Shown here: piece by piece, positions 1 through 64,000 of the stretch
Layout of the letters: every line of letters begins with the position of its first letter
Position numbering within the stretch: the stretch's first letter is position 1
Assembly: GCA_963662405.2 (NCBI GenBank)
Contig: CAXXKT010000003.1
Location: 96,001-160,000 of the forward strand
Length of the DNA: 64,000 nucleotides
Source of the DNA: Syntrophales bacterium
Lineage (GTDB): Bacteria > Desulfobacterota > Syntrophia > Syntrophales > UBA2210
Reading direction: 5' to 3'
Position numbers and translations under genes: made by a program
The notes under the pieces: model-generated
What the model saw: only the letters and a program-made list of their open reading frames with translations
Told to the model about the DNA's origin: nothing
The model's database searches: none

Positions 1-415
1 AAGAGGTGATTACGTCGAACGTGTCGATCATGCCGTTGACCGTTCCAAACAATCCCAACAACGGTGCCGCTGCCGCGAGGGCGGTCAGGACTTCCAGCGA
101 GTACCACAGACGGTTTCTTTGAAGCAGTGCGTAATGGTCCAGGATATGCCGGTCCAGTTTTGTCTCACCCCGGATATGGAGAACAAACGCCCGCAGCATC
201 GGTGTGCACAAATTGGTGGCCATGACGGACGGGAGGTGGTGCTTGTTCAGTTCCACCTGGATATCTTTTGTGTCGGCGCCGATCTTTCCCAGACGATGGA
301 AAAAAACGAGCCGTTCGATAATCAATCCCCATGCCAGAAGAGAAACGATAATGATAAACACCATAACCGGACCGCCTGCCCGGAGGTATGCTATCGAGGT
401 GTATACTACTTCCAT
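1..415 (-). CDS. MotA/TolQ/ExbB proton channel family protein (3' end runs off the window)
   Basis: Not in ORF track; read manually: MEVVYTSIAYLRAGGPVMVFIIIVSLLAWGLIIER...LTALAAAAPLLGLFGTVNGMIDTFDVI, the ExbB PLLGLxGTVxGMI motif. Confidence 0.85.
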   Translation of the reverse strand, partial: MEVVYTSIAYLRAGGPVMVFIIIVSLLAWGLIIERLVFFHRLGKIGADTKDIQVELNKHHLPSVMATNLCTPMLRAFVLHIRGETKLDRHILDHYALLQRNRLWYSLEVLTALAAAAPLLGLFGTVNGMIDTFDVITS

Positions 416-463
416 GTCGTATGTTTCTTCACTTTCTACCGGTTCATTCCCATGAACCTTTTC

Positions 464-1903
464 TTAGCTGGCGATTACCCGGGAAGGCTGCGGATCGGCT
501 TGCCCATTGATGGTGCTTTCTCTGCAGATAATGTTGCTCAGAGTCAGCGCCTTCTCCTCCATGTCTCCCGCGATATGCTCAATTCTACGTCGCAGAAACG
601 CATGCGCCAGCATCACGGGAATGGCCACGGCAAGCCCCAGCATCGTGGTTATAAGCGCTTCTGAAATCCCGCCTGCCATCAAACGGGGATTGCCTGTTCC
701 ATAGAGACTGATGACTTGAAAGGTCGTAATCATACCGGTCACCGTTCCGAGCAATCCCAGGAGCGGCGAAACGGCCGCCATCACACTCAGGAGGGGGAGG
801 AACCGTTCCAGGCGCGGCAACTCTTTGAGAATCGCCTCATTGAGTATGTTCTCAAGGGTCTCACGGGATTTATGAATTGCCCCGAGACCGGCTTTCAGGA
901 CATTTGAGACGGGGCTGTCTTTCTCCTTTGAAAGGATCCTGTGACAGCGTTCCCATTCTTCCTGAATGGCCATCTTGTTGACCCGTCCCATAAGGCGATC
1001 GGTGTTTGCATGCACTTTATGCAGGAAGATCAGACGCTCGCAGATCAGGAGAAAGGCGACCACTCCGATGGCCAGTATCGGCCAGATCAGGATGCCACCT
1101 TTCTTAAGCTTTGTCAGAAACGTGGAATGCTGTGCCACATGTTCCAACGCCGGGCCGATCGACGGATCAATGTAGACCGTATCGGACTCGCCGGTTATAT
1201 ACCGTTGTATTCCATGTCGCATCCGCCAAGGGAGTTGACCTCCCAGTGCGACAAATCGCCGATTTGTTTTGTCATACCGCAAGAAACCGACGTCACCGCC
1301 GTCCTGGTACACCGTGCAAAACGGGCCGACGGTCAGTATGCTCCCTGTCCTTTCAACCCCGTCCCGGCCGACGAAGGTACCCTCAAACCGTTCCACTTCC
1401 CCGGTCAGCCTCATTTCTTCAAAGAAGAGGTCGGCGAGGGCCTTTATGTCATCAATTCCGGGAAACCGGTGAGGATCCATGATCGATTCCAATGTACCCA
1501 GACGCTCCGGCCAGCGAGCGGTGAACTGGGAACGCTCAAGAATCGCATGCAGATCCCGGGAGACCTGGTGCACGACAGCGGCATACTCGTCAATCTGTTC
1601 CTGTTTTTCGCTTCGACGAAGGGTGAGCTCCTCTTCGTTCTGAATCAGGAGCGACAACTCCTTTTCTTTGTGGTTTACCCGATCCTGCAGTTCTTGTACC
1701 CGCGATTGCATATCCGAGATGGCCTGCTGCAGGGCGGTCTGATCCTGAAGTATCTGTTCTCGACGGAGCTTGGCTTCCGAAAGGGCGGCTTCATAAGCTG
1801 CCTGTGCCTTTTGGGATGCGGCCCGCATATCCATTGCCGATCCGGTGCCGGCACGGAACACGATCGTGCCGAAGATGATACAGAATACGATGGCTCGTCT
1901 CAT
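464..1903 (-). CDS. MotA/TolQ/ExbB family protein with long periplasmic coiled-coil N-terminus
   Basis: SPLLGLLGTVTGMITTF and GGISEALITTMLGLAVAIP motifs; signal peptide then coiled coil. Confidence 0.9.
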   Translation of the reverse strand: MRRAIVFCIIFGTIVFRAGTGSAMDMRAASQKAQAAYEAALSEAKLRREQILQDQTALQQAISDMQSRVQELQDRVNHKEKELSLLIQNEEELTLRRSEKQEQIDEYAAVVHQVSRDLHAILERSQFTARWPERLGTLESIMDPHRFPGIDDIKALADLFFEEMRLTGEVERFEGTFVGRDGVERTGSILTVGPFCTVYQDGGDVGFLRYDKTNRRFVALGGQLPWRMRHGIQRYITGESDTVYIDPSIGPALEHVAQHSTFLTKLKKGGILIWPILAIGVVAFLLICERLIFLHKVHANTDRLMGRVNKMAIQEEWERCHRILSKEKDSPVSNVLKAGLGAIHKSRETLENILNEAILKELPRLERFLPLLSVMAAVSPLLGLLGTVTGMITTFQVISLYGTGNPRLMAGGISEALITTMLGLAVAIPVMLAHAFLRRRIEHIAGDMEEKALTLSNIICRESTINGQADPQPSRVIAS

Positions 1904-2712
1904 GGGATCGCAATCCTTCCCAGGGGGAGCGAAACCGTTTCTAAGGGGTGCCGATGCAGGGCCATTTCAAAGACCTGATTAATATCTCTGCCATACCGGG
2001 TGGGAAGTGGTCCCCACCGTTCAGTCGCCCGGTTATACCACCCGATGCGTTCGCCATCCGGAGCCTTGTAGAAGAGTGATAGTCGACCAATATTCACCAC
2101 ATCCGCCGCGATAATCGTGCCGGACGTGTTGATGATCTGTGCTGATACCAGAAGATCACGGCCATATTTTGTTTCTACCTGTAACGCCTCAAGGGTACGA
2201 CGGCACTTCTCGGCCAGGGACGTGTCCAAACGGGGTAACAGGTTATTCAATTCCTTCACGCGACGCTGGCGTTCCACCGTACAAAAGGGCAGATCGTTTG
2301 CCACGAAGGAGGAAAGTCGTTCGCTGATTGTTTCCAGAGTGCATTGCATTTCCTCCTGCACCCGTTTCATCTCGATAATCGAGCGTTTCTTTTCTGCCAT
2401 CGTCTTTCGATGCACCTTCAAGTCATTCGTGAGGATCGTGTCGCGGTTTTCAAGCTGTTCGATCATGTCCTCCAGCATCTGGTATCGTTCCCTCAATCTG
2501 GCCCGCTGGCCCGCCCACCGGTTTTCCGATTTCTGGATCTCTCTGTGGACATTGATTTCCTTGACGATCGTTTCATGAACATCCAATGGATGCTCGGCAG
2601 CCCCGGTACAGATCGGTAAAAACAATAGGAAGACAATAATGCCGAAGCCTGAAGCCGCCGCGGTTTTCCCATCAATACCCATAAAATTCCCCAGTTCTTT
2701 TCGTATCATCAT
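1900..2712 (-). CDS. DUF3450 family protein
   Basis: Coiled coil followed by DLPF...ER, SLAEK.R..LEALQVETKYG, IGRLSLFY; overlaps the ExbB start; start codon uncertain (2712 or 2682). Confidence 0.8.
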   Translation of the reverse strand: MMIRKELGNFMGIDGKTAAASGFGIIVFLLFLPICTGAAEHPLDVHETIVKEINVHREIQKSENRWAGQRARLRERYQMLEDMIEQLENRDTILTNDLKVHRKTMAEKKRSIIEMKRVQEEMQCTLETISERLSSFVANDLPFCTVERQRRVKELNNLLPRLDTSLAEKCRRTLEALQVETKYGRDLLVSAQIINTSGTIIAADVVNIGRLSLFYKAPDGERIGWYNRATERWGPLPTRYGRDINQVFEMALHRHPLETVSLPLGRIAIP

Positions 2713-2909
2713 TTGCAAATCCCCTGTGGCGGGATGAAAGATTTCACGGAATCCGGTTTCTTCTCCCCGGTGAGTCAGCACTGGTTTGATTGCCACCGCA
2801 CGGACCACATCGAACCGGCCCCGGTGGCTATCGGGTTATGGGCCAACCTCGATGTCCCGGCAGAACCACGGACCCCCACCAAGCCGCAGAGATCATCCGT
2901 TCCTCTTGT

Positions 2910-2993
2910 CTATACGACGAACGCCACCAATGCGTTTATTATCATGGCTGATATACTGCCGATGAATACCACCCATTCGATTGAATCAAGCAT
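2910..2993 (-). CDS. Putative 27-aa single-TM small protein MLDSIEWVVFIGSISAMIINALVAFVV
   Basis: Purine-rich RBS (GGAGAGGAAAGGA) 7 nt before ATG; hydrophobic; below ORF-track cutoff. Confidence 0.45.
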   Translation of the reverse strand: MLDSIEWVVFIGSISAMIINALVAFVV

Positions 2994-3050
2994 GACGTTA
3001 TCCTTTCCTCTCCAGGGGTAGGGAGTTGAACGTCACCATATCCTCGGAAA

Positions 3051-3070
3051 AAGTTTTGTCCGCCTAACTT
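3051..3070. promoter_or_regulatory. Candidate DtxR-family operator AAGTTTTGTCCGCCTAACTT
   Basis: 20-bp imperfect palindrome with the same AAGTT...AACTT frame as the box upstream of the regulator (11342-11361). Confidence 0.45.
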
Positions 3071-3083
3071 GCATGTGAAAAAA

Positions 3084-3326
3084 TTAATCGGTTAATATAT
3101 ATGTTTCGCCATACGATCCCCTGATGCTGCACCGGCAACCCAGGACCCTTCTCATGGGCGCGCTGTCCTCATGCCGTTGTTTCAGTTCCACTCGCAGCCT
3201 GCCGAGACTGACAAGGGTATCCAGCGCCTCTTTCACCCGTTTCCTGTCGGCCTGCAGCTTGAAGGCCAATTCAAGGACGTTGAATCGATTCTTTTCCCTG
3301 AATACTTCCAATATCTTATCCGCCAT
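3084..3326 (-). CDS. FeoC-like winged-helix small protein
   Basis: 80 aa, HTH-like N-terminus, C-terminal CxC, GGAGG RBS, feo context. Confidence 0.55.
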   Translation of the reverse strand: MADKILEVFREKNRFNVLELAFKLQADRKRVKEALDTLVSLGRLRVELKQRHEDSAPMRRVLGCRCSIRGSYGETYILTD

Positions 3327-3390
3327 AACGTACCTCCCGGTCCCGGGGAGTCGAGAAAACCGCTTCCCGATCCCGCTTAATCGTGTGTGA

Positions 3391-4707
3391 TCATGTAACG
3401 GCAACCGTATCGCTTGCTCCCTCTGGCCGGGCAACAACCCGCATCAACGATTGCGTGATGCTGGTCAGACTCGAGTTCGGGAGCATCCAATAGGGTTTCT
3501 CTCTCTTTTTACAGATCTTTTTGACGCTCAAACAGGCGTTGTGACTGTTGACGTCAACAGGACACAACACGACGTCCGACTGTCTGACCTTTTCTTCCAG
3601 CACGTTTTCGCCGCCACGCATATACCCGTCGTGATAGGCGAATACCCCCCCCTTGTGTTCAATGAGGTCGCGGTAGAGGTTCTTCATCTTTGTGATGCCG
3701 CCGACGATGAGGATTCTCTTTTTGCACAGATCGAAGGCGGGACAACTCTCATCGCACTCCTGATAGATGGCGAAGAACTGTTGAATGGTGTCATGAAATT
3801 CCCGTGTCAGATGATCGTTTTTCTCCCTCAGGTCAAACGCTTCCAGTTGCATCGTGTCCCGTTCATCTTCCAGGGAGGCGATCGACGCCTCGCCGGTCTT
3901 TACCCGTTCTTCGCTGTTCACCAACTGTTCACGGAGCGAGGCGTTCTCAGCCGCAAGCCGTTCGATTTGTGCACGTGAGGAATCACCCGTCAGCTGCGCG
4001 GTTAAATCGCTGCTTTCGAGAATTGCGGCGCGGTACTTGTTTTCCATGATCGTGAGGTTCTTCTCAAGGACGTACAGGTTCTTCATCATCTCTTTCCTAG
4101 TCTTTTTTTCTCTCCTCAACGTATCCTTCAACTGGGTGTTTTCTTCTTTGATCCTGACAGCTTCCTGCAAAGAACTCCTGATCTCGCCCCCATTGATGTG
4201 GGAGAGCATGTGCACGTCACCGAACAGTCGGGCCAGCATGGCATCGGAAAAGTGCTTGTTGGTCACGGCCACCCAGTACAGTCCGCAGATCTTCCCCTCT
4301 GCGAGCCTTTTGTTCCAGATCGGCAGGAATACCCGTTCATCACAGCCCGAGAATTCTCGTATTTCCTCGCGATATTTGTGATTCAGGAGGGTATTCATCC
4401 GCCGTGAGATACGGTTTTCACTCTTGGCCTGTGAAATCATTACACAGTGTATCTCATAAGGGGTGTACCGCCCGGGGTCACACTTCTCCTTGGCCAGGAT
4501 CTTTTTCTGCTCGGAGAGTGTCAGACAGGTCCCGATGGTTGCGCAGTAGTAAAAGTCATTGATCTGCCAGATCGCTCTCCTCTTTTCCTGTCGTCGGAGC
4601 ATTATATCCATCGGATCATTCCCGACGGGCGGCACCGTGACGCCGGCGGTATTCATGATCTTTGGGCCGTTCATCCTGTCATGTGTGTATGTTTCCATCG
4701 GATTCAT
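3391..4707 (-). CDS. DUF2325 domain-containing protein
   Basis: CATIGTCL N-terminal motif, HMLSH, coiled coil, C-terminal ILIVGG...HDG...CPVDVNSHNAC. Confidence 0.8.
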   Translation of the reverse strand: MNPMETYTHDRMNGPKIMNTAGVTVPPVGNDPMDIMLRRQEKRRAIWQINDFYYCATIGTCLTLSEQKKILAKEKCDPGRYTPYEIHCVMISQAKSENRISRRMNTLLNHKYREEIREFSGCDERVFLPIWNKRLAEGKICGLYWVAVTNKHFSDAMLARLFGDVHMLSHINGGEIRSSLQEAVRIKEENTQLKDTLRREKKTRKEMMKNLYVLEKNLTIMENKYRAAILESSDLTAQLTGDSSRAQIERLAAENASLREQLVNSEERVKTGEASIASLEDERDTMQLEAFDLREKNDHLTREFHDTIQQFFAIYQECDESCPAFDLCKKRILIVGGITKMKNLYRDLIEHKGGVFAYHDGYMRGGENVLEEKVRQSDVVLCPVDVNSHNACLSVKKICKKREKPYWMLPNSSLTSITQSLMRVVARPEGASDTVAVT

Positions 4708-4909
4708 CTCCTCCCGATCGGTTCCCGACTGAAGGGCACGTGCATGTACCGTACCGTTTCACAGTATGGTGAGATCAGGATTGCTGCCGTTCCCGTATGG
4801 GCAGTCAGGACGCGGCAAGAAAGCGCCAGTAATGATTTGATCTTTGTGTCATCGAAAACCGATCATCTCCTTGCCTGAAGTCCTGTACTGCCAATTCATC
4901 TCCCATTAA

Positions 4910-6046
4910 TCAGAACTCGAATGCCAGTTTGGCGAACACTTCATCCACAGCGTCCTGCACGCTGCTTCCACTCTCTTTTTCGTAGTTGCTCCTGCGATAC
5001 TCGACCATGAGCGTCGCGACGAAGGGATCACGTTCGAAGAGGGTATAATTGGCACCCACGGAGTACCGGTTTTCCAGGTGTTCATCCTGATCGCCGTCCA
5101 TGTCGTCATCGAATGCCTCGTAGCGCACCGCTATCTCCAGAGGATCCAAGGCCTGGCAGGCGACTGCGGCAAACCATGCGGATTCTTCATGCTCCTTGCC
5201 GGTCGCCGCGTTCTTTTCTCTGCTGAGCGCCGCGATATATTCGGCATCAAAGGTCAGGATGCCGACCTGATATTCGAGTGAAGCCCCCGCCGTTTCGTTC
5301 CGATCACCCTGTCCCGGCTCCGAGTCGAAGGAGGCGCTGAGGCTCAACCCCTCGATGGGTGCGAGCGAGACATTGAAGATATAGGAACCGACATCGTCCG
5401 TCGGGTCGGGGTTGGGGGCCCGTTCCCAGCCGTATCCCGCTTCCGATACCCTGTCGGCAAGGACCTCTCCCTTGTACACCGTGGCCGATATGTCGAACCC
5501 CCAGAGATCGGGCGTGAAGCCGATGGTTGCCCCTGTCTTGGCGATTTCATAACAATCCTGCGTGATGGGGTCGTTGATGAGATGGCTGTTGAAGACGCCG
5601 AAGGGCTGTCCCCTCTTCCCGCCGACGAAGTACAGCGGGAATGCCTCGTTCTGTATGGTGATCGTCACCTCGTCCCAGAACACCCGGTCGTCATCGCCGT
5701 CGAGGGCCTCCCCTTTGAGAATAAAGGTGCCGGTGACCCACTCGTGGAATTGGACCTCGGCACCCAGCTCGGCCGTTCCGATATCGAGATCCGATGTAGA
5801 ATCACTGTCCCGGGCGGTCATGTCGCTCGGGTCGGTATAAGAATAATCCAGCTCGATGGCGCCGCTGAAGGTGATATGATCGTCCAGCGTCTCCAGCAGC
5901 CCCGCTCCCGCCTGTTTCTGTGCGTCTATCTTCTCTTCCAGTTCTTCAATCCGATCATACAGGTCCTCTATATCCGCATCGCCTGCGTATGCGCCAGGGG
6001 TGATTATGAACATGAGGATGAATGCCGCGATAAGTAGTCTTTTCAT
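4910..6046 (-). CDS. Outer-membrane porin, LbtU-like
   Basis: Signal peptide, short coiled coil, alternating beta-strand pattern, C-terminal Phe (LAFEF). Confidence 0.75.
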   Translation of the reverse strand: MKRLLIAAFILMFIITPGAYAGDADIEDLYDRIEELEEKIDAQKQAGAGLLETLDDHITFSGAIELDYSYTDPSDMTARDSDSTSDLDIGTAELGAEVQFHEWVTGTFILKGEALDGDDDRVFWDEVTITIQNEAFPLYFVGGKRGQPFGVFNSHLINDPITQDCYEIAKTGATIGFTPDLWGFDISATVYKGEVLADRVSEAGYGWERAPNPDPTDDVGSYIFNVSLAPIEGLSLSASFDSEPGQGDRNETAGASLEYQVGILTFDAEYIAALSREKNAATGKEHEESAWFAAVACQALDPLEIAVRYEAFDDDMDGDQDEHLENRYSVGANYTLFERDPFVATLMVEYRRSNYEKESGSSVQDAVDEVFAKLAFEF

Positions 6047-6113
6047 GTAGTTGTGCTCCTCTTTTCGATTGTTCCCATTGACATTCCGGAAAAATCGTCC
6101 TATGAAATAGAAA

Positions 6114-6214
6114 GCCCGTGAAGGCGCAACTCCCCACCGGGAGGTGCTGCCTTCGAAGGTCCGTGGAGGGTCAGCAAGGGGGGGGGCGCCAAACCGTTTC
6201 CCCCTTGCTGACCC
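6114..6214 (-). terminator. Two tandem GC-rich hairpins between DUF4198 and porin genes
   Basis: GGGTCAGCAAGGGGG...CCCCCTTGCTGACCC (6168-6214) and GAAGGC..CTCCC/GGGAG..GCCTTC (6120-6154). Confidence 0.5.
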
Positions 6215-6224
6215 TTCTTCATTA

Positions 6225-7043
6225 TTACATGTCGAGCGCCTGGACCCAGATAACGGCATCCTGTGAAAGCTCCTTGCCGTTGTGTGTCAGATCTCCGCCG
6301 GCGCCCAGGGCGGCGAATCCCCACCATCCCGCCTTCGGGATACCGAACACGAAGACGCCGTCGTTATCCGCCTTGATGGTCTGGGTGATCATGGCGTCAT
6401 GGGGCGCCTCGACCGCAGCCTTTTTCGCGAAGGCGTTTCCCACCACCGCGTGGTTCAGGTATTCCACCTCGATCTCGGCGCCGGGGACCGGTTTCCCGTG
6501 GCAGGTCACCACACCCCGAAAGACATTACCGACCCACAGGGCGTACGGCTTGTCGAGCGGGATGATCTCGACGGGGAGCGGATCGCCCACCGGGCTGTCC
6601 CAGTCCGTCGGTGCACCGGCCACGTTGAGGATCACCTTGGTGCAGTGCTGGATGTAGATATCCTCCGACCCCTCATAGTAGGGGGCGGGGACGAAATAGT
6701 AGACATAATCTCCCATTCCCCGGAGGCGTACATCGGCCTCGTAGGCCTTTCCCTCGTTTGTCAGGCTGGTGAAGGTGATCGGCTTCAGGGTATTGAGCAG
6801 ATCCTTTTTCTTTTCCTTGTGCACCACACCGAAGGCGACCGGAGAGTGAATCTCTCCCTTTTCGTCCTTCCCCATATCCATGGTGTGACCCGCCTCAAAA
6901 GGGTGCGTAAACACCAGCTTGAGGGTCAGTTTTTTCGAGGCCGGGACGCTGTCGGGGGCGTAAATCATCTGGAAGTGTGCCCCTGCCGGGGCACTTAGCG
7001 CGAACACCAGCAGTGCGGATAATCCTAGTATGATCTTTTTCAT
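6225..7043 (-). CDS. DUF4198 domain periplasmic protein (Co/Ni uptake-associated family)
   Basis: Signal peptide ending A-H, FTHPFE, PYYEGSEDIYIQH, GWWGFAAL. Confidence 0.85.
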   Translation of the reverse strand: MKKIILGLSALLVFALSAPAGAHFQMIYAPDSVPASKKLTLKLVFTHPFEAGHTMDMGKDEKGEIHSPVAFGVVHKEKKKDLLNTLKPITFTSLTNEGKAYEADVRLRGMGDYVYYFVPAPYYEGSEDIYIQHCTKVILNVAGAPTDWDSPVGDPLPVEIIPLDKPYALWVGNVFRGVVTCHGKPVPGAEIEVEYLNHAVVGNAFAKKAAVEAPHDAMITQTIKADNDGVFVFGIPKAGWWGFAALGAGGDLTHNGKELSQDAVIWVQALDM

Positions 7044-7067
7044 CTTCTTCTCCTTATTGTTGTATTT

Positions 7068-7391
7068 TCATTCGGTAATATCTTCGCCCTTGACCTCGAC
7101 GGCATGGCCGGGTCCCGCGTCGAAGATCACGGTATAGGAACCCGAGGGTTTATCAAAAGTGAACTCACTGCAGTCGTCCATCTTTCCCTTTGTGAGCTCC
7201 GTCCCGTTTGCATCATTCACCGTCATGCTGACGCCGGCCCCCGACGAACCGTCGGAAAACCCGCCCTCGCAGGTTACCGTTCCGTCTCCGTTGTCATAAC
7301 AGGAACAGAGGGGCGTGTGCGCCTGTGCGGCCGTAACCAGAAACGCCATCATCACGACTATTCCACACGAACAGATAATCCATCGCTTCAT
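7068..7391 (-). CDS. Small secreted protein, CbiL/NikL-like
   Basis: Signal peptide then HTPLCSC...CEGGFSDGS...FDAGPGH. Confidence 0.65.
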   Translation of the reverse strand: MKRWIICSCGIVVMMAFLVTAAQAHTPLCSCYDNGDGTVTCEGGFSDGSSGAGVSMTVNDANGTELTKGKMDDCSEFTFDKPSGSYTVIFDAGPGHAVEVKGEDITE

Positions 7392-7501
7392 CTTTTCACC
7401 TCCCTTCTCTTTGCTTTTTGTTTTTGTACCCCCTGTCACGATTCGCGGTGAAGCGCGAGGGGAATGGAACACGTTGAAAAACAAACACCATGTGTGAAAT
7501 A

Positions 7502-9334
7502 TTACGCATATTCATCCAACTCATCCCTGTTCTTGATAAAACCGAGGGCAACGGTAACGGCAAGGGCGCACACATAAAAGAGAGCCATTGCCTGCAACCC
7601 GCTGAGACCCAGGAGGCTCCCGCCGGTAAAGACGGCGGTGGCGGCCAGAGAGCCCAGAACAATGGGATAGACCGTTGCGAAGAGGGCCCACTTCGTACTC
7701 CCCGATTCCAGCCTCACCATGAGAAGGGTGGGGATGCAGGGGGGGTACATGGTCATGAAGAGTATCAGCGCCAGGGCATGGAGGGGGGTCCACCCCTTCT
7801 CCTTTTCCTTCATCCGGTCTTCGAGGGCCTTTTCTCCCTCTCCCAGGTCCGCCTGGTAGATGCTTCCCAGGGTCGCCACACTGTTCTCCTTGGCGGCGAA
7901 GGCGCTAATGAGGGCGATATTGACGCGCCAGTTGAAGCCCGCGTATTGAGTCACGGGCTCCATGGCGCGACCCACACGGCCCATGGCGCTGCCGATAATC
8001 GTCTCGTCCTTGATGTCCCGCCGGATACCGCTCCGTTCCCGGTGCAGGCTCTTGTATGCCGTGTTGACCTTCAGGGCGTCCCCGTCTTTGACGTTTGTGC
8101 CGCCCTCCGTGTACCTGCCCCGTTTGACGATCTTGAAGAAGTCATCATTTCGTGCCCGGAATTTCTCGTCCACGACCGCCTTCTTATCCGCACCTGTGGC
8201 GCCCATCTTCGCCTGTTTGTAGTCGTCATAGTAGTTGGCGAAGGCGACCAACCCCGACCCGGCGAGAAGCTTCGCATAGGGGTTCGTGTCCCCGATTTTT
8301 TTGAAGAAGGACGCGATATGTCGGTCTGCCTGCTCACCGAAATAGGCCTCCCGGTCCGCACCGATTCCGGGAAAGGTCATGAGGAGATAGATAATCAGGA
8401 CCACGATCATGACGATGGTGATGATCTTCTTGACGAAAAGCCAGGTCCGTTCCAGACAGCGGCGCAGGACCCCCTGCACCGTGGGCAGGTGATAGGCCGG
8501 CATCTCCAGGACAAAGGGGGCCGTTTCCACCCCCCTGAGCAGGGTCATGTTCAGGATCTTCGCTACGGCGAGTGCCGTAATAATGGTGATCGTGGAGATG
8601 AAAAACATGACAATCCCCTTGTGGGCGGCAAAGAACATCCCCACCAGGAGGATGTAGAGAGGGATCTTGGCCATGCAGTTCATGAGCGGACAGATCAGCA
8701 TGGTCGCCAGCTTCGCCTTTTCGTCCTTGATGATACGGCAGGCCATGACCCCCGGGATCGCGCACCCCCCGACGAAGATGCCGCTCAGTATCATGGGGAG
8801 GGCGGATTGCCCGTGGAGACCGAAATACCGGAAGATACGATCAAGGAGAAACGATACCCGGGCCATATACCCCGAGTCTTCCATAATCGCGATGAGGGCG
8901 AACAAGATCAGGAAGATGGGGATATAATTGAAGACCGCCATGATTCCGTCGATGACCCCCAGCGGTATGGTCCTGAGGAGGGGATCGAAGACAAATCCCG
9001 GGGAGGGGAGGGCGGATGCGATCAGATCCCTCGCAGCGGCAAGGAGGGGCCAGGTATACGCGGTGATCTTGTATCCTTGGACGATCGCGAGTTCATAGAA
9101 GAGATAGATGACCATGAGGAGGATCACCGGTCCGAAGAATCGGTGACAAACAACCTGGTCGATCCGGTCGGTAACCGTCCGGTGCATCTCCTTCTCCCTC
9201 CTGACGGTGAGCCCTATAATCTTTTCAGCGGTTTCGTAACGCCTGAGCGCAACGATCTTTTCCGGTTTTGTCTTATGCCCTGAAGAAAACTGTTCCCGCG
9301 CGGTTTCGGCGTGGGTGAGAATATCCATTGCCAT
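7502..9334 (-). CDS. feoB: Ferrous iron transporter B, membrane (C-terminal) part
   Basis: EDSGYMARVSFLLD, GGCAIPGVMACR, FVLEMPAYHLP, AAKENSVATL, YPPC motifs; no GTPase domain. Confidence 0.9.
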   Translation of the reverse strand: MAMDILTHAETAREQFSSGHKTKPEKIVALRRYETAEKIIGLTVRREKEMHRTVTDRIDQVVCHRFFGPVILLMVIYLFYELAIVQGYKITAYTWPLLAAARDLIASALPSPGFVFDPLLRTIPLGVIDGIMAVFNYIPIFLILFALIAIMEDSGYMARVSFLLDRIFRYFGLHGQSALPMILSGIFVGGCAIPGVMACRIIKDEKAKLATMLICPLMNCMAKIPLYILLVGMFFAAHKGIVMFFISTITIITALAVAKILNMTLLRGVETAPFVLEMPAYHLPTVQGVLRRCLERTWLFVKKIITIVMIVVLIIYLLMTFPGIGADREAYFGEQADRHIASFFKKIGDTNPYAKLLAGSGLVAFANYYDDYKQAKMGATGADKKAVVDEKFRARNDDFFKIVKRGRYTEGGTNVKDGDALKVNTAYKSLHRERSGIRRDIKDETIIGSAMGRVGRAMEPVTQYAGFNWRVNIALISAFAAKENSVATLGSIYQADLGEGEKALEDRMKEKEKGWTPLHALALILFMTMYPPCIPTLLMVRLESGSTKWALFATVYPIVLGSLAATAVFTGGSLLGLSGLQAMALFYVCALAVTVALGFIKNRDELDEYA

Positions 9335-9335
9335 G

Positions 9336-10067
9336 CTACTCTTCCTCAACTTTCCGAACGAGGCTGCGCGCCTCGCTGTCGTTCTCCATCAGTTTTACCG
9401 CCAGCCATCGGGCCGGATACCGGGAAGAGATATGCTGATCTTCCCGGATCCTCTTCTCCAGAGGGGCGAGGAGTGATTCCATATCCTTTCCGTAATCGAT
9501 CCGAAAGGACCCGTCTTTCTGCGGGACCCCCGCGCAGGGGCCGCAGCCCACACATCCCCTGCCTTGATGACCATCCCGGTACGTGTTCAGGATCGCCTCC
9601 TTGATCTCCGCGCCGCCTCTGCTCTTCTTCCCCACGGTGGGGATGACCGGAACGCACAGCAACTCGCTCAGTTTTCGTGTGTCGATGGCGAGGCCGCGGT
9701 CCTTCGCCACATCCATCATGTTCAGGGCGACCACCAGGGGAATCCCCATCTCCCCGAGTTGAAAGGTCAGATAGAGGTTGCGCTCCAGATTCGCGGCATC
9801 CACGATGTTGAGGACGACGGCGGGTCGTTCGTGGAGGAGAAAATCGCGGGCGACCTTTTCCTCCTGGCTGTACGAGGTCAGGCTGTAGGTGCCCGGAAGA
9901 TCGACCAGCACCACCGTATCCCCCTGGTAGGCATAGCGCCCGATCTTTTTTTCCACGGTCACACCGGGATAGTTGGCCACATGCTGACGCGCGCCGGTCA
10001 GCATATTGAAGATCGTTGATTTGCCGGAATTGGGCTGGCCGGCCACCGCCACGGTTATCTCGCTCAT
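9336..10067 (-). CDS. feoB: FeoB N-terminal GTPase domain as a separate ORF
   Basis: GQPNSGKS, NYPGVTVE, DLPGTYSL, LNMMD; ends at TAG one base before the next ATG. Confidence 0.9.
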   Translation of the reverse strand: MSEITVAVAGQPNSGKSTIFNMLTGARQHVANYPGVTVEKKIGRYAYQGDTVVLVDLPGTYSLTSYSQEEKVARDFLLHERPAVVLNIVDAANLERNLYLTFQLGEMGIPLVVALNMMDVAKDRGLAIDTRKLSELLCVPVIPTVGKKSRGGAEIKEAILNTYRDGHQGRGCVGCGPCAGVPQKDGSFRIDYGKDMESLLAPLEKRIREDQHISSRYPARWLAVKLMENDSEARSLVRKVEEE

Positions 10068-10288
10068 GGTTTTTTCACCTCCACACCCCTGGCCTCGCTG
10101 TGCCGGATACTGACATGATATCCCCGCAACTGAAGGTCGACGGGATCAACCAGGGGGGCGTTGCACACAACCTTCACCGTGGTTCCCGGCATGAACCCCA
10201 TATCCATCAGGCGCTGTCCCGTCGCGCCGTCCACATGCACATCCACGATGCGGCATTCATCCCCGGGTTTCATATCGTCCAATGTCAT
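10064..10288 (-). CDS. feoA: Ferrous iron transport protein A
   Basis: RLMDMGFMPG...APLVDP...LRGY; overlaps feoB start. Confidence 0.92.
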   Translation of the reverse strand: MTLDDMKPGDECRIVDVHVDGATGQRLMDMGFMPGTTVKVVCNAPLVDPVDLQLRGYHVSIRHSEARGVEVKKP

Positions 10289-10343
10289 ACTGGTGTCCTC
10301 CTGTAAAAATGAACGGGTATCAAAGATAACCGTCCCGTTGAAT

Positions 10344-10380
10344 TGTTAGCACAACCATATAATATTAGATCGATCTAACA
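10344..10380. promoter_or_regulatory. Candidate DtxR-family operator region 1
   Basis: Contains the perfect 14-bp palindrome TTAGATCGATCTAA (10365-10378); 30/37 identical to 10721-10757. Confidence 0.65.
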
Positions 10381-10447
10381 ATATGACCAAAAAAATTACC
10401 CCCGGATATGCCGCACGCATACACCGGGTGTCCATCGTTCGGCTCTG

Positions 10448-10693
10448 TCAGAACCGTCCATTGTCCGAGACCATGATCCTTTGAGCCATGCCCGCACCAA
10501 TGGCCAGGCGCGCCTCTTTGACGCCGAGAATAAAAGGGCCCGGAGCGCCGCGTCGTATCACCTCAATCTCCGATCCCGGTCCCAGTCCCATACTGGTCAA
10601 TCGTTCCTGCATCCCCCGTCCGCCGGCGAGGGACAGGATTTTGACTCGTTTCCCCAACGCCGCCATGGGCAGCGGTATGATGTTCGCTTCCAT
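10448..10693 (-). CDS. feoA: Ferrous iron transport protein A (second copy)
   Basis: RLTSMGLGPGSEI...RLAIGAGMAQRIMV. Confidence 0.9.
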   Translation of the reverse strand: MEANIIPLPMAALGKRVKILSLAGGRGMQERLTSMGLGPGSEIEVIRRGAPGPFILGVKEARLAIGAGMAQRIMVSDNGRF

Positions 10694-10720
10694 ATGTGAT
10701 CACCACGCTCCTTTATATTA

Positions 10721-10757
10721 TGTTAGAACAAGAACATAATATTAGATCTGTCAAACA
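10721..10757. promoter_or_regulatory. Candidate DtxR-family operator region 2
   Basis: TGTTAGAACAAGAACATAATATTAGATCTGTCAAACA, ungapped homolog of 10344-10380, upstream of feoA. Confidence 0.6.
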
Positions 10758-10773
10758 TTACGTTCAAAAAAAA

Positions 10774-11301
10774 TCATTCTCCCTTATCTTCGAGTTTCTT
10801 TACTTCCGCGTCGAATTTCTCTTCAAAGACCCTCATCTGTTGCAGGCAAAGAGCCTCATCGCGGCCATGTTTCTGGTACTGATCGAACCTGCGGAGCCAG
10901 TCGGAACCGCTTCGAGGACAGGTCTCGATGAACTCGACGAATTTTACCAATTTCTCCATCGTCACGGGGCTGACCGTATGTTCCATCTTGCAGGCATCTT
11001 CTTCCGCTGTCGCTGGCTCAATGATCAGTATATCGGTCAAAAATTTCTTCAGGACGGTATGACGGTTATACACGTCCTCGGCGATCTTCCTGCCCTTTCG
11101 GGTCAACGCCACGTATTCGTACTTTTCGTGGTTGACCAGATTTTTTCCCTTCAGGTTTTCCAGCATGCTCGTGACCGTGGGCATCTTGACGTGCATCCTG
11201 GCGGCGATATCCTTCACCCTGACATGTTTCTTCTCCCTGTCGAGCTTGAGGATACTTTCGAGATAATCCTCCATGATCGCGCTGAGCTCACTGTTTTCCA
11301 T
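10774..11301 (-). CDS. DtxR/IdeR/MntR family metal-dependent transcriptional regulator
   Basis: EDYLESI, RVKDIA, RHTVLKKFL, AEEDACKMEH. Confidence 0.92.
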   Translation of the reverse strand: MENSELSAIMEDYLESILKLDREKKHVRVKDIAARMHVKMPTVTSMLENLKGKNLVNHEKYEYVALTRKGRKIAEDVYNRHTVLKKFLTDILIIEPATAEEDACKMEHTVSPVTMEKLVKFVEFIETCPRSGSDWLRRFDQYQKHGRDEALCLQQMRVFEEKFDAEVKKLEDKGE

Positions 11302-11341
11302 GATGTCACCTCGTAACCCCGAACTTCCGCCTCCACTTTGC

Positions 11342-11361
11342 AAGTTAGATCAACTGAACTT
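11342..11361. promoter_or_regulatory. Candidate autoregulatory operator AAGTTAGATCAACTGAACTT
   Basis: Shares the TTAGATC half-site with the feoA boxes; lies upstream of the regulator. Confidence 0.55.
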
Positions 11362-11697
11362 GGTGAGGTATATCTATTTATTCCGATGCTGTCAATGTTT
11401 TTTTCAGAAAAGTGTCGTAATGCGAGAAAAAGGGTATCATTATATACTGTTAGTCTTTTGGCTGATAGCGCGGCGACGTCCGACCAGTCATCTTCGTCCC
11501 CGTCCGGGACGTTCGTTCCGCTTCACACTTTTCCTTCGAAACCGTGGTCAACCGCACGGAGGGGATTATCCACCGGAAAGATCAAACTACCAGTTCGGAA
11601 ACGATCCCAATGGATGTGTCATCACGATGAAAGAGGGTTTACGCTCGGGCCAATTTGCGGTATAGAACGGCAGATTCACGGAAACGACGGGGTCTTT

Positions 11698-12999
11698 ATG
11701 GCGGTCATAGGAACTATTGAGGGCAAATTCACCCGGAGGAACGGTTGCAGATGTTGTTCCTTCTTGCTGTATGTCGTGATGGTTGGCGTGCTGGTGGGGC
11801 TGACCGGGAATTTCTCACATGCAACCTTCTTTTCTGCCGCGCGTCCCGGTTCCTCCGAAGTCGGGAATATCGCACGAGGGGCGATCCCGGAACCGATCCT
11901 CACGTTCACCCGTACCATCAAGGCCGGTGATACCCTCAGCGCTATTTTTGACAGGTATCATATCAGTACGCGTGTTCTGCTTCAGCTTCTCTCGGCGGAC
12001 GAATCGATTCTCGCCCTGGATGTCTTGCGTCCCGGTCACCGATTGACCTTTACGCTCGATCAGGAAAATCGCAGTCTGGTGAGTATGAAACTGCTCATAC
12101 ATCCCGGAAAGAGTGTCATATACAAGCGTGTTGACGATTGCACCTTTGAATACGAAGAGGTCATTACTCCCGGTACGTGGGAAGAGGAACTCCTTGACGG
12201 TACCATATCCAGTAGCTTCTATCAGTCCGCGCGGAGCGCCGGGCTGACCGATCACGAAACCGGCACCATTATCGAACTCTTCCGTGACCAGATTCAATTT
12301 ACCCGTCGTATCCGTGTCGGTGACCGTTTTCAGGTCATTCGCAGCCGTCAGTTTATCGACGGTGTCTTCACCGGTCAGAGTCGTATCGAGGGGGTTCGTA
12401 TTTTCCGTGGCTCGCGTGTCTATAGTGTTTTTCTCTTTGATGACGGAAACTACTATGACAGTGAGGGGGACAGCTTGGAACGCGCCTTACGGCGGTATCC
12501 CATGGCAGGTCATTACCGGGTCTCTTCGCGCTTCAACCCGGCGCGTCGCCACCCGATCACGAACCGTATCGTACCGCATTACGGCGTGGATTTCGCCATG
12601 CCTTCAGGGACATCGGTTCTCTCTATCGGTGATGGTGTCGTTACCCGTATTCACAAGCATCCGTTTGCCGGCATCTACCTCGAGATCCGGCACGGCAGTC
12701 ATTATGCCTCCCGCTATCTGCACCTGAGCCGGGTCTTGGTGAGGCGCGGACAGACGGTGAAGCGTGGCGACCGGATCGCATTGTCCGGAAGTACGGGTCG
12801 CTCTACTGCGCCGCACCTGCATTATGAACTCCATATCGGGGGTCGTCCGGTGAACCCATTAACCGCAAAAATCCCGACCCGGGTGGCTGTTCCCGGCACA
12901 AGGCGTGAGGCGTTCAACCGTCGGGTTGCGGAGCTGGTGGCGACCATGGAGCAATCGTCGCGGAAACTCGCCCTGCGTCATACGAAGGATCGTTCCTGA
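11698..12999 (+). CDS. M23 family peptidoglycan DD-endopeptidase (MepM-like)
   Basis: HYGVD, YLHL, GRSTAPHLHYE motifs; N-terminal TM and GDTLSAIF segment; start uncertain. Confidence 0.88.
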   Translation: MAVIGTIEGKFTRRNGCRCCSFLLYVVMVGVLVGLTGNFSHATFFSAARPGSSEVGNIARGAIPEPILTFTRTIKAGDTLSAIFDRYHISTRVLLQLLSADESILALDVLRPGHRLTFTLDQENRSLVSMKLLIHPGKSVIYKRVDDCTFEYEEVITPGTWEEELLDGTISSSFYQSARSAGLTDHETGTIIELFRDQIQFTRRIRVGDRFQVIRSRQFIDGVFTGQSRIEGVRIFRGSRVYSVFLFDDGNYYDSEGDSLERALRRYPMAGHYRVSSRFNPARRHPITNRIVPHYGVDFAMPSGTSVLSIGDGVVTRIHKHPFAGIYLEIRHGSHYASRYLHLSRVLVRRGQTVKRGDRIALSGSTGRSTAPHLHYELHIGGRPVNPLTAKIPTRVAVPGTRREAFNRRVAELVATMEQSSRKLALRHTKDRS

Positions 13000-13336
13000 A
13001 TGCGATCTTTGCCCTGAAAAAGTATGAAAATGGTCGTATATAAACCCCGGTTGTTTCTTACAAAAAAGCGTATGCCGCGTATCATCCGATAATCTCGTAT
13101 TCTGATACAGGAGGGGAGATATTTCATGTCGTTGTATCGATTGTCCTGTTGACCGGTAGTTCCGTGATACGCGGGTATATCTCAGTGAGTGGTCAGTCGC
13201 CGCCGCAGACCGATCGTGACCCGAGCGTTATCGGTTCCGGCAGGGGCGAACTCTCGGCGGCGATTCCGCAAGCTTGACCGTGGCCTCGACCGGTTTCTGA
13301 AAACCGCGGGTGGAAAAGAGAGGGGAAGCGCTCTTA

Positions 13337-14059
13337 TTAAATGACTTTGCCGAGGAAGCTCTTGGTCCGGTCGTGTTTTGGGTTGGTGAAGATCTCCTCC
13401 GGCGTATCCTCTTCGATGATTACCCCTTCATCCATGAAGATGACCCGATCGGCCACCTCGCGGGCAAACCCCATCTCGTGGGTGACGACCACCATCGTCA
13501 TGCCCTCTTTCCCCAGTTGTTTCATCACCTCGAGGACCTCACCCACCAGCTCCGGGTCCAGGGCGCTCGTCGGCTCGTCGAAGAGGAGCACCTTGGGCCG
13601 TAACGCCAGGGACCGCGCGATGGCGACGCGCTGCTTCTGGCCGCCGCTGAGGTGGTCCGGATAGGTCGACGCCTTGTCCTCCAGCCCCACCTTGGTCAGG
13701 AGTTCCATCCCCAGTTTCTTCGCTTCCTTATGCCTCATCTTCCGGACCTTGATCGGCCCGATCGTGACGTTCTCAAGGGCGGTCATGTGGGGGAAGAGGT
13801 TGAACTGCTGAAAGACCATCCCCGCCTCGGTGCGGACAAAATTCAGGTCCGTTTTCTTGTCCATGACGTCCTGCCCGTCGACGATAACCGTCCCCGATGT
13901 GACCTTCTCGAGGCGGTTGATGCAGCGAAGGAGGGTACTCTTCCCGGAACCGCTCGGTCCCATGATGACCGTCACGTCCCCCACCGCTATGTCGAGATCG
14001 ATCCCTTTCAGGACCTCGAGATCCCCGAAACTCTTGTGCAGATTCTTGATTTGTATCAT
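13337..14059 (-). CDS. glnQ: Polar amino acid ABC transporter ATP-binding protein
   Basis: [33 protein letters not shown]. Confidence 0.9.
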
Positions 14060-14727
14060 GCCCGGATCTCCAGCCTTCGTTCCATCAGGTTGAGGACCTT
14101 GGCGATGGACATGGTCACGATGAAGTACATCACGGCCACCGTGAGCCAGATTTCGAAGGCCCTGAAATTAGACGCGATGATCTCCTGCCCCGTGCGGGTC
14201 AGTTCTCCGACCCCGACCACCACCAGGAGAGAGGTATCCTTGAGGCTGATGATGAACTGGTTTCCCAGGGGAGGAATCATGCGCCGGAAGGCCTGCGGCC
14301 AGATAATGTAGAGGAGGGTCTGCAGGTGCGACAGGCCTATGGAGCGCCCGGCCTCGGTCTGCCCCCGGTCGATGGACTGGAAGGCTCCCCGGACGATCTC
14401 GGCGATGTAGGCGCCCGAATTGATCCCGATAGCCGTGATACCCGCTATCATCGGCGCGACCCGCATGTCGAGGGCGAGCGGGAGCCCGAAGTAGATGAAC
14501 ATCACCTGGACCATGATCGGCGTTCCCCTGATGCTCTCCACATAGATCCCACCTATTTTCCGGACAAGGACGTTCCGGGAGATCTTCATCAGTCCCGTAA
14601 CGGTCCCCAGAAAAAAGCCCGCGAGCAGGCCGAAGAGGGTAATTAAAAGGGTAAGCTTCAACCCGGTGAGTAAAAAGGGGATAGACTCCCAAATGACTTG
14701 GAAATTAAAATCGAATCCGGTTCCCAT
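14056..14727 (-). CDS. glnP: Polar amino acid ABC transporter permease
   Basis: [35 protein letters not shown]. Confidence 0.88.
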
Positions 14728-14892
14728 GGCGATAATTCCTTTGTTGGAGATGGCCCTTTATAAAGGGACCTCCCGGTGAGAGGCCCCTTTATGCATATGG
14801 TGGAAGATAGCGGAGGAAAAGAAGGGTGGTCAATGAGATTACATAATCTTTTTTCTCGTTGTTGCTTGACATGTACCCTGCGTGATCGCCAT

Positions 14893-15633
14893 CTATTGGG
14901 GGGTTACCCCGAACCATTTTTTGTACAGCTTGGCGTATGATCCGTCTTCTATGAACTTGAGCAGTGCGACATTGACCTTGTCCCGCAGGTCGCTTCCCTG
15001 TGGAAACGCGATGCCGTACGATTGTCCCTGATAGAGGGGGCCCACCGTCTTGACCTTTCCTTTGCCCTGATTCTTGGCATAGTAGAGAAGGGGAGGCGAG
15101 TCGAAAAACACGGCATCCACACCGCCGGAGATGAGTTCCATGAAGAGGTTGTCCGTATTGGGGAGGAGTTTCACTTCCTTTGTGGGGACTGATTTCAGAA
15201 AGTCTACGCTGGTGGTTCCCAGCTTCGTGGCGACCACCTTGCCCTCCAGGTCTTCTATCACCTTGATATCTTTGTTGTCGGCCTTCACGAGCATGATGAG
15301 TCCCGAATCGTAATAGGGGTGGGAAAAGTCGACGACCTTTTCACGGTCGGATTTGATGGTGATTCCCGCGATGGCCGCATCGATGTTTTTCGACTGAAGG
15401 CCGGGAATAATCCCGTTGAAATCCATAGTCTGCCATTTGAAATCGATGCCGATCTCCTTGGCGATCGCCTCGAACAGCTCCACGTCGAACCCGGTCAGTT
15501 CCCCGTTGACCTTGAATTCGAACGGCATAAAGTTGGCATCGACCCCTACGATCAGGTCTTTTGCCCCCGCCATGCCTGTAACGCATACCAAAAGCATGAA
15601 AACAGTCACTGCAGTTGTAAAGATCTTCTTCAT
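14893..15633 (-). CDS. glnH: Glutamine-type ABC transporter substrate-binding protein
   Basis: Signal peptide, FMPFEF, GFDVEL, YYDSGL, LYKKWFG. Confidence 0.85.
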   Translation of the reverse strand: MKKIFTTAVTVFMLLVCVTGMAGAKDLIVGVDANFMPFEFKVNGELTGFDVELFEAIAKEIGIDFKWQTMDFNGIIPGLQSKNIDAAIAGITIKSDREKVVDFSHPYYDSGLIMLVKADNKDIKVIEDLEGKVVATKLGTTSVDFLKSVPTKEVKLLPNTDNLFMELISGGVDAVFFDSPPLLYYAKNQGKGKVKTVGPLYQGQSYGIAFPQGSDLRDKVNVALLKFIEDGSYAKLYKKWFGVTPQ

Positions 15634-15864
15634 GTTATCCTCCAATTCCGGTTGGTGGTTCATAAACCCGTTCCCCGTACCATACAGGCAACAACATGTA
15701 CCCAATCCTTAACAAGATCAGCCAAAGAAGTCAAATTTTCGACTGATAGCTCAGTAATAACGGTTATTTTAAAGGCACCAGAGGGGCCGTTGCCCCCCTT
15801 TTACCTGTTGACGGGCGTCAAAAATTGTGCAAGATTGCCACCGTAAAAGGAGGGAAACACGACT

Positions 15865-16845
15865 ATGATCGAAGAAATTCTTCCCAATCTCTACCGCGCG
15901 GAGATTCCCCTTCCCCGCAGTCCGCTGAAGTGGCTGAACAGCTATATCGTCAGGGGGGAAGACCGGTTCCTGATCATCGACACGGGTTTTAATCGTGAAG
16001 AATGTCTGAGCGCGATGAACGACGCCATCCGGGAGATCGGTGTCGATCTGGAGAGGACCGATTTTTTCATTACCCACCTCCACGTGGATCACATGGGGCT
16101 GGTGAGTACGCTTGCCTCGGACAAGGCCACGGTCTATTTCAATGAGGTGGAGGCGAGGCATTTCGCCGACCAGGGGGCGGGGGAGGGACACTGGCATGAG
16201 ATCCTGGACGTCTACATCGAAAATGGGTTCGAGGCCGCGGGCGCTCGTACCTCTCTGAACAGCCACCCGGCGCACAAGTACGGTCCCGACCGGCAGATCG
16301 CCTTCACCTGTGTGAACGACGGCGACACGATAGACATGGGCGATTTCCACTTCCGGTGCGTGGCAACCCCCGGCCATTCCCCGGGACACATGTGCCTGTA
16401 CGAGGCGGACAAGAAGATCCTGGTCGCCGGCGACCATGTTCTCTTCGATATCACGCCCAACATTGCCTACTGGGTGGAGATGGAAGACGCCCTGGGCGAC
16501 TACCTGGCCAGTCTTGAGAAGGTCGACGCCCTCGATGTGGAACTCGTCCTGACGGGGCACCGCCGTTTGGTGCACGATCTTCACGGAAGAGTGAGAGAAC
16601 TCCAGGAACACCACCGGGCCCGGCTGCAGGAAGTCCTGGCTGCCCTGAAGGACGGAGAGAAGAACATCCTCCAGATCGCCCCTCACATCAACTGGGACAT
16701 CACCGCCGAGACATGGGAGGAATTTCCGGCACCGCAGAAGTGGTTCGCCTTCGGGGAAACTATGGCTCACGTCAAGTGCCTTGAAATAAAGGGAGAAATA
16801 CAAGGCAACAAGCGCAACGGCACGATAACCTATTCTCTGGCCTGA
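15865..16845 (+). CDS. MBL-fold metallo-hydrolase
   Basis: THLHVDHMG, PGHSPGH, GDH, TGH motifs. Confidence 0.9.
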   Translation: MIEEILPNLYRAEIPLPRSPLKWLNSYIVRGEDRFLIIDTGFNREECLSAMNDAIREIGVDLERTDFFITHLHVDHMGLVSTLASDKATVYFNEVEARHFADQGAGEGHWHEILDVYIENGFEAAGARTSLNSHPAHKYGPDRQIAFTCVNDGDTIDMGDFHFRCVATPGHSPGHMCLYEADKKILVAGDHVLFDITPNIAYWVEMEDALGDYLASLEKVDALDVELVLTGHRRLVHDLHGRVRELQEHHRARLQEVLAALKDGEKNILQIAPHINWDITAETWEEFPAPQKWFAFGETMAHVKCLEIKGEIQGNKRNGTITYSLA

Positions 16846-16876
16846 CCGCTTCTGCCCGCTCGACAGGAGAAAAATC

Positions 16877-17617
16877 ATGAGAAGAACATTCACGTCCATT
16901 TTTCTTGTTGTCGTCGTATCATTTTTCTGCATGATCCCTGCCGCGGACGCGGGCAGGGAGGTCATCTATGCCTTTGATGCGGATTATCCCCCCCATACCT
17001 CTGTGAAGGACGGCGTGCCCGTCGGCTTCGACATCGAGGTCCTGCAGGCGATCGTCAGGGGAAAGGATGTAAAGGTTACATACCGCCCGATGCAGTGGGC
17101 CGATGCCCAGGAGGCGTTGAAAAAGGGAACGGTCCATATGACCTCGGGGATGGCGAAGACGCCGGAACGGGAAAAGCTGTTCTGCTTTCCCGACCTGCCG
17201 GTGAGTGACTTCAGGACCACGCTCTTTTCAACGGAAAGGGGAGGGGTCCGGTCGCTGCATGACGCGCGCGATGCATCAAAGACCGTCGCCACCCAGCGCG
17301 GATCGCTCTATCAGAGGCTCCTGGAGAAAGAAGGGATACGGCCGACCCTCTACGAAACGGAGGCCGATGCCCTGATCTCCTTGGCGGAAGGGAAGGCAGA
17401 CGCCTTCGCGGGCTCCGAAAAGACCGCCTGGTACAATATGACCCGCCATGGTCTTTCCGGCATATTCCCGGTGGGGACTCCCCTCATGGCATCCTCGGTC
17501 TATTATGTCATCCGGAAAGGGGACCCCGGGCTCCTGTCGGTGATCAACGAAGGACTGCGCGCGATCATTGCCGACGGTACCTACGACACCCTCTACCACG
17601 AGTGGTTTGGAAAGTAG
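16877..17617 (+). CDS. Family 3 solute-binding domain protein
   Basis: DYPP, GFDIEV, DGTYDTLYHEWFG. Confidence 0.85.
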   Translation: MRRTFTSIFLVVVVSFFCMIPAADAGREVIYAFDADYPPHTSVKDGVPVGFDIEVLQAIVRGKDVKVTYRPMQWADAQEALKKGTVHMTSGMAKTPEREKLFCFPDLPVSDFRTTLFSTERGGVRSLHDARDASKTVATQRGSLYQRLLEKEGIRPTLYETEADALISLAEGKADAFAGSEKTAWYNMTRHGLSGIFPVGTPLMASSVYYVIRKGDPGLLSVINEGLRAIIADGTYDTLYHEWFGK

Positions 17618-17628
17618 AAAAATCTGCC

Positions 17629-18738
17629 ATGCGCATATCACGAATATCCTGTCTGTCGATCGTTCTGGTATTTCTGGTCCTTGTCATCTCAGGTCAGACC
17701 GTGGCCGGGGAAAAAGCAACCTTCTCCATGCAAAAAGACGGACAGATTACCGTGGGCGGCTTATCCTTTGGATCCCTTGAGCAGTATTTTCAGTCGGATT
17801 ACTTTCAAGTCACCGGGAAACGGTGCGGAACGAAAGTTCCGCTCTATGAGGACCCCGCCCGGAGGAAACTGTTTGGTGTTGATGCCGACTGCACCCTGAA
17901 TTGTACCGTGATAAAGCCGGAATACTGGCCCGGCATAATCCTCACCATTCCCGTGGTGGTGCACATCATTCACAAGGTCGACGGAACCGGTAACATTGAC
18001 GATGACCGCGTGCAGCGGCAGATCGATGTCCTCAACGAGGACTTCGCGGCCGTGGCGGGGACCCTCGGCTCGGAGGGATTCAACACCCGTATCCGGTTCA
18101 CCCTCGCGGGGATCACCCGGACCGCCAATGACACCTGGTTCAACGACAACGACGAAACCGGCTACAAGACCGCCCTGGGATGGGACCAGGATCGCTACTG
18201 CAACATCTACGTCAACTCGGCCGCCGGTTATCTCGGCTATACCTATCTCCCGCAGGAAGAGGCGGGCACGGTGCTGGACGGGATCGTCGTCCTCTACGAG
18301 GCCTTCGGCGGGAGGGACGACGGTTTTGACCCCTATGATCAGGGCCGTACCGCAACCCACGAGATGGGCCACTATCTGGGGCTCCTGCACACCTTCGAGG
18401 GGTACGCCTGTCTTAACAGTTACACGGAAGGGGATCTCATCGTTGACACGCCATCGGAGAGCCACGAGCACTACAGCTGCAATGTACAGACCTACACCTG
18501 CGGGACGCCGGACCCGCTCCACAACTACATGAACTACACCGACGACATCTGCATGAATCAGTTCACCCGTGAACAGGCCAACCGCATGGTCTGCTCACTC
18601 CTCAACTACCGTTCCGACCTGGCAACGGCATCACCCGCCCTTATCCCCACACTCTCCGAATATGGGATGATCCTCCTCATGCTGCTTCTGACCATTGGAG
18701 CCGTGTGGAGATTCAGACGAGCCCAAAAACAGCGGTAA
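17629..18738 (+). CDS. M43 (pappalysin/ulilysin-like) zinc metalloprotease with IPTL-CTERM sorting signal
   Basis: HEMGHYLGLLHTF, NYMNY Met-turn, C-terminal IPTLSEYG + TM + basic tail. Confidence 0.88.
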   Translation: MRISRISCLSIVLVFLVLVISGQTVAGEKATFSMQKDGQITVGGLSFGSLEQYFQSDYFQVTGKRCGTKVPLYEDPARRKLFGVDADCTLNCTVIKPEYWPGIILTIPVVVHIIHKVDGTGNIDDDRVQRQIDVLNEDFAAVAGTLGSEGFNTRIRFTLAGITRTANDTWFNDNDETGYKTALGWDQDRYCNIYVNSAAGYLGYTYLPQEEAGTVLDGIVVLYEAFGGRDDGFDPYDQGRTATHEMGHYLGLLHTFEGYACLNSYTEGDLIVDTPSESHEHYSCNVQTYTCGTPDPLHNYMNYTDDICMNQFTREQANRMVCSLLNYRSDLATASPALIPTLSEYGMILLMLLLTIGAVWRFRRAQKQR

Positions 18739-19032
18739 CGCCCTTTTTATTCTTTCCGGATCGTGCTTGAAAATTCTCCGTAATATTTTACAATAGTTCT
18801 GCATGGCGGGTTGTGTCCGCCGGTACTGTTACTCAAGAGTAAAAAGGGGGGGAAAGAGCGGAAACTCCAGATGACCAATTGCCTGGGGAACAAGTGCAGT
18901 GATTCGACGGGATTCATGGCCACCTGTTGCTGGGATCTGCGCTACAGGATATGCAAGAAGATCTCCGGCGACCACATCGAAATCAGAGACAATGACTACG
19001 GATTCTGCAAGCAATAGAATAAGCGATGCAAT

Positions 19033-19211
19033 GGGGGCCAGGCCCCAGCGTTCGACATTTGTTGAGACCTGACTCCCTGAATAACCTTATCCTCTATTTA
19101 AACTTGTCGAATTAAATGAAGGGCCGTGCCTTTTTGATCAGGGGAGTGGCCAGGCCTCAACAATCAACGGGTGTAAGTGGCTCCGGATTGTCAACTGTTG
19201 AGACCTGACCC
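19033..19211. repeat. Two degenerate inverted pairs of a GG(G/A)GTCAGGTCTCAACA-like repeat
   Basis: TGTTGAGACCTGAC occurs near 19060 and 19196; GGCCAGGCC(T/C)CA in the opposite orientation near 19036 and 19148. Confidence 0.55.
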
Positions 19212-19221
19212 TCCTTAACGT

Positions 19222-19560
19222 TCACGCGAAGACATCGATCAGCGATTTTTTCATCTCCCCGTCGGTCTCGATGACCGTGATATTGGCGCTGTGGGCGTGT
19301 TGTGTCGTAATGAGATTGACCAGTTCCACCGGGAGATTGACATTCGACGATTCGGTCCCGTCGGGCTGTGTCGTGCCGGGGGTGTCCTCCTCGGTGATCG
19401 TCACCGAGACGCCGGGGACTTCACCGGTCTGAAAGAGGGCCCGGCTTGCCTTGAACTCATCCGTGTTGATATTCGCGATGTTGTTGGCTGTCACGTCCGC
19501 TTTTTTTTCAAGGGTCTTGAGGGCGGATACGGCAATCTGCGCGGCGGGAGCCTCTAACAT
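19222..19560 (-). CDS. Short flagellar basal-body rod-like protein (FlgC/FlgE-like termini)
   Basis: TANNIANINTDEFKAS N-terminus and SNVNLPVELVNLI...AN C-terminus. Confidence 0.8.
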   Translation of the reverse strand: MLEAPAAQIAVSALKTLEKKADVTANNIANINTDEFKASRALFQTGEVPGVSVTITEEDTPGTTQPDGTESSNVNLPVELVNLITTQHAHSANITVIETDGEMKKSLIDVFA

Positions 19561-19622
19561 CTTCCTTCTCCTATAAAAAGTCAATTCATGGAGAGCCTGT
19601 CAAACAGGCCCATGGTTAAAAT

Positions 19623-20735
19623 TTAAACGGCCAAAGCATAACACCTCGCAACCTTACTCATCTCTACATATTTCGGGTCTGGCAGCATTTTCGATGGATC
19701 AAACGGCTCCCCCTTCTTCAAGATGGCATATACAATAGTGCTCATCTTTCGCGCCGTCGCTATTACGCTCTTCCCGGTTCCCTTGTTCTCTTTCATGGCT
19801 TTGTATTTGTACATAAGCCAATATCCATCGGTTTTATTCCGAAGCCGTAGCATCCCCATTACCATTTGCACAAAAGCCGTCCTCAGTTCCACGGGGCCTC
19901 GCTTGGTAATATGACCATGGCGAATGGTCTTGTTGGAGTTTTGAACCCATGGTACCAAACCGGCATGAGCAGCATACTGCTTGGCGCTCTCATATCGGTT
20001 GATGTCATCGGTATAAGCCCGAATCGTCGCTGCTGTTATTATTCCAACGCCAGGAATCGTTTGCAACAGAGCAACATCCTCGTCTTCAGAAACAAGATCA
20101 GATAATACGCGCTCAAGTCCTTTGACCTCGGATGCAATTTGGTCTATTGTACCAAGAAGCGGTTTTACCGCTCGGGCAGCGTTTCCGTAACTCCTATGGT
20201 CCGCGAGACCGTCAAGGATTCGCTGCCTTTCTTTTTTGCTCTGCAGCTGTCCCCGCCGACTCTCTATCCCATATCCAAGCAATAAACCGTGTATCTGGTT
20301 TTTCAAGGATACCAAAGCTTTCACCAGAACAGAACGTGACTTGAGAAGCCTTCGAATGTCCTCGCTTTCCTGCGAACAAAGAATGGACTCGGGAAGCATA
20401 TCTTTCTCAAGAAACTCAGCCAATGTGCGGGAATCATGCTTGTCAGTCTTTTTTACTGACTCATTTACAACCTTGAATTTCAAGGTGTTCACTATCTTGA
20501 CCTCAATCCCCGCCTTCAAAAACCGGTTGCGAAAGTGTCGGGTGTTCCCTGTTGATTCCACCGCTGCCGTGACCTCGTAACCGCCCTCATTCCAGTTGGA
20601 CACCTTCATGATAAATGCCCGGTAACCTCGATCAGTCGTCGGGTAGATGCCCGACTCCTGAACACTCCGATCTTCACTCAAACAACAAACGGTAAACTGC
20701 GTCTTGTGAAGGTCAACCCCGATACTCATCTTCAT
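19623..20735 (-). CDS. IS110 family transposase/recombinase (DEDD)
   Basis: GVDLHK, VES, KTDKHDS, TIPGVG, GLVP..QNS, HITKRGP, ATARK. Confidence 0.95.
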   Translation of the reverse strand: MKMSIGVDLHKTQFTVCCLSEDRSVQESGIYPTTDRGYRAFIMKVSNWNEGGYEVTAAVESTGNTRHFRNRFLKAGIEVKIVNTLKFKVVNESVKKTDKHDSRTLAEFLEKDMLPESILCSQESEDIRRLLKSRSVLVKALVSLKNQIHGLLLGYGIESRRGQLQSKKERQRILDGLADHRSYGNAARAVKPLLGTIDQIASEVKGLERVLSDLVSEDEDVALLQTIPGVGIITAATIRAYTDDINRYESAKQYAAHAGLVPWVQNSNKTIRHGHITKRGPVELRTAFVQMVMGMLRLRNKTDGYWLMYKYKAMKENKGTGKSVIATARKMSTIVYAILKKGEPFDPSKMLPDPKYVEMSKVARCYALAV

Positions 20736-20769
20736 AGAACGCCTCCTCACATCTTGGACAGCGCCTGTC

Positions 20770-20935
20770 AGGTGAATTGGTCCCAATCTCCTATTCGATC
20801 TCGAAGATCATTGAATGTTGCGGCTACAGCTCTTCATTCTCCTTTGCGGTCTCGAAGACCAGTAAACATGTCGAACAGTAGCCTTGCTGCCCAAAACTAT
20901 AAAGTTTCAAACAGTGTATCCCAATTCACAGCTCA
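20770..20935 (-). ncRNA. Putative IS110 bridge/seek RNA
   Basis: Two similar loop modules around GATC-TCGAA-GATC and GGTC-TCGAA-GACC hairpins, with flanks matching the donor and target junctions; outer pairing GTGAATTGG/CCAATTCAC. Confidence 0.65.
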
Positions 20936-20960
20936 TGAAGACTTTTTATCATTCCTCCTT

Positions 20961-20996
20961 AAATAGGGACAGCGCCCAATTATCGACTTGACCCCT
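20961..20996. repeat. Single RAYT-associated repeat AAATAGGGACAGCGCCCAATT facing a divergent TTGACCCC arm
   Basis: Matches the RAYT-flanking repeat; abuts the IS110 end. Confidence 0.7.
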
Positions 20997-21005
20997 TATG
21001 GGCAT

Positions 21006-22280
21006 TCACGCGAAGGTATTCAGCAGGGAACCGAGCAGTGATTGCTGCAGCAGGTCTGCCGAAGCGGTATAAATGGAATCGGCGAACTCCGTGTTGATGG
21101 CTTCGGCTTCCGTGGCGTAATTGAGCGGTGAATTGGTCGCTATCTGCGAGGTGTAGTTGCTTACCTGAACGGCGAGCCCGTCGAACCCGGCGAACAGCTC
21201 TTCAACCGCTGACGGGTCCTCACTGATCGCCTCGGCCAGCAGCTCTTCGTCGACCACCAGTGTCCCGTCTTCATCCACCGTGATCCCGATCGATGCAAGC
21301 TCGTCCTCATGATCCTCGATAAAGGAGGTCACCGTGGCGAGGACCTCGTTCGCGATGTAATCGCTGTTTTCCTCCAGGTTACCGATGAATGAATTCAGTC
21401 CCGAAACGAGACCGGTGACGGCGTCCCGGAACTCTTCCTCATCGGGGGCAACCGTCAGGACCGCTTCGCCCGTCCCCTCCAGGGTGGCCGTGATCATTCC
21501 CTCGTCGAGATAGACCGTATTGGAACTCGATGTCTTATCCACGCCGTCGACGCTGTACGTGGCGTCCCGGGCGGCGGTGGATACGGCGGCTGCGCCCGTC
21601 GCTGTGACGGCGTTTCCCGATACATCAGCGATCGAAAAGGCACTCGCCGCGCCGGTCTCGTCGGCAGTGACGGTCAGATTTACCGTCCCCTCTTCGCTCC
21701 CGTCGGTGACCGCGGCGCTCACCCCGATATCCGCGTCGTTGATGGCGGTGGCGATCTTCTGGAGGACCTCTTCGTTGGTGTCCCCCTCCTCGACCGTCAC
21801 GCTCAGATCGTGTTCTTCCCCGCCGACCGTCACCGCAAAGGTGTTCGTTCCCGTATCGACGGTGCCGGCGGCATCCTCGTCCAGCTCCAGCCCGGTGTTC
21901 TCCTGGGCCGCGGCCACCTGGGTCACGGAAATGCTGTACGTGGCCTCGGTCGCCCCCGAATCGGCGGAGAAGGCGTCCGCGGCCTCGGCCGTCACCACGT
22001 CGCTATCCGACGAAGAGGCCGTCCGGTCATGGAAAACGGAGGTATAGTCGTCGCGGGTCAGTTTCTGCGCCTTCGCGGCGAGGGATGACACATTGCCGTA
22101 CAGCTCGCTGAGGGCCTCCCGGGACTCTTTGCTGAATGCCTGTTCATCGAACTGATCCTGCAGGTTTCCGAGGGCCGAGGTGAAGACACCCATCACCAGA
22201 TTGCTGGCGCTGCTCACCCCCAGAGGAGAGAGCAGACTGGTCATCGTCATGTAATTATTGTAGGAACCGGTTATCTGCAT
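21006..22280 (-). CDS. FliD-like (flagellar cap-like) protein
   Basis: TASSSDSDVVTA, YSISVTQVAAAQ, ARDATYSVDG..SSSNT, LASIGIT..DGTL..D..L..A....P.AV.ELF; very acidic. Confidence 0.7.
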   Translation of the reverse strand: MQITGSYNNYMTMTSLLSPLGVSSASNLVMGVFTSALGNLQDQFDEQAFSKESREALSELYGNVSSLAAKAQKLTRDDYTSVFHDRTASSSDSDVVTAEAADAFSADSGATEATYSISVTQVAAAQENTGLELDEDAAGTVDTGTNTFAVTVGGEEHDLSVTVEEGDTNEEVLQKIATAINDADIGVSAAVTDGSEEGTVNLTVTADETGAASAFSIADVSGNAVTATGAAAVSTAARDATYSVDGVDKTSSSNTVYLDEGMITATLEGTGEAVLTVAPDEEEFRDAVTGLVSGLNSFIGNLEENSDYIANEVLATVTSFIEDHEDELASIGITVDEDGTLVVDEELLAEAISEDPSAVEELFAGFDGLAVQVSNYTSQIATNSPLNYATEAEAINTEFADSIYTASADLLQQSLLGSLLNTFA

Positions 22281-22300
22281 GGCTGCATCCCCTTCAGGCA

Positions 22301-22336
22301 ATAAAAAATCCGCCTCCCCAAGACAGAAAGACGGAC
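22301..22336 (-). terminator. Intrinsic terminator, riboswitch expression platform
   Basis: Minus strand TCCGTCTTTC...GGGAGGCGGA followed by TTTTTT. Confidence 0.65.
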
Positions 22337-22344
22337 ATACGTGG

Positions 22345-22432
22345 TGCAGCCCCGCTACCCTATCCCCACCGTGGAGACGTAGGTCGGTGGCTTTGCGTCC
22401 CTGCCTTTCAGAAGGTTTGCCCTTTTACTCTT
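22345..22432 (-). ncRNA. c-di-GMP-I (GEMM-I) riboswitch
   Basis: Minus strand GGGCAAACCTTCTGAAAGGCAGGGACGCAAAGCCACCGACCTA...GGTAGCGGGGCTGC. Confidence 0.88.
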
Positions 22433-22440
22433 TTGACGGT

Positions 22441-22468
22441 TTATCGGCAGAATGGCCGAAAAACTTGA
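22441..22468 (-). promoter_or_regulatory. Sigma28 (FliA)-type promoter
   Basis: TCAAGTTT-N12-GCCGATAA immediately upstream of the riboswitch. Confidence 0.7.
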
Positions 22469-22597
22469 GTGATTTTGCAAAAAAAGTTCGAAAAATCCGA
22501 TTGCAATCGGTAGTTGACTGAAATATAAAGATGTTTTTCCGGTTTGTGCAATCAAATTTTTTGCTGTTATGGTAGTGCGAAACATGAGGAGGCCGCC

Positions 22598-23884
22598 ATG
22601 GCGCATCACACGGTGCGATCGGGATATCAAAACCTCGTGGAGCGTCTGAACCGGTTCCCCCAGGGGGCCCCCCCGTCGGAGCTCCTCTACCGGATCCTGG
22701 AGATGCTCTTTTCGGAGAAGGAGGCCCGGTTCGTCTCCCTCCTCCCCATCAAGCCCTTTACCGCGAAGACGGCGGCGAGGCGGTGGAAGACCTCCCTCGC
22801 GGAGGCGCGGACCCTCCTCGACACCCTTTCCGGCAGAGGCATTCTCCTCGACATCGAGGAAGACGGCGAGTCCGTCTACGTTCTCCCCCCGCCCATGGCG
22901 GGCTTCTTCGAGTTTTCCATGATGCGGATCAGGACCGACGTCAACCAGAAGGTCCTGGCCGAACTCTTCTACCAGTATCTCAATGTGGAGGAAGACTTCA
23001 TCAGGGACCTCTTCAGGGGAGAGGAGACACAGCCCGGCCGTGTCTTTGTCAACGAAGAGGCCCTTTCCGCGGAGCTGTCGCTCCATGTCCTCGATTATGA
23101 ACGCGCCACGGAGGTCGTCAGAACGGCGAGCCACATCGGTGTCGGGATCTGTTACTGCCGGCACAAGATGGAGCATCTGGGGCGGGCCTGCGACGCCCCG
23201 CAGGACATCTGCATGACCTTCAACAACACGGCCGAGTCACTCACCAAACACGGCGTCGTGCGGGAGGTGGGCGTCGACGAGTGCCTTGATCTCCTCGACC
23301 AGGCCCGGGAACACAACCTGGTCCAGTTCGGCGAGAACGTCCGCGAACGGGTGAACTTCATTTGTAACTGCTGCAAGTGCTGCTGTGAGGCGATGATCGC
23401 CGCTCAAAAATTCGGCTTTCTCAACCCCGTTCATACCACCAATTACCTCCCCAGGATCGCGGCTGATGCCTGCACCGGGTGCGGAAAATGCGTCGACGTC
23501 TGTCCCGTCGGTGCCATCGAACTGGTCTCAGAAACGGGTAATGGGAAGAGAAAGAAAAAGACGGCGAGACTCAACAGGGACACCTGCCTCGGCTGCGGCG
23601 TGTGCGTCAAAGCCTGCCCCGTCGACGCCATCGAGCTGACCGCCCGGGAAGAGCGGGTCATCACCCCCGTCAACTCCACACACAAGGCCGTCCTCATGGC
23701 CATCGAACGGGGGAACCTCCCGGACCTCATCTTCGACAACCGGGCCCACTGGAACCACCGTGCCATGGCGGCCATCCTGGGCGCGATTCTCAGACTCCCG
23801 CCGGTCAAACAGGCCCTGGCCGGCAGACAGCTCCGCTCACGCTACCTGGAATACATCTTAAATAGGGACAGCGCCCATTTTTAA
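22598..23884 (+). CDS. 4Fe-4S dicluster domain protein
   Basis: CYCR, ICNCCKCCC and two CxxCxxCxxxCP motifs; C-terminus runs into a repeat. Confidence 0.88.
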   Translation: MAHHTVRSGYQNLVERLNRFPQGAPPSELLYRILEMLFSEKEARFVSLLPIKPFTAKTAARRWKTSLAEARTLLDTLSGRGILLDIEEDGESVYVLPPPMAGFFEFSMMRIRTDVNQKVLAELFYQYLNVEEDFIRDLFRGEETQPGRVFVNEEALSAELSLHVLDYERATEVVRTASHIGVGICYCRHKMEHLGRACDAPQDICMTFNNTAESLTKHGVVREVGVDECLDLLDQAREHNLVQFGENVRERVNFICNCCKCCCEAMIAAQKFGFLNPVHTTNYLPRIAADACTGCGKCVDVCPVGAIELVSETGNGKRKKKTARLNRDTCLGCGVCVKACPVDAIELTAREERVITPVNSTHKAVLMAIERGNLPDLIFDNRAHWNHRAMAAILGAILRLPPVKQALAGRQLRSRYLEYILNRDSAHF

Positions 23885-23936
23885 AATAAATCAACCTCTA
23901 TTCAGGTAGTTACAAAAATGGGCGCTGTCCCTATTT
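23860..23936. repeat. REPIN-like inverted doublet
   Basis: AATAGGGACAGCGCCCATTTTT ... AAAAATGGGCGCTGTCCCTATT. Confidence 0.9.
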
Positions 23937-23943
23937 AAAGCCC

Positions 23944-24831
23944 TCACAGCAGACCGGTACTGAAATACCGTTCCGCCCGGTCCGGGAGGACCGTAGCGAT
24001 GGTCCAGTCCGGGTGTTCCCTGGCGATCTGCCGTGCCGTCCAGACGTTTGCCCCGGACGATGTGCCGCAGAGGAGGGAATTGCTCAACCCCAGTTCGCGT
24101 GTCGTTTCGATGGCATCTTCATCCGTGATTTCGATGATCCGGTCGATTAGGGAGACATCAAGAATATCGGGCACAAATCCGTCCCCGATACCCTGAATCT
24201 GATGCAGCCCCGGTTCATGACCGAGGAGGGCCGACACGTTTTTGGGTTCTACAGCCACGATCGTGACGTCCGGGTTGTTTTTCTTCAGAAACGAGCCGAC
24301 ACCCTGGATCGTGCCGCCGCTGCCGATGCCGGAGACAAAGGCGTCGACCTTGTTGCCCGCCTGCCTCCATAATTCCGGTGCCGTGTATTCGTAATGGGCC
24401 GTTGCGTTATGGGGATTTTTGAACTGCTGCGGCATAAAGGCATCATACTCCGCGACCAGTTCCTCGGCCTTCTGGACCGCGCCGACGATGTTTTCACGAT
24501 CCGGCGTCAGGATAAGATGCCCGCCCAGAAAGGTGATGATATTTTTCCTCTCCTCACTCATCCCTTCAGGCATGACGATATACACGTCGTATCCCTTGGC
24601 AACGCCCACCAGTGTTATCCCGATCCCCGTATTACCCGATGTGGGCTCGACGATCTTCATTCCCGGCTTCAAGGTGCCGTCCCATTCCGCCGCCTCGATC
24701 ATGGCCAGGGCCACGCGATCTTTGATGCTGCCTCCCGGATTGAGGAATTCAGCCTTGGCGATAATATTTTCATTCCTGAGCTGAACCAGGGGGGTATTCC
24801 CGATCAGGTCGATGATGTCACATGCTTTCAT
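23944..24831 (-). CDS. cysK: Cysteine synthase
   Basis: NPGGSIKDR, PTSGNTG, GIGSGGT, HQIQGIG. Confidence 0.92.
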   Translation of the reverse strand: MKACDIIDLIGNTPLVQLRNENIIAKAEFLNPGGSIKDRVALAMIEAAEWDGTLKPGMKIVEPTSGNTGIGITLVGVAKGYDVYIVMPEGMSEERKNIITFLGGHLILTPDRENIVGAVQKAEELVAEYDAFMPQQFKNPHNATAHYEYTAPELWRQAGNKVDAFVSGIGSGGTIQGVGSFLKKNNPDVTIVAVEPKNVSALLGHEPGLHQIQGIGDGFVPDILDVSLIDRIIEITDEDAIETTRELGLSNSLLCGTSSGANVWTARQIAREHPDWTIATVLPDRAERYFSTGLL

Positions 24832-24926
24832 AATGATTTAGAATCCCTTGTGAATGAAGTCGTTTCGGTGAAGTCTATTACCCCTCATCACTCAATTTTA
24901 CCAGCGAAAATTTTAATAGGAATTTT

Positions 24927-25009
24927 AATAGGGACAGCGCCCATTTTTCGCCTACCACACAAAACGGCTCTTTATTTAATCATTTATAAAAATGGGCGCT
25001 GTCCCTATT
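24927..25009. repeat. REPIN-like inverted doublet
   Basis: Same arms as the RAYT flanks. Confidence 0.9.
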
Positions 25010-25018
25010 TACTCCTAT

Positions 25019-26701
25019 TTACCGTGTCAGGTGCCGGTATTTGATCCGGTGGGGCTGATCGGCGTCTTTGCCGAGCCGCTTCTTCCGATCGGCCTCGTAG
25101 TCGGAATAGTTCCCCTCGAACCAGACGACGGAGCCGTCCCCCTCGAAGGCGAGGATGTGCGTGGCGATCCGGTCGAGGAACCAGCGGTCGTGGCTGATGA
25201 CGACGGCGCACCCCCCGAACTCCTCCAGCGCCTCCTCGAGGGCCCGCATCGTGTTCACATCCAGGTCGTTGGTCGGTTCGTCCAGGAGGAGGACATTGGC
25301 CCCCTCTTTCAGCATGCAGGCGAGGTGGACGCGGTTGCGCTCCCCCCCGGAGAGCATGCCCACCTTCTTCTGCTGATCCTGCCCGGCGAAGTTGAACCGC
25401 CCCACGTAGGCCCGCGAGTTCATCTCACGCTGCCCCAGCCTGATCAGATCGTTCCCCCCGGTGATCACCTCCCAGACGGACTTGTTCGGATCGAGCGTGT
25501 CCCGTTCCTGATCCACGTACGCGAGCGCCACCGTCTCGCCCACCCGGATCGTCCCCGCGTCGGGGGTTTCCTTCCCGGTGATCATCTTGAAGAGGGTCGT
25601 CTTCCCCGCGCCGTTCGGCCCGATGATCCCGACGATCCCCCCCGGCGGCAGGGCGAAGGTCATCCCCTCGAAGATGAGCCGGTCGCCGAAGGCCTTGCTC
25701 ACCCCCTCCGCCTCGATCACGGTCTTGCCGAGACGGGGCCCCGGCGGGATGTAGATCTCCAGGTCCTGCGCCTGCTTCTCGTAGCTCTGGTTCATGAGGG
25801 ATTCGTAGGCGTTGATACGGGCCTTCCCCTTCGCCTGGCGCCCCTTCGGCGACATGCTGATCCATTCCAGCTCCCGCTGCAGGGTCTTCTGCCGTTCCGT
25901 CTCCCTCTTCTCCTCCTGCTGGAGCCGCTGCTGTTTCTGCGCGAGCCAGGACGAGTAGTTCCCCTTCCAGGGGATCCCCGCTCCCCGGTCTAGCTCCAGG
26001 ATCCAGCCGGCCACATTATCCAGGAAATACCGGTCGTGGGTGACGGCGATCACCGTCCCCTCGTACTGCTGAAGGTGGCGTTCGAGCCAGGCCACCGTCT
26101 CGGCATCCAGGTGATTCGTCGGTTCGTCGAGGAGCAGGATGTCCGGCTTCTGCAGCAGGAGACGGCACAGGGCGACGCGCCGCTTCTCGCCGCCGGAGAT
26201 CACCCTGATCGGCGTATCCCCCGGAGGACAGCGCAGGGCGTCCATCGCCATCTCCAGGCGGGAATCGATATCCCACAGATCGAGATTGTCGATCTTCTCC
26301 TGCAGCTCGCCCTGCCGCTCTATGAGGGCGTTCATCTCGTCGTCGGACAGGGGCTCGGCGAACCGTTCGCTGATCTCGTTATACTCCTTCACCAGTGCCA
26401 CCGAATCCCGCATCCCCTCCTCGACCACCTCCTGCACGGTCTTGTCGGGATCGAGGAGCGGTTCCTGTTCCAGAAAGCCCAGCGTGTACCCCTGCGAGAG
26501 GACGGCATTTCCGTTGTATTCGTCGTCGACGCCGGCCATGACGCGCAGGAGCGAGCTTTTGCCGGACCCGTTGAGCCCCAGGACGCCGATCTTGGCGCCG
26601 TAGAAATAGGAGAGGGATATATCCTTCAAGACCTGCTTGTTCCCGTGGAACTTGCTGACCCTCATCATGGTATAGATAATCTTTTTCGCGTCATCGCTCA
26701 T
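25019..26701 (-). CDS. ettA: Energy-dependent translational throttle ABC-F protein
   Basis: Tandem ABC domains, DISLSYFYGAKIGVLGLNGSGKS, C-terminal PHRIKYRHL. Confidence 0.95.
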   Translation of the reverse strand: MSDDAKKIIYTMMRVSKFHGNKQVLKDISLSYFYGAKIGVLGLNGSGKSSLLRVMAGVDDEYNGNAVLSQGYTLGFLEQEPLLDPDKTVQEVVEEGMRDSVALVKEYNEISERFAEPLSDDEMNALIERQGELQEKIDNLDLWDIDSRLEMAMDALRCPPGDTPIRVISGGEKRRVALCRLLLQKPDILLLDEPTNHLDAETVAWLERHLQQYEGTVIAVTHDRYFLDNVAGWILELDRGAGIPWKGNYSSWLAQKQQRLQQEEKRETERQKTLQRELEWISMSPKGRQAKGKARINAYESLMNQSYEKQAQDLEIYIPPGPRLGKTVIEAEGVSKAFGDRLIFEGMTFALPPGGIVGIIGPNGAGKTTLFKMITGKETPDAGTIRVGETVALAYVDQERDTLDPNKSVWEVITGGNDLIRLGQREMNSRAYVGRFNFAGQDQQKKVGMLSGGERNRVHLACMLKEGANVLLLDEPTNDLDVNTMRALEEALEEFGGCAVVISHDRWFLDRIATHILAFEGDGSVVWFEGNYSDYEADRKKRLGKDADQPHRIKYRHLTR

Positions 26702-26822
26702 GGCATATCCCTCTTATGTTTTGAAATTTTCCGGCATTTCCTTCTGCCGACGGCTTCTCTATCAGTTTGTCCCGGACTGCACAACAGGAAAACATGAACT
26801 CTACAGGCACCGACCAACCGCC

Positions 26823-27056
26823 TCATTCGATCTCGATCACGGCGCCGCAATCCTCGCACCGGTACCGGACCTTTCCCCGGTCCGGCGCTTCGACCTCGTC
26901 GAAGTCATAGTGCCTTACGCCCCGTACCTCATAACACTCCGGGCAATACCCGTCGCCCAACTCATCGGCGTCGATGGTCAGATGACAGTGACGGCACCGC
27001 AGGACGGTATTCTTCCCCTGCAGCAAAATCAGGTTCGGGTGCCTGCATGCATCCAT
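26823..27056 (-). CDS. Small zinc-ribbon protein
   Basis: CRHC, CPEC, CEDC motifs. Confidence 0.7.
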   Translation of the reverse strand: MDACRHPNLILLQGKNTVLRCRHCHLTIDADELGDGYCPECYEVRGVRHYDFDEVEAPDRGKVRYRCEDCGAVIEIE

Positions 27057-27072
27057 ACGATATTTCTTTCCC

Positions 27073-27306
27073 TCAGTTCTCCGACGAACCGGACGCGGGA
27101 CCGACCGCCCTGACCCGGCGGCCACCGCAGGCGACCGTCTGCCCGTCCCGTATCTTGGAGCGCTTCCGGTATTCCACGGTCCCGTCAACGCTGACCAGCC
27201 CCTCTTCGATCGCCAACTTCGCCCTGCCGCCTGTATCACAGAGACCGGATGCCTTCAACAACCGGTTCAGCTCGATATGATCACCTGAGAATGTAAATGT
27301 TTCCAT
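27073..27306 (-). CDS. RNA-binding S4 domain protein (YbcJ/YaaA-like)
   Basis: IELNRLLKASGLCDTGGRAK..IEEG.V.VDG..E.RKR.KI. Confidence 0.88.
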   Translation of the reverse strand: METFTFSGDHIELNRLLKASGLCDTGGRAKLAIEEGLVSVDGTVEYRKRSKIRDGQTVACGGRRVRAVGPASGSSEN

Positions 27307-27649
27307 TACTTTTTGCCGCTCCTCAGGGCGGTATATACCATATCGGGACGATCTATGAGAAGGGTGGAGACATGGAAAACAGTCAGATCTTGAAACTCGG
27401 CCGCTTCAGGTTGGATGGGTTACAAAAACAAAGGTTGATATGAAATGCTTGTTATTGTTGTTGTCTGGTGAGTGAACAAATTCGGTCATGCTAACTGAAA
27501 TATATCTTACCTTTGCTGCGAATAGAGGAGAAAGCAACAGTCAATGAACTGGAGTTGTGCTTGACCTTTCAGTTTTAAAAAAATTTCTTGACAATACAGC
27601 ACCATGAAGTTAGGGAATTTCTGTTTTGATCTTTATCTGTTTTATTTGC

Positions 27650-27734
27650 TTGTGGACAGCTATAACCATGGGGGAGGATTATGGTCTGATCATCAAAGCC
27701 CTGTTTCTTTGAAAAGAGATGGGGCTTTTTTTGT
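27650..27734 (+). promoter_or_regulatory. Conserved leader with SD, ATG-GTC-TGA mini-ORF and intrinsic terminator (copy A)
   Basis: Homologous to 41103-41188 (-); TTGACA at 27588-27593 upstream. Confidence 0.6.
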
Positions 27735-27988
27735 GCACGGTTTAGCAAGGGAGATGCGATATAAATTATTTGCCAAATGATTTCAAGTGAATAATTTTTA
27801 ACAATTTAATCGGAATCTACACTCGTTAAGAAGCAAATAAAAGGTTGATTGTGGAATACCATGAATCTTTATCCGCCTTCCCTTTGCAAACGATCAAAAA
27901 GATTAAATCCCGTTAATGGGTAAAAGATATCTATAGCTAGTTTCACAGTTTTGTTTTCTTATACAAAAATTGATCTGAGGTTTTGTAA

Positions 27989-29325
27989 GTGGTAAAATCT
28001 GAATATAAACAATATGATTCAGAATTGGCAGATAAAATAGGAGACCGATCACTTATATGGATCGGGGCACGTGGGTGCGACATCTTGCCACTTTTGCACA
28101 TGCCACAATTGAAAACTGTTTTTTCAATTATTTCTCCAATGCGAGCATTTGGTGTGCAGGATTTGTGCTACGAATCACTTACCCAAAAACGTGTTGATCT
28201 TGATTCATATTCTATAGATTATGACAATTCAAATGAAGCGGGAGAAATTCGCAAACAGCTTTTTGATGCGCTTAATCACAATTGCGTTGCAGTTCCCTAT
28301 CGCCCACTTCGTTTTTTTGCTTCAATATACTATCCCCGGACAAAATTTGTTGAATATCTCGGATTATTTCATCAAATGCAAACAGCATTTGAGCACAAAA
28401 TATGGGTTGAAACAGAATTAAATAATATGGGATTAATGTTATCCCTTGGTTATATAAAACAAATATGGATAACCCACGTGCTTTGATTGGTGAATACCTT
28501 AATAGCGGATCACTGGTTGTTCGCCTAAACCGGTCAACCGGTGGAAATGGGTTGTTTCTCATTAATGATTTAAATGAGTTCGATTCACTTTGGAATAAAC
28601 TTGTCATGCATGAGGAAGGTTACTTTTCTGTTGCCCCATATTATTATCCCAGCACGCCAATAAATTTAAACTGTACTGTATTTCATGATGGGAACGTTGC
28701 TTTACACGGGGCGTCTGTTCAGATTATTGGGGACCCATTACTAACGAATTTGAAATTTGGTTTTTGTGGAAATGACTACGGAAAAATTAAAGACATTGAA
28801 CCTAATATGCTGGACCGTATAGAGCAGATGGCTCGCAAAACTGGTCTTTGGCTTGCATCGGTTGGATATCGAGGGAGTTTTGGTATCGATGCACTGTTGG
28901 TGGGGAGTGAAGTATATCTAACAGAAATTAATCCTCGTTTTCAGGGTTCTTCATCTTTAGCTGCACAGTTTGACAGAGATGCTGGTCGCCCTGACGTCTT
29001 CCAAACTCATATGGGTTCATTCTTTGGATTGAAAGTGCCTAAACAATATTCTCTACGAGAGATTGTTGTTGCTCAGCCAAACATTTCACAAATAATATCG
29101 CACAATATATCTAATGGGATCGAACATGTTGAAAATGATATTGGATTTTGTGATTCCGTTAATTGTAAATTAAGCACCCTGCCGGATAAAAATATTGACA
29201 TACAGCCAAATGGAGTCCGTTTTAAGATGACTATTAATGAAAGTGTTGCCGATGAAAACGGCAGATTGTTGGAAAGAGTAATCCCATATCTCACGTTTGT
29301 AATGAAAAATATCATTGTCTCATAA
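27989..29325 (+). pseudogene. ATP-grasp family ligase split by an apparent 1-bp frameshift near 28430
   Basis: ORFs 27989-28486 and 28465-29325 join as ...ETELNNMG/INVIPWLYKTNMDNPR...; ATP-grasp motifs STGGNG, FGIDAL, TEINPRFQGS. Confidence 0.7.
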
Positions 29326-29344
29326 TGACAGAGAGAGGTATGAA

Positions 29345-31117
29345 ATGAACACATGTACACCAGATCAAATCATTAAAAGTCTAAAAAAGGGTGCATTCAC
29401 TCCTTTTATTGGTGCCGGTGCATCCGGACTCAGGGAAAATGCACAGCCGGATGAGTATCATTGCATGGGGCTTATGCGCTCCTATCGAAATTCTACTACA
29501 TATTTCAGATATGGCAAGTTACTATCTTCGGGTCTTGCACCTTCACAAATAGAATATCTTAAAATACTTATAAATGTTGACGCGGATAAATCTATGTCTT
29601 TATTTGAATTATGTAAAGGGATGGCAGATAAACTGTATGAAGGTCAATTGTTGAAATTTCAGAAAATGCTCCTTTCGGTAATTATTAATCTGACAAATAC
29701 AGCAGGAAAACGATTTGCAGATGGTTCGTTGATTTCAATTAGCGAAGATAATAATTATATAACAATGATGCCTGATGAACAAAAAGAACTTGTTGAACCA
29801 TTTGTTAAGCTAATAAAGATTACAGAAGAACTATCAAGTGTTGACGAGACAGTGTGCTGTGAAAACTGTAAAGAAGGTTCAAAGCAAAAAGAGTGTCTTT
29901 TTGTTTTAAGAGATCACTTCCGTCCGAAATACATTACGTATCGCTTAAAGTTGTTAGCAAATTTTCTGCTAACAGCGGGTCAAAGAAAAGAAATACAATC
30001 ATTTAAAATAAAAAGTGACCTTATCAAATCAATACTTGAAGATCGCCAAAAGCATAACGGTTGCTTTTTCTTGAGTGAACTTGAATGGCTCAAACAATTG
30101 CTATGGCATAGTATTCGTTTTGATGATCCGCAATTACCATCAACACGTGAATTAATGTTCCAAATGACAATTGAGACCATAGATGGATTGCCAATGATAG
30201 GTGAGTTGCCGCAGGTCGCGGAACGGACGGATGTAACGGGAGGACAAGGATCGGGATATAGCGAGGAATGTAGTATCAAAGTTATTCAACGATGTTTTGA
30301 TTATTGTAATAAAAAAACCAAATTAAACTCACCTAAATTTTATCAAATTATGGCAGCTCTGCTCAATGAACAATATAAAGCGGTAAGAGATAATAAATAT
30401 CCCGAAATCGTTTCTGGAATGCACTCACTGACGGTTAATGGAAGAAAACCAATCATTGCTTTTACGACAAACTATGATAATAACTTAGAAAATGCACTTT
30501 GCAACCTAGGCTGTAACTACCATGTTGTGTATCCGGTAAGGCGATTACAAAATGTTCAGGAAAATCTCAAAAAAGAAGAAACTGATATATCTTGGCATGT
30601 CGCCACTTTCCATATTGATAATAATGATGCTGTCTCACAAGGTGATCCAGAAATAATTGATCAAGAAGATCTTATAGGGGCATTTATTGATCGTGACCTG
30701 ATTGGCCCGATTATTGTCAAGCTTCATGGCGCGCCATTTATGCCATTAAGAGATAACCTCTTTAAGCATTTTGTTTTATTGTCAGAAAGTAATTATCTCA
30801 CTTCTCTTGTTTCAAACAATGCACTGGATGTTCCTCAAATATTTTTAAAAAAAGCGAGATTTTACAACCAAAACATCGAATGTAAACACCATTTGTGGTT
30901 TTTCGGATATTCTATATCAGATTGGAATATACGAATTGCCTTATATAAACAGTTGCGTGATCGTAAAAGAAACGAAGAACACAGGCGTGCAATAACACAC
31001 GGTTCAAATTATTATAAAATTGCATTGTTTAGCAAACTTGATATTGATTATGAAGAAAAAGAACTGTCTGAATCTATGGAAGATATAAGCGTAATGCTTG
31101 GGGAAGCATTTAAGTGA
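29345..31117 (+). CDS. SIR2-like domain protein (SIR2_2 type) with large insertion
   Basis: PFIGAGAS, FTTNYDNNLE, KLHG, FFGYSISDWNIR. Confidence 0.82.
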   Translation: MNTCTPDQIIKSLKKGAFTPFIGAGASGLRENAQPDEYHCMGLMRSYRNSTTYFRYGKLLSSGLAPSQIEYLKILINVDADKSMSLFELCKGMADKLYEGQLLKFQKMLLSVIINLTNTAGKRFADGSLISISEDNNYITMMPDEQKELVEPFVKLIKITEELSSVDETVCCENCKEGSKQKECLFVLRDHFRPKYITYRLKLLANFLLTAGQRKEIQSFKIKSDLIKSILEDRQKHNGCFFLSELEWLKQLLWHSIRFDDPQLPSTRELMFQMTIETIDGLPMIGELPQVAERTDVTGGQGSGYSEECSIKVIQRCFDYCNKKTKLNSPKFYQIMAALLNEQYKAVRDNKYPEIVSGMHSLTVNGRKPIIAFTTNYDNNLENALCNLGCNYHVVYPVRRLQNVQENLKKEETDISWHVATFHIDNNDAVSQGDPEIIDQEDLIGAFIDRDLIGPIIVKLHGAPFMPLRDNLFKHFVLLSESNYLTSLVSNNALDVPQIFLKKARFYNQNIECKHHLWFFGYSISDWNIRIALYKQLRDRKRNEEHRRAITHGSNYYKIALFSKLDIDYEEKELSESMEDISVMLGEAFK

Positions 31118-31147
31118 TATACAAAAAAAATATATGTGGGGATAGTA

Positions 31148-33172
31148 ATGGAAAATGAAATCATAAACCCTTTTGTAGGTGCCATACCTTATGATGAGAG
31201 TCATAGCAAGTATTTCTATGGTAGAACTGCCGATATTAGGAGAGTTTATGGAGATGCAAGTATACAAAGGCTATCAATACTAGCCGGTGGCAGTGCTTGC
31301 GGTAAAACTTCTTTCCTTCAAGCGGGCTTGATTCCTGCAGTGAAACAATTGCGCTTACAAAGTGGGAAAAATGCGCAACCACCTGTAATACTTATACGTG
31401 ATTGGGCGAAGTGGCGTATTGGATTAAAACCGTTTTCATCCTTGGATGAATTTAAAAACCAATTTATGGGACTGTTAGAAATTGCTGTAACGGATATGGA
31501 TGAGATTTCGATTAGCGGCCAATCAGCGGAGGATTTGTACAATGAACTAAAAATAAAAGGTGTCATGCAAGTACTATTAGGGTTGAGTGAGGCTTTTAAT
31601 GGACTATATGTCATATTTGATCAGTTGGAAGAGCTTTTTGTTTCACATACATTTGCAACCGAGACAGTTTGTGATTTCTTGGCAGAACTTTACTATCTTG
31701 ATGATCGGATAAAAATTATTGTTTCATTACGACAGGAATATGTTCATGAATTGCGTACGCTTGAAAAAACTATTGGCTCTATCATGCAACGTACATGTTT
31801 TTTGCCACCACTAAAACGAGAGCAGAATTCAACGGCCTCAATAATGGTTGCCATTAAAGGTATCTTTAACTCTGTTAATATCAATATTGATGATTCGGTC
31901 ATATATGAAGTTGCAGACCGCTGTAGGCTATATACAAAGATAGAGGGTGACCGTAGATATGGTGGAGAAATCAATTTGCTTCAAATCCAGGCATTTTATT
32001 GGGAATTCTTCAATGTCTTAAAGTCAAATCCACGCGATAGTAATCATAATAAAGCTGTATTTGATCAATTTCTTAAAGACAATGCGGTCACTGCCAGGGT
32101 TTTGGAGAAATATCTAGAATGTATAAGGGCGATGTATGATTATACTGAACCTCTTGAAGTGTATGATAAAGCACTTGTCAGGTGGATTGACACAAATTTG
32201 TCTGACAATATAGGTAAGATGAGTGAAGATATCCAAAAATACATATATGATAATAACATTTCTGGCAGATTGGGTGGCATCAGATGGTGCTTGACTAGAC
32301 TGTCCTCTCACTTGTCAAGCAATGATTATAAGGTACCTATCAATAGAGACGAACATAAAGCTCGACTATTAAAAAATGCATTAAATAGTGAGGAAGAAAA
32401 GAACCTTCGAGAGCTATTTGATGTAGCAATTGATTTCCTTGGAAAAATCAATGTATTGAAAAATTCAGATGGACCAATATCAGAACTGGTACATGACCAG
32501 TTAGGTCAAAGTATTAGGATCTGGAGCGAAATGTTTGAAAACAGTTGGCAAGACTCTATCTATTCTCCAATAACTAACAGAGGCGTATATTTGAAACCAA
32601 TAAGAGTCACCATTGATAAAATTAGTGACAACTATAATGATAGATTTGTGGGATGCATCATTAATGGGGAAGAAAATTCAAGTCATTCTGATAGTGCAAC
32701 ATTCAAAGGTATAGATTTTCATAAATGGGATTTTACGGGGTCGATATTTAAAAATTGTATATTTGACGATTGCACTTTTTCTCAGGCTCAATTGCAGGGT
32801 CTTATTTTCTGGAATTGCATATTTAGAAATAATACTTCCATAAAGGATATAACATATGAAAGCAGTCAACTGGATATACGGGGAGGTAAAATTGAAGATT
32901 TGTCCATAATAGATAGTTGCTTAGAGCAATTAAATTTGTATCCAAATATTGATGACGACATTCCAATAATATTTACAAAAAATAGTTCACTTGTCCTGAG
33001 GAATACCTGTGTGAGGCTTTCTTGCTTCAAGGATCTTCACGGAGAGGCCGAAGCGATTTCGTTGGATGAAAAAAGCCGATTTGAATTCTGTCTGTGGGAT
33101 AAAGTAAGTGCGAATTATATCAAGGCTTCTGCACATCAAATGATATCATGTGGCCTATTGAAAGAAGAGTAA
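31148..33172 (+). CDS. STAND-like (nSTAND1-type) P-loop ATPase with C-terminal pentapeptide-like repeats
   Basis: NPFVG...FYGR, Walker A GGSACGKTS(FLQAGL), Walker B VIFDQLEELF, ELVHD; C-terminal FTGSIFKNCIFDDCTFSQAQL. Confidence 0.78.
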   Translation: MENEIINPFVGAIPYDESHSKYFYGRTADIRRVYGDASIQRLSILAGGSACGKTSFLQAGLIPAVKQLRLQSGKNAQPPVILIRDWAKWRIGLKPFSSLDEFKNQFMGLLEIAVTDMDEISISGQSAEDLYNELKIKGVMQVLLGLSEAFNGLYVIFDQLEELFVSHTFATETVCDFLAELYYLDDRIKIIVSLRQEYVHELRTLEKTIGSIMQRTCFLPPLKREQNSTASIMVAIKGIFNSVNINIDDSVIYEVADRCRLYTKIEGDRRYGGEINLLQIQAFYWEFFNVLKSNPRDSNHNKAVFDQFLKDNAVTARVLEKYLECIRAMYDYTEPLEVYDKALVRWIDTNLSDNIGKMSEDIQKYIYDNNISGRLGGIRWCLTRLSSHLSSNDYKVPINRDEHKARLLKNALNSEEEKNLRELFDVAIDFLGKINVLKNSDGPISELVHDQLGQSIRIWSEMFENSWQDSIYSPITNRGVYLKPIRVTIDKISDNYNDRFVGCIINGEENSSHSDSATFKGIDFHKWDFTGSIFKNCIFDDCTFSQAQLQGLIFWNCIFRNNTSIKDITYESSQLDIRGGKIEDLSIIDSCLEQLNLYPNIDDDIPIIFTKNSSLVLRNTCVRLSCFKDLHGEAEAISLDEKSRFEFCLWDKVSANYIKASAHQMISCGLLKEE

Positions 33173-33202
33173 GAAAATGAACGAAGTATTCAGGATAGTA
33201 TA

Positions 33203-34273
33203 GTGCTATCTACACCTCAACAAGCTAAATTTGAAATCTTTTCGCATGGGCTTTCTGTTCACTCAACTGCCAATGATTTGTTACATGATCTTTGGAATGA
33301 TAGGCCATTATCATTAGTAGATTATACGACAACTTCAGGTTTGACTATTAGACTCGAAAATGATGTCTGGATCAATTCGCCATTATCCAGTTACAATAAA
33401 AATTTTGTTAAATCACCAAAATGGGAATTAGTTGTATCAAACGGGCATTTTTACATCGAATCATCATCTGCGCAACTTAAAGCAGAGCCGATATCAGTTC
33501 CCCAGTATTACAATAAAAAAAATCAATGGGGAGAGCCATATATAAAATATATTAAAACACATGCTGACCGTGCACGGATATCGCCGATCGAAGGTTGTAG
33601 TTATTCATGTCATTTCTGTAACTCCAGCTATAAAAATAAATACAAGAAAAAGAAGATCGAATTTATGATTGACGCCATTAATATGGCCCTGCACGATCCT
33701 TGGTTGCCTGCTCGTCATTTGTTAATATCTGGTGGAACCCCTTTTTTAAAGGATTATGGCTATTTGCAAGAAGTTTATTGTGCCGTCCCAAAAAAATTCC
33801 CAGACTTGGAAGTAGATGTGATGATGGTTCCAACTCCTGGTTTATTACAGTTTGAAGAGTTGAAAAATGGAGGTATTAAGGGAATCTCTATCAATATGGA
33901 AATCTACAATGACGATGTGGCAAAGAAAATTATGCCTCAAAAAGCATTGGAAACCCGTGAAGGGTTTCTAGGGCATCTTCATCATGCGGTGAAAATATTT
34001 TCTCAAGGTAAAGTAAGGTCTTTACTTTTGGTAGGACTTGAGCCGATTGAAGATACGCTAAAAGGAGTTGAAGCACTGGCAAGAATTGGTGTTGATCCTG
34101 TATTGAGTGCCTTTCGACCTGATCCTAATACCCCGCTTGGAAATTATCCTCCGCCATCAGTAGAATTTCAGAAAAATGTGTATTTGCGAAGCTTGGAAAT
34201 AGTTTGTAAGTATCCAGGAGTGAAGCTTGGTCCCCGATGCAAACCTTGCCAACATAATGCGATTGCCTTTTAA
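33203..34273 (+). CDS. Radical SAM protein
   Basis: CSYSCHFC (CxxxCxxC), ISGGT, SINMEI, LLVGLE, FRP, C-terminal CKPC; GTG start. Confidence 0.88.
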   Translation: MLSTPQQAKFEIFSHGLSVHSTANDLLHDLWNDRPLSLVDYTTTSGLTIRLENDVWINSPLSSYNKNFVKSPKWELVVSNGHFYIESSSAQLKAEPISVPQYYNKKNQWGEPYIKYIKTHADRARISPIEGCSYSCHFCNSSYKNKYKKKKIEFMIDAINMALHDPWLPARHLLISGGTPFLKDYGYLQEVYCAVPKKFPDLEVDVMMVPTPGLLQFEELKNGGIKGISINMEIYNDDVAKKIMPQKALETREGFLGHLHHAVKIFSQGKVRSLLLVGLEPIEDTLKGVEALARIGVDPVLSAFRPDPNTPLGNYPPPSVEFQKNVYLRSLEIVCKYPGVKLGPRCKPCQHNAIAF

Positions 34274-34369
34274 TTCTGGCTTTGTCCATGAAAAGTAGTG
34301 GCAGTCCGCTTTCTTTTTGGGGTACCCTGTCTTTTCTATAAAAATGGCGAGTATTCCTGAATTCTGTGG

Positions 34370-35305
34370 TCAAACAGCAAGTCTGAACTTTTCATATCTC
34401 CGTTCTAATAGATTGGGGTCGGGCCAGGCGTTTGAGGATCGTGGGAGTATGATTTTCTTCAGGTGCATTCCCTGGAGTCCATGGAGCAGCATGGGGCCGT
34501 CTTTTTCTTTCAGGATATCGTCTCGAACTTCGATGACGTAGTCGGGTCGTATCCCGATCATGAAACGGTCAAAGGCCGCATGGTGGAATTTGCAGAGGGC
34601 AACACCGTTATTCACAATGGGTTCACCGTCGGGCTCTCCATCAGGGATGATATGTGCCGCATCCAAAAGTTCCAGATGTTTGAGACGACAAAAAGCGCAC
34701 TGCTCCCGATATGCATGCAGCACCCGCTCGCGGAAGCCGCGTTGGTGTAATCTCTGTTTGACGGAGGTTGTGATATACAGTCTGCGGATGTCTGAATCCG
34801 TTTCCGAGATTGGCGGAGCGCAGTCTTCGGAATCAAAGTATTGATTCACTGTTTTATAATCATCAACGGCAACCGTGAACGTCAATTTCTTCGGATCATC
34901 TCCTACAATATATACAGGCCATGCGGCCAGATATTTGCCCGGCACAACGCTGTGGAAGTAAATGAGCGGAATATTGTGGAGCATAGCATTTCGAAGCCCT
35001 ACATTTGCACGGTGGCGTGGATTGGTCCCTCGATACCTGTATAAAAGGAGTCCTTCCGGTGTAAACCCATCATCATAGTGTCCGGATGTTGTTGTCGTAA
35101 TCGAAAGGGGATATTCGGGAAGTATCTTTGGCTTAAAAATGCCTTCTGGGGAAACGAGAGAAATTCGCTGATCTTCAAAAACAAATCCCTGCGCAAGGAT
35201 TGTTCTCTGAAGCACATCGCCGTGAAGGTTGACCTGTTCGGATAGCCACGCGAAAGCTGCAATGCGTAAACGCCTATCCAAGTCTTGTTCAAGATTGATG
35301 CGCAT
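34370..35305 (-). CDS. HNH endonuclease with putative SRA/PUA-like N-terminal domain
   Basis: HQRGFRERVL.AY..CAFC..LLDAAHII..NGVALCKFHHAAFD. Confidence 0.88.
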   Translation of the reverse strand: MRINLEQDLDRRLRIAAFAWLSEQVNLHGDVLQRTILAQGFVFEDQRISLVSPEGIFKPKILPEYPLSITTTTSGHYDDGFTPEGLLLYRYRGTNPRHRANVGLRNAMLHNIPLIYFHSVVPGKYLAAWPVYIVGDDPKKLTFTVAVDDYKTVNQYFDSEDCAPPISETDSDIRRLYITTSVKQRLHQRGFRERVLHAYREQCAFCRLKHLELLDAAHIIPDGEPDGEPIVNNGVALCKFHHAAFDRFMIGIRPDYVIEVRDDILKEKDGPMLLHGLQGMHLKKIILPRSSNAWPDPNLLERRYEKFRLAV

Positions 35306-35365
35306 ATAATCAATCAAGGTTTGTTATTGTTCATTTATAAAAAAGAGTTTTTCCATATTATCTTT

Positions 35366-37057
35366 TTATTTTCTAAGTCTTGCCTTTTTAGCTTTTACAA
35401 TAATTGATGCAAATCCAATGGCTTTTTCCAAACCATCTTCCTCTGCTGCATAACTTAAGAGTTGTTTTCCTATATCCTTTTCATTGAAACCATTCTTTAT
35501 TATGTGATCGGTTATTCTATCAAGGGTTCCTTGTTCAAGAGGCAAATTTGTTTGCGTTTGTTTTTGTGGTCTGGTAGGCCAAAAATGAGGTGTTTCATTG
35601 ATCAATACACCTTCGCTTTTCGTAAAAGTATCTTTTAGTTGCATGCTTTCATCCTCAATCCCATTTGGGGGCACACTTTGGGGGGATATGTTTGAAAGTT
35701 TCTCACGATGTTTTAACAAAAGTGTCTGGTTAAAAGAAGCTTTGTAAAAACGCCAATATTGGGAGCCCGTAGCATTTTTCTGTGTAATCGCTTCACCTAA
35801 TGGATTTATAATTCCCAAACCGTAAAGTGCTACTTCTTTATTGTTTAATTGTCCGACAAAATCAATTGTTGATTTTGGCAGATTCCAGTGCAAGAGGTCA
35901 GGGTAAAAAAACTGAGGCTTAGGTCTCCCACAACTGATCTCATATAGCCTTTCTGCCTGTGAAACAAGATAGTCATAATCGAGAACCCTCTGAGGAGGTT
36001 CACTGTTACTGTAGGTTCCTAATATTGCGCCAGCCATCGTTGCAATGGTATCGGTATCACTATCGAGAGTATTGGCACATATTTCTATGCCTTTCGCTGG
36101 ATCTCCTGAAAAGAAATAAGCGATGTAAGTGGCTAAAAGAGCGGTCTTAGTAGCTGATCCACGTTTTGCAGGATTAAATGCATCAATGTTTTCCGCTATT
36201 GAGCGATATCTTTCCTCTTTGTCCCTTTCTTCGCGAAGTAAACCAATCCCCGTTTCCTGCAATATCTTGTTGGTCGTTTTGATATCCCCCATCATCTCGT
36301 CGATAGTATCTTCTACGGCACTTTCCAATTTCGTTTGAGCTTGTTTTTCCCAAGAGGGAAGCCATATATGATTTAGAAGCTTATCTTCTTTGCAAACATT
36401 AACAATTAATTTTGCTTTAGTTAGAATCTTATCCCAAATATCTGGGGGAGGACACTCCCCTCCAATCAATGCCTGACGTAGAATCAAACCATGGAATACT
36501 GCACCTACCCAGCCGACAGGATGTCCATGGGTAATAATTGAATCTCTTATAATTTCTCTAATTAATGCTTCGTCTGATAAAGCACTTGACGCCGTCCATA
36601 CATGAGGCTGAATACGCATTGCAGCGCCATTACCTCCAACATCAGTATAACGATGTGTTGGGGTTTTAAAAAAGTTAGTATTCCACTGAACCGTCTTCTT
36701 TTTTAAAGATTCAGCCGCAGCTTTCGTACCTTTGCCCATCCCCAGACCATACGCAAGAAAGACGGGTATTTCAATTTTAGAAAACGTCTCAAAATCGAAT
36801 TCCCCATCTTTTCTTATGCTACGACATACTGCCAATCGTAACTGGGTATCATCCGAATAAACACCTTCCGGAAGTTCAATTGAAACACCGTATTGCCCTC
36901 CAAGCTTTCGCCTCCATCCAATAAGTCCTTTCACACGACCAAGTCCGCGTGTTCTATATTTAAGCCTTTTTACATCACTAAGCTCCGTGATAAACCCTAA
37001 GGCATCACCATATGCAGCCCAAAGCATTGAATTTTTAATTGATTCGAAAGTATTCAT
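35366..37057 (-). CDS. ADP-ribosylglycohydrolase (ARH/DraG family) with C-terminal extension
   Basis: AYGDALG, YSDDTQL, GNGAAMRI, ITHGHP, DTDTIATMAGAILG. Confidence 0.9.
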   Translation of the reverse strand: MNTFESIKNSMLWAAYGDALGFITELSDVKRLKYRTRGLGRVKGLIGWRRKLGGQYGVSIELPEGVYSDDTQLRLAVCRSIRKDGEFDFETFSKIEIPVFLAYGLGMGKGTKAAAESLKKKTVQWNTNFFKTPTHRYTDVGGNGAAMRIQPHVWTASSALSDEALIREIIRDSIITHGHPVGWVGAVFHGLILRQALIGGECPPPDIWDKILTKAKLIVNVCKEDKLLNHIWLPSWEKQAQTKLESAVEDTIDEMMGDIKTTNKILQETGIGLLREERDKEERYRSIAENIDAFNPAKRGSATKTALLATYIAYFFSGDPAKGIEICANTLDSDTDTIATMAGAILGTYSNSEPPQRVLDYDYLVSQAERLYEISCGRPKPQFFYPDLLHWNLPKSTIDFVGQLNNKEVALYGLGIINPLGEAITQKNATGSQYWRFYKASFNQTLLLKHREKLSNISPQSVPPNGIEDESMQLKDTFTKSEGVLINETPHFWPTRPQKQTQTNLPLEQGTLDRITDHIIKNGFNEKDIGKQLLSYAAEEDGLEKAIGFASIIVKAKKARLRK

Positions 37058-37075
37058 TATTGCTCCCTGTTAATA

Positions 37076-37708
37076 TTAGAAAAGCTCTCTCCGTACTTCG
37101 CATTCTATATGGTTCCAATCCCTAAATAATGATTTTATACTGTCAAACGCATTGGCATCATCGTCATTTGCTACATAAGCCTTATTAAGGTAGCGTAGAG
37201 ATACTTCTCTCGGGTAAAGAACTTCTGCTTGATTACAAGTCGGTTGATTATCAGACAAAGATGCCGGACGAGTGATGCCGTTTCCATACCATTTGACTAT
37301 GTTTGGAGCAAACATTGCCTCCAGACCTACAGAGCCTTGATGGCGTTCAACACCACTATACATATTGTTCGTGGTGGTAAAGTATACGCCATCGTGCGCG
37401 CAAATTTCCGGAGAAAAAGATAGGATACACCACCACCCATCTTCACGCGCATGCCAGTTGCCGGCAGCAATTCCAAAAAGGTGGCGATTGACTGATGTAA
37501 TCGATAAATTTACATAATCCCACCATTCTTTATCTCTTTCTCGGTCCGCACAGTTATATTGATAGATATACTCGAGATAGTCATCTTCTGCTAGAAGGTT
37601 ACGAGCTTTCAAAGAACCAGTAGCCAAAATACCAGTAACACCTTTATTTGTTGTAAAATGAAGGATTTCTTTTATTTTCCGCTTTTTTATTATTTCTTGG
37701 ATAGTCAT
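37076..37708 (-). CDS. DarT-like (DUF4433) DNA ADP-ribosyltransferase
   Basis: LHFT...GIL..G.L, YVNLSI, FTTTN, QAEVL catalytic Glu motif. Confidence 0.8.
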   Translation of the reverse strand: MTIQEIIKKRKIKEILHFTTNKGVTGILATGSLKARNLLAEDDYLEYIYQYNCADRERDKEWWDYVNLSITSVNRHLFGIAAGNWHAREDGWWCILSFSPEICAHDGVYFTTTNNMYSGVERHQGSVGLEAMFAPNIVKWYGNGITRPASLSDNQPTCNQAEVLYPREVSLRYLNKAYVANDDDANAFDSIKSLFRDWNHIECEVRRELF

Positions 37709-39105
37709 AGTACAATATCGTTATAAGTATCTGTAGCCAAACAGTCAAGAAGGGAAGAGGGATCATCGGGCTTACACCCGAGAGTTACCGTCATGCGAGC
37801 TCTCGTTATTGTCATGGCAAGTAATCGTCTCAGATTTTCCCAAGAAGTATCACCATCTTCATCTCCATGTTGTGTAATTTCTTCATTCAATCCTAAAATG
37901 TATATGTGATCAAATTCCAATCCCTTTGCCGAATGCATGCTAATTAAGGCGACATTGTCATGCCCTTGAGGCCACTCTGACTGTCGGGTCAATTCGACAA
38001 AATTGAGTCCGTTTTTAGTTAAATCTGTGCGAAGCGTCTTAAACCATCCCCCAGCCTTGGGGTGAACAAATGCAACGGACTCTTCGTCAAGGTTAATATG
38101 TTTAATTTCTGAAATAACATAGGTACACTGTTCTGAATACCTGCCTCTAAGCAGTTTCGGCTTTGATCCATTGCGAAAGCACGAATCCAAATCTGGGATT
38201 GTACCATCGTCACTTAATTCCAAGCCCTCTAATAGCGGCTTTGCCAATCGACAGATTTCGATGGTGTTGCGGTGATTTTCTTCAAGACGAAAGCTGCGAT
38301 TGGGGTTTAATGTAATACCAACTTCACGCCAGGTCCAACCCCTCGGATAGATCTGCTGTGCCTTATCTAGAACAAATACCATCGTACACGGATCAGCAGC
38401 GTGTTGCTTAACAGCACGTATCTGGTTTGCAGAGAAATCTTGTGTTTCATCTGCAATAATAATATCGTATCTTATATTCTTCGGCGAATTGATAAGTTCT
38501 AGTGCTAAATCATTCCAGTCTCGGATTGCTTCCTCTTGTTTAAATTTTTCATAAGGTACTATTATTTCATTGACAAGGCGTTCTCTTGTTGCTTGTTCCA
38601 TTCGCGGCGTGATGCCACGTCCTTCCCGTTTAATGCTTAAGTATTTACCCCTATCATCAGGGTGGAATCGTCCCATACAGTATTCAACTTCGTCACACAA
38701 AAAATCTTCTGGCAGCCGCAACCCTTCATTGAACTCAATCAGCTTTTCCTTTTGCAGTCTATAGTCGATAATATTTTCTATACGTGTCAAATCCTTAGAC
38801 CATTTCCCGAACGTAGAGACATTGATTTTTACTCGTGAATGTGTCGTAATTTGTTGTTGTGCAAGATGGGAGATGTATCCACGGAGAGTCCTGTTATACG
38901 TAAGCACAAGAATCTGAACAGGGTTAGGGTTATCATTTCTTTCACGGTGGCGGAGCCAGAACTCCGACAGTTGCTTAAGCATCAGGAGTGCTGTAGTGGT
39001 TTTACCAGATCCGGCAGCACCGCGAATTACAGTAACACCTGCTTGGGGATTCGAAATAATAGGTAATTGTTCCGCAGTCGGAGGAACGTCAACTAGTACT
39101 TTCAT
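37705..39105 (-). CDS. Compact UvrD-like superfamily 1 helicase/ATPase
   Basis: GAAGSGKTT, LTYN, DETQDF, Q.IY, NHRNT, HSAKGLEFD, TRAR; overlaps the DarT start. Confidence 0.88.
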   Translation of the reverse strand: MKVLVDVPPTAEQLPIISNPQAGVTVIRGAAGSGKTTTALLMLKQLSEFWLRHRERNDNPNPVQILVLTYNRTLRGYISHLAQQQITTHSRVKINVSTFGKWSKDLTRIENIIDYRLQKEKLIEFNEGLRLPEDFLCDEVEYCMGRFHPDDRGKYLSIKREGRGITPRMEQATRERLVNEIIVPYEKFKQEEAIRDWNDLALELINSPKNIRYDIIIADETQDFSANQIRAVKQHAADPCTMVFVLDKAQQIYPRGWTWREVGITLNPNRSFRLEENHRNTIEICRLAKPLLEGLELSDDGTIPDLDSCFRNGSKPKLLRGRYSEQCTYVISEIKHINLDEESVAFVHPKAGGWFKTLRTDLTKNGLNFVELTRQSEWPQGHDNVALISMHSAKGLEFDHIYILGLNEEITQHGDEDGDTSWENLRRLLAMTITRARMTVTLGCKPDDPSSLLDCLATDTYNDIVL

Positions 39106-39167
39106 TACATACTCCCACTCACATTTTTGGAGTTAGTTTTCTGCCATCTATCCGGTCTTTCAATACT

Positions 39168-39256
39168 CAAAACAAAAAACCCCGCTATCTCCTCTCAAGA
39201 AACGGGGTTTTGCATTCAATCACTACACGGTACTCTCCTGTGTCGGGTGTAGATGA
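39168..39256 (-). promoter_or_regulatory. Leader with SD, GTG-TAG and intrinsic terminator (divergent copy C)
   Basis: CAGGAGAGTACCGTGTAGTGA...AAAACCCCGTTTCT...GGGGTTTTTTGTTTT; TTGACA-N16-TATTTT upstream (about 39296-39323). Confidence 0.5.
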
Positions 39257-39376
39257 AACATTTCAAACTTTTGAAAGAATCTGAACAGTTAGGGTAAAAT
39301 ACACCCTGAGACAAAAATGTCAAGTAATTTCGTTGTGAAGCTTAATGTGTAAAAAATATATAATCCATGGCCCGAT

Positions 39377-40774
39377 CTATTGATACTCCCCCATAAATTT
39401 TCTGTACTCCGGGTGTTCGACGAGCAGGCGGCCGCCGACTTCGATGAGTTTGTCGACTTGTGTTTCGCTGAGGTTGAACGATGTGGGGAGGTTGTTGAAA
39501 TATTCCTTTTCCTGTTCGTCGGCAAGGTTGTTGAAGCAGAGATCGGCGACGTAGAGTTTCAGGTTGCCTCCCGCGAGAGGTTTTATTTTGAAACCGTCGG
39601 TGCTGTGCCGGTCGAGGAGGTTCTGACAGGCGGTGGAGTATTGCTGGGCCTTGATCCGTTCGCCCATCGTCTCTTTGAACATCTCCACGGTCTCGAAGGA
39701 GTAGTTGTCCATGGAGACGGTGGCCGTCTTGAATCCCACCTTTGCCAGTCCCGGCGGGCTCTCTTTCCGGTCGCAGTTCTCGCGTTTCTCCGTCTTCGCG
39801 TTGACGACGATGACGAGGAGGCGCTTGATCTTCCCGTTGTTGATCTTCTGGCGGATATCGCTCCGCACGTACAGGTCGTAGATCGCCCGGAGGCCGAGGT
39901 TGTCGGCGAGCCCCCCGTCCATCAGGTGGAGCCAGGGGTGCGCCTCCCGGTCCGCGTAGATGGTGTTGTTGTATGCCGCCCAGTAGCGGCGCTGGTTGAC
40001 CCAGTAGTCCCGGAGGGCGAGGGTGTCTTCCGTATCGGGTGCGCAATCCGCGGCGCCGCAGTAGTTCGCGAGGCTGATGGGGGAGAGGAGAAAGGGAAAG
40101 GCGGATGACGCGGCGACGGCCCGGGCGACGGGGTAGGTGAGAAGGTCGGACCCGATGTAGTGGAACTGGCGGCCGGTGAATTCGAAACGGGCGCCGGTGG
40201 AGAGGTTGGTCGCGTTCATGATCAGGAAGGGGCGCGCGGCCTTTTCGGCCAGCGCGGCGAAGGTCCGGGATTGGAAGATGGTGTCGTTGTACAGTTCGGC
40301 GGCCAGGTCGATCCGGCTGAAGTACGGGGAGGCGAGGCGGACCCAGTTGTAGGGATTGGTGAGTTTGAGGAAGAGTTCCCGTTCGATGTTCCGGTTGAGG
40401 AATCTCTCCTCGAAATCGTCAAAGATCCGTTCCCCGAAGAGAGCGTAGTAGGCCCCCGTGAAGGACCCGCCGGAGACGGTGGATATGACGTCGACCTCGT
40501 CCAGGAGCGACCGGCCGTCGGGGAGGCGGATCTCCCGCATCTTCCTGAGGACGCCGTAGGAGAGGGCGGCCGCGCGGGTGCCGCCGCCGGAGAAGGTGAG
40601 GATGACGAAGGTCTCGTCGGCGTCGGCGGGTTCGGTGAAGCGGTCGAAGGCGTACGGGGCGGCCGGTTCGGGTTGCGTGAGGGGCTCGTTGAGCGGGTAG
40701 TGGGCGCAGCCGCACAGAACGACAACCGCGACAACCGCAAGGGCGAGACGGATGGTATGATTATACCTTTTCAT
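39377..40774 (-). CDS. Patatin-like phospholipase, predicted lipoprotein
   Basis: LCGC lipobox-like, SGGGTRAAA, STVSGGS, DGG. Confidence 0.9.
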   Translation of the reverse strand: MKRYNHTIRLALAVVAVVVLCGCAHYPLNEPLTQPEPAAPYAFDRFTEPADADETFVILTFSGGGTRAAALSYGVLRKMREIRLPDGRSLLDEVDVISTVSGGSFTGAYYALFGERIFDDFEERFLNRNIERELFLKLTNPYNWVRLASPYFSRIDLAAELYNDTIFQSRTFAALAEKAARPFLIMNATNLSTGARFEFTGRQFHYIGSDLLTYPVARAVAASSAFPFLLSPISLANYCGAADCAPDTEDTLALRDYWVNQRRYWAAYNNTIYADREAHPWLHLMDGGLADNLGLRAIYDLYVRSDIRQKINNGKIKRLLVIVVNAKTEKRENCDRKESPPGLAKVGFKTATVSMDNYSFETVEMFKETMGERIKAQQYSTACQNLLDRHSTDGFKIKPLAGGNLKLYVADLCFNNLADEQEKEYFNNLPTSFNLSETQVDKLIEVGGRLLVEHPEYRKFMGEYQ

Positions 40775-40979
40775 AACGCACCTCTTTGGGTGAGAGGGCA
40801 GTGGTCTCTTCGAGAATGATGAGGACCTCTTCCTCCGGCCGGAAATCGTATGGTGGCACCTGGAGGGTGACGAGATGGCTCCCTCCCTCCACCTCGATCA
40901 CCTCATTGGTCTTGCCCTGGGGTGTTTTGTCGATCATGACCTGCCGGTCGTCTTCGAACGTGACGATGAGATATTCCAT
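40761..40979 (-). CDS. Small beta-rich (PEGA-like) protein
   Basis: 72 aa MEYLIVTF...GKTN...G.H.VTL; AAGGAGG RBS; overlaps the patatin start. Confidence 0.6.
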   Translation of the reverse strand: MEYLIVTFEDDRQVMIDKTPQGKTNEVIEVEGGSHLVTLQVPPYDFRPEEEVLIILEETTALSPKEVRYEKV

Positions 40980-41102
40980 GACTGTCCCCTCCTTGTGTCC
41001 CGGCCATTCGGACATCCCCCTGATGTCCGACGGCGGTTTTCTCTGGGTAAGCGTTGAAGAGGCGTGCGGCGGCGCGTTTTCCTGAAAATCGGATCGCCCC
41101 AA

Positions 41103-41188
41103 ACAAAAAAGCCCTCATTCCTCACGATCGAGAAACAGGGCTTTCGATGATCAGACCATAACCCCTCCTGGTTTACGGCTGTTCACAA
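41103..41188 (-). promoter_or_regulatory. Conserved leader with SD, ATG-GTC-TGA mini-ORF and terminator (copy B)
   Basis: Shares exact TTATGGTCTGATCATC and AAAGCCCTGTTTCT with 27650-27734. Confidence 0.6.
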
Positions 41189-41255
41189 ATGCGTCTACAT
41201 TTCAGATTATAACTTTATGCCATAAAATAAACAGGATTGTCAATACTTACGCGAT

Positions 41256-41340
41256 AAATAGGGACAGCGCCCATTTTTCACTTTCCTCACAAAACGATAT
41301 TTTATTCAACCATTTACAAAAATGGGCGCTGTCCCTATTT
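41256..41340. repeat. REPIN-like inverted doublet
   Basis: Same arms as the RAYT flanks. Confidence 0.9.
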
Positions 41341-41512
41341 ACCGGAAGCTTGCTTTTCCGATTTTTCTATAGTAGTTCACGTTTCGTGTTATTCGGTCAT
41401 AGAAAATCGCTTCCGCACAAGCACCCGAAGGGATACGATAATGCCCGGCAAATCGTGCTTCCAGTGAACAGCGAAAGACTCCTGAAAACAACCGTACAAC
41501 AAAAATAATTCT

Positions 41513-43159
41513 ATGATCTACGATTCCATCGCTCTGCTCCTTGGAGGCTTGGGGCTCTTTTTCGTCGGCATACGGATGGTCAGCAGCAATCTGAAACTGA
41601 TGACCAGCAGAAAGCTCAAGCTGACAATTGCCCGATTAACCGATAGTGGAATCGCCGCCGGAATATGGGGTACGCTTTTCGGATTCATCACACAGAGCTC
41701 TTCAGCCGCGGCCTTTATCATGGCCGGCCTCAATTCGAGCGGCCTTCTGTCGGTACGCAAATCCCTCCCCATAATACTTTGGTCAAACGCGGGTTGTACC
41801 GCGCTTGTCCTGCTTGCCGTTATCGATATCCGAGATGCCGTTCTGATACTCCTCGGCATCTCCGGCATCTGCTACGCCTTTGAACAACCGAAAAAATTTC
41901 AACACGTACTGGGAGCGCTTTTCGGCATATCGCTCCTCTTCCTCGGCCTGCACATGTTGAGCACCGGGGCGGCACCCATTGCCGAAACCCGATGGATCAA
42001 GGATCTTCTCTATAACACGAGAAGTTCCTATGCTCTTACCTTTCTGATCGGGGCGGTACTGGCCTTTGTTACGCAAACCGCCATGGGCGTCATCATCATT
42101 GCCGTCGCCATGACCAAATCGGGGCTTTTTACCATCGATCAGACCCTGATGATCATATACGGCGCTCACGTGGGAGCCAGTATAACAGACAGCATCCTCT
42201 CCATGAGTCTCAAGGGTTCACCCAAGCAGTCCGCGATGGCTCAAGTTTTTTTTGACGGATCCGCCGGCATCATATTCATGCTGTTGCTGTATGTCGAAAT
42301 CTATACCGGCATTCCACTGGTCAAGGCCCTTTTGGGCTTCCTCTTCGAAGATATCGCGCAACAGGCGGCCTTCGTGGTGATCTTTATGAATATTCTCATA
42401 CTCACCCTGTGGTCCTTTATGCTGGATCCCTTTTATCGTCTTCTCGAACGTTTCTGGCCTCCCCTTGAAGAAGAGGCGCTGTCAAAGATAAAATTTATTC
42501 ATGAGCATACCGCTGGGGAACCGGACACGGCTGTTCTGCTTATAGAAAAAGAGGTGCACCGCCTGATGCAGCGTATCCCTCTCTATCTGGAAAAACTGCG
42601 TTTGGACAATAATTCCGATCAAGGGCCCTCTCTTGAGTCTTATCACGCCGCATTTGCCGAGGTTTCAAGTGAAATCAAAGCGTTTATCACCGATGTGTTC
42701 CGCCGGGATCTTTCCTTGGGGACATCGGAGGCACTCATCAATGTACAGGATCGCCACAATCTTGTCATCGCTCTTGAGGGTAATTATTATGGTCTTATCG
42801 GGACAATGCGGGAAACAGCTGTCTCTGAGGGAAAAGCCGCCAGCCTTGCCATGAACATTGCCGAAAGTCTCGACTCCATCGTACTCACTGCTATTGATGT
42901 TACGGAGGATCCCGATCAAAGGGATCTGGATATCCTTTTGTCACTCACATCGGATAGGGGACAGTTAATGGAAAAGATTCGCCGCAGCTATCTTTCATCA
43001 GAAGACGATCTCGGCATCGAGGAACGCTCGCTGATTCTCTATGTAACCAACCTTTTTGAGCGATCCGTCTGGACACTGGGACGCTATGGAAAACTATTGA
43101 AAATAACGGGGCAGACCAAGGTAAATAGGGACAGCGCCCATTTTTTACTTACCAAATAA
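41513..43159 (+). CDS. Na/Pi cotransporter family protein
   Basis: LLGGLGLFFVG, QSSSA repeat, many TM helices, helical C-terminal domain. Confidence 0.82.
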   Translation: MIYDSIALLLGGLGLFFVGIRMVSSNLKLMTSRKLKLTIARLTDSGIAAGIWGTLFGFITQSSSAAAFIMAGLNSSGLLSVRKSLPIILWSNAGCTALVLLAVIDIRDAVLILLGISGICYAFEQPKKFQHVLGALFGISLLFLGLHMLSTGAAPIAETRWIKDLLYNTRSSYALTFLIGAVLAFVTQTAMGVIIIAVAMTKSGLFTIDQTLMIIYGAHVGASITDSILSMSLKGSPKQSAMAQVFFDGSAGIIFMLLLYVEIYTGIPLVKALLGFLFEDIAQQAAFVVIFMNILILTLWSFMLDPFYRLLERFWPPLEEEALSKIKFIHEHTAGEPDTAVLLIEKEVHRLMQRIPLYLEKLRLDNNSDQGPSLESYHAAFAEVSSEIKAFITDVFRRDLSLGTSEALINVQDRHNLVIALEGNYYGLIGTMRETAVSEGKAASLAMNIAESLDSIVLTAIDVTEDPDQRDLDILLSLTSDRGQLMEKIRRSYLSSEDDLGIEERSLILYVTNLFERSVWTLGRYGKLLKITGQTKVNRDSAHFLLTK

Positions 43160-43207
43160 AACAGACTTCTATTCAAACATTTACAAAAATGGGCGCTGTC
43201 CCTATTT
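43123..43207. repeat. REPIN-like inverted doublet
   Basis: Same arms; overlaps the 3' end of the transporter gene. Confidence 0.9.
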
Positions 43208-43210
43208 ACC

Positions 43211-43600
43211 CTAGTGAACATAGACCTCGACGGAACACCCCGACCGTTTGAGGATCACTTTGATGTCACGGCATTTTGTTAATGTTCTTACTTTCCATTG
43301 GGGGGCGGGGCAGCCTTCCCATTGCTTGTTCGGACAAACGCCTATGTCGTCCCAGCAGAGGCCTTTATTGTACCATTTGTCATTTGAGTACGTCACCGTC
43401 TCTCCCGGGTGGATGCCTTGGCTGTCGTTAAAATTATGCACGTTCTCCAACAATCCCCAACGGACGGCTGTATAGACCTTTCCATCTTCCTCGGATAATT
43501 CGCTCGTCACGGTAATGGTATATGCCCCTGCCGGGATGACGCTGCAAACGGACAGTACGATAATGGCAAGGCACCCTAACAAAACGGCTTTCTTTTTCAT
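43211..43600 (-). CDS. Hypothetical secreted Cys/Trp-rich protein
   Basis: Signal peptide, GGAGG RBS, no family recognised. Confidence 0.6.
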   Translation of the reverse strand: MKKKAVLLGCLAIIVLSVCSVIPAGAYTITVTSELSEEDGKVYTAVRWGLLENVHNFNDSQGIHPGETVTYSNDKWYNKGLCWDDIGVCPNKQWEGCPAPQWKVRTLTKCRDIKVILKRSGCSVEVYVH

Positions 43601-43777
43601 GGTCTTCCCTCCATTTTGTGCGTAAGCAGAGAATCGAAACGATTATGATAATGAAATGTACCGTTTAGTGCCTTGAGGGTCAAGAAGAATGTGCCCCTCT
43701 TTTACAATGGTGCATCAGGGGCGGGAACGTGTTATGGGGTACAGGGCAGTCAGTTGCCAGATGATAAGGAGAAGAGG

Positions 43778-44296
43778 GTGAAGATATCCGAGATGAGCTT
43801 TCCCCGCCAACTGGAGGCGGACGGCTCGGCCGACACGATTCGCGGGGCCTTGATGACGCGCACCGCGAAGCTCTGGGCCGGGGGCAGGGGAGAGGTGCCG
43901 GTCATCGCTCTCAGTGAGCCGCTGAAAACGGTATTACAACAGGCGCGGGGGCAGGGGCGGATCAGGATCGGCTTCGATCAGATCCTCCGGAAGCTCACCG
44001 GCGAGAAGAAGGGGATTGCCGGTGTCAGGGAGCAGACGGATGCCCCGTACGGGGACCGGATTTCGCGGCTGCTTCTCTTTTCCAACGACGGGGCGGAGCG
44101 CTTCTACCGCAATGTCGAACAGCTCCTGGAGGGGCACGCGCCCCGGGTGCTCGGCTGTCTCCTGGAGGCCGACAGCGCCGCCCTGGGCGGGCTGTTCTCG
44201 AATAATGGGGGGGCGATCAAGATCGTCATGGCCGAACACAAGGATGTCGTCGCCGATGTCCTGCGTATTTTTAATAGGGACAGCGCCCATTTTTGA
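43778..44296 (+). CDS. Hypothetical protein
   Basis: AAGGAG RBS before GTG; C-terminus runs into a repeat. Confidence 0.6.
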   Translation: MKISEMSFPRQLEADGSADTIRGALMTRTAKLWAGGRGEVPVIALSEPLKTVLQQARGQGRIRIGFDQILRKLTGEKKGIAGVREQTDAPYGDRISRLLLFSNDGAERFYRNVEQLLEGHAPRVLGCLLEADSAALGGLFSNNGGAIKIVMAEHKDVVADVLRIFNRDSAHF

Positions 44297-44357
44297 ATGC
44301 GCAGTAATGGGGTAATCTCTTGAAGTTGTGTTACAAAAAATGGGCGCTGTCCCTATT
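44273..44357. repeat. REPIN-like inverted doublet
   Basis: Same arms as the RAYT flanks. Confidence 0.9.
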
Positions 44358-44368
44358 AAAAGGTGTGT

Positions 44369-45109
44369 ATGCTTGAGTTGAGCGTGTTGAGCTGGGTGCT
44401 GGTCGCGTTGTGCTCGATCATGGTCGGGGTGGCCAAGGCGGGGATCCCCGGCGTGGGGGTCCTCATCGTTCCCCTCATGGCGACGGCGCTCCCCACGGGG
44501 ACATCGATCGGGTTTGTTCTGGGGGTTCTGATTGTGGGCGATCTCTTCGCCATCATCTACCACCGGCGCAACGCGAAATGGGCCTATATGCTGCACCTTT
44601 TCCCCGCCGCGGTGGCGGGGATCGTCGCCGGTTATTTAATCCTCGGGCTCGTCACCGAACAGCAGCTCCGGCCGATGATCGGGGGGATTACCCTGGTGAT
44701 GCTCGCCGTCAATTACTGGCGCGAGAGGGATCGGACCGAAGAGACGCGCGTCCCGACGCAGTGGTGGTTCGCCGCCGGGATCGGCTTTATCGCCGGGATC
44801 ACCTCGATGATGGCGAATGCCGCCGGTCCCATCATGATGATCTATCTCCTTGCGATGCGGCTGCCCAAGATCGAATTCGTCGGGACCGGGGCCTGGTTCT
44901 TTTTCATCGTCAACTGGATCAAGGTCCCCTTCAGCGCACATCTGGCCCTCATGACGCCGGAAACGATCACAGTGAACCTCATGATGGTGCCCTTCGTCGC
45001 CGCCGGCGCGGTCCTGGGCATATTCCTCCTGCACCGGGTCCCCCAGAAGGCCTTTAACGCCATCGTCGAGGTCCTGGCGGTCGTTGCCGCGGTGAAGCTG
45101 ATGATCTGA
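44369..45109 (+). CDS. TSUP (TauE/SafE) family transporter
   Basis: GVAKAGIPG, ANAAGP, KVP; highly hydrophobic. Confidence 0.85.
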   Translation: MLELSVLSWVLVALCSIMVGVAKAGIPGVGVLIVPLMATALPTGTSIGFVLGVLIVGDLFAIIYHRRNAKWAYMLHLFPAAVAGIVAGYLILGLVTEQQLRPMIGGITLVMLAVNYWRERDRTEETRVPTQWWFAAGIGFIAGITSMMANAAGPIMMIYLLAMRLPKIEFVGTGAWFFFIVNWIKVPFSAHLALMTPETITVNLMMVPFVAAGAVLGIFLLHRVPQKAFNAIVEVLAVVAAVKLMI

Positions 45110-45145
45110 TTGTCGAGCAGTCGAGGAAAAGGGCGCTGTTCCTCT

Positions 45146-46903
45146 TTAAAGTGCGGTGACCACGCGGTTTTTCCCCTGACGTTTGGCCTGGTACAGGGCC
45201 TGGTCCGCCCGGCGGATCAGGCCGGATGCGGTTTCTCCCCGGACCAACTGGGCGACGCCGATGCTGACCGTGGCCGAGACGGTTATCCCGCCCCCCGGCT
45301 TGAAGGTCCGGGCGGCGAAGCTCTGGCGGATCCGCTCCGCGGCCTGGAAACTCTGGGCTGCCTCGGCGTCAGGGAAGACCACCGTAAACTCCTCGCCCCC
45401 GTACCGGAATCCCGCGTCCTGATTCCGGATCTCGCCCGTTATAACATCTGCCAGGGCCTGCAGGACACTATCTCCCTCGGGATGCCCGTAGGTGTCATTG
45501 TAGCGCTTGAAATCGTCCACATCCATGATGATCAGAGAAAGGGGGAGGCCGGTTTCCTCCGCCTCGCGCACTTCCTCCTCCAGCCTCTGCATGAGGTAGT
45601 CCTTGTTGTACAGGCCGGTCAGTCCATCGGTCTCGCTGGCCTTCTTGTACAGGGCCCGTGATCGGGCCAGGACCAGTTTTTCTCTTTCCAGGGCCCGAAT
45701 CCTGTCGGCCAGGGCGAAGGACAGCAGCACGGCTTCGATGGCCGGACCCAGGGTGAAGAGCGTGTTGCTCGGGATGTTGACCGGTATGACGCCCAGGGTC
45801 CAGAGGACGTAGATCAGCGTCCCGATCATGAAAAACAGGTTTGCCAGGATATAGTACCTGGCCGTTTCGAACCCCTGCCGCCACCGGAGAATCCCCACAA
45901 TGATCAGGTTGACCGGGCCCAGGATACCGGCAGCGTTGGCCACAAGGGCGGCCGCCTCGTGCCAGCTCAGGAGCCCGAACAGAGCGATAATCAGGGCGGC
46001 GACCTTGAAGAATACCAGCACCCGGTGCCAGCGGGGCGTGTGGATCCTGGTGTCAAAGAAGCGCTGGCAGAAGCTGATGGAGAAGAAGATCGATGTCCCG
46101 AGGAAGACCCACTCCAGTACCTGTAACATGTTCCCGTCCAGTTGAACGACCGCGCTGGCATGCCCGTTGAAGAGAAGGAAGTACGTAATGAATGAAAGCA
46201 TGTAAAAGACGTAGATGAGGTAGATGCCGTTCCTGAGGGAAAAGAAGATGAAGAGGTTGTACAGGACCATGGCGAGCATGATTCCGTAGATTAGCCCGAA
46301 GTAGAAATAATCGTACATCGCGTACGTGTTGAAGATATCATCCGTCCTCAGGACGAGCGGAATCGTGTCGGGGCCGAACGAACCGAAGCGGAGGTAATAG
46401 GTCGCCGTCTGGTTTGACCGGGTATCGATATGGAAAGAATAGTTTCGGAAAGGCAGGGTCGTTGGATTTCCCCTTTGGGAGCGGTTCCCCTCGACCGGAC
46501 GATAGCCGGTCTCTGTGTCCGGATCGGGAAGGTACAGCTCCACCATGTCCACGATGGAACAGTTTATCTCCAGCACCCACCGGTGTTTTCCCTGAGCCGC
46601 CGGTGTGCGGTCCCGCAGTTGCAAACGGACCCACGTCCTGTCGGGTTCACCGGGGAGATGCACGTGGCTGGTCGTGTTGGGCTCAAACTGCCGGGCCGCC
46701 GAAGGCGCAAGGACACCCTTGATGGTCATCGTCCCGCCCGGGTCTCTCAGAACCGAGATATGAGAACCCACATCGATGCGTCCCGTCTCCACGGACAGAT
46801 CGATGGGAGCGCCGGACGTCGGACAGGGCCCCTGGAAGACGCAGAACCACAGCGCCGGAATGCAGAACACAATCCGCCTGAAGATCATCGAGGAGTTCGG
46901 CAT
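45146..46903 (-). CDS. 7TM-DISM sensor diguanylate cyclase
   Basis: 7TMR-DISM extracellular and TM region, DGLTGLYN, DVDDFKRYND.YGH, RYGGEEF. Confidence 0.92.
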   Translation of the reverse strand: MPNSSMIFRRIVFCIPALWFCVFQGPCPTSGAPIDLSVETGRIDVGSHISVLRDPGGTMTIKGVLAPSAARQFEPNTTSHVHLPGEPDRTWVRLQLRDRTPAAQGKHRWVLEINCSIVDMVELYLPDPDTETGYRPVEGNRSQRGNPTTLPFRNYSFHIDTRSNQTATYYLRFGSFGPDTIPLVLRTDDIFNTYAMYDYFYFGLIYGIMLAMVLYNLFIFFSLRNGIYLIYVFYMLSFITYFLLFNGHASAVVQLDGNMLQVLEWVFLGTSIFFSISFCQRFFDTRIHTPRWHRVLVFFKVAALIIALFGLLSWHEAAALVANAAGILGPVNLIIVGILRWRQGFETARYYILANLFFMIGTLIYVLWTLGVIPVNIPSNTLFTLGPAIEAVLLSFALADRIRALEREKLVLARSRALYKKASETDGLTGLYNKDYLMQRLEEEVREAEETGLPLSLIIMDVDDFKRYNDTYGHPEGDSVLQALADVITGEIRNQDAGFRYGGEEFTVVFPDAEAAQSFQAAERIRQSFAARTFKPGGGITVSATVSIGVAQLVRGETASGLIRRADQALYQAKRQGKNRVVTAL

Positions 46904-47379
46904 GTATTTTTCCTTTCTGCGCATTCCGTGAGCCATGCGCGGCACGGCCGGTAATCCGATCCGTGGGCGGTCCGTCGGCAGTCTTTGTGTGGTAAGAATA
47001 ATCCGTGGCAGTGATTTGTGCGACGCACAACACGCAGTGAGACATATAAATAACGGTTCTCAAACTGTCAATACAATATATCGAAAAAGGCATAGAATTT
47101 TCGATATCTGCTCCTCTGTGCTTTCGGTGAGAGGGAAGAGAGACTGTCCCTGTGTTCACGGAATGAATCATTCATATGTTTTTAAATTAATTTTGACAGA
47201 GAACCCATATTGTGTCAGACAAAGCATGCATTTTTGTTGAACGCCGATACATCTTTTCGGCATGAGAAATACCGCGATAGTGATAACAAGCGATAACGCG
47301 CTTTCCGTGAGGGAGAGGGAACAGGACTCGGCCCTTTTTCTTTTCCTGTTTATTTGATTTCCATTTCGGAGGTTTCGGT

Positions 47380-48228
47380 ATGAACGGAAACAAAATTCTT
47401 CCACTGTTTTTATTTGTCTGTTTTTCACTTATCCTTTCTTTTGTAATGATCCCGTCGCCTGTGCGTGGGGCCGTGGGAGATCTGACCATCAGCACCCCCG
47501 CGGCGAACCCGTCGCAGGGTTCCACCTTTACGTCGGAGATCACCGTGGATGTGGGCACTCGGGTTGTCGGGGCTTACGACGTGGTTTTCACCTTCAACAG
47601 GAATGTCCTGCAGATCCAGACCGTAGGAGCAGGGGCGCCGGAGTTGGGGACTCCAGTTGACAGTGGTATTGCGGCGGCAAACACGAACGGATGGATTCTC
47701 GTGAACGCGCTGAATGCGGCCAGTCTTACTGCTCCCACGGGGATCGTGGACTTATTCAGCATCACCTTTCAGGTCGTCGGTGCGCCGGGCACCACCAGCA
47801 CACTCCAGGTAGCGATAACCAGTTTTTGGGATGTCAATTTCAGCGATATTCCGTGCACACCGATCGATTCCCAGGTCACGGTCGCATCCCCACCGATCGT
47901 TGTCAGCTTCACGGCGACCCCCTCGTCGATCACCGCCGGGGAAACCGCAACCCTCGCGTGGAACGTGACGGGCGCGACAACCGTGACTATCGGCCCCGGT
48001 ATCGGTACGGTGGACCCTTCCGGCGGGACAACAGTCGTGTCTCCCGCCGCCACGACAACCTACACCCTGACGGCGACCAACGCCGAAGGTTCGGTAACCG
48101 CTCACGCGACGGTGATCGTCATAGAGACAGTTCCCACCCTGAACCGATGGGGGATGATCCTCATGGGATTGGCTGTGGTGTGTATCGCATTCCTGACGGT
48201 GAGGAAACGGGACGCGACGACCGCCTAG
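47380..48228 (+). CDS. Secreted cohesin-like/Ig-like protein with IPTL-CTERM signal
   Basis: Signal peptide, cohesin-like pattern, TTTYTLTATN, VPTLNRWG + TM + RKR. Confidence 0.72.
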   Translation: MNGNKILPLFLFVCFSLILSFVMIPSPVRGAVGDLTISTPAANPSQGSTFTSEITVDVGTRVVGAYDVVFTFNRNVLQIQTVGAGAPELGTPVDSGIAAANTNGWILVNALNAASLTAPTGIVDLFSITFQVVGAPGTTSTLQVAITSFWDVNFSDIPCTPIDSQVTVASPPIVVSFTATPSSITAGETATLAWNVTGATTVTIGPGIGTVDPSGGTTVVSPAATTTYTLTATNAEGSVTAHATVIVIETVPTLNRWGMILMGLAVVCIAFLTVRKRDATTA

Positions 48229-48310
48229 ATGAAAATTCTCGTTGTACTGGTCTGTTCGTTTTGTTATGTTTCCCGGGCTTTTCTCTATCTCGTATCCACA
48301 GGAGCCACTT

Positions 48311-49696
48311 ATGCTGATTGATCATACTATTGTTGTCATCTATCTGCTGGCGATTCTGGTTATGGGACTCCTGTCGGGGCGTGGGGTCAAGACGCTGAAC
48401 CAATTCTCCGTCTACAAACGCTCGTACGGTTCGATGGTCATTTTCGCCACGCTGGCCGCCTCCTTTATCGGCGGCGGTTTTTCCATGGGCAATGCCGGCA
48501 AGGTGTACGCCATCGGCATTATCTCCGTGGTTGGTCTGTGGGGATTCAGCCTGAAGGAGCTCCTGGTGGCCGCCTTTATCGCGCCGCGGGTGCAGGGTTT
48601 CCGGGATTGCATCTCCGTGGGCGATGTGATGGAGATCAACTACGGCAAATCCGGGCGGATCATTACCGGCGTGCTGGGACTGCTGGTCTGTATGGGCATC
48701 ACCGGGGCGCAGGTGGGCGCCATGGGGGCGGTATTCGAACAATTCACGGGTATGTCGCGCAACGTGGGTATCCTGGCCGGCTGTGGTATCGTGATCGCCT
48801 ACACCACGGCCGGGGGGATGCGCGCCGTGGTACGGACCGATGTTATCCAGTTTTTCCTGCTTGCCGTGGGCATACCGCTCATGCTCTTTCTGGGGCTGCA
48901 GGAAGTAGGCGGGATTGACGGATTGCAGGCCAGGGTCCCTGCCTCTCACCTCTCGCTGTCCAACGTCCATATGACGCCGATGATGGTCTTTTCGCTGTTT
49001 CTGTCGTTCATGATCGGAGAAACACTGGTCCCACCGTATCTGCAACGGCTGTTGCTCGGTAAAGACGCCCGTGCCACGGCGGAAGGCACGCTTTACAGCG
49101 CGCTCTTTTCCATCCCGTTCTTCGCGGTCACGGGGTTGATCGGGCTGGTGGCGTTGGCATTGACCCCGGACCTGCAGGGCAACGCGCCTATGCCCTACGT
49201 GGTGCAGCACATTCTGCCGGTGGGGCTGCGCGGGCTTGTCATCGCCGGCATCATATCCATTGTCATGTCTTCGGCCGACTCATTCCTCAACTCGTCATCC
49301 GTGACGCTGGTGAACGATGTCATCAAACCGCTTTCGTCGCGGCCGATCAGCGATCGTGCCGGCCTGATCCTCGCCCGCGTCACCACACTGGTGGTGGGGG
49401 TCGGATCGGTCTGGTTTGCACTGCGCATTGAAAACGTGCTTGATATTCTTTTGTTTTCATATAATTTCTGGGCGCCGGTGGTGCTGGTGCCGATGGCGGC
49501 CACCCTGCTGGGGGTCAAGGCGCGCCCCAAGACGTTTCTGGCGGGCGCCTTCTGCGGCGTGGTGACACTCGTCATCTGGCATTGGTTCCTGAAGGATCCC
49601 GGCGGTGTCGACGGGCTGGTCATCGGCGTGCTGGCCAACCTGGTTGCCTTTGCCTCCATGCATCATATCGACCGCACGGTAACAACACTAAAATAG
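48311..49696 (+). CDS. Sodium:solute symporter family protein
   Basis: YTTAGGMRAVVRTDVIQ, MSSADS. Confidence 0.9.
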   Translation: MLIDHTIVVIYLLAILVMGLLSGRGVKTLNQFSVYKRSYGSMVIFATLAASFIGGGFSMGNAGKVYAIGIISVVGLWGFSLKELLVAAFIAPRVQGFRDCISVGDVMEINYGKSGRIITGVLGLLVCMGITGAQVGAMGAVFEQFTGMSRNVGILAGCGIVIAYTTAGGMRAVVRTDVIQFFLLAVGIPLMLFLGLQEVGGIDGLQARVPASHLSLSNVHMTPMMVFSLFLSFMIGETLVPPYLQRLLLGKDARATAEGTLYSALFSIPFFAVTGLIGLVALALTPDLQGNAPMPYVVQHILPVGLRGLVIAGIISIVMSSADSFLNSSSVTLVNDVIKPLSSRPISDRAGLILARVTTLVVGVGSVWFALRIENVLDILLFSYNFWAPVVLVPMAATLLGVKARPKTFLAGAFCGVVTLVIWHWFLKDPGGVDGLVIGVLANLVAFASMHHIDRTVTTLK

Positions 49697-50433
49697 GGAC
49701 AGCGCCCATTTATTGCTTGCGGGGTCTTCCCCGAGGGCGGACACTGAGCGACCTTCCCAGAAGCGCCTCAATATCCTTTCTGAATTTTTCATCCCCGCAG
49801 GGCCTGCCTGACAGGGCACTTGTCCTTAATCGTTCGACGACTTCCGGTGATTCGGTATCACTGAGATACCGGGACCAGTCATCAATCTCGTCACAGAGAT
49901 GACAGGTCTTCGAAAGAATGTTATCCGAGGTGACCCCGCAGTGGCCACGAGCGCTCGACCAGGGATAGTCTTCGGGGGCGTGGACTGCTCCCGCGCGTAC
50001 CGGGTTGTTTTCTACGTAACGGATCGCAGCGTAAAGATGCCTTTCGTCAAGAATACTGGAATAAAATCGCCCCTGCCAGAGGTATCCGGTTATCCCCTTC
50101 TTGCGGTTGTAATACTGCGAGTATCGCATATGGAGGGTATTGAGGGTCCGGGCAAGTGAATCGTCCTTCCGGGGGACGCACACAAAATGAACATGATTGT
50201 TCATTAAGCAGTACGCCCAGATCTCCAGGGAATATTTCTCCGCGTATTCCTTGAGCCATGCGAGGTATTGACGGTAGTCCGTATCCGATTCAAAGACGGT
50301 CTGCCGGTAGTTTCCCCGCTGGGTTACATGGTACGGATAATCTCTGGCAATGATTCTCGCGACTCGTGGCATGATGTAAAGTCTATGACATGACTCTCAA
50401 GCTGTCAATGAAAAATGGGCGCTGTCCCTATTT
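49691..50433 (-). mobile_element. RAYT locus bounded by inverted AATAGGGACAGCGCCCATT repeats
   Basis: Repeats at 49691-49711 and 50411-50433 flank the transposase. Confidence 0.85.
49710..50372 (-). CDS. REP-associated tyrosine transposase (Y1 HUH)
   Basis: YHVTQRGN, LMNNHVH, WQGRF, YVENNPVRAG, YPWSS, RGRPRK tail. Confidence 0.92.
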   Translation of the reverse strand: MPRVARIIARDYPYHVTQRGNYRQTVFESDTDYRQYLAWLKEYAEKYSLEIWAYCLMNNHVHFVCVPRKDDSLARTLNTLHMRYSQYYNRKKGITGYLWQGRFYSSILDERHLYAAIRYVENNPVRAGAVHAPEDYPWSSARGHCGVTSDNILSKTCHLCDEIDDWSRYLSDTESPEVVERLRTSALSGRPCGDEKFRKDIEALLGRSLSVRPRGRPRKQ

Positions 50434-50498
50434 AAGGCCTCTTTTCTCTTGACAATCCTGTTTTGGGTCACTATATTCCAAAAAGACGATATGGAGGC

Positions 50499-50849
50499 AT
50501 GAGGATGAAGACATTTCTGAAGGTGATGAAGGCACTCTCCGATCCGAGCCGTGTCAGGATCATGAAGATGCTGCAGAAACGGGTCATGTGTGTCTGCGAG
50601 ATCACGGTGGGCCTGGGAGTCGCCCAGTCCACGGCCAGCAAGCACCTGAAGATCCTGGAGGATGCCGGTCTGATTACTTCCTATAAGGAGGGCCTGTGGG
50701 TCAACTACGCATTGGCGGACGGCGAGGCGAGCCCCTACGCGGCATCGCTCATCGGCAATCTGAAGCACTGGCTGGAGGATGATCCCGGCATTGCCGAACT
50801 GGCGCTCCGACTGCCCTTGATTCACCGGGAGGAGATCTGCGGGAAGTAG
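50499..50849 (+). CDS. ArsR/SmtB family regulator
   Basis: KALSDPSR, MCVCE, SKHLKIL. Confidence 0.92.
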   Translation: MRMKTFLKVMKALSDPSRVRIMKMLQKRVMCVCEITVGLGVAQSTASKHLKILEDAGLITSYKEGLWVNYALADGEASPYAASLIGNLKHWLEDDPGIAELALRLPLIHREEICGK

Positions 50850-50924
50850 GGGCTTTTTTTGTCTTGACTATATCGATATATCGCGAAATATAAAATTGGG
50901 GCATAACACGAGGGATCTGTTTTG

Positions 50925-52097
50925 ATGAAAGAACGCACCAAATTACTCATAATAGCCGCGGTCTTTCTGGCGGCCTATTACATCCCGTGGGATCATCCGT
51001 TGATCCGGCAGTCGGGACTGGAGGCCTTCATGATGCTCCGCGAGTACGCCCGCGAGCACGTCCTGACCTGTCTGATCCCCGCCTTCTTCATCGCGGGGGC
51101 GATCGCCGTCTTCGTCTCGCAGGCCTCGGTCCTGAAATATTTCGGCGCCCAGGCGAGCAAGATCCTCTCCTATTCAGTGGCCTCGGTCTCCGGCTCCATA
51201 CTGGCGGTCTGTTCCTGCACCGTCCTGCCCCTCTTTGCCGGGATCTACACCCGGGGGGCGGGGATCGGTCCGGCAACGGCATTCCTCTATTCGGGACCGG
51301 CGATCAACATCCTGGCGATCACCCTGACGGCGAAGGTCCTGGGCTGGGAGATGGGACTGGCACGCGCGATCGGCGCCATCATCTTTGCCGTTATCACCGG
51401 TCTCCTGATGGCGATGATCTTCCGAAAGGACGACGCGGCGCGGACCACCGGCCAGATCTATGTCCCGGACAGTGATGACGGCGGGCGCACCCTCCTGCAA
51501 GACACCCTGTATCTTGTGACGATGGTCCTGGTCCTGATCTTCGCCTCTTTCGCCCGCCCCGCCGAAGGGGCGGCGGGTGTGTGGTCGCTGATCTTCGCGT
51601 ACAAGTGGTATATCACCGCTGTCCTCCTGGCCGTCCTGGCCTGGATGGTGACGGCCTGGTTCCGAAAGGATGAGCGCGTCGCCTGGGTGGATTCGACCTG
51701 GGGCTTCATGAAGCAGATATTTCCCTTCCTGATCGGAGGCGTCCTGGTGGCCGGGTTCCTCCTGGGGAGGCCGGGGCATCCGGCCCTGATCCCGGAGGAG
51801 TGGGTCCAGTCGCTCCTCGGGGGGAATTCGTTGTGGGCGAACCTCTTCGCCTCGGTGGCGGGGGCGCTCATGTATTTCGCGACGCTGACGGAGATCCCGA
51901 TCCTGCAGGGGCTCCTGGGTGCCGGGATGGGGAAGGGGCCCGCCCTGGCCCTGCTCCTGGCCGGTCCAGCCCTGTCGCTACCGAACATGCTGGTGATCGG
52001 GAGCGTCATGGGGGTTAAGAAAACGGCCACCTTCTGCGGGATTATTATCATTATGTCGACAATCGTGGGGCTGCTGTACGGCGCCCTCGTCGGATGA
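50925..52097 (+). CDS. ArsP/DUF318 family permease
   Basis: AVCSCTVLP, FLYSGPAIN, YFATLTE, AGPALSLP. Confidence 0.85.
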   Translation: MKERTKLLIIAAVFLAAYYIPWDHPLIRQSGLEAFMMLREYAREHVLTCLIPAFFIAGAIAVFVSQASVLKYFGAQASKILSYSVASVSGSILAVCSCTVLPLFAGIYTRGAGIGPATAFLYSGPAINILAITLTAKVLGWEMGLARAIGAIIFAVITGLLMAMIFRKDDAARTTGQIYVPDSDDGGRTLLQDTLYLVTMVLVLIFASFARPAEGAAGVWSLIFAYKWYITAVLLAVLAWMVTAWFRKDERVAWVDSTWGFMKQIFPFLIGGVLVAGFLLGRPGHPALIPEEWVQSLLGGNSLWANLFASVAGALMYFATLTEIPILQGLLGAGMGKGPALALLLAGPALSLPNMLVIGSVMGVKKTATFCGIIIIMSTIVGLLYGALVG

Positions 52098-52122
52098 GCA
52101 TTTTTTGAAAGGAGATACGATT

Positions 52123-52356
52123 ATGGAAATAAAGGTACTGGGTCCTGGTTGTCCTAAATGCCAGCAAACGGAAAAAATAGTAAAAGAGGCGGTGGCGGAA
52201 GCCGGCGTGGACGCCGAGATCGAAAAGGTCTCCGATGTCATCAAGATCGCCGGGTACGGCGTCTTCGGGACCCCGGCGGTGGTGATCGACGGGGAGGTCA
52301 AGTCCGTCGGAAAGATCCCCGACAAGGAAGAGATCAAGGGGTGGTTGAAGCCCTGA
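52123..52356 (+). CDS. Small thioredoxin-like redox-active disulfide protein
   Basis: IKVLGPGCPKC, TPAVVIDG. Confidence 0.9.
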   Translation: MEIKVLGPGCPKCQQTEKIVKEAVAEAGVDAEIEKVSDVIKIAGYGVFGTPAVVIDGEVKSVGKIPDKEEIKGWLKP

Positions 52357-52464
52357 CCCGAACCGGTGGATTGAATCTCGCTGGGTATCCTCTGTATGAG
52401 GTAATGCCCCGCCGCATGAGGCTTATGAACCAGAGAACTTAGTGTGTGAAGGAGTAAACAGACG

Positions 52465-53295
52465 ATGGAAATGCAAGCAGCACAAATCATGGCGTTATTG
52501 GTTACGGGTGTAGCCGTCGGTTTCGCCTCGGGGCTTCTGGGCGTGGGCGGGTGTTTTATCATGGTCCCCGTGCAGTACTGGGCGTTGACCTCCATCGGCG
52601 TGGACCCGACCATCGCCATACGGATCGCCTTCGGCACCAACCTGCTGGTGGTGCTTCCCACGGCCTTCAGCGGCGCCATGACCCATCACAGGAAAGGGGC
52701 GGTGCTGTGGAAGGCGGGGGTCACCTTCGGCATTGCCGGTGCAGCAGGCGCCTTTTTCGGTGCCTTTATCGCCTCCCATTTGCCCGGCACGGTGCTGACC
52801 GTGGCCTTCGGTATCGCCGTCATTCTCGGTGCCGTTCGGATGCTCACCGCAAAACCGCCTCAGGTTACGGATGAACCATCGGACAGCCTCGCCTCGTGTA
52901 TCCTCTGGGGTATTCCCCTGGGGATCGTTTCCGGCATCATCGGTATCGGCGGCGGTGTCCTGATGATCCCCGTCATGGTTTATTTCCTGCGGTTCAAGAT
53001 GCACCAGGCCGTGGGGACGTCAACGGCCCTGATGATCTTTACGGCTGCCGGGGGCGCGCTTTCATTCCTGATCAACGGTCTGGGCGTCGAGGGTCTTCCG
53101 CCGTATTCAACGGGGTACCTGAACTGGCTCCAGTGGATCCTGCTGGCCGGGGGCAGTATCCCCCTGGCGGTGGTGGGGGCGAAGACGGCCCATCTCTTAC
53201 CGGCCAGACAGCTCAAATATATATTTATTGCCGTCATGCTTTACATGGGGTTGAAGATGACCGGACTGTTCGCATACCTGGGCCTCCCCATCTAA
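52465..53295 (+). CDS. TSUP (TauE/SafE) family transporter
   Basis: SGLLGVGG, GIIGIGGG, AVGTS. Confidence 0.87.
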   Translation: MEMQAAQIMALLVTGVAVGFASGLLGVGGCFIMVPVQYWALTSIGVDPTIAIRIAFGTNLLVVLPTAFSGAMTHHRKGAVLWKAGVTFGIAGAAGAFFGAFIASHLPGTVLTVAFGIAVILGAVRMLTAKPPQVTDEPSDSLASCILWGIPLGIVSGIIGIGGGVLMIPVMVYFLRFKMHQAVGTSTALMIFTAAGGALSFLINGLGVEGLPPYSTGYLNWLQWILLAGGSIPLAVVGAKTAHLLPARQLKYIFIAVMLYMGLKMTGLFAYLGLPI

Positions 53296-53531
53296 ACATT
53301 CACGATATGGGACGAAAGGAATGCGGTACGGTCCTGCTGTCAGGATGACGTGCGAAACGACGCCCCCGAACAGCGGGGTCCGATGGCGGTAGCTGCTGCG
53401 GGTAGGAATGCTCGCCTGTCGACAGTCAGCGGTATGATCGGGAAAGAATCATCGCAACATGACAAATTAGTAATCTTCAGGTCACGTTGTCGTAAACTTC
53501 CGGATATATGAAGAACGAAGGAGAAACACAT

Positions 53532-53921
53532 ATGAAACGTATTGGCATAACGGTGGCCGTAAGCGCCCTGCTTCTGGCCGTTACGGTGGGAATACTGTCC
53601 GCCGCCGAGCAGACGAAGGACTTTGAACAGGTCCCCGTGAAGGGGATGGTGACCATGATCGATCTGGGGGCGAAAAAGTGCATCCCCTGCAAGATGATGG
53701 CCCCCATCATGGAAAAGATGGACACGGTGTACGAAGGGAAGGCGGCCATCGTATTCATCGACGTGTGGAAACACCGCGAACAGGCCCAGCGCTTCGGTGT
53801 CAAGGCCATTCCCACGCAGATCTTCTTCGACCCGGAGGGCAATGAGATCTTCCGCCACGTCGGGTTCCTGGCGGAAGATGATATTGTGAAACAGCTCGAA
53901 AAAATGGGCATATCGGGATAG
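53532..53921 (+). CDS. Periplasmic thioredoxin family protein
   Basis: Signal peptide, CIPC, IPTQIFFD. Confidence 0.88.
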   Translation: MKRIGITVAVSALLLAVTVGILSAAEQTKDFEQVPVKGMVTMIDLGAKKCIPCKMMAPIMEKMDTVYEGKAAIVFIDVWKHREQAQRFGVKAIPTQIFFDPEGNEIFRHVGFLAEDDIVKQLEKMGISG

Positions 53922-53952
53922 AACCCTGTCGGTTTGAAAGGAGAAGGGCTGG

Positions 53953-54678
53953 ATGTTTGAGACGTTTTTGGTAACGATCAACCAGTGGATCGGCAGCGGC
54001 GTGGCCCTTGCCGCGCTGGGGTGTTTTCTGTGGGGGATGACGAGCGTCCTGCTCAGTCCCTGTCATCTCGCGTCGATCCCCCTGATCGTCGCGTACGTCG
54101 GCGGCCAGGAACGGGCCGTCGAGCCGCGGCAGGCCGCCGTCTATTCGGTCCTCTTTGCCGTGGGGCTGTTTATCACCATCGCCCTGATTGGGGTCGTCTG
54201 CGCCCTCCTGGGGCGGATGCTGGGGGATGTGGGAAACTACTGGCAGATCCTGATCGGCGCCGTCCTGATCTGGGTGGCCCTCGGGATGCTCGGGGTGGAG
54301 AAGTGCTCCATGTCGGGCAGTCTGCTGTACCGTCTTAACCTCAGGGGCTTTGTCGGTGCCTTTGCCCTGGGGCTGGCCTACGGCGTCCTCTCCGGCTCCT
54401 GCACCTTCGGCTTCATCGCCCCGATCCTTGCCATTATCACCGTCCAGGGGAAGATCGCCACCGGTATCCTCCTGATCGTCCTGTTCGCCGTCGGCCATTG
54501 CCTGCCCATCGCGATCGCGGGGAGCTCCACGGCCGCGGTGAGGAAACTGATGGAAAGCAGCACCTGGCAGGGGGCAGGGACCTGGTTCCGCAAGGGGGCG
54601 GGGGTCCTGATCTGTCTCCTGGGAGTCTACTTCATCGTTAGTCCTTTTACGGGTTTCATCAATGCGATCGTATCGTGA
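53953..54678 (+). CDS. CcdA/DsbD-type membrane thiol-disulfide transporter
   Basis: LSPC, GSCT, hydrophobic. Confidence 0.85.
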   Translation: MFETFLVTINQWIGSGVALAALGCFLWGMTSVLLSPCHLASIPLIVAYVGGQERAVEPRQAAVYSVLFAVGLFITIALIGVVCALLGRMLGDVGNYWQILIGAVLIWVALGMLGVEKCSMSGSLLYRLNLRGFVGAFALGLAYGVLSGSCTFGFIAPILAIITVQGKIATGILLIVLFAVGHCLPIAIAGSSTAAVRKLMESSTWQGAGTWFRKGAGVLICLLGVYFIVSPFTGFINAIVS

Positions 54679-54820
54679 AAAGCGAGTATGAAGGTATCGG
54701 AAAGATGGTTCAGTATGTCTGACGGCAGTGAAATTTTTGGCGGTTATTGATAAAAATAGACAATATGAAATATTTAATATATGAATCGTCTGCCATATAC
54801 GGCGCGTGAGAGGAATGGTA

Positions 54821-55330
54821 ATGCGAAACCGGAATCAGTCAGATTGGCGACAGGCCCTGTGGCAGATCCCCCTCATCATTTTCATGGCCGGGCTTGCCGG
54901 GCTCTGCGTCAACTGTCTGCGCCCCGACTCGCTTTCGCTGGTCGGCGACTGGTCGGCGAAGGCCGATACAGCCGAGGTCGAAACCGGGGAAAATATCGTC
55001 ATACCGATTGAAGGGGCACAGAAGCTGTTCTCGGCCGGGCTTGTCCTGTTCATCGACGCCCGTGATGCGGAGGATTACGCGTACTGTCATATCAAGGGGG
55101 CGTTGAGTCTGCCGCTGCACGACGCAGAGCGGCGTTTCCCGGAGATTGCCGGGGGGCTTCCCACGGACAAGATGATCATCACGTATTGTGACGGGGAGGG
55201 GTGTCACATGGGACATGACCTGGCGCTCTTCCTGCGGGAAAAGGGATTTTCCACTGCCTGGGAACTGGTCAACGGGATGACCGTCTGGCTGGACGCCGGT
55301 CTGCCGGTTGAAGAGGGAAACGGGGCGTAA
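54821..55330 (+). CDS. Rhodanese-like domain protein
   Basis: IDAR, HIKGA, YCDGEGC, W..AGLP. Confidence 0.85.
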   Translation: MRNRNQSDWRQALWQIPLIIFMAGLAGLCVNCLRPDSLSLVGDWSAKADTAEVETGENIVIPIEGAQKLFSAGLVLFIDARDAEDYAYCHIKGALSLPLHDAERRFPEIAGGLPTDKMIITYCDGEGCHMGHDLALFLREKGFSTAWELVNGMTVWLDAGLPVEEGNGA

Positions 55331-55348
55331 TCCTGAAGGAGCAAAGAA

Positions 55349-55813
55349 ATGAAATATATCGACATGTTTTTTAAAAATGCCGGCCTCACCGGTATCGTGT
55401 ATTGTGCTGCGCGATGGGTACTCGGCGTGGTGTTTATCTATGCCAGTATCCACAAGATCCTCGATCCGGCGGCCTTCGCGCAGGCGGTCTATAACTATCA
55501 GATCCTCCCGGACGGGTTGGTGAATCTGGCCGCCCTGGTGCTTCCCTGGGTGGAACTCTTCCTGGGCATCTTTCTCATCGCCGGACTCTGGATGCCGGGA
55601 GCCGCGGTGATCAGTACGTTCCTCTTCCTGATCTTCATGGCCGCCCTCTCGTATAACATCGCGCGCGGTCTGGATATCAGCTGCGGGTGTTTTTCCACCG
55701 CTCCATCGGAAGAAGCGGCCGGTATCGGGATCGTCCTGCGGGATGGGATGTTCCTGGTCGTTTCTCTGTACCTTCTCCTTGTTACATGCAGGCCGGCTCC
55801 GGCAGGTAAATAG
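55349..55813 (+). CDS. MauE/DoxX family membrane protein
   Basis: KI.DP..F, LPWVE, GLDISCGCF. Confidence 0.87.
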   Translation: MKYIDMFFKNAGLTGIVYCAARWVLGVVFIYASIHKILDPAAFAQAVYNYQILPDGLVNLAALVLPWVELFLGIFLIAGLWMPGAAVISTFLFLIFMAALSYNIARGLDISCGCFSTAPSEEAAGIGIVLRDGMFLVVSLYLLLVTCRPAPAGK

Positions 55814-55973
55814 GGATCATCACGCCCTTGTATTACAATCGGAAGTCAATTACCAGGGCCCACTACGCCCTTCTGGCGCCTGATATACCTTTTCACGGCA
55901 CGGATATCATCCCGAAACCATACATGACTGGCGGGTTTTTTTGACAGAAGCAGCGGATTATGTCAACAAAGGC

Positions 55974-56001
55974 TTAAGATTTTGCGAGCATCTGCCGATA
56001 G
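55974..56001 (+). promoter_or_regulatory. Sigma28-type promoter candidate
   Basis: TTAAGATT-N12-GCCGATAG, same spacing as 22441-22468. Confidence 0.5.
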
Positions 56002-56149
56002 ATATTGTTGTGACGAGAGTAGCGATGGCGGCATGTGGCGCAGAGTTCCCTATGATCGTTCCATATAAAGGCGTGTGATGAATTTCATGTTTCATGTGAG
56101 AAGACGTTCACTGCAATTACAGTATGAATGAGTTATAAGATCCACGGAA

Positions 56150-56225
56150 ATCGAAGAAAAACAAACCGCTCGTAAGGGCAAGACGCAAAGCCGGGGGGTT
56201 GCTTGCGTGAATTGCCCGGGTGCTG
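56150..56225 (+). ncRNA. Divergent GEMM-I (cyclic dinucleotide) riboswitch-like element
   Basis: ACAAACCGCTCGTAAGGGCAAGACGCAAAGCCGGG...CCCGGGTGC. Confidence 0.55.
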
Positions 56226-56421
56226 AATCCCTCAGGTGGAGGGGACGCGTTGCCCGAATCGTTGAGCTTCATATCGGTCAACGTTCCGGCTTCAGCAATT
56301 TTACATCCAGCGGGCATGTTCTTCTCCAACGTTCTTGTTTATTTATGCTTTTTTGAATCCAGTTCAGGATAACGTCAGGGGACCAACCGTAGAACCATTT
56401 TTCTCGGGGGGTAGGGGGACG

Positions 56422-58038
56422 ATGAGACGATCTTTTATTCTGAAAAGCGCAGACAATCAAAGGGGATACGTCTTGGTCGTCTGCCTGTTGGTTGTCGCCG
56501 CACTTCTCTTGTTGGGGACGACGGCCGTTTTACAGACAGCAACCGATCTCAAGATCAGCAGTAATTATCGAGGGACGGTTCAGGCGTTCTATGCCGCCGA
56601 AGGGGGGGTGGCGTATGGTATTGCAAAGCTGGATAAGGCGCTGCAATCCCTCACACCCAACCTTACTATCTGTTCCCCTTCTCTGTCCGGGTTTACCTTT
56701 TCCGAATTCAGTATCACACAGGGAGCGAGTTCCTACCCGGAGACCCTGAGCAGTGGTACCTTTACCGGTCTGTCCGCTTATTGTAGGAATTACACGATTA
56801 CCAGCAGCGTCAGGGGAGGTGACAATTCCGCCGCGAAGATTGTCGCCGTCGTGAAGGATATCATGATCCCCCTCTTCCAATTCGGGATTTTTTACGAAGA
56901 TGATCTGGAAATTCTCCCTGGGGCGGATATGGCCTTTACGGGGGGAAGAATCCACTCGAACAGTGATATCTATCTGAATCCGGACGGAGCAACCCTCTCT
57001 ATCGACTCCCTCGTCACGACGGCCGGCAATATGTATCGCAGGAGAAAAGGATCGACCGGTTCGGATGGCACGGTCCGGATCAAAGATGGTGATGATCAGT
57101 ATCAAGACATGACCGTCGACAGCGATAGCACAAACTGGGAGACTGAATCCCAGAGTACCTGGGACGGCCGGGTCCAGACGGAGGCTCATGGTGTATCCGA
57201 ATTGGCGCTTCCCTTGGATACAAGCGATTCAAAGGAGATACTGGGAACAGGGAGCGGAAGCCTCTATGCGAAATCCGGCTTGCGCATTGTTGACGGGATT
57301 GCCAGAGATAAGGATGGGAATGTGGTCGATCTGACCTATCCCGATCCGAACGATCCCTCGGTGACAATCAATCCCATCTCCACGTCCACCTTCTACGACC
57401 AGAGGGAGGATGCGACGGTCACCGTCACCGAGGTGAACATGGAGTCTCTCATGGGGAACAGTACCGCCATGGCCACGCTGGCCGATCCACCGGAAGGGGG
57501 GGACGCCGGTATCCTGTACATATCATCTTCGTCGGATTCCATTCGGTTGACGGACGGTGACACCCTTCCGTCAACCGGCATGACCGTGGTAACCGACCGA
57601 TCTCTCTATATCCAGGGAGATTACAATGTATCCAACAGCCCGGCATCCGTCATTGCCGATGCCGTGACCGTCCTCTCCGGCGCGTGGGACGATGCCGACA
57701 GCTATTCTTCCGACCTCAATGACAGGACCGCATCTGATACGACGGTAAATGCCGCGATCATGGGGGGGAACAGGAATACCCAGGGGAACCAGTACAGTGG
57801 CGGCGCCGAGAATTTCATCCGTTTCCTCGAGGATTGGGGCGGCAAGACATTGACCTACACCGGTTCCCTCGTTTGTCTCTGGGAGAGTCAGTATGCGACG
57901 GGGAATTGGTCGTACGGATCTCCGGTGTATACTGCCCCGACCCGAAACTGGTCCTACGGAATGAGCAGCAGCACACTTCCCCCGGGAACACCGCGGGTGC
58001 ACACGCTGCAGGTCAAATCGTGGCAGCAGATCTATTAA
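56422..58038 (+). CDS. PilX N-terminal domain pilus assembly-like protein
   Basis: NQRGYVLV prepilin-like site, TM, AFYAAEGG, GRIHSN, NFIRFLEDW. Confidence 0.75.
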   Translation: MRRSFILKSADNQRGYVLVVCLLVVAALLLLGTTAVLQTATDLKISSNYRGTVQAFYAAEGGVAYGIAKLDKALQSLTPNLTICSPSLSGFTFSEFSITQGASSYPETLSSGTFTGLSAYCRNYTITSSVRGGDNSAAKIVAVVKDIMIPLFQFGIFYEDDLEILPGADMAFTGGRIHSNSDIYLNPDGATLSIDSLVTTAGNMYRRRKGSTGSDGTVRIKDGDDQYQDMTVDSDSTNWETESQSTWDGRVQTEAHGVSELALPLDTSDSKEILGTGSGSLYAKSGLRIVDGIARDKDGNVVDLTYPDPNDPSVTINPISTSTFYDQREDATVTVTEVNMESLMGNSTAMATLADPPEGGDAGILYISSSSDSIRLTDGDTLPSTGMTVVTDRSLYIQGDYNVSNSPASVIADAVTVLSGAWDDADSYSSDLNDRTASDTTVNAAIMGGNRNTQGNQYSGGAENFIRFLEDWGGKTLTYTGSLVCLWESQYATGNWSYGSPVYTAPTRNWSYGMSSSTLPPGTPRVHTLQVKSWQQIY

Positions 58039-58044
58039 ACAGGT

Positions 58045-58129
58045 AAACAGGGACAGCGCCCATTTTCCGCCTGATGCACGAAACTGCTTAATATTCAGGC
58101 AGTTATAAAAATGGGCGCTGTCCCTGTTT
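58045..58129. repeat. REPIN-like inverted doublet (variant arms AAACAGGG/CCCTGTTT)
   Basis: Same repeat with a matched substitution in both arms. Confidence 0.88.
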
Positions 58130-58407
58130 AATGGTCATGAAATTCCCCTTGCGTATATCAAATCATGTATTATGTTATAGCTGTTTTTCTTCCTGAGTAA
58201 CTCACTGCAGGACACAATCTCAATAGATCTGTGGCTGTATTGTTGGATCCGGACATTTCGGAAAGGCGGAAAGAGATACTCTGGAATTGGCTCATGACGG
58301 ATTGCACCCCATATCAACAAAAAAAGGTACTCAACACTGGTGCAAAAATGGGCAAAATAGTGTAATGCTTGTCGGAATTTCACAGATAGACAGGAGAAAA
58401 AGATCAT

Positions 58408-59388
58408 ATGGACATTACAGAGATTACCCGCCGAATTGAAAAGGAGAGCCTCACGTTCCGGCAGGTCGCGGCCGAAATCGAGAAGGTGATCGTCGGGCAG
58501 ACGGGTCTGGTGAACCGGATGCTGATCGGCCTTTTGTGCAGAGGGCATCTCCTCCTGGAGGGACTCCCCGGTCTTGCCAAGACGACCGCCGTCAAGGCGC
58601 TCGCGGATGCCATCAACACCTCCTTCAAACGGATCCAGTTTACGCCCGATCTCCTCCCGGCGGATATCATCGGGACCCAGATCTACCGGCCGGACAACGG
58701 ATCGTTCGAGGTCAACAAGGGGCCGATCTTTAATAATATCATCCTGGCGGATGAGATCAACCGGGCGCCGGCCAAGGTCCAGAGCGCCCTGTTGGAGGCG
58801 ATGCAGGAGCACCAGGTGACGATCCGGGACGCCACCTTTACCCTTCATGACCCCTTTCTCGTCCTGGCCACCCAGAACCCCATCGAGCAGGAGGGGACGT
58901 ACCCCCTCCCCGAGGCACAGATCGACCGTTTCATGATGAAGATCACGGTCGACTATCCCTCGGCTGAGGAGGAAAAGGAGATCGTCAAGCGGGTCCGGGG
59001 CGGCTTTCCCCAGGACAATCCGCAGGTGGTGGATATTTCCGACCTCAATGCGGCACGGGAGGCGCTCCATGAGATCCACATGGAGGAAAAGCTGGTCGAT
59101 TATATCGTCAGGGTGGTGAGGGCCACCCGGGAACCGGGTCGGTATCAGGCGGATCTGGAACATATGATCGCCTACGGCGCCTCCCCCCGGGGATCGATCT
59201 GGCTCGAAGAGGCGGCGCGGGCGCACGCCTTCCTGAGTGGAAGGGGATATGTGACGCCTCAGGATGTCAAATCGATGGCCCCCGATGTCCTCAGGCACCG
59301 CATCATCCTGAGTTATGAGGCGGAGGCCGAAGGCAGGACGACCGACGATATCATCAATATACTCCTGGAGCGTGTCGAGGTCCCGTAG
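58408..59388 (+). CDS. moxR: MoxR family AAA+ ATPase
   Basis: GLPGLAKT, RIQFTPDLLPAD, DEINRAP, TQNPIEQEGTYPLPEAQ. Confidence 0.95.
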   Translation: MDITEITRRIEKESLTFRQVAAEIEKVIVGQTGLVNRMLIGLLCRGHLLLEGLPGLAKTTAVKALADAINTSFKRIQFTPDLLPADIIGTQIYRPDNGSFEVNKGPIFNNIILADEINRAPAKVQSALLEAMQEHQVTIRDATFTLHDPFLVLATQNPIEQEGTYPLPEAQIDRFMMKITVDYPSAEEEKEIVKRVRGGFPQDNPQVVDISDLNAAREALHEIHMEEKLVDYIVRVVRATREPGRYQADLEHMIAYGASPRGSIWLEEAARAHAFLSGRGYVTPQDVKSMAPDVLRHRIILSYEAEAEGRTTDDIINILLERVEVP

Positions 59389-59389
59389 G

Positions 59390-60265
59390 ATGCTGTCCGA
59401 AGAACAACTCAAGAAGATCCAGAAATTCCACTTCAGCACCCGAAAACTGGCCAGTGGACTCTTCGCCGGGCAGTATGAGAGCGCCTTCGCGGGGCAGGGC
59501 CTGGAGTTCGCCGAGGTCCGTGAATACCAGCCGGGGGACGATGTCAGGTCCATCGACTGGAACGTCTCGGCCCGGTTCGGGCACCCCTACGTCAAGGTCT
59601 TCCACGAGGAGCGGGAGCTGACGGTCATGCTTCTCCTCGACCTGTCCGGGTCCCAGCGGTTCGGGACGAGGCAGCGATTCAAGCGGGAGATCGTGGCCGA
59701 GGTGGCGGGGATGCTGGCCTTTCTTGCCATCAGGACCAACGACAAGGTCGGAGCCATCCTCTTCAGTTCCCAGGTGGAGCAGTATATCCCGCCCAAGAAG
59801 GGGGCCTCCCATGTCTGGCGGTTGATCAAGGAGATCTTTACCTACGAGCCCACCGATATGGGGACCGATATCAAGGCGGCCCTCGATTACCTCAACCGGG
59901 TCGTGAAACGTCACGCCGTCGTCTTTCTCATATCGGACTGTATGGATGGTGGCTTTGATATCCCCCTGCGGATCGCGGCGCGGAAGCACGACCTGACCAT
60001 TATCCGGATATCGGATCCGGCGGAGGAAGAACTCCCCGATGTGGGGATGGCCTGCCTGCGTGATCCCGAGACGGATCAGATGGCGCTGATCGACACGGGA
60101 AGCGGGGCCTTGAAAGAGCGGTGGCGCCGGTTCCGGGAGGAACAGCGTTCCGGTCTCTCCGATCTCCTGAATCGGTCCGGGGTCGACCTGGTCGATATCA
60201 CGACGGACGGATCGGTCTCGGAGCCCTTGGTACACCTGTTTGAAAAGAGGAGAAGGCGGCGGTGA
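59390..60265 (+). CDS. DUF58 domain-containing protein
   Basis: GLEFAEVREYQPGDDVRSIDW, DLSGS. Confidence 0.92.
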   Translation: MLSEEQLKKIQKFHFSTRKLASGLFAGQYESAFAGQGLEFAEVREYQPGDDVRSIDWNVSARFGHPYVKVFHEERELTVMLLLDLSGSQRFGTRQRFKREIVAEVAGMLAFLAIRTNDKVGAILFSSQVEQYIPPKKGASHVWRLIKEIFTYEPTDMGTDIKAALDYLNRVVKRHAVVFLISDCMDGGFDIPLRIAARKHDLTIIRISDPAEEELPDVGMACLRDPETDQMALIDTGSGALKERWRRFREEQRSGLSDLLNRSGVDLVDITTDGSVSEPLVHLFEKRRRRR

Positions 60266-61221
60266 CGATCTTCCCGGCACGAAACATACGTCTCCGAATG
60301 CGACTTTTCCTGGGTGTCCTGATCTGTGTCTCCCTTGCGGCACTGCCGGCCCGGTCCGGCACGGGGAAGGCGGTCTCTATCCCGAAACTGACCGCGTCGA
60401 TGGAAACGACCGGCGCACGGGTCGGCGATCAGCTGTGGCTGGAGCTCAGGTATGCGCTCCCCGAAGGGGCCCGGTTGTCCAAAGACGCTCCCATCGAAGG
60501 GATCGAGGGTGTGACCGTCATCGAACAGGAACGCCGGCCGGGGACGGTCAGGATCCGATTCCTGGTTGACCGGCTGGAGTCGTTCGATCTGGGGCCTTTC
60601 GCGCTGAAGTGGCTCGACGGAGACGGAAAGGAAGAGACGATCCAGGCTGACCCGATCGCCGTCGAGGTCGCATCGAACCTGGGGAAGAAACCGGAGGAGG
60701 CAACGCTCAGGCCGATCCGGGATATCATGCCGGTTGAGCCCCGGTGGCCCTTATATCTGATGGCCGCCCTCGCCCTCATCGGCATTGTTGCCGCCCTCGC
60801 GTGGTGGAGCAGGAAACGCCGTGTAAGAGATAGCCGGACGGTCATGGAGGACCCGCCTCATGTCCGGGCGGAGAAGGAGATCGATCGGCTCCTCGCCGCC
60901 GGTCTCTTTGAGAAGGGGGAGACCAAGGCCTTTTATTTTTCCTTTTCCGAGACCGTCCGTCGCTATATAGAGGCCATCCAGCACTTCCCCGCCGCGGAGA
61001 TGACAACCGAAGAGATCCGGCGACACATGGGTCCCAATGGGGATGACCAAGAGGTCCTGCAGCTCCTCGGGCAGGTGGATCTCGTGAAATTCGCCGACGC
61101 AGTTCCCACACCGGATCGCAAGGAGCGGGACATACGGATGGCTCGGAACTATATCCGGCAGACCGCCCCGGCACCTGCCGAAGGTCCAGCGGGACCGGCC
61201 GGGAAGGAGGCGGGGAAATGA
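60262..61221 (+). CDS. Bat-operon membrane protein (hypothetical)
   Basis: Signal peptide, single TM, AEMTTEE, DLVKFA. Confidence 0.7.
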   Translation: MTIFPARNIRLRMRLFLGVLICVSLAALPARSGTGKAVSIPKLTASMETTGARVGDQLWLELRYALPEGARLSKDAPIEGIEGVTVIEQERRPGTVRIRFLVDRLESFDLGPFALKWLDGDGKEETIQADPIAVEVASNLGKKPEEATLRPIRDIMPVEPRWPLYLMAALALIGIVAALAWWSRKRRVRDSRTVMEDPPHVRAEKEIDRLLAAGLFEKGETKAFYFSFSETVRRYIEAIQHFPAAEMTTEEIRRHMGPNGDDQEVLQLLGQVDLVKFADAVPTPDRKERDIRMARNYIRQTAPAPAEGPAGPAGKEAGK

Positions 61222-62213
61222 CGTTCCGCCTGGCCTATCCCGAGGTGCTGGTCCTGTTGATCCCTGTCGCCGGTTGGCTCGTCTGGGCCCTCAGACGCAG
61301 ACCGATCGGGATCACCTATTCCATGACCACCATGATAGCACGACTCGCCGGGGGCACCGGACGTCTGGTAGGACGGATCCCCCTGGTGCTCAGGGCCCTG
61401 TGCCTGGTTCTGCTCGTCATCGCCGCCGCCCGCCCCCAGCTGTACAATGTCTCGCGGGAGATCAAGTCGCCCGGTGTGGACATCATGATCTGTCTGGACA
61501 CGTCCGGGTCCATGCAGGCGCTCGATTTTACCCTCGACGGAGAGCCGGTCTCGCGGCTGGCGGCGGTGAAAAAGGTGGTGGGGGAGTTCATCGAGAAGCG
61601 GGAGATGGACCGGATCGGACTGGTGGTCTTCGGAACGGAGGCCTTTACCCAGTCCCCCCTGACGCTGGATAAGGGGCTCATCATGGATCTGGTGAAGCGG
61701 ATGGAGATCGGCATGGCCGGGGAGAAGACGGCCATCGGCTCGGCGATCGCCGTGGGGGGCAAGCGGATGAAAGACCTGAAGGCCAAATCGAAGATCCTCA
61801 TCCTCCTGACGGACGGCAAGCAGACCGCCGGGTCCCTCACACCGGCCGAGGCCGCCGAGGCGGCCCGGGCGCTGGGGATCAAGATCTACACCATCGGCGT
61901 GGGGAGTACGGGCTCGGCGCCCTTCCCGGTACAGACGCCCTTCGGTCCGCGAATCGTCCGACAGGTCGTCGAGATGGACGAAGAGACGCTGATGAAGGTC
62001 GCCGACATCGGACAGGGACAGTATTTCCGGGCCGCCGATACCGAGCGGTTGCAGGAGATATACGATATTATTGACCGTCAGGAGAAGACCGAGGCTGTGG
62101 TCAAGGAATTTTTTCACTTCAGGGAACTCTATCCCTGGTTCCTGGTGCCGGCCCTTCTCCTGCTGATTGCGGAGTTTCTCCTCCGCGCCACCGTACTGAG
62201 GGTGATTCCATGA
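61218..62213 (+). CDS. batA: vWA domain protein BatA
   Basis: AARPQ, DTSGSM MIDAS, TAIG, LLTDG. Confidence 0.88.
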   Translation: MTFRLAYPEVLVLLIPVAGWLVWALRRRPIGITYSMTTMIARLAGGTGRLVGRIPLVLRALCLVLLVIAAARPQLYNVSREIKSPGVDIMICLDTSGSMQALDFTLDGEPVSRLAAVKKVVGEFIEKREMDRIGLVVFGTEAFTQSPLTLDKGLIMDLVKRMEIGMAGEKTAIGSAIAVGGKRMKDLKAKSKILILLTDGKQTAGSLTPAEAAEAARALGIKIYTIGVGSTGSAPFPVQTPFGPRIVRQVVEMDEETLMKVADIGQGQYFRAADTERLQEIYDIIDRQEKTEAVVKEFFHFRELYPWFLVPALLLLIAEFLLRATVLRVIP

Positions 62214-64000
62214 CACTGGCGCACCCATGGGTTTTACATCTTCTCTGGATACTGCCGGTGGCGGGCTGGCTCCTGATCGCCCAGAGACGACGACGGCGGA
62301 AGGCACTGGAGCGGTTTGCCGAGAGCGGCCTCCTGGCGCGCCTGACGCCGGAGGACCATGACGGAAAGCGTCTCCTCAAGGGGCTCCTCCTGCTCTGTGC
62401 CCTGGGGGTCCTGATCCTGGCCCTCGCCGGTCCCCGCTGGGGGAACCACTACCAGGAGGTCAGCCGTCGCGGCGTGGATATCATGGTGGTGGTGGACGTG
62501 TCGAAGAGCATGGAGGTAGAGGATGTCAAACCCCACCGCCTGGAGCGTGCCCGGCGGGAGATCATCGATTTTCTCAAGGTGGTCGCGGGGGACCGCGTGG
62601 GGCTGACGGCCTTCGCCGGGGCTGCCTTTGTGCAGTGCCCGCTGACCCTGGACTATGCGGCCCTGGAGATGTTCCTGACCGCCCTGGAGCCGGGGATCAT
62701 CCCGGTCCCCGGGACCGACCTCGGGTCTGCCGTCGAGACGGCCCTTTCGGCCTTCGATTTCAAGACGGAAACGGATAAGGTGATGCTCATGATCACCGAC
62801 GGCGAGGACAACGAAGAGAACGGCCTGGAGGCCGCACGGAAAGCGGCCGGGCAGGGGGTCAAGATCTTTGTCTTCGGTATCGGAGACCCGTCCGGCGGAC
62901 CGATCCCTGCCGGGGACAACCGGGGCGGCTTCAAGAAGGACGCCGACGGCAAGCTGGTTCTGTCCAAACTCGACGAGGGTACCTTACGGGAGATCGCGTC
63001 CGTGACCGGGGGAGGGTATGTCCGTTCGGTGGCGGGGGACCTGGATCTGGACATGCTCTATTTCGCGGGCATAAAACGAAAGACCGAGGCGCAGGTACTG
63101 AAGAGTGGGAAGATCAAGGTGCACGACGAGCGGTTCTTCGTCTTCGTCCTGTTCGCCTTCCTCATGCTCCTGGCGGAGGCGATCATCGATGACAAACGGC
63201 GGCCGACGGGGAAGAAACGGTTCGGGTTCCTGCTCATACTGGTGATTTTTTCCCTGTGTGTTATTCCAGAGCCGAAAGACGCCCTCGCTGCCGAATCCTC
63301 GCCGGATGAACTCTATCGTCAGGGCCGGTATGCGGACGCCGAAGAAGGGTATAACCGGCTCGACATGGATCACCCCAAGGACATTCGCTACCGCTATAAC
63401 CGGGGGTGCGCCGCCTTCCAGGGGGGGAAATACACGGCCGCCACGGCCGCCTTCTCCAGCGTCCTGAAGAGGACGGAAGACCCCGCGGTGCGCTTCAAGG
63501 CCGCCTACAACCTGGGGAACACGGCCTTCAACCAGGGTGATTTTGAGGCGGCGGCGGGGTTTTTCAGGCAGGCCCTCGCCGACGATTCCACCAGCGACGA
63601 CGCTCGGTATAACCTGGAACTGTCGCTGCGGGCACTGGAGAAGGCGAAAGATCAGGCGTCCGATTCGAAGCAATCCCCGACCGGGGAAGGGTGCGATAAG
63701 AAGGGCGGGGATCAGGATCGGAAAAACGGCGGGGAGGGGAACGAGGAAAAATCTCTGGAGGGGTCTAGATCCGAACAGGAAAAGCAGTCTGAGTCGGGGC
63801 AGAAACAGCAATCCGATACATGGCAGGACCAGGAGGCGGACGGAGATACACGACCTGAAAGACAGGCCGATGAGGATCTGTCCGGAGAACTGAAGGTGCG
63901 CGGAGAGATGGCGGAGATGAAGGAACGGAAAGATACCCCGGAGGATGGCACGGTCGCCACGGATGCGAAGAAGGCGGAGGCCCTCTTCGATAACGTCCGG
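62210..64000 (+). CDS. vWA + TPR protein (BatB fused to BatC-like), partial
   Basis: Not in ORF track (no stop in window); MTLAHPWVLHLL...AGPRWG...DVSKSM...ITDGED, then TM, TPRs (YNLGN, ARYNLE) and an acidic linker. Confidence 0.85.
   Translation, partial: MTLAHPWVLHLLWILPVAGWLLIAQRRRRRKALERFAESGLLARLTPEDHDGKRLLKGLLLLCALGVLILALAGPRWGNHYQEVSRRGVDIMVVVDVSKSMEVEDVKPHRLERARREIIDFLKVVAGDRVGLTAFAGAAFVQCPLTLDYAALEMFLTALEPGIIPVPGTDLGSAVETALSAFDFKTETDKVMLMITDGEDNEENGLEAARKAAGQGVKIFVFGIGDPSGGPIPAGDNRGGFKKDADGKLVLSKLDEGTLREIASVTGGGYVRSVAGDLDLDMLYFAGIKRKTEAQVLKSGKIKVHDERFFVFVLFAFLMLLAEAIIDDKRRPTGKKRFGFLLILVIFSLCVIPEPKDALAAESSPDELYRQGRYADAEEGYNRLDMDHPKDIRYRYNRGCAAFQGGKYTAATAAFSSVLKRTEDPAVRFKAAYNLGNTAFNQGDFEAAAGFFRQALADDSTSDDARYNLELSLRALEKAKDQASDSKQSPTGEGCDKKGGDQDRKNGGEGNEEKSLEGSRSEQEKQSESGQKQQSDTWQDQEADGDTRPERQADEDLSGELKVRGEMAEMKERKDTPEDGTVATDAKKAEALFDNVR

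Follow-up and report, generated by a model that had tools for sequence, protein, structure and literature searches.

A candidate bridge RNA in the upstream end of an IS110-family element found at Shine-Dalgarno sites

The window, a 64,000-nucleotide stretch of contig CAXXKT010000003.1 from a Syntrophales bacterium, carries on its minus strand an insertion sequence of the IS110 family. We conclude that this element very probably encodes its own bridge (seek) RNA in the 220-nt end that lies upstream of its recombinase gene, with a target loop and a donor loop serving as guides, and that it looks active. In the mechanism we propose, the 3' side of the target loop (AAAGGAG) would pair, on the bottom strand, with the seven nucleotides to the left of the crossover, which are a Shine-Dalgarno sequence, and the 5' side of the same loop (CAU plus six nucleotides) would pair loosely with the top strand to the right, so that CAU would face a start codon located about 7 nt downstream. 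The donor loop, the second of the two modules and predicted to lie in a multiloop, would read the ends of the element itself, its 3' side (AUAGGAG) the last seven nucleotides and its 5' side (CAUUC) the first five. Every copy would run in the same direction as the gene that it precedes, with the right end restoring an AGGAG before that gene, a step that the flanks partly show. Transcription of the RNA, its binding by the recombinase, the position of the exchanged core (probably AG, which the other strand reads as CT) and the part played by the start codon are inferences.

The element, its copies and its relatives

The insertion sequence is 1387 bp long (19568-20954, minus strand) and is present in nine copies in the host genome, all 100% identical, whose flanks diverge exactly at the ends. 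Its terminal letters are TATAGGAG, and its non-coding ends measure 219 nt on the left, where the RNA modules lie upstream of the recombinase gene, and 55 nt on the right. With AGGAG present in the left flank (20959-20955) as well as at the right end (19572-19568), the boundary may be shifted by as much as 5 nt. Contigs from two marine-sediment metagenome runs (one study) join 19567 to 20955 and skip the intervening 1387 nt, with five letters that fit either side; they are the empty site in related populations. These contigs show no circle junction. The original prediction had reconstructed both the empty site and the circle junction, and both follow from the ends as set by the nine copies, the empty site being present in the metagenome contigs as well.

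In the window, the element has a fliD-like gene (21006-22301) on one side and a flagellar rod-type gene (19222-19560) on the other. At its right end, AGGAG (19568-19572, minus strand) lies 7 nt ahead of the latter gene's ATG (19560) and takes the place of the displaced host ribosome-binding site. The left flanks of the nine copies terminate in AAGGAG without exception and in AAAGGAG in eight; compared with the target guide, the copy in the window agrees at six of seven positions (T for A at -7) and the other eight copies at all seven. The right flanks differ from the first base onward. Downstream of seven copies a reading frame that opens with ATG and codes for 71 aa or more begins at +6 to +10; one of the remaining two has an ATG at +7 with a frame shorter than 50 aa, and the other has no start within 20 nt. 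From these flanks and reading frames we conclude that the element occupies Shine-Dalgarno sites, always co-directionally with the gene, and that its right end re-supplies AGGAG. The stretch 50410-50437 (locus L010), 28 nt and 93% identical to host DNA just upstream of the element (about 20984-20957), is a short host repeat without relation to it.

The recombinase gene (19623-20735, minus strand) encodes 370 aa, in which a DEDD RuvC-like and a Tnp domain are recognised by Pfam as DEDD_Tnp_IS110 (PF01548, E 8e-19) and Transposase_20 (PF02371, E 3e-20), and the protein matches the solved IS621 and ISCro4 transposase chains with E of about 1e-18. Residues D8, E60, D98, D101 and S267 align with D11, E60, D102, D105 and S241 of IS621, whose roles we take from the passages on these residues in Hiraizumi et al. 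(2024, PMC11208158), and all five are invariant in 21 relatives. Pairwise, the match to IS621 scores 61.6 bits over residues 200-352, the N-terminal domain aligning poorly (5.5-7.9 bits), and IS4321 is 26.6% identical over residues 5-290. Judged by its Pfam domains and aligned catalytic residues, the recombinase is intact, as the original prediction had supposed.

Relatives of the recombinase are numerous, with 3696 at E ≤ 0.001 among the 8000 scored. We fetched the loci of 80 of the 88 relatives confirmed from genomes and of 80 of the at least 277 confirmed from metagenomes. They contain 149 recombinase starts, 128 of which have a recognisable left end (the pattern G-NNN-GATAAA preceded by GAG; right ends were located by GACnTTTTAT close to them); the other 21 genes, which are truncated, degenerate or of a distant clade, were left out. 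The recognisable ends reduce to 85 distinct left ends, and to 83 lineages once two with deletions are set aside (L055, and L058 with its single hybrid loop). The window contributes one of the 80 sequences in the RNA alignment and the other 82 lineages contribute 79; those dropped are L168, on account of an insertion, and L046 and L170, which nearly duplicate L039 and L161. A long non-coding region lies upstream of the recombinase in the window and in all relatives fetched.

The relatives provided several observations in their own right. A full-length recombinase, 75% identical, lies on a 32.8-kb plasmid record of Thiospirochaeta perfilievii, and the family therefore travels on plasmids too. 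One Spirochaetia genome has 15 copies, some of which (L019, L020 and L026) stand directly behind short stretches, about 110-145 nt upstream of the full element, that start like a left end and finish like a right end; these look like miniature derivatives. In the same genome, where the target guide reads UUAGGAG, the donor's own end ATAGGAG stands at 9 of the 15 sites (left flanks of L017, L020 and L026). In L058 (1327-1510) about 80 nt are missing from the left end, so that the 5' side of the target loop is fused to the 3' side of the donor loop; a one-loop RNA results, and the AAAGGAG flank is still present. L033 (1263-1300 and the right end) carries its terminal 29 nt or so (ending GACTTTTTATAGGAG) in two tandem copies, which may be the remnant of a second insertion. 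Nine lineages from metagenomes (L140, L141, L147, L148, L156, L158, L163, L164 and L165) have target guides that no longer spell a ribosome-binding site, and the flanks of several of them contain short tandem repeats of the target motif, for example CACGGAG units on both sides.

The guide loops and the DNA they would read

The two loop modules had been read from the window alone by the original prediction, and the strings that it quoted are all present on the minus strand, with one coordinate, the start of module 1, off by 1. Module 1, the target loop, consists of a 5' side ACATGTTTACT (20871-20861) followed by GGTC (20860-20857), TTCGA (20856-20852), GACC (20851-20848), GC (20847-20846) and AAAGGAGAA (20845-20837). 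Module 2, the donor loop, consists of CATTC (20817-20813), AAT (20812-20810), GATC (20809-20806), TTCGA (20805-20801), GATC (20800-20797), GA (20796-20795) and ATAGGAG (20794-20788).

The 3' side of the target loop contains AAAGGAG (20839-20845), which has the same sense as the left flank, would pair with the bottom strand and covaries with the flank. When the guide is defined as the seven nucleotides before an invariant A-N-U-G, it equals the left flank at -5, -6 and -7 in 74, 71 and 61 of 75 lineages, compared to shuffle means of 59, 51 and 25, and the observed values are reached in 0 of 5000 shuffles, a figure that overstates independence because the lineages are related. The count of distinct variants is safer: 14 different 7-nt target guides occur over 105 distinct insertion sites, with 77 sites matching at all seven positions, 26 with one mismatch and 2 with two. 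Agreement at -1 to -3 is by construction, because the left-end pattern requires GAG, and there is no covariation signal at -8 or -9 in the 75 lineages. The original prediction had matched a longer stretch of module 1 to the empty site. The AAAGGAG part of that match is borne out by the covariation, whereas the extra 'AA' after AGGAG is due to chance: it does not vary among relatives, and its agreement with the first flank base, at 44 of 101 sites, is just what the frequency of A there would give. The flanks identify host genes' Shine-Dalgarno sites as the target. Natural reprogramming is visible among the lineages, some of which now have targets other than ribosome-binding sites.

The 5' side of the target loop, CAUGUUUAC (20862-20870), complements top-strand DNA on the right of the insertion point, and its CAU faces a start codon at +7 to +9. 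Pairing guide base N_j with flank base j gives a complementarity of 0.455, compared to 0.30-0.375 at six other shifts; in this best register the base next to the U-G closing pair is opposite flank base +1. Flank positions +3, +4 and +5 lie above shuffles (values reached in 6, 0 and 0 of 3000), and positions +1, +2 and +6 give no signal above them. The first ATG stands at +7, opposite the guide's CAU, in 47 of 101 sites; an ATG is counted as in register in 45 of 101 sites and in two of the nine copies in this genome. The register of the donor loop, in which guide base j+2 would face flank base j, was tried for the target loop and rejected (0.325 against 0.455). The partial match that had been proposed for this left guide thus becomes a loose pairing in the register set by the start codon, and we suggest that the 5' side tracks the right flank and the start codon weakly.

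The 5' side of the donor loop, CAUUC (20813-20817), complements the first five nucleotides of the element, GAATG (20954-20950), and over 83 lineages 408 of 415 cells are Watson-Crick pairs (shuffle mean 366, maximum 382, observed value reached in 0 of 3000). Eight different end 5-mers are involved; 77 lineages are fully Watson-Crick, 81 are fully paired with G:U allowed and two have one mismatch. The 3' side, AUAGGAG (20788-20794), has the same sense as the last seven nucleotides of the element (19574-19568) and is identical to them at all seven positions in 74 of 78 lineages, with one mismatch in three and one lineage unparsed owing to an insertion; in two lineages a compensatory AGAAG is found in both the donor guide and the element end. 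Covariation with the first five nucleotides and identity with the last seven uphold the original prediction that CATTC and ATAGGAG read the joined ends. That prediction had also staked itself on the loops changing with the insertion sites, and over 73-83 lineages their letters do so.

In L140 and L165, two related lineages, AG is all that target (..CGGAG) and donor (..AGAAG) have in common, which points to AG as the probable core. Neither top-strand guide covers this proposed core. Core pairing by the top-strand guides was considered and rejected, as the two positions before the first base of the element are paired in 1 of 83 and 10 of 83 lineages. The registers of the target loop and the donor loop differ by 2 nt, a point against the proposed reading.

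The fold of the RNA and the joining of the ends

Both loops are built around an inner hairpin, UGGUC-UUCGA-GACCG in the target loop (20847-20861) and UGAUC-UUCGA-GAUCG in the donor loop (20796-20810). Across the alignment these are paired in 99.0% and 99.8% of cells, and four of five and three of five pairs, respectively, change on both sides, the donor hairpin for example from G-C to A-U in 33 sequences. The target loop is closed by an outer stem, GGCUACUGUUC (20883-20873) with GAGCUGUAGCC (20832-20822), paired in 89.4% of cells and with 6 of 11 pairs changing on both sides. A further helix, GUGAAUUGG (20929-20921) with CCAAUUCAC (20780-20772), is paired in 74.5% of cells, with six of nine pairs changing on both sides. 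Inside it lie a 5' hairpin, the target stem-loop and the donor hairpin, which places the donor guides in a multiloop. The complete structure of 47 pairs is paired in 84.3% of cells over 80 sequences, compared to 27-45% when the partners are slid, and 34 of its pairs are compensatory; 0 of 500 shuffles reached any of the measures, although shuffles overstate independence among related lineages. The homologous ends, to which the original prediction had pointed as a check, thus have conserved helices. The two stems that it named, GGCTAC (20883-20878) with GTAGCC (20827-20822) and GTGAATTGG (20929-20921) with CCAATTCAC (20780-20772), are present and occur in the minimum free energy fold. That fold, computed from the single sequence, has a z-score of -1.6, with 14 of 200 shuffles folding as well; since it is no better than shuffles, the case for the structure rests on the relatives. 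A scan of 19400-21200 with Rfam returned no family even at E ≤ 1.

One region has two possible partners. Within 20751-20914, the segment 20898-20887 can pair either with 20914-20903, as a local hairpin, or with 20761-20751, as a long-range helix. The local hairpin is 84% and 73% paired, and the long-range helix 90.0%, with 10 of 11 pairs changing on both sides. The long-range helix crosses the helix 20929-20921/20780-20772 and ends 2 nt before the ribosome-binding site of the recombinase gene. This alternative may act as a switch in folding or as a processing signal, or may form a pseudoknot.

The ends of the element carry subterminal inverted repeats. The left repeat, ATAAAAAGTC (20940-20949), was read from the sequence and overlaps an extended -10 element (TG at 20951-20950 and TAAAAA at 20948-20943, minus strand); the right repeat, GACTTTTTAT (19582-19573), and a -35 box, TTGACT (19584-19579), together span 19573-19584 and face outwards across the joined ends. 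The perfect repeat is 10 bp here and 6-11 bp across 80 lineages, and TGATAAAAA occurs at the left repeat in 70 of the 80. Joining of the ends would build a predicted promoter, TTGACT, 17 nt and TG-n-TAAAAA, which the relatives partly show: across the joined ends TTGACT is present in 72 of 80 lineages (the right-end search pattern fixes part of this box), the 17-nt spacer in 80 of 80 and TG-A-TAAAAA in 70 of 80. The coding strand of the element has no convincing terminator. An internal promoter-like site (20924-20896, 9 of 12 matches), for which no conservation was apparent by eye in the relatives, was given no weight.

Rival readings and relation to known elements

The covariation of loops and DNA bears directly on how the site is chosen. 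AGGAG is a common motif, and the left end carries a likely translational leader with alternative helices beside the recombinase's ribosome-binding site, so one could suppose that the site is chosen by the protein, or by host factors at ribosome-binding sites, and that the leader's AGGAG stretches are copies of the ends, either regulatory or fossil, and not guides. We consider this very improbable, because internal stretches about 110-165 nt inside the element change with the flank (14 variants) and with the first five nucleotides (8 variants), and variants in step of this kind are predicted neither by copying of the ends nor by a fixed protein preference. A narrower reading, unlikely on balance but less so, is that only the 7-nt Shine-Dalgarno half-site is read; the match to the start codon would then follow from the location of such sites, and the loop's 5' side would have some other role, such as protein contact. 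Only two of the nine genomic copies have an ATG in register, one has no start nearby, and ATG pairing at +7 to +9 amounts to 125 of 219 compared to a shuffle mean of 119.9 (reached in 553 of 5000), so it is not above shuffles. Against this reading stand the covariation at +3 to +5 (0-6 of 3000 shuffles) and the peak of the register test at a single shift; CAU is absent in eight lineages whose target guides are not Shine-Dalgarno sequences (CACGGAG, CGCGGAG, CGCAGAG, GGGGAG and TAGGGAG), and in the same register the guide of L163 pairs at seven of nine bases and that of L164 at five of nine.

The original prediction had compared the RNA with that of IS621, and a guide arrangement of the IS621 type (the IS110 group in the narrow sense) has to be weighed too. 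The RNA lies upstream of the recombinase, the recombinase matches the IS621 and ISCro4 chains, and the order of a target loop followed by a donor loop, as in IS621, stands. The polarity of strands and sides does not: it is opposite to that of IS621, the sides being swapped in both loops in all lineages examined. Together with the presence of a 10-bp subterminal inverted repeat and top-strand guides that leave the AG beside the crossover unpaired in all but 1 and 10 of 83 lineages, this makes an IS621-like arrangement very improbable. We retain the reading of two guide loops with the sides reversed.

In the sections of Siddiquee et al. (2024, PMC11187229) that treat the IS1111 family, seekRNAs of this type have a guide order reversed relative to the IS110-type ISEc21, and the family is characterised by subterminal inverted repeats, usually of 11-13 bp, by terminal extensions of 7 and 3 bp and by a non-coding region downstream of the gene, with a few upstream-RNA exceptions such as ISMtsp17. 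The corresponding sections of Durrant et al. (2024, PMC11208160) give 7-17 bp for the IS1111 subterminal repeats and place the donor guides in a multiloop in many orthologues. As the IS1111 seekRNA elements ISEc11, ISKpn4, ISPst6 and ISPa11 are described in those sections, the present element resembles them in having the complement of the top strand 5' of the match to the bottom strand in both loops, in its subterminal inverted repeats, predicted joined-end promoter and natural reprogramming, and in extensions of 5+5 = 10 nt, which would equal 7+3 if the AG core were counted on the left (an inferred split). It differs from them in the RNA upstream of the recombinase gene, in a perfect repeat of 10 bp rather than 11-13 bp and in a target that is a ribosome-binding site. 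With IS621 and ISCro4, as far as the relevant parts of PMC11208160 and PMC11208158 describe them, it shares the RNA in the left end, the target loop before the donor loop, an inner hairpin in each loop flanked by two guides for opposite strands, the catalytic DEDD and Ser residues and, with IS621, a proposed core that reads CT on one strand; unlike IS621 as described there, it has its guides on swapped sides and without overlap on the core, donor guides in a multiloop and long subterminal repeats.

Set against the family definitions, the element has the DEDD/Tnp-Ser recombinase, the structured RNA and the loops covarying with target and joined ends (weakly for the right flank) of RNA-guided IS110-family elements. 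The long left end, short right end and RNA in the left end are those of the narrow, IS621-like IS110 group, and the order of the guide sides is not; conversely, the guide order and the subterminal repeats with short extensions are those of IS1111, and the long non-coding region is not downstream. Guide order, subterminal repeats and end lengths thus appear IS1111-like and the position of the RNA IS110-like, in an assignment for which the recombinase was compared pairwise only.

A distant clade (Lentisphaeria, Victivallales and other records), with recombinases 31-37% identical, appears to have the same layout and the same target. Read by eye, its flanks end in ..AGGAG, stretches of (C/U)AUAGGAG and others resembling AAAGGAG occur in the RNA upstream, and the first bases of the element, ATGGT, are faced by ACCAU or ACCGU.

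IS900/IS901-type mycobacterial IS110 elements insert in a single orientation between a ribosome-binding site and the start codon, which is the same insertion place as that of the present element; to our knowledge, no guide RNA has been read in them. We found no literature link between bridge RNAs and ribosome-binding sites in a search that covered sources other than the supplementary target lists of Durrant et al. and Siddiquee et al.; in the parts of PMC11187229 where the term 'ribosome-binding site' occurs, it denotes that of a cloned resistance gene.

Taken from its sequence and its relatives, the programmable recombinase-RNA pair appears real, as the original prediction had proposed, though not unprecedented. 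The description of bridge and seek RNAs dates from 2024, and only a few of them have been tested. In the present family the natural code is directly readable and can be checked on 14 naturally reprogrammed target guides, and its geometry differs from that of the IS621 tool in its swapped sides, non-overlapping guides of 7 nt and 5-9 nt and multiloop donor. It offers an RNA-level explanation for insertion at ribosome-binding sites, of which a genome has thousands and where the downstream gene need not be silenced, and its mixture of IS110 and IS1111 diagnostic traits bears on how the RNA moved between element ends.

More tentatively, as a possibility that we take seriously without yet favouring it, we suggest that the element represents a widespread clade (Spirochaetia, Desulfobacterales, Lentisphaeria and other records) of IS1111-type geometry in which the bridge RNA has moved upstream. 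Its target loop would read the whole translation-initiation region, both the Shine-Dalgarno sequence and, on the opposite strand, the spacer with AUG, and its copies would lie co-directionally in host transcription units, be transcribed by read-through and give the downstream gene a new ribosome-binding site. If this is true, the mutually exclusive helices by the recombinase's ribosome-binding site may couple folding of the RNA to translation of the recombinase, and the element would have evolved to exploit the most abundant conserved motif of the genome with little harm.

What the first reader, a model, noticed from the sequence alone, without database searches (positions are those of the whole stretch)
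27650..41188. Shared leader element (SD, start-stop mini-ORF, terminator) before three neighbouring operons
Seen: copies A (27650-27734, +) and B (41103-41188, -) share TTGTGRACAGC, a GGAGG SD, the exact 16-mer TTATGGTCTGATCATC (ATG GTC TGA), the exact 14-mer AAAGCCCTGTTTCT and a GGGCTTTTTT terminator; copy C (39168-39256, -) has the same layout with AGGAG, GTG TAG and AAAACCCCGTTTCT...GGGGTTTTTT. Each lies between a TTGACA promoter-like site and the first gene. I recognise no known riboswitch. Inference: an attenuator keeping toxic or defence operons off until read-through (ribosome-, CsrA- or phage-dependent), or a family of short GGA-loop sRNAs.
Basis: partly seen in the sequence, partly recalled or inferred. 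Interest (0 to 1): 0.75.

Follow-up and report, generated by a model that had tools for sequence, protein, structure and literature searches.

The report
Portable ribosome-gated promoter-terminator gene heads
The three repeats are copies of a roughly 50-copy portable unit (promoter, hidden start codon, transcription stop signal) that sits in front of swappable accessory and anti-phage genes, integron docking sites and this genome's integrases, and likely lets these genes be transcribed only when a ribosome loads on the tiny reading frame.

Summary
All three copies are real, but they belong to a family of 50 strong (E<1e-5) and about 60 total copies in this genome. The RNA model also hits 78 of 121 genomes of the order and 13 genomes of other families in the phylum. 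No Rfam family matches. Unit: sigma70-type promoter, weak hairpin hiding an SD-led start codon, intrinsic terminator. Copies chosen by terminator alone carry a start codon at fixed spacing (25/30 in other families; 0/28 in unrelated taxa). The codon-3 stop is common, not invariant (80/98); GGA is not universal, so CsrA is not required. Gene-end terminators here avoid this closeness to ribosomes, which favours a ribosome-gated attenuator, default mostly off (inferred; no RNA data). Cargo includes Thoeris, Gabija, DarT and signalling genes, and is swapped (21 of 22 flank-sharing pairs unlinked). About 12% of copies head integrase-less attI sites, both local integrases carry a leader, and an IS110 targets the unit's left edge; none of these three links is seen for A, B or C. 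This scan reported the family before on other DNA of this genome (e1-8289952, e1-8289895, e1-9985557, e1-7687080). New variant of a known kind; 0.68.

The parts
27588..27616 (+). Copy A predicted sigma70-type promoter: TTGACA, 17 bp, weak -10 (TAGGGA)
   Evidence: family pattern TTGACA-17-TAnnnn
27623..27733 (+). Copy A predicted leader RNA (start site inferred): U-rich 5' part, hairpin P1, mini-ORF, terminator
27652..27693 (+). Copy A hairpin P1: SD in the loop, AUG paired in the 3' strand
   Evidence: fold; median AUG unpaired probability 0.08 over 79 copies
27673..27689 (+). Copy A SD (GGAGG) and mini-ORF ATG-GTC-TGA; ATG 14 nt before the terminator A-tract
27695..27733 (+). Copy A intrinsic terminator (15 pairs with G-U wobbles, U7)
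27989..34273 (+). Cargo of A: 165-aa unknown, ATP-grasp, SIR2-like, nSTAND1 NTPase with pentapeptide repeats, radical SAM; GC 0.34-0.39; defence-like but matching no named system
34370..39105 (-). Cargo of C: UvrD-like helicase, DarT, ADP-ribosylglycohydrolase, HNH nuclease
39174..39211 (-). Copy C intrinsic terminator
39220..39239 (-). Copy C SD (AGGAG) and GTG-TAG-TGA; the homologous copy in G007 reads GTG-GAG-TGA
39296..39323 (-). Copy C predicted promoter TTGACA-16-TATTTT
39377..40979 (-). Cargo of B: 72-aa ORF and patatin-like phospholipase; the 75%-identical pair in G005 has no leader
41105..41144 (-). Copy B intrinsic terminator
41151..41188 (-). Copy B hairpin P1 with SD (AGGAGG) and ATG-GTC-TGA; ATG 15 nt before the A-tract
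41238..41243 (-). Copy B TTGACA (-35 like); no good -10 at the usual spacing

Best explanation
Each copy is a portable gene head (promoter-like site, SD-led start codon, terminator hairpin) placed before accessory genes, and it likely works as a ribosome-gated transcription attenuator that is mostly off by default. Shown by sequence comparison: the start codon lies 14-16 nt before the terminator's A-tract (about 18 nt before its G-C stem) across very different subfamilies; codon 2 varies freely; a stop usually follows at codon 2-5; the cargo is swapped between genomes; a minority of copies head integrase-less attI sites or integrase genes. Predicted by folding: a weak hairpin hides the start codon or SD, the terminator is stable, and there is no competing RNA antiterminator. 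Inferred: RNA polymerase stops at the hairpin unless a ribosome has loaded and moved one or two codons, which puts its leading edge on the base of the stem. Read-through would then scale with initiation rate and with how long the ribosome dwells at the start or stop codon. The most likely signal is general ribosome availability or translation stress, not one amino acid. Also inferred: the conserved 3' block serves as a crossover point for cargo exchange, attI copies take cassettes from the one intact IntI in trans, and an IS110 that targets the left edge may help re-join flanks.
For: Start codon under selection: ATG 94/98, GTG 1, ATA 3 in copies chosen by promoter and terminator only; A/T/G changed 1/0/3 times against 3/19/9 for their pairing partners. 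In a 49-sequence cross-subfamily alignment the T of ATG is one of two invariant columns. Terminator-only selection gives a start at 17-19 nt in 25/30 hits of four other-family genomes (background 8.8%), SD+start in 33/38 Syntrophales-type hits and 0/28 unrelated-taxon hits. Stop-preserving variants: TAA/TGA in the two intI leaders, codon-5 TAA/TGA in a subfamily lacking the codon-3 stop, TAG/TAA at codons 2-4 in other families. Terminator covaries (6 of 13 pairs; 0/500 shuffles) and is weaker on the opposite strand. Ordinary gene-end terminators show almost no excess within 12 nt of a stop (7 vs 6, 7 vs 4, 18 vs 13 over in-ORF controls) and peak at 19-40 nt, whereas the leader's stop-to-stem gap is 5-9 nt. 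Cis position. Cargo swapping: 1 pair shares both flanks, 15 only upstream, 6 only cargo. attI-like site downstream in 26/210 copies (17/149 outside the training genome), 0/174 upstream and 0/180 far controls; 5 of 10 such sites here have a first cassette whose attC end complements the core.
Against: No expression or termination data. The codon-3 stop is lost in 18/98 main-family copies and is no better conserved than its neighbours; only 3 of 19 single changes keep a stop; 7 of 25 other-family copies lack it. P1 pairs match the independence expectation except one (A-U to G-C, 7 cases), and RNAalifold does not recover P1 across subfamilies. A review passage (PMC7858274, citing Li et al. 2015) says E. 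coli terminators in the first 100 nt of an ORF terminate near 100% despite translation, so loading may usually come too late. The CM is biased to SD-ATG, and kin are not independent. 12 of 67 copies have an antisense ORF next. There is no genome-wide control for defence enrichment or for flank decoupling in islands generally. The signal is not identified.
Confidence: 0.6

Rival explanations
1. Fixed throttle: the unit is a mobile promoter with a leaky terminator that gives newly acquired, costly genes a constant low level; the start codon only tunes leak or RNA decay, and the stop only avoids non-stop rescue.
For: No alternative fold (terminator probability about 1.0); the stop's position is loose; cargo is functionally mixed; terminator-less copies exist (C1:883394, C2:323374, L102); the Li et al. 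passage in PMC7858274.
Against: The fixed 17-19 nt start-to-stem spacing across families with different promoters and 5' parts is hard to explain without a ribosome-terminator contact.
Confidence: 0.17
2. Protein-controlled switch: CsrA, a NusG paralogue or a phage/host antiterminator binds the conserved block and decides termination.
For: CsrA is present; a second NusG-family gene is present; the upper terminator stem and the 3' strand of P1 are conserved in sequence beyond pairing needs; GGA precedes the start in 94/98 main-family copies.
Against: GGA in only 3/25 other-family copies and absent from the SD region of both intI leaders; the same terminator sequence occurs as an ordinary terminator in unrelated taxa; the start codon is the most conserved feature.
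Confidence: 0.1
3. A multi-copy trans-acting small RNA family (like NsiR1, or a ribosome/CsrA decoy); the downstream genes are incidental.
For: Complete promoter-to-terminator unit; weak similarity to NsiR1 (30.4 bits, cut-off 39); 12 of 67 copies face an antisense ORF; one copy has lost its cargo link and two promoterless copies sit behind stop codons.
Against: Orientation bias and short promoterless spacers (24 of 55 under 90 nt); 5' halves differ wholly between subfamilies; no separate antisense target in the genome BLAST (output partly cut).
Confidence: 0.08
4. Primarily a DNA recombination site (attC/attI-, dif- or IS605-end-like) whose promoter and terminator look is secondary.
For: Cargo swaps at the element; neighbours within 10 kb are co-oriented 18 to 4; sharp left edge at an IS110 target.
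Against: Crossover points differ between pairs (before, in or after the hairpin); the P1 spacer length varies; G-U-rich stems favour one RNA strand; real attI and attC sites are separate, downstream sequences; ends of nine Y1-transposase loci do not resemble the element.
Confidence: 0.05

Closest known systems
E. coli ampC attenuator (recalled; named in earlier scan notes; no paper found)
   Same: SD and a start codon with an immediate stop just before an intrinsic terminator; ribosome loading is thought to block termination in a growth-rate-dependent way.
   Different: One locus and one gene there; here about 50 portable copies with promoter, a masking hairpin, usually one extra codon, and swappable cargo.
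uORF-gated attenuators: Bacillus vmlR (PMC9226507, search listing only) and S. meliloti duf1127 (PMC12218461, abstract)
   Same: A short uORF reports ribosome availability or stalling to premature termination.
   Different: Gene-specific; depend on stalling codons, an antiterminator or C-rich accessibility. Here codon 2 varies, no alternative fold is predicted, and the unit is a dispersed repeat.
Mobile attenuators (PMC2965389, abstract and section 12) and putative mobile promoters (PMC3575422, abstract and opening)
   Same: Similar 5' terminators or promoters in front of unrelated genes.
   Different: Those are described as IS terminators, BIMEs or riboswitch carriers; the parts read describe no positioned start codon or promoter-to-terminator unit tied to defence cargo and attI.
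CALIN and the integron platform intI-Pc-attI (PMC4889954, passages)
   Same: Cassettes with attC far from an integrase; about 12% of leaders head an attI-like site.
   Different: Pc is described as constitutive; here the promoter is followed by an attenuator-like leader, there are about 15 attI-like sites for one intact IntI, and 88% of leaders, including A, B and C, have no attI found.
NsiR1 (RF02399)
   Same: Short multi-copy RNA ending in a similar terminator with CUGAU upstream.
   Different: Score 30.4 is below the cut-off of 39 and comes from the terminator; no SD-start unit in the match.
IS110/IS621 targeting of REP elements (PMC11208160, passages)
   Same: An IS110 with a CT core inserts into a conserved multi-copy sequence.
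   Different: The target here is the left edge of a promoter module; whether the IS moves the module is untested.

Membership tests
Any Rfam family or riboswitch | Score at or above the gathering threshold | tested here: not met
   Whole window: only c-di-GMP-I-GGC at 22341-22430; copy A region best NsiR1 30.4 of 39 bits
Ribosome-occlusion attenuator (ampC type) | SD and start codon within a ribosome footprint of an intrinsic terminator | tested here: met
   14-16 nt to the A-tract in 98/98; 17-19 nt to the stem in 25/30
Ribosome-occlusion attenuator (ampC type) | Very short ORF ending before the stem | tested here: inconclusive
   Codon-3 stop in 80/98 and 18/25; others stop later or run through
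Ribosome-occlusion attenuator (ampC type) | Termination at the hairpin relieved by translation in vivo | not testable with these tools
   Needs Term-seq or reporters
Ribosome-occlusion attenuator (ampC type) | Host with coupled transcription-translation | tested here: inconclusive
   Proxy favours coupling: little excess of terminators within 12 nt of stops; small numbers, simple ORF calls, 12-nt cut-off recalled
Classical leader-peptide attenuator (trp/his type) | Control codons and mutually exclusive antiterminator | tested here: not met
   Codon 2 takes 11 forms; terminator probability about 1.0; a 5' helix reaching the A-tract exists in A but is far weaker than the terminator fold
CsrA-binding RNA | GGA in hairpin loops, usually repeated | tested here: not met
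   One GGA in 94/98 main-family copies, often at the stem base; 3/25 elsewhere; CsrA gene present
Integron attC site | R''...R' boxes 55-140 bp apart with L boxes | tested here: not met
   Heuristic scans list attC-like sites elsewhere, none at the leaders or in the window
Integrase-less integron platform | attI-like site after the promoter and a first cassette with complementary attC | tested here: met
   For a subset only: 26/210 copies; 5 of 10 with a complementary attC end
Integrase-less integron platform | The same for window copies A, B, C | tested here: not met
   No attI hit above 8.1 bits in the window
MITE or IS end | Terminal inverted repeats, target duplication or cognate transposase ends | tested here: not met
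   No conserved TIR or duplication in flank profiles; Y1 transposase ends differ
SOS-controlled integrase promoter | LexA box over the intI promoter | not tested
   No LexA motif for this lineage was derived

The most novel reading that the evidence does not exclude
The leader is the shared switch of a distributed defence and gene-capture network: one translation-linked signal lifts termination at dozens of loci at once, turning on anti-phage systems, the integron integrase and the cassettes at orphan attI sites, while the same element is the joint at which cargo is swapped. That would be a mobile, ribosome-sensing regulon without a regulatory protein, doing for these anaerobes what SOS does for classical integrons.
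Probability: 0.22. Interest if true: 0.87.

Novelty: new variant of a known kind. Interest (0 to 1): 0.68.

Why it matters
How bacteria keep many costly, newly acquired defence genes quiet yet inducible is largely open. A portable head that any incoming gene can be joined to, and that reads ribosome state directly, would give instant co-regulation with no transcription factor. It is about 150 bp, has hundreds of natural variants (with, without or with shifted stop; without terminator) and can be tested in E. coli reporters. It would also show how integron cassettes far from an integrase are expressed, and offers a small tunable attenuator part.

Tried and rejected
Rfam: no family. RNA runs: no RNA holder listed; DNA contigs of one sample showed no usable inversion or excision joint between A, B and C. 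Viral contigs: 0 hits with the terminator pattern, 2 near-identical contigs with the core pattern, genes unannotated; not evidence of phage carriage. Idea that the leader is an ancestral part of these integrons: rejected, R1 hits 2 of 2 intI leaders here but 0 of 29 relatives' intI loci, six of which have under 250 nt upstream. IS605 left-end idea (TTAT then AAAG-hairpin, recalled): crossovers are not fixed and Y1 ends differ. Xer/dif-like or LexA-box readings of P1: spacer varies, palindrome imperfect (motifs recalled). SECIS read-through of UGA: loop G not conserved, TAA/TAG variants, and the hairpin would already have terminated. attI after copy A: a look-alike falls inside the 165-aa ORF and scores below threshold. 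ANTAR search: no hit but controls silent, uninformative. Orthologous S4-gene side in G002, G003, G004, G005, G016, G021: no leader found, contigs often end early. Literature searches returned nothing; others listed no description of this element (listings only). Johnson 2020 and Turnbough 2019 were not held.
Full report
Observation. A profile seeded from 36 BLAST hits finds 68 loci in the 3.8-Mb genome, 50 at E<1e-5 and 59 at E<1e-2, against one hit at E=0.75 in the reversed genome. 43 of the 50 have TTGA(C/T)A within 75 nt upstream (background 4.1%). Rfam has nothing at threshold for the element. The window's taxon is not given; most named hits of a terminator-only scan are Syntrophales or Syntrophaceae, so the host is likely in that order.

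Range. BLAST with copy A hits 17 of 40 relatives. A covariance model from 49 diverse copies hits 78 of 121 genomes of the order at E<=1e-3 and 15 of 151 of the phylum at E<=1e-4, 13 of them in other families; only 27-34 candidates per genome were scored. A metagenome scan stopped at its limit with 125 loci.

Anatomy. In 60 of 154 scorable copies a CACCTAC-like motif is found upstream, in 44 of them 69-71 bp before the -35, where similarity between copies begins; A, B and C lack this arm (for A and B; C by eye). Then TTGACA, 16-17 bp, a -10 that keeps only TA in the main family, a U-rich stretch, hairpin P1, SD, start codon, terminator. The terminator is supported by covariation (94.6% paired, 6 of 13 pairs with two-sided changes, 0/500 shuffles; related sequences inflate this). 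P1 is predicted in each window copy and hides the AUG (median unpaired probability 0.08; about 10 kcal/mol to open; 79 of 98 copies scored), but it is weakly supported: pairs follow independence except one, and consensus folding misses it. In other families a different short hairpin hides the SD instead (by eye).

What is selected. From 134 distinct copies chosen by promoter and terminator only, reduced to 98, ATG occurs in 94, GTG in 1, ATA in 3, always 14-16 nt before the A-tract. Its three bases change 1, 0 and 3 times; their partners 3, 19 and 9 times. The flanking T residues are almost as conserved, so this test alone is modest. Stronger: a terminator-only pattern in five other-family genomes (hits in four; 30 of 36 matches fetched) shows a start codon at 17-19 nt in 25 of 30 sites against 8.8% background. 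The terminator-only GTDB scan shows SD plus start in 33 of 38 sites from Syntrophales-type loci (one titled as an archaeon) and 0 of 28 from other taxa. The stop is looser: codon 3 in 80 of 98 and 18 of 25; single changes keep a stop in only 3 of 19 cases. Yet stop-preserving swaps recur: TAA/TGA in the two intI leaders, codon-5 TAA or TGA in four of five hits lacking the codon-3 stop (probably one subfamily), and stops at codons 2-7 in other families. Copy C reads GTG-TAG-TGA where its G007 homologue reads GTG-GAG-TGA. Codon 2 takes 11 forms, so no amino acid is sensed. GGA precedes the start in 94 of 98 main-family but 3 of 25 other copies.

Cis or trans. Of 98 copies, 55 have a co-oriented next ORF, 12 an antisense one, 12 none found, 19 too short; upstream the split is 33 to 24 (p=0.005). 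None of 55 spacers has a consensus promoter. Downstream DNA is under 45% GC in 20 of 50 copies against 6.6% of genome windows. Of 121 downstream ORFs, 101 went to Pfam and 52 of those, chosen as unknown or defence-like, to PADLOC; 12 hit at 1e-10, including ThsB, GajA, PD-Lambda-5 A and B, PDC-S31 and PD-T7-4. Others are GGDEF, HD-GYP, Ig-like, Lcl, MscS and transport genes. No genome-wide control was run. In the window, A heads ATP-grasp, SIR2-like, STAND and radical SAM genes; B a 72-aa ORF and patatin; C UvrD, DarT, ADP-ribosylhydrolase and HNH.

Mechanism. There is no competing RNA fold, so a switch needs a bound factor. Gene-end terminators in this genome show little excess within 12 nt of a stop and peak at 19-40 nt (2,415 ORFs, three settings). 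A review passage (PMC7858274) treats short stop-to-terminator distance as the mark of uncoupled species and says coupled ribosomes can antiterminate; the 12-nt cut-off and the footprint of about +16 are recalled. The leader's gap is 5-9 nt, so a ribosome at codon 2-3 would sit on the stem base. The same passage reports near-complete termination in the first 100 nt of E. coli ORFs, which argues for default-off but also warns that loading may be too slow to matter. I put ribosome gating at 0.6.

Mobility. Among 172 modules, 22 pairs share a flank: 1 shares both, 15 only the upstream side, 6 only the cargo (first pass 0/11/4). Three of the 15 reflect a shared IS, and island DNA is plastic anyway. 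L166 joins the upstream side of L059 to the cargo of L052; crossover points differ among pairs, which fits homologous exchange in the conserved 3' block. Neighbouring copies are co-oriented 18 to 4. A 1,242-bp IS110 (Pfam) with a CT core sits exactly in the left-edge motif in 4 of its 5 copies, as IS621 does in REP elements (PMC11208160, passages).

Integron link. The genome has one intact and one split integron integrase; both are preceded by a divergent leader, but 0 of 29 relatives' integrases are. An attI-like profile, trained on 14 sites here and 5 from relatives, hits directly downstream of 26 of 210 modules, 17 of 149 outside this genome, and none of 174 upstream or 180 far controls. 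Of 15 such sites here, 9 follow a leader directly and 2 follow leader-intI; a tenth, shortened site was found by eye. Five of the ten have a first cassette whose attC end complements the core, four perfectly. This explains expression of a subset of CALIN-like arrays (PMC4889954, passages). A, B and C show no attI or attC.

Known and new. It works like the ampC attenuator (recalled) and spreads like mobile promoters and attenuators (PMC3575422 abstract and opening; PMC2965389 abstract and section 12). Ten literature searches showed no description of this element; subscription journals and supplements, such as RNA-motif catalogues, were not seen and could hold one. PMC13323073 and PMC13285730 were seen as passages, PMC12218461 and PMC12614218 as abstracts. 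Earlier notes of this scan reached the same family-level reading and one noted the attI link; I saw the first group, after forming the attenuator reading, and the last, after finding the link. Verdict: real, new variant of a known kind, interest 0.68.

Noticed in passing
window 22341-22430 (-): c-di-GMP-I-GGC riboswitch (62.8 bits) upstream of a FliD-like gene at 21006-22301.
   Followed up: no
window 41253-41341: REP-like inverted repeat directly upstream of copy B's -35; a similar arm precedes the Y1 transposase-like gene at 49710-50372.
   Followed up: partly
window 27989-34273 (+): AT-rich five-gene operon (unknown, ATP-grasp, SIR2-like, STAND NTPase with pentapeptide repeats, radical SAM) matching no PADLOC system; candidate undescribed defence system.
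   Followed up: partly
window 34370-39105 (-): DarT paired with an ADP-ribosylglycohydrolase-family protein rather than a macrodomain, flanked by UvrD and HNH; the HNH is 85% identical to the last gene of a different operon in G005 (L102) whose leader has lost start codon and terminator.
   Followed up: partly
G000 C1:158546-159787, 305112-306357, 1415776-1417022, 164030-165271; C2:343274-344517: IS110 element with CT core; four of five copies sit in the module's left-edge motif.
   Followed up: partly
L235 and L236 (G000 C1:2211990-2212934 +; 30608-31553 -): Two integrons with the integrase in the same orientation as the cassettes; one has an IS between intI and attI, the other is split; about 15 attI-like sites in the genome.
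   Followed up: yes
L057:1536 (-), L067:794 (-): Promoterless leader halves directly behind the stop codon of an upstream gene.
   Followed up: no
L050:1501-1536 (-): A full main-family copy on a contig titled as an uncultured archaeon; misbinning or transfer.
   Followed up: no
L038, L039, L049, L084: Divergent subfamily in one Deltaproteobacteria assembly: ATG-GAG/GCA/AAG-TGA with the SD in its own small hairpin.
   Followed up: partly
G000 C1:441969 (-) and C3:212033 (-): IS1595-type ends inserted just behind the leader terminator in two copies.
   Followed up: no
G000 C1:1449233-1449526 (+): Second NusG-family gene, a possible specialised antiterminator.
   Followed up: no
L106, L107, L098 (relatives): Leaders in relatives head AIPR, SIR2-HerA, Shedu and HATPase plus Schlafen-helicase genes.
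   Followed up: partly
genome-wide: Only 52 of 2,416 long ORFs have a strict intrinsic terminator, so the leader family supplies about as many strong terminators as all gene ends.
   Followed up: no
window 19623-20786 (-): IS110 transposase with the same Pfam scores as one inserted 254 nt behind the leader at C1:2084643.
   Followed up: no

Follow-up and report, generated by a model that had tools for sequence, protein, structure and literature searches.

Prokaryotic immunity is known to employ STAND- and NLR-type proteins that act together with a SIR2, TIR or protease effector. In defence-type SIR2 NADases the catalytic Asn is found in a TxNxD motif and the catalytic His in an HG motif. The Kongming system adds a chemical step, because here an enzyme-made small nucleotide (dITP) switches on the SIR2 NADase. 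A different kind of chemistry is known from pyrrolysine biosynthesis, in which a radical SAM enzyme (PylB) and then an ATP-grasp ligase (PylC) act on amino acids to give a new small molecule. The locus described here lies within a window of 64,000 nucleotides of a Syntrophales genome (the whole stretch of DNA analysed), where positions 27989 to 34273 of the forward strand hold five co-oriented open reading frames representing four genes:

27989..29325, + strand, ATP-grasp ligase gene, broken in frame (open reading frames 27989-28486 and 28465-29325; PF02655)
29315..31117, + strand, SIR2-like protein gene (PF13289, alignment, AF2 model)
31136..33172, + strand, nSTAND1-clade STAND NTPase gene with C-terminal pentapeptide repeats (PF20703, PF13576)
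33203..34273, + strand, radical SAM enzyme gene (NCBIfam NF045502, PF04055)

Successive genes are separated by -11, 18 and 30 bases. A previous reading of this DNA, made from the sequence alone, had described four tightly spaced genes with these domains, and this description was confirmed, every domain scoring above its curated cut-off. The set is part of a 12-kb island with a G+C content of 35-42%, compared with about 57% for the genome, and the radical SAM gene was not found in 40 relatives searched. Likewise, sampling 100 other genomes from each of two families that hold the system turned up no further copy of the SIR2-like gene. The island also carries an HNH nuclease gene and a helicase-DarT-ARH operon. 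An ABC gene at 25019-26701, which had earlier been lumped with the Liv-type transporters of other loci because of generic ABC similarity, was rejected as a partner; it encodes an ABC-F ATPase, has the G+C content of the host and lies beside the island. An Rfam scan of positions 26500-39500 for a riboswitch that might name a metabolite gave two sub-threshold matches only, one of them a terminator-like hairpin.

The product of the first gene matched ATP-grasp_3 (PF02655) with 29.7 bits (cut-off 23.2), and a search of PDB sequences with it returned no match. Its reading frame changes at about 28427-28434, the second frame being open from 28426. The upstream frame ends in FEHKIWVETELNNMG followed by a stop, and the downstream frame reads (Y)GINVIPWLY at the break, while intact orthologues carry FEHKPWVETxL...GVxVIPWxY within one frame. 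Both pieces align end to end with intact orthologues of 436-475 aa and the EINPRFQGSS motif is retained. Three runs of a single sample, which is probably the one the genome came from, gave independently assembled contigs with identical letters and no indel at the break, at a low depth of 2-9. Programmed frameshifting was considered and rejected because no slippery heptamer was seen at the break on reading the sequence. The gene is thus frameshifted in this genome and the local copy may be impaired.

The SIR2-like open reading frame starts at a TTG at 29315 and comprises 600 codons, the gene caller's version (P0001) being 590 aa long. It matched SIR2_2 (PF13289) with 31.5 bits against a cut-off of 24.5. 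Sequence and alignment revealed GAGAS as the Gly-rich loop, followed by some 350 aa of helical insert and then by the motifs TTNYD and KLHG. In a Foldseek search with the AF2 model (pLDDT 71.5) every listed match was a defence SIR2 protein: KomC (E 1.4e-4), SIR2-HerA, ThsA, DSR2 and SPARSA. Judged by its PF13289 match, its motifs and its modelled fold, the protein of the window belongs to the defence-type SIR2 proteins, and NADase activity is predicted for it.

The family around this protein is large, with 585 cluster representatives at E<=1e-30, and is heterogeneous in one respect that the sequence-only reading had missed. Among the best 150 members 54 retain both the catalytic Asn and the catalytic His and 78 have neither, while Asp and Gly are invariant. 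Since the catalytic residues are gone in over half of the family, NAD+ cleavage is not its common function. Other effector domains are present instead: 21 of 23 hand-picked representatives with N-terminal extensions carry TIR_2 and one carries CHAT, a separate TIR gene lies within the operon in two loci (L017 and L031), and in actinobacterial loci a CHAT gene adjoins the set. The family therefore shows effector swapping, the catalytic Asn and His being kept in some members and lost in others that have gained TIR or CHAT.

The STAND protein (678 aa) possesses a Walker A motif (GGSACGKTS) and a Walker B motif (DQLEEL), and its pentapeptide repeats are C-terminal, at about residues 517-600. It matched nSTAND1 (PF20703) with 76.8 bits (cut-off 27.1) and Pentapeptide_3 (PF13576) with 36.3 bits (cut-off 27). 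Residues G56, K57 and S59 as well as D162, Q163, E165 and E166 are invariant in 20 orthologues, including the protein of the window. The PF20703 score above the cut-off and the intact Walker motifs assign the NTPase to the nSTAND1 clade (named in eLife 10:e70394). Wherever a locus holds both genes the STAND gene lies directly 3' of the SIR2-like gene on the same strand, and one protein from elsewhere (P0268, 1279 aa) unites SIR2-like, nSTAND1 and pentapeptide parts in a single chain. Complex prediction with STAND residues 1-400 and the whole SIR2-like protein gave scores of 0.01 and 0.00 (mark 0.32), which we counted neither way. The fusion, the defence-SIR2 folds and the effector swapping all speak for the earlier proposal that STAND and SIR2-like proteins act as sensor and effector. 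A further suggestion, that the pentapeptide region is a DNA mimic which senses phage proteins, is unsupported here.

The radical SAM protein (356 aa) matched PF04055 with 47.9 bits (cut-off 29.5) and is a member of NCBIfam NF045502, 'variant_rSAM', with 134.2 bits (cut-off 125). The CxxxCxxC motif at C132, C136 and C139 was invariant in 28 sequences. Both ends of the protein are conserved: a beta-rich domain forms the N-terminus, and the C-terminus carries GPRCxPCxHN. This C-terminus holds just two Cys and one His and so is not a SPASM domain. The AF2 model (pLDDT 91.8) came nearest to MqnE, HydE, ThiH, LipA, BioB and PylB, and the PylB structure 3t7v was among the matches. A PDB search with the profile gave only weak matches to ThiH, HydG, HemN and MqnE, and a search of the ESM Atlas with the protein returned only clusters named 'radical SAM protein'.

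The sequence-only reading had named co-occurrence elsewhere as a test of the unit, and the genes do occur together elsewhere. Of 51 genome loci collected around the radical SAM gene, 27 contained all four genes and 47 an ATP-grasp gene. These loci span at least Acidobacteriota, Actinomycetota, Pseudomonadota, Chloroflexota and Gemmatimonadota, with phyla taken from record titles and tree labels. A metagenome scan from the opposite side, with the SIR2-like gene (alignment A4, six sequences), gave 15 distinct loci; 14 of them had STAND adjacent and 11 the whole set. Of the four loci that fell short of the set, three are truncated by a contig end. The gene order of the window recurs in L020, L028 and L030, and a quick tree places the radical SAM protein of the window together with its counterparts from L020 and L028 (SH-aLRT 91). 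The set is also retained through several gene orders. Pseudolysinimonas yzui CGMCC 1.16548 (locus L021) is a cultured carrier with a fuller gene set.

Because the grouping is conserved from both anchors, it is more than chance. This bears directly on the idea of two unrelated modules, a defence pair of STAND and SIR2 and a metabolic pair of two enzymes, that are neighbours in a defence island and nothing more. Defence islands do accumulate unrelated genes, as the HNH and DarT modules of this island illustrate, but a pairing kept from opposite anchors, in five phyla and through several gene orders is difficult to reconcile with mere proximity. Moreover, L064 is the only SIR2-anchored locus in which the enzymes are missing although the contig does not break off next to the genes, and this locus shows just 1.4 kb upstream and 2.5 kb downstream. 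We regard mere adjacency as very improbable and close to refuted.

No relatives were confirmed in viral contigs scanned with the radical SAM and SIR2 alignments, phage records gave only one partial match of 39%, and plasmid records held only paralogues of the MSMEG_0568 type with 26-29% identity. The lack of convincing viral or phage relatives fits a cellular system and says nothing about phage. Among related loci that were fully sampled, 10 of 18 contained a non-ABC PADLOC match at E<=1e-5; this count has no baseline and many of the models are generic, so that the neighbourhood is only suggestive of defence.

The enzyme pair has a wider distribution than the sequence-only reading had recognised. 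In 21 of the 51 loci anchored on the radical SAM gene it occurs without SIR2 or STAND, and 10 of these 21 belong to small-genome bacteria (Patescibacteria, CPR) and DPANN-type archaea. The partners there are aspartate-carbamoyltransferase-like, nitroreductase and second radical SAM genes; in L018 the carbamoyltransferase-like and ATP-grasp parts are fused to a protein of 746 aa. The radical SAM proteins of this cassette belong to the same family as that of the window (46-50% identity) and the ATP-grasp proteins are homologous. The window differs in that it carries SIR2 and STAND but no carbamoyltransferase-like, nitroreductase or second radical SAM gene. Since the pair can occur without SIR2 and STAND, the two enzymes have some role that is independent of the switch. 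Genes for a PLP decarboxylase and for Liv/Urt-type ABC permeases recur near related loci.

These observations give some weight to the view that the locus is a specialised-metabolite cluster making a cofactor, an antimetabolite or a modified amino acid. The STAND and SIR2-like proteins would then control or protect production, for example as sensors of the product or of an intermediate, and would not be a defence against phage. A core cassette that exists without STAND or SIR2, decarboxylase and permease genes nearby and a SIR2-like family in which most members lack the catalytic residues all speak for such a cluster. However, scans of the STAND and SIR2-like proteins detected no DNA-binding domain, the exchange of TIR, CHAT and active SIR2 is the pattern of immune effectors, the distribution is extremely patchy, and the copy in the window shares its low-GC island with nuclease and DarT genes. 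On this evidence we consider a metabolite cluster unlikely, at perhaps one chance in five.

Instead of a free small molecule, the two enzymes might modify a peptide such as a RiPP-like precursor, or else the STAND and SIR2-like proteins themselves; protein modification was among the options of the sequence-only reading, and both ATP-grasp and radical SAM enzymes are known in RiPP pathways. The four-gene loci, however, leave no room for a conserved small precursor gene: the intergenic gaps measure 96-222 bases in L020, L028 and L030, 97 bases follow the radical SAM gene of the window, and no conserved small open reading frame was detected in these loci. Neither an RRE nor a SPASM domain was found, Pfam recognising only the radical SAM core. 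The fold is nearest to radical SAM enzymes that act on small molecules, and the pair also occurs where there is no STAND or SIR2-like protein. Peptide or protein modification thus appears improbable to us, about half as probable as the metabolite cluster.

On balance, we favour somewhat over the alternatives taken together the explanation that the four genes form one conserved, horizontally spread conflict system, most likely antiphage, which includes a small-molecule module. The nSTAND1 NTPase would be its ATP-driven switch and the SIR2-like protein the partner of this switch. In the variant of the window, where the NAD-site motifs are kept, the SIR2-like protein may itself be the NAD+-destroying effector; in variants that have lost the catalytic Asn and His, this role would pass to a TIR or CHAT domain. 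The radical SAM enzyme and the ATP-grasp ligase would make or alter a small molecule derived from an amino acid or a nucleobase. This molecule would be linked in function to the switch, and the Rossmann domain of the SIR2-like protein or the pentapeptide region would most plausibly read it as a ligand; alternatively, it could itself be the antiviral product. Of the original interpretation, the conserved unit and the sensor-effector pair are supported; its proposal that the two enzymes make a signal, an antiviral metabolite or a protein modification is conjectural.

A more specific version can be formulated tentatively, and we think it rather less probable than not. The enzyme pair might make a new small molecule that acts as an immune ligand. 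A SIR2-like Rossmann receptor would read it together with the NLR-like nSTAND1 switch, and this would trigger the effector, be it an active SIR2, a TIR or a CHAT protease. NLR immunity under metabolite control would thereby gain a new branch, with its chemistry taken from a cassette that CPR and DPANN organisms also possess without the switch. Should the switch respond to a ligand made by the enzymes, bacterial immunity would gain a new class of signalling chemistry, and an NLR-like protein would be governed by an endogenous metabolite. Should they make an antiviral compound, a new natural product would be added. In either case the family is frequent enough to be studied, with about 585 SIR2-like cluster representatives and a cultured carrier, and its catalytic and non-catalytic SIR2-like forms are a natural experiment on effector replacement.

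In the comparison with named systems (PADLOC-DB v2.0.0, dated 2023, E<=0.01) the four proteins of the window gave no system-level match, the sole match being an 18-bit one of the radical SAM protein to the viperin core. No paper combining all three enzyme names was found in the literature searched. Neither this catalogue nor this literature describes a STAND/SIR2-type pair whose conserved partners are a radical SAM enzyme and an ATP-grasp ligase, and the sequence-only reading knew of no named system with all four. The prokaryotic viperins (pVips) are similar in being radical SAM enzymes in a defence context that make small antiviral molecules. The radical SAM protein of the window is not one of them, with 18.4 bits over 70 residues for PDLC02904 in PADLOC and 16 bits for NCBIfam viperin_w_prok (NF038283; cut-off 180). 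Its nearest named paralogue is the MSMEG_0568 radical SAM family (TIGR04043), of which it is not a member (78.8 bits, cut-off 303.7).

With PylB and PylC the locus shares the pairing of a radical SAM enzyme with an ATP-grasp ligase, but its proteins have other N-terminal domains and there is no PylD. The NCBIfam library contains models for PylB and PylC, and neither equivalog was among the matches of the two enzymes at E<=0.01. The sinefungin pathway was dropped as a model because its radical SAM enzyme is B12-dependent.

Thoeris, DSR1/DSR2 and SIR2-HerA use NAD+ depletion by a SIR2 domain as effector and are structural neighbours of the SIR2-like model. They are recognised by ThsA (SIR2-SLOG) with a ThsB TIR protein, by a DSR-type protein of about 1000 aa or by a HerA partner. 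In the window, by contrast, the island proteins contain neither a SLOG nor a HerA domain and there is no long DSR-type sensor region; the SIR2-like protein matched no PADLOC family. With Kongming (KomABC) it shares a defence-type SIR2 fold, and among solved SIR2 structures KomC comes nearest. Neither a deaminase nor a HAM1 domain was detected in the island proteins or in the proteins scanned from related loci; the window differs from Kongming in having a STAND NTPase and, as candidate signal-making enzymes, a radical SAM enzyme and an ATP-grasp ligase.

The likeness to Avs and bNACHT proteins lies in a STAND NTPase with C-terminal repeats combined with a cell-killing effector (SIR2, TIR or protease). 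The STAND protein of the window matched no PADLOC family at E<=0.01, Avs and NLR-type models included, and the architecture differs: the effector is a protein of its own, encoded directly beside the NTPase wherever both genes are present and carrying the helical insert of some 350 aa, the repeats belong to the pentapeptide type, and two biosynthetic enzymes are conserved partners.

The region 27989-34273 (+) comprised five open reading frames (ORFs), the first two being pieces of one gene, and the resulting four genes were separated by gaps of -11, 18 and 30 bases:

27989-29325, +, ATP-grasp gene in two pieces; ATP-grasp_3 domain in the second ORF
29315-31117, +, SIR2-like gene; SIR2_2 domain
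31136-33172, +, STAND gene; nSTAND1 domain plus pentapeptide repeats
33203-34273, +, radical SAM gene; Radical_SAM domain

Each domain family match scored above its curated cut-off, and the radical SAM protein also passed NCBIfam NF045502 'variant_rSAM' (134.2 bits against 125). The four tightly spaced, co-oriented genes seen in the sequence-only reading are confirmed.

The four-gene set is conserved as a unit. A word-indexed protein search gave at least 467 relatives of the radical SAM protein, the best about 45-52% identical. A pattern scan with one genome per species yielded 51 loci anchored on this gene, in which gene presence was scored by a six-frame scan with HMMs built from the loci's own ORFs. 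The ATP-grasp gene was present in 47 of these loci and the complete set in 27, belonging according to record titles and tree labels to Acidobacteriota, Actinomycetota, Pseudomonadota, Chloroflexota and Gemmatimonadota. Three loci held partial sets: L013 lacked the ATP-grasp gene, L047 was cut inside SIR2, and L050 possessed STAND only, with broken frames. The SIR2-like and STAND genes were both missing from 21 loci, at least six of which are contigs shorter than 6 kb. In the reverse test, six aligned SIR2-like proteins served as the query for a scan of metagenome contigs. Among the 17 loci found (15 distinct), STAND adjoined the SIR2-like gene in 14 of the 15 and the full set was present in 11. 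From either anchor, therefore, the four genes occur together elsewhere. In three of the four metagenome loci short of the full set the contig edge lay directly beside the genes; L064, the only exception without the enzymes not cut that close, shows only 1.4 kb of sequence on the upstream side and 2.5 kb on the downstream side.

The SIR2-like gene was located directly 5' of STAND on the same strand in every locus holding both. The order found in the window (ATP-grasp, SIR2, STAND, radical SAM) recurred in the genome loci L020, L028 and L030. The most frequent arrangement begins with radical SAM, followed by ATP-grasp, SIR2 and STAND, and differs from that of the window by a cyclic shift. The radical SAM protein of the window clustered with those of L020 and L028 (quick tree, SH-aLRT 91).

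The distribution of the unit is sporadic. The radical SAM gene was absent from all 40 relatives searched (7 genomes from its genus, a further 17 from its family and 16 from its order). In each of two families that carry the unit, 100 other genomes were sampled and gave no SIR2-like gene, only the first 12 candidates of every genome being scored.

Judged from their sequence, the first two ORFs belong to a single ATP-grasp gene: each piece aligns over its full length with intact orthologues (436-475 aa). The frame changes at about 28427-28434, where the upstream frame reads ...FEHKIWVETELNNMG and thereafter nonsense until a stop, and the second frame (GINVIPWLY...) continues the conserved GVxVIPWxY of the orthologues. 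The break appears genuine and not an error of assembly, because contigs from three public runs on a single sample show identical letters without any indel; this sample (depth 2-9) is probably the source of the genome, so its support is not independent of that source. The EINPRFQGSS site is kept in the window protein, whose weak named matches were biotin-carboxylase-like proteins and amino-acid ligases.

The STAND protein retains the P-loop, the Walker B motif DQxEE and other motifs that are invariant in 20 orthologues. The model of the radical SAM protein (pLDDT 91.8) resembled the full-barrel small-molecule enzymes MqnE, HydE, ThiH, LipA, BioB and PylB (TM about 0.5), and none of its structure matches was so specific that a reaction could be named from it.

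The SIR2-like protein carries the motifs GAGAS, TTNYD and KLHG, which correspond to the NAD-loop and to the Asn and His residues in sirtuins. Among the matches listed by Foldseek for its AF2 model (pLDDT 71.5) there were only defence SIR2 proteins: KomC (E 1.4e-4), SIR2-HerA, ThsA, DSR2 and SPARSA. A profile of 19 members searched against 1.84 billion proteins delineated a family of 585 cluster representatives (E<=1e-30). The best 150 of the 585 mostly covered nearly the full profile, including the helical insert; in these 150 the Asp and the Gly following the His were invariant, the catalytic His was present in 62 and the Asn in 64, both in 54 and neither in 78. Effector domains vary across the family. 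In 23 hand-picked representatives with N-terminal extensions we found TIR_2 in 21 and CHAT in one, and a TIR or CHAT domain occurred in cis in 8 of 11 aligned loci with the His replaced, against a fused TIR in 2 of 7 with the His kept. This is a trend and not a test, because several loci are close kin. A separate TIR_2-domain gene was located between STAND and radical SAM at L017:9126-9941 and L031:8980-9999, and in exactly these two loci the catalytic His of the SIR2-like protein is replaced by Thr or Cys.

Constant adjacency and one natural fusion show that the SIR2-like protein is coupled to the STAND protein. The fusion, P0268, a family member of 1279 aa, unites SIR2-like, nSTAND1 and pentapeptide-repeat parts and is equivalent to the second and third genes of the window.

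Many loci possessed further genes. In 37 of the 51 loci a gene resembling aspartate carbamoyltransferase followed the radical SAM gene directly (on TIGR00670, cut-off 237, the proteins of L003 and L008 scored 243 and 198 bits). A nitroreductase gene was present in 24, and in some loci this wider cassette included another radical SAM gene of RaSEA-like type. In a Thermoanaerobaculia MAG (L018:11038-13278, +) the carbamoyltransferase-like and ATP-grasp parts form one ORF of 746 aa, either a genuine fusion or a product of misassembly. Neither the carbamoyltransferase-like nor the nitroreductase gene was present in the window, L020, L028 or L030; a PLP-dependent decarboxylase gene adjoins the sets of L020 and L028. 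Ten loci of CPR bacteria and DPANN-type archaea contained the cassette without SIR2 and STAND, and nine of their ten radical SAM proteins formed one group nested among bacterial ones (quick tree, SH-aLRT 92). Permease genes of the Liv/Urt ABC type (BPD_transp_2) adjoin the set in L005, L008, L009, L013, L030, L060 and L063, with a fused permease-ATPase gene directly next in L008 and L009; from their position, the enzymes might draw on an amino acid or urea-like compound taken up by the cell. Immediately 5' of the cassette, the acidobacterial loci L004, L006, L009, L010 and L026 share a pentapeptide-repeat-plus-TIR gene (e.g. L009:6835-8994) and a transposase gene of the ISAzo13 type.

In the window the set resides on an island that spans roughly 27.3-39.3 kb (about 12 kb) and has a G+C content of 35-42%, compared with ~55% across the remaining window. 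The island is bordered at one end by an S4-domain gene and an ABC-F gene and at the other end by a patatin-like gene. Other features are:

19623-20786, -, IS110-family transposase gene, about 7 kb left of the island, G+C content below its surroundings
27695-27728, +, strong hairpin resembling a terminator (15 pairs followed by a T run), 260 bases 5' of the operon
34370-35317, -, HNH_2 nuclease (315 aa), convergent with the radical SAM gene
35366-37057, -, ADP-ribosylglycohydrolase (563 aa), operon 35366-39105
37076-37708, -, DarT (weak PADLOC match, 2.6e-7), same operon
37705-39105, -, UvrD-like helicase, same operon

The C-terminal half of the nuclease resembled phosphorothioate-DNA-dependent restriction enzymes (NF045808, 59.9 bits, below the cut-off of 180), and its N-terminal 170 aa carried no domain assignment. 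The partner of DarT here is an ARH-type hydrolase, not the macrodomain protein DarG, and the helicase is extra. The hairpin gave a sub-threshold Rfam match to NsiR1 (30.4 bits against 39), and no coding sequence was seen ahead of it within the island. No tRNA gene was found across the window, nor any integrase domain among the scanned ORFs of the island and its flanks.

The sequence-only reading had proposed a candidate undescribed system, an interpretation supported in part, namely for the conserved four-gene unit and for the SIR2-STAND coupling. In such a system the STAND NTPase would act as the switch and the SIR2-like protein as its partner, presumably an NADase effector in the window variant, and the radical SAM and ATP-grasp pair might produce a small molecule tied to the switch. 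This molecule could be an activating ligand or antiviral product, or alternatively an inhibitor whose loss triggers the effector. Because STAND/SIR2 pairs persist without an intact ATP-grasp gene in the window, and apparently also in L013 and L064, an activating ligand or antiviral product is weakly favoured.

The view that no named system contains all four genes was upheld: PADLOC v2 gave no match to the four proteins except an 18-bit match to the viperin core. In the literature library searched there was no paper combining 'SIR2', 'ATP-grasp' and 'radical SAM', and wider term sets gave nothing relevant; 'radical SAM' and 'ATP-grasp' are both absent from the main text of the paper naming nSTAND1 and from that of a 2026 survey of defence STANDs. 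On these negatives we would file the gene set as a probable variant of the STAND-plus-effector systems, with which it shares the plan of a STAND protein plus an effector and from which it differs by adding an undescribed enzymatic module.
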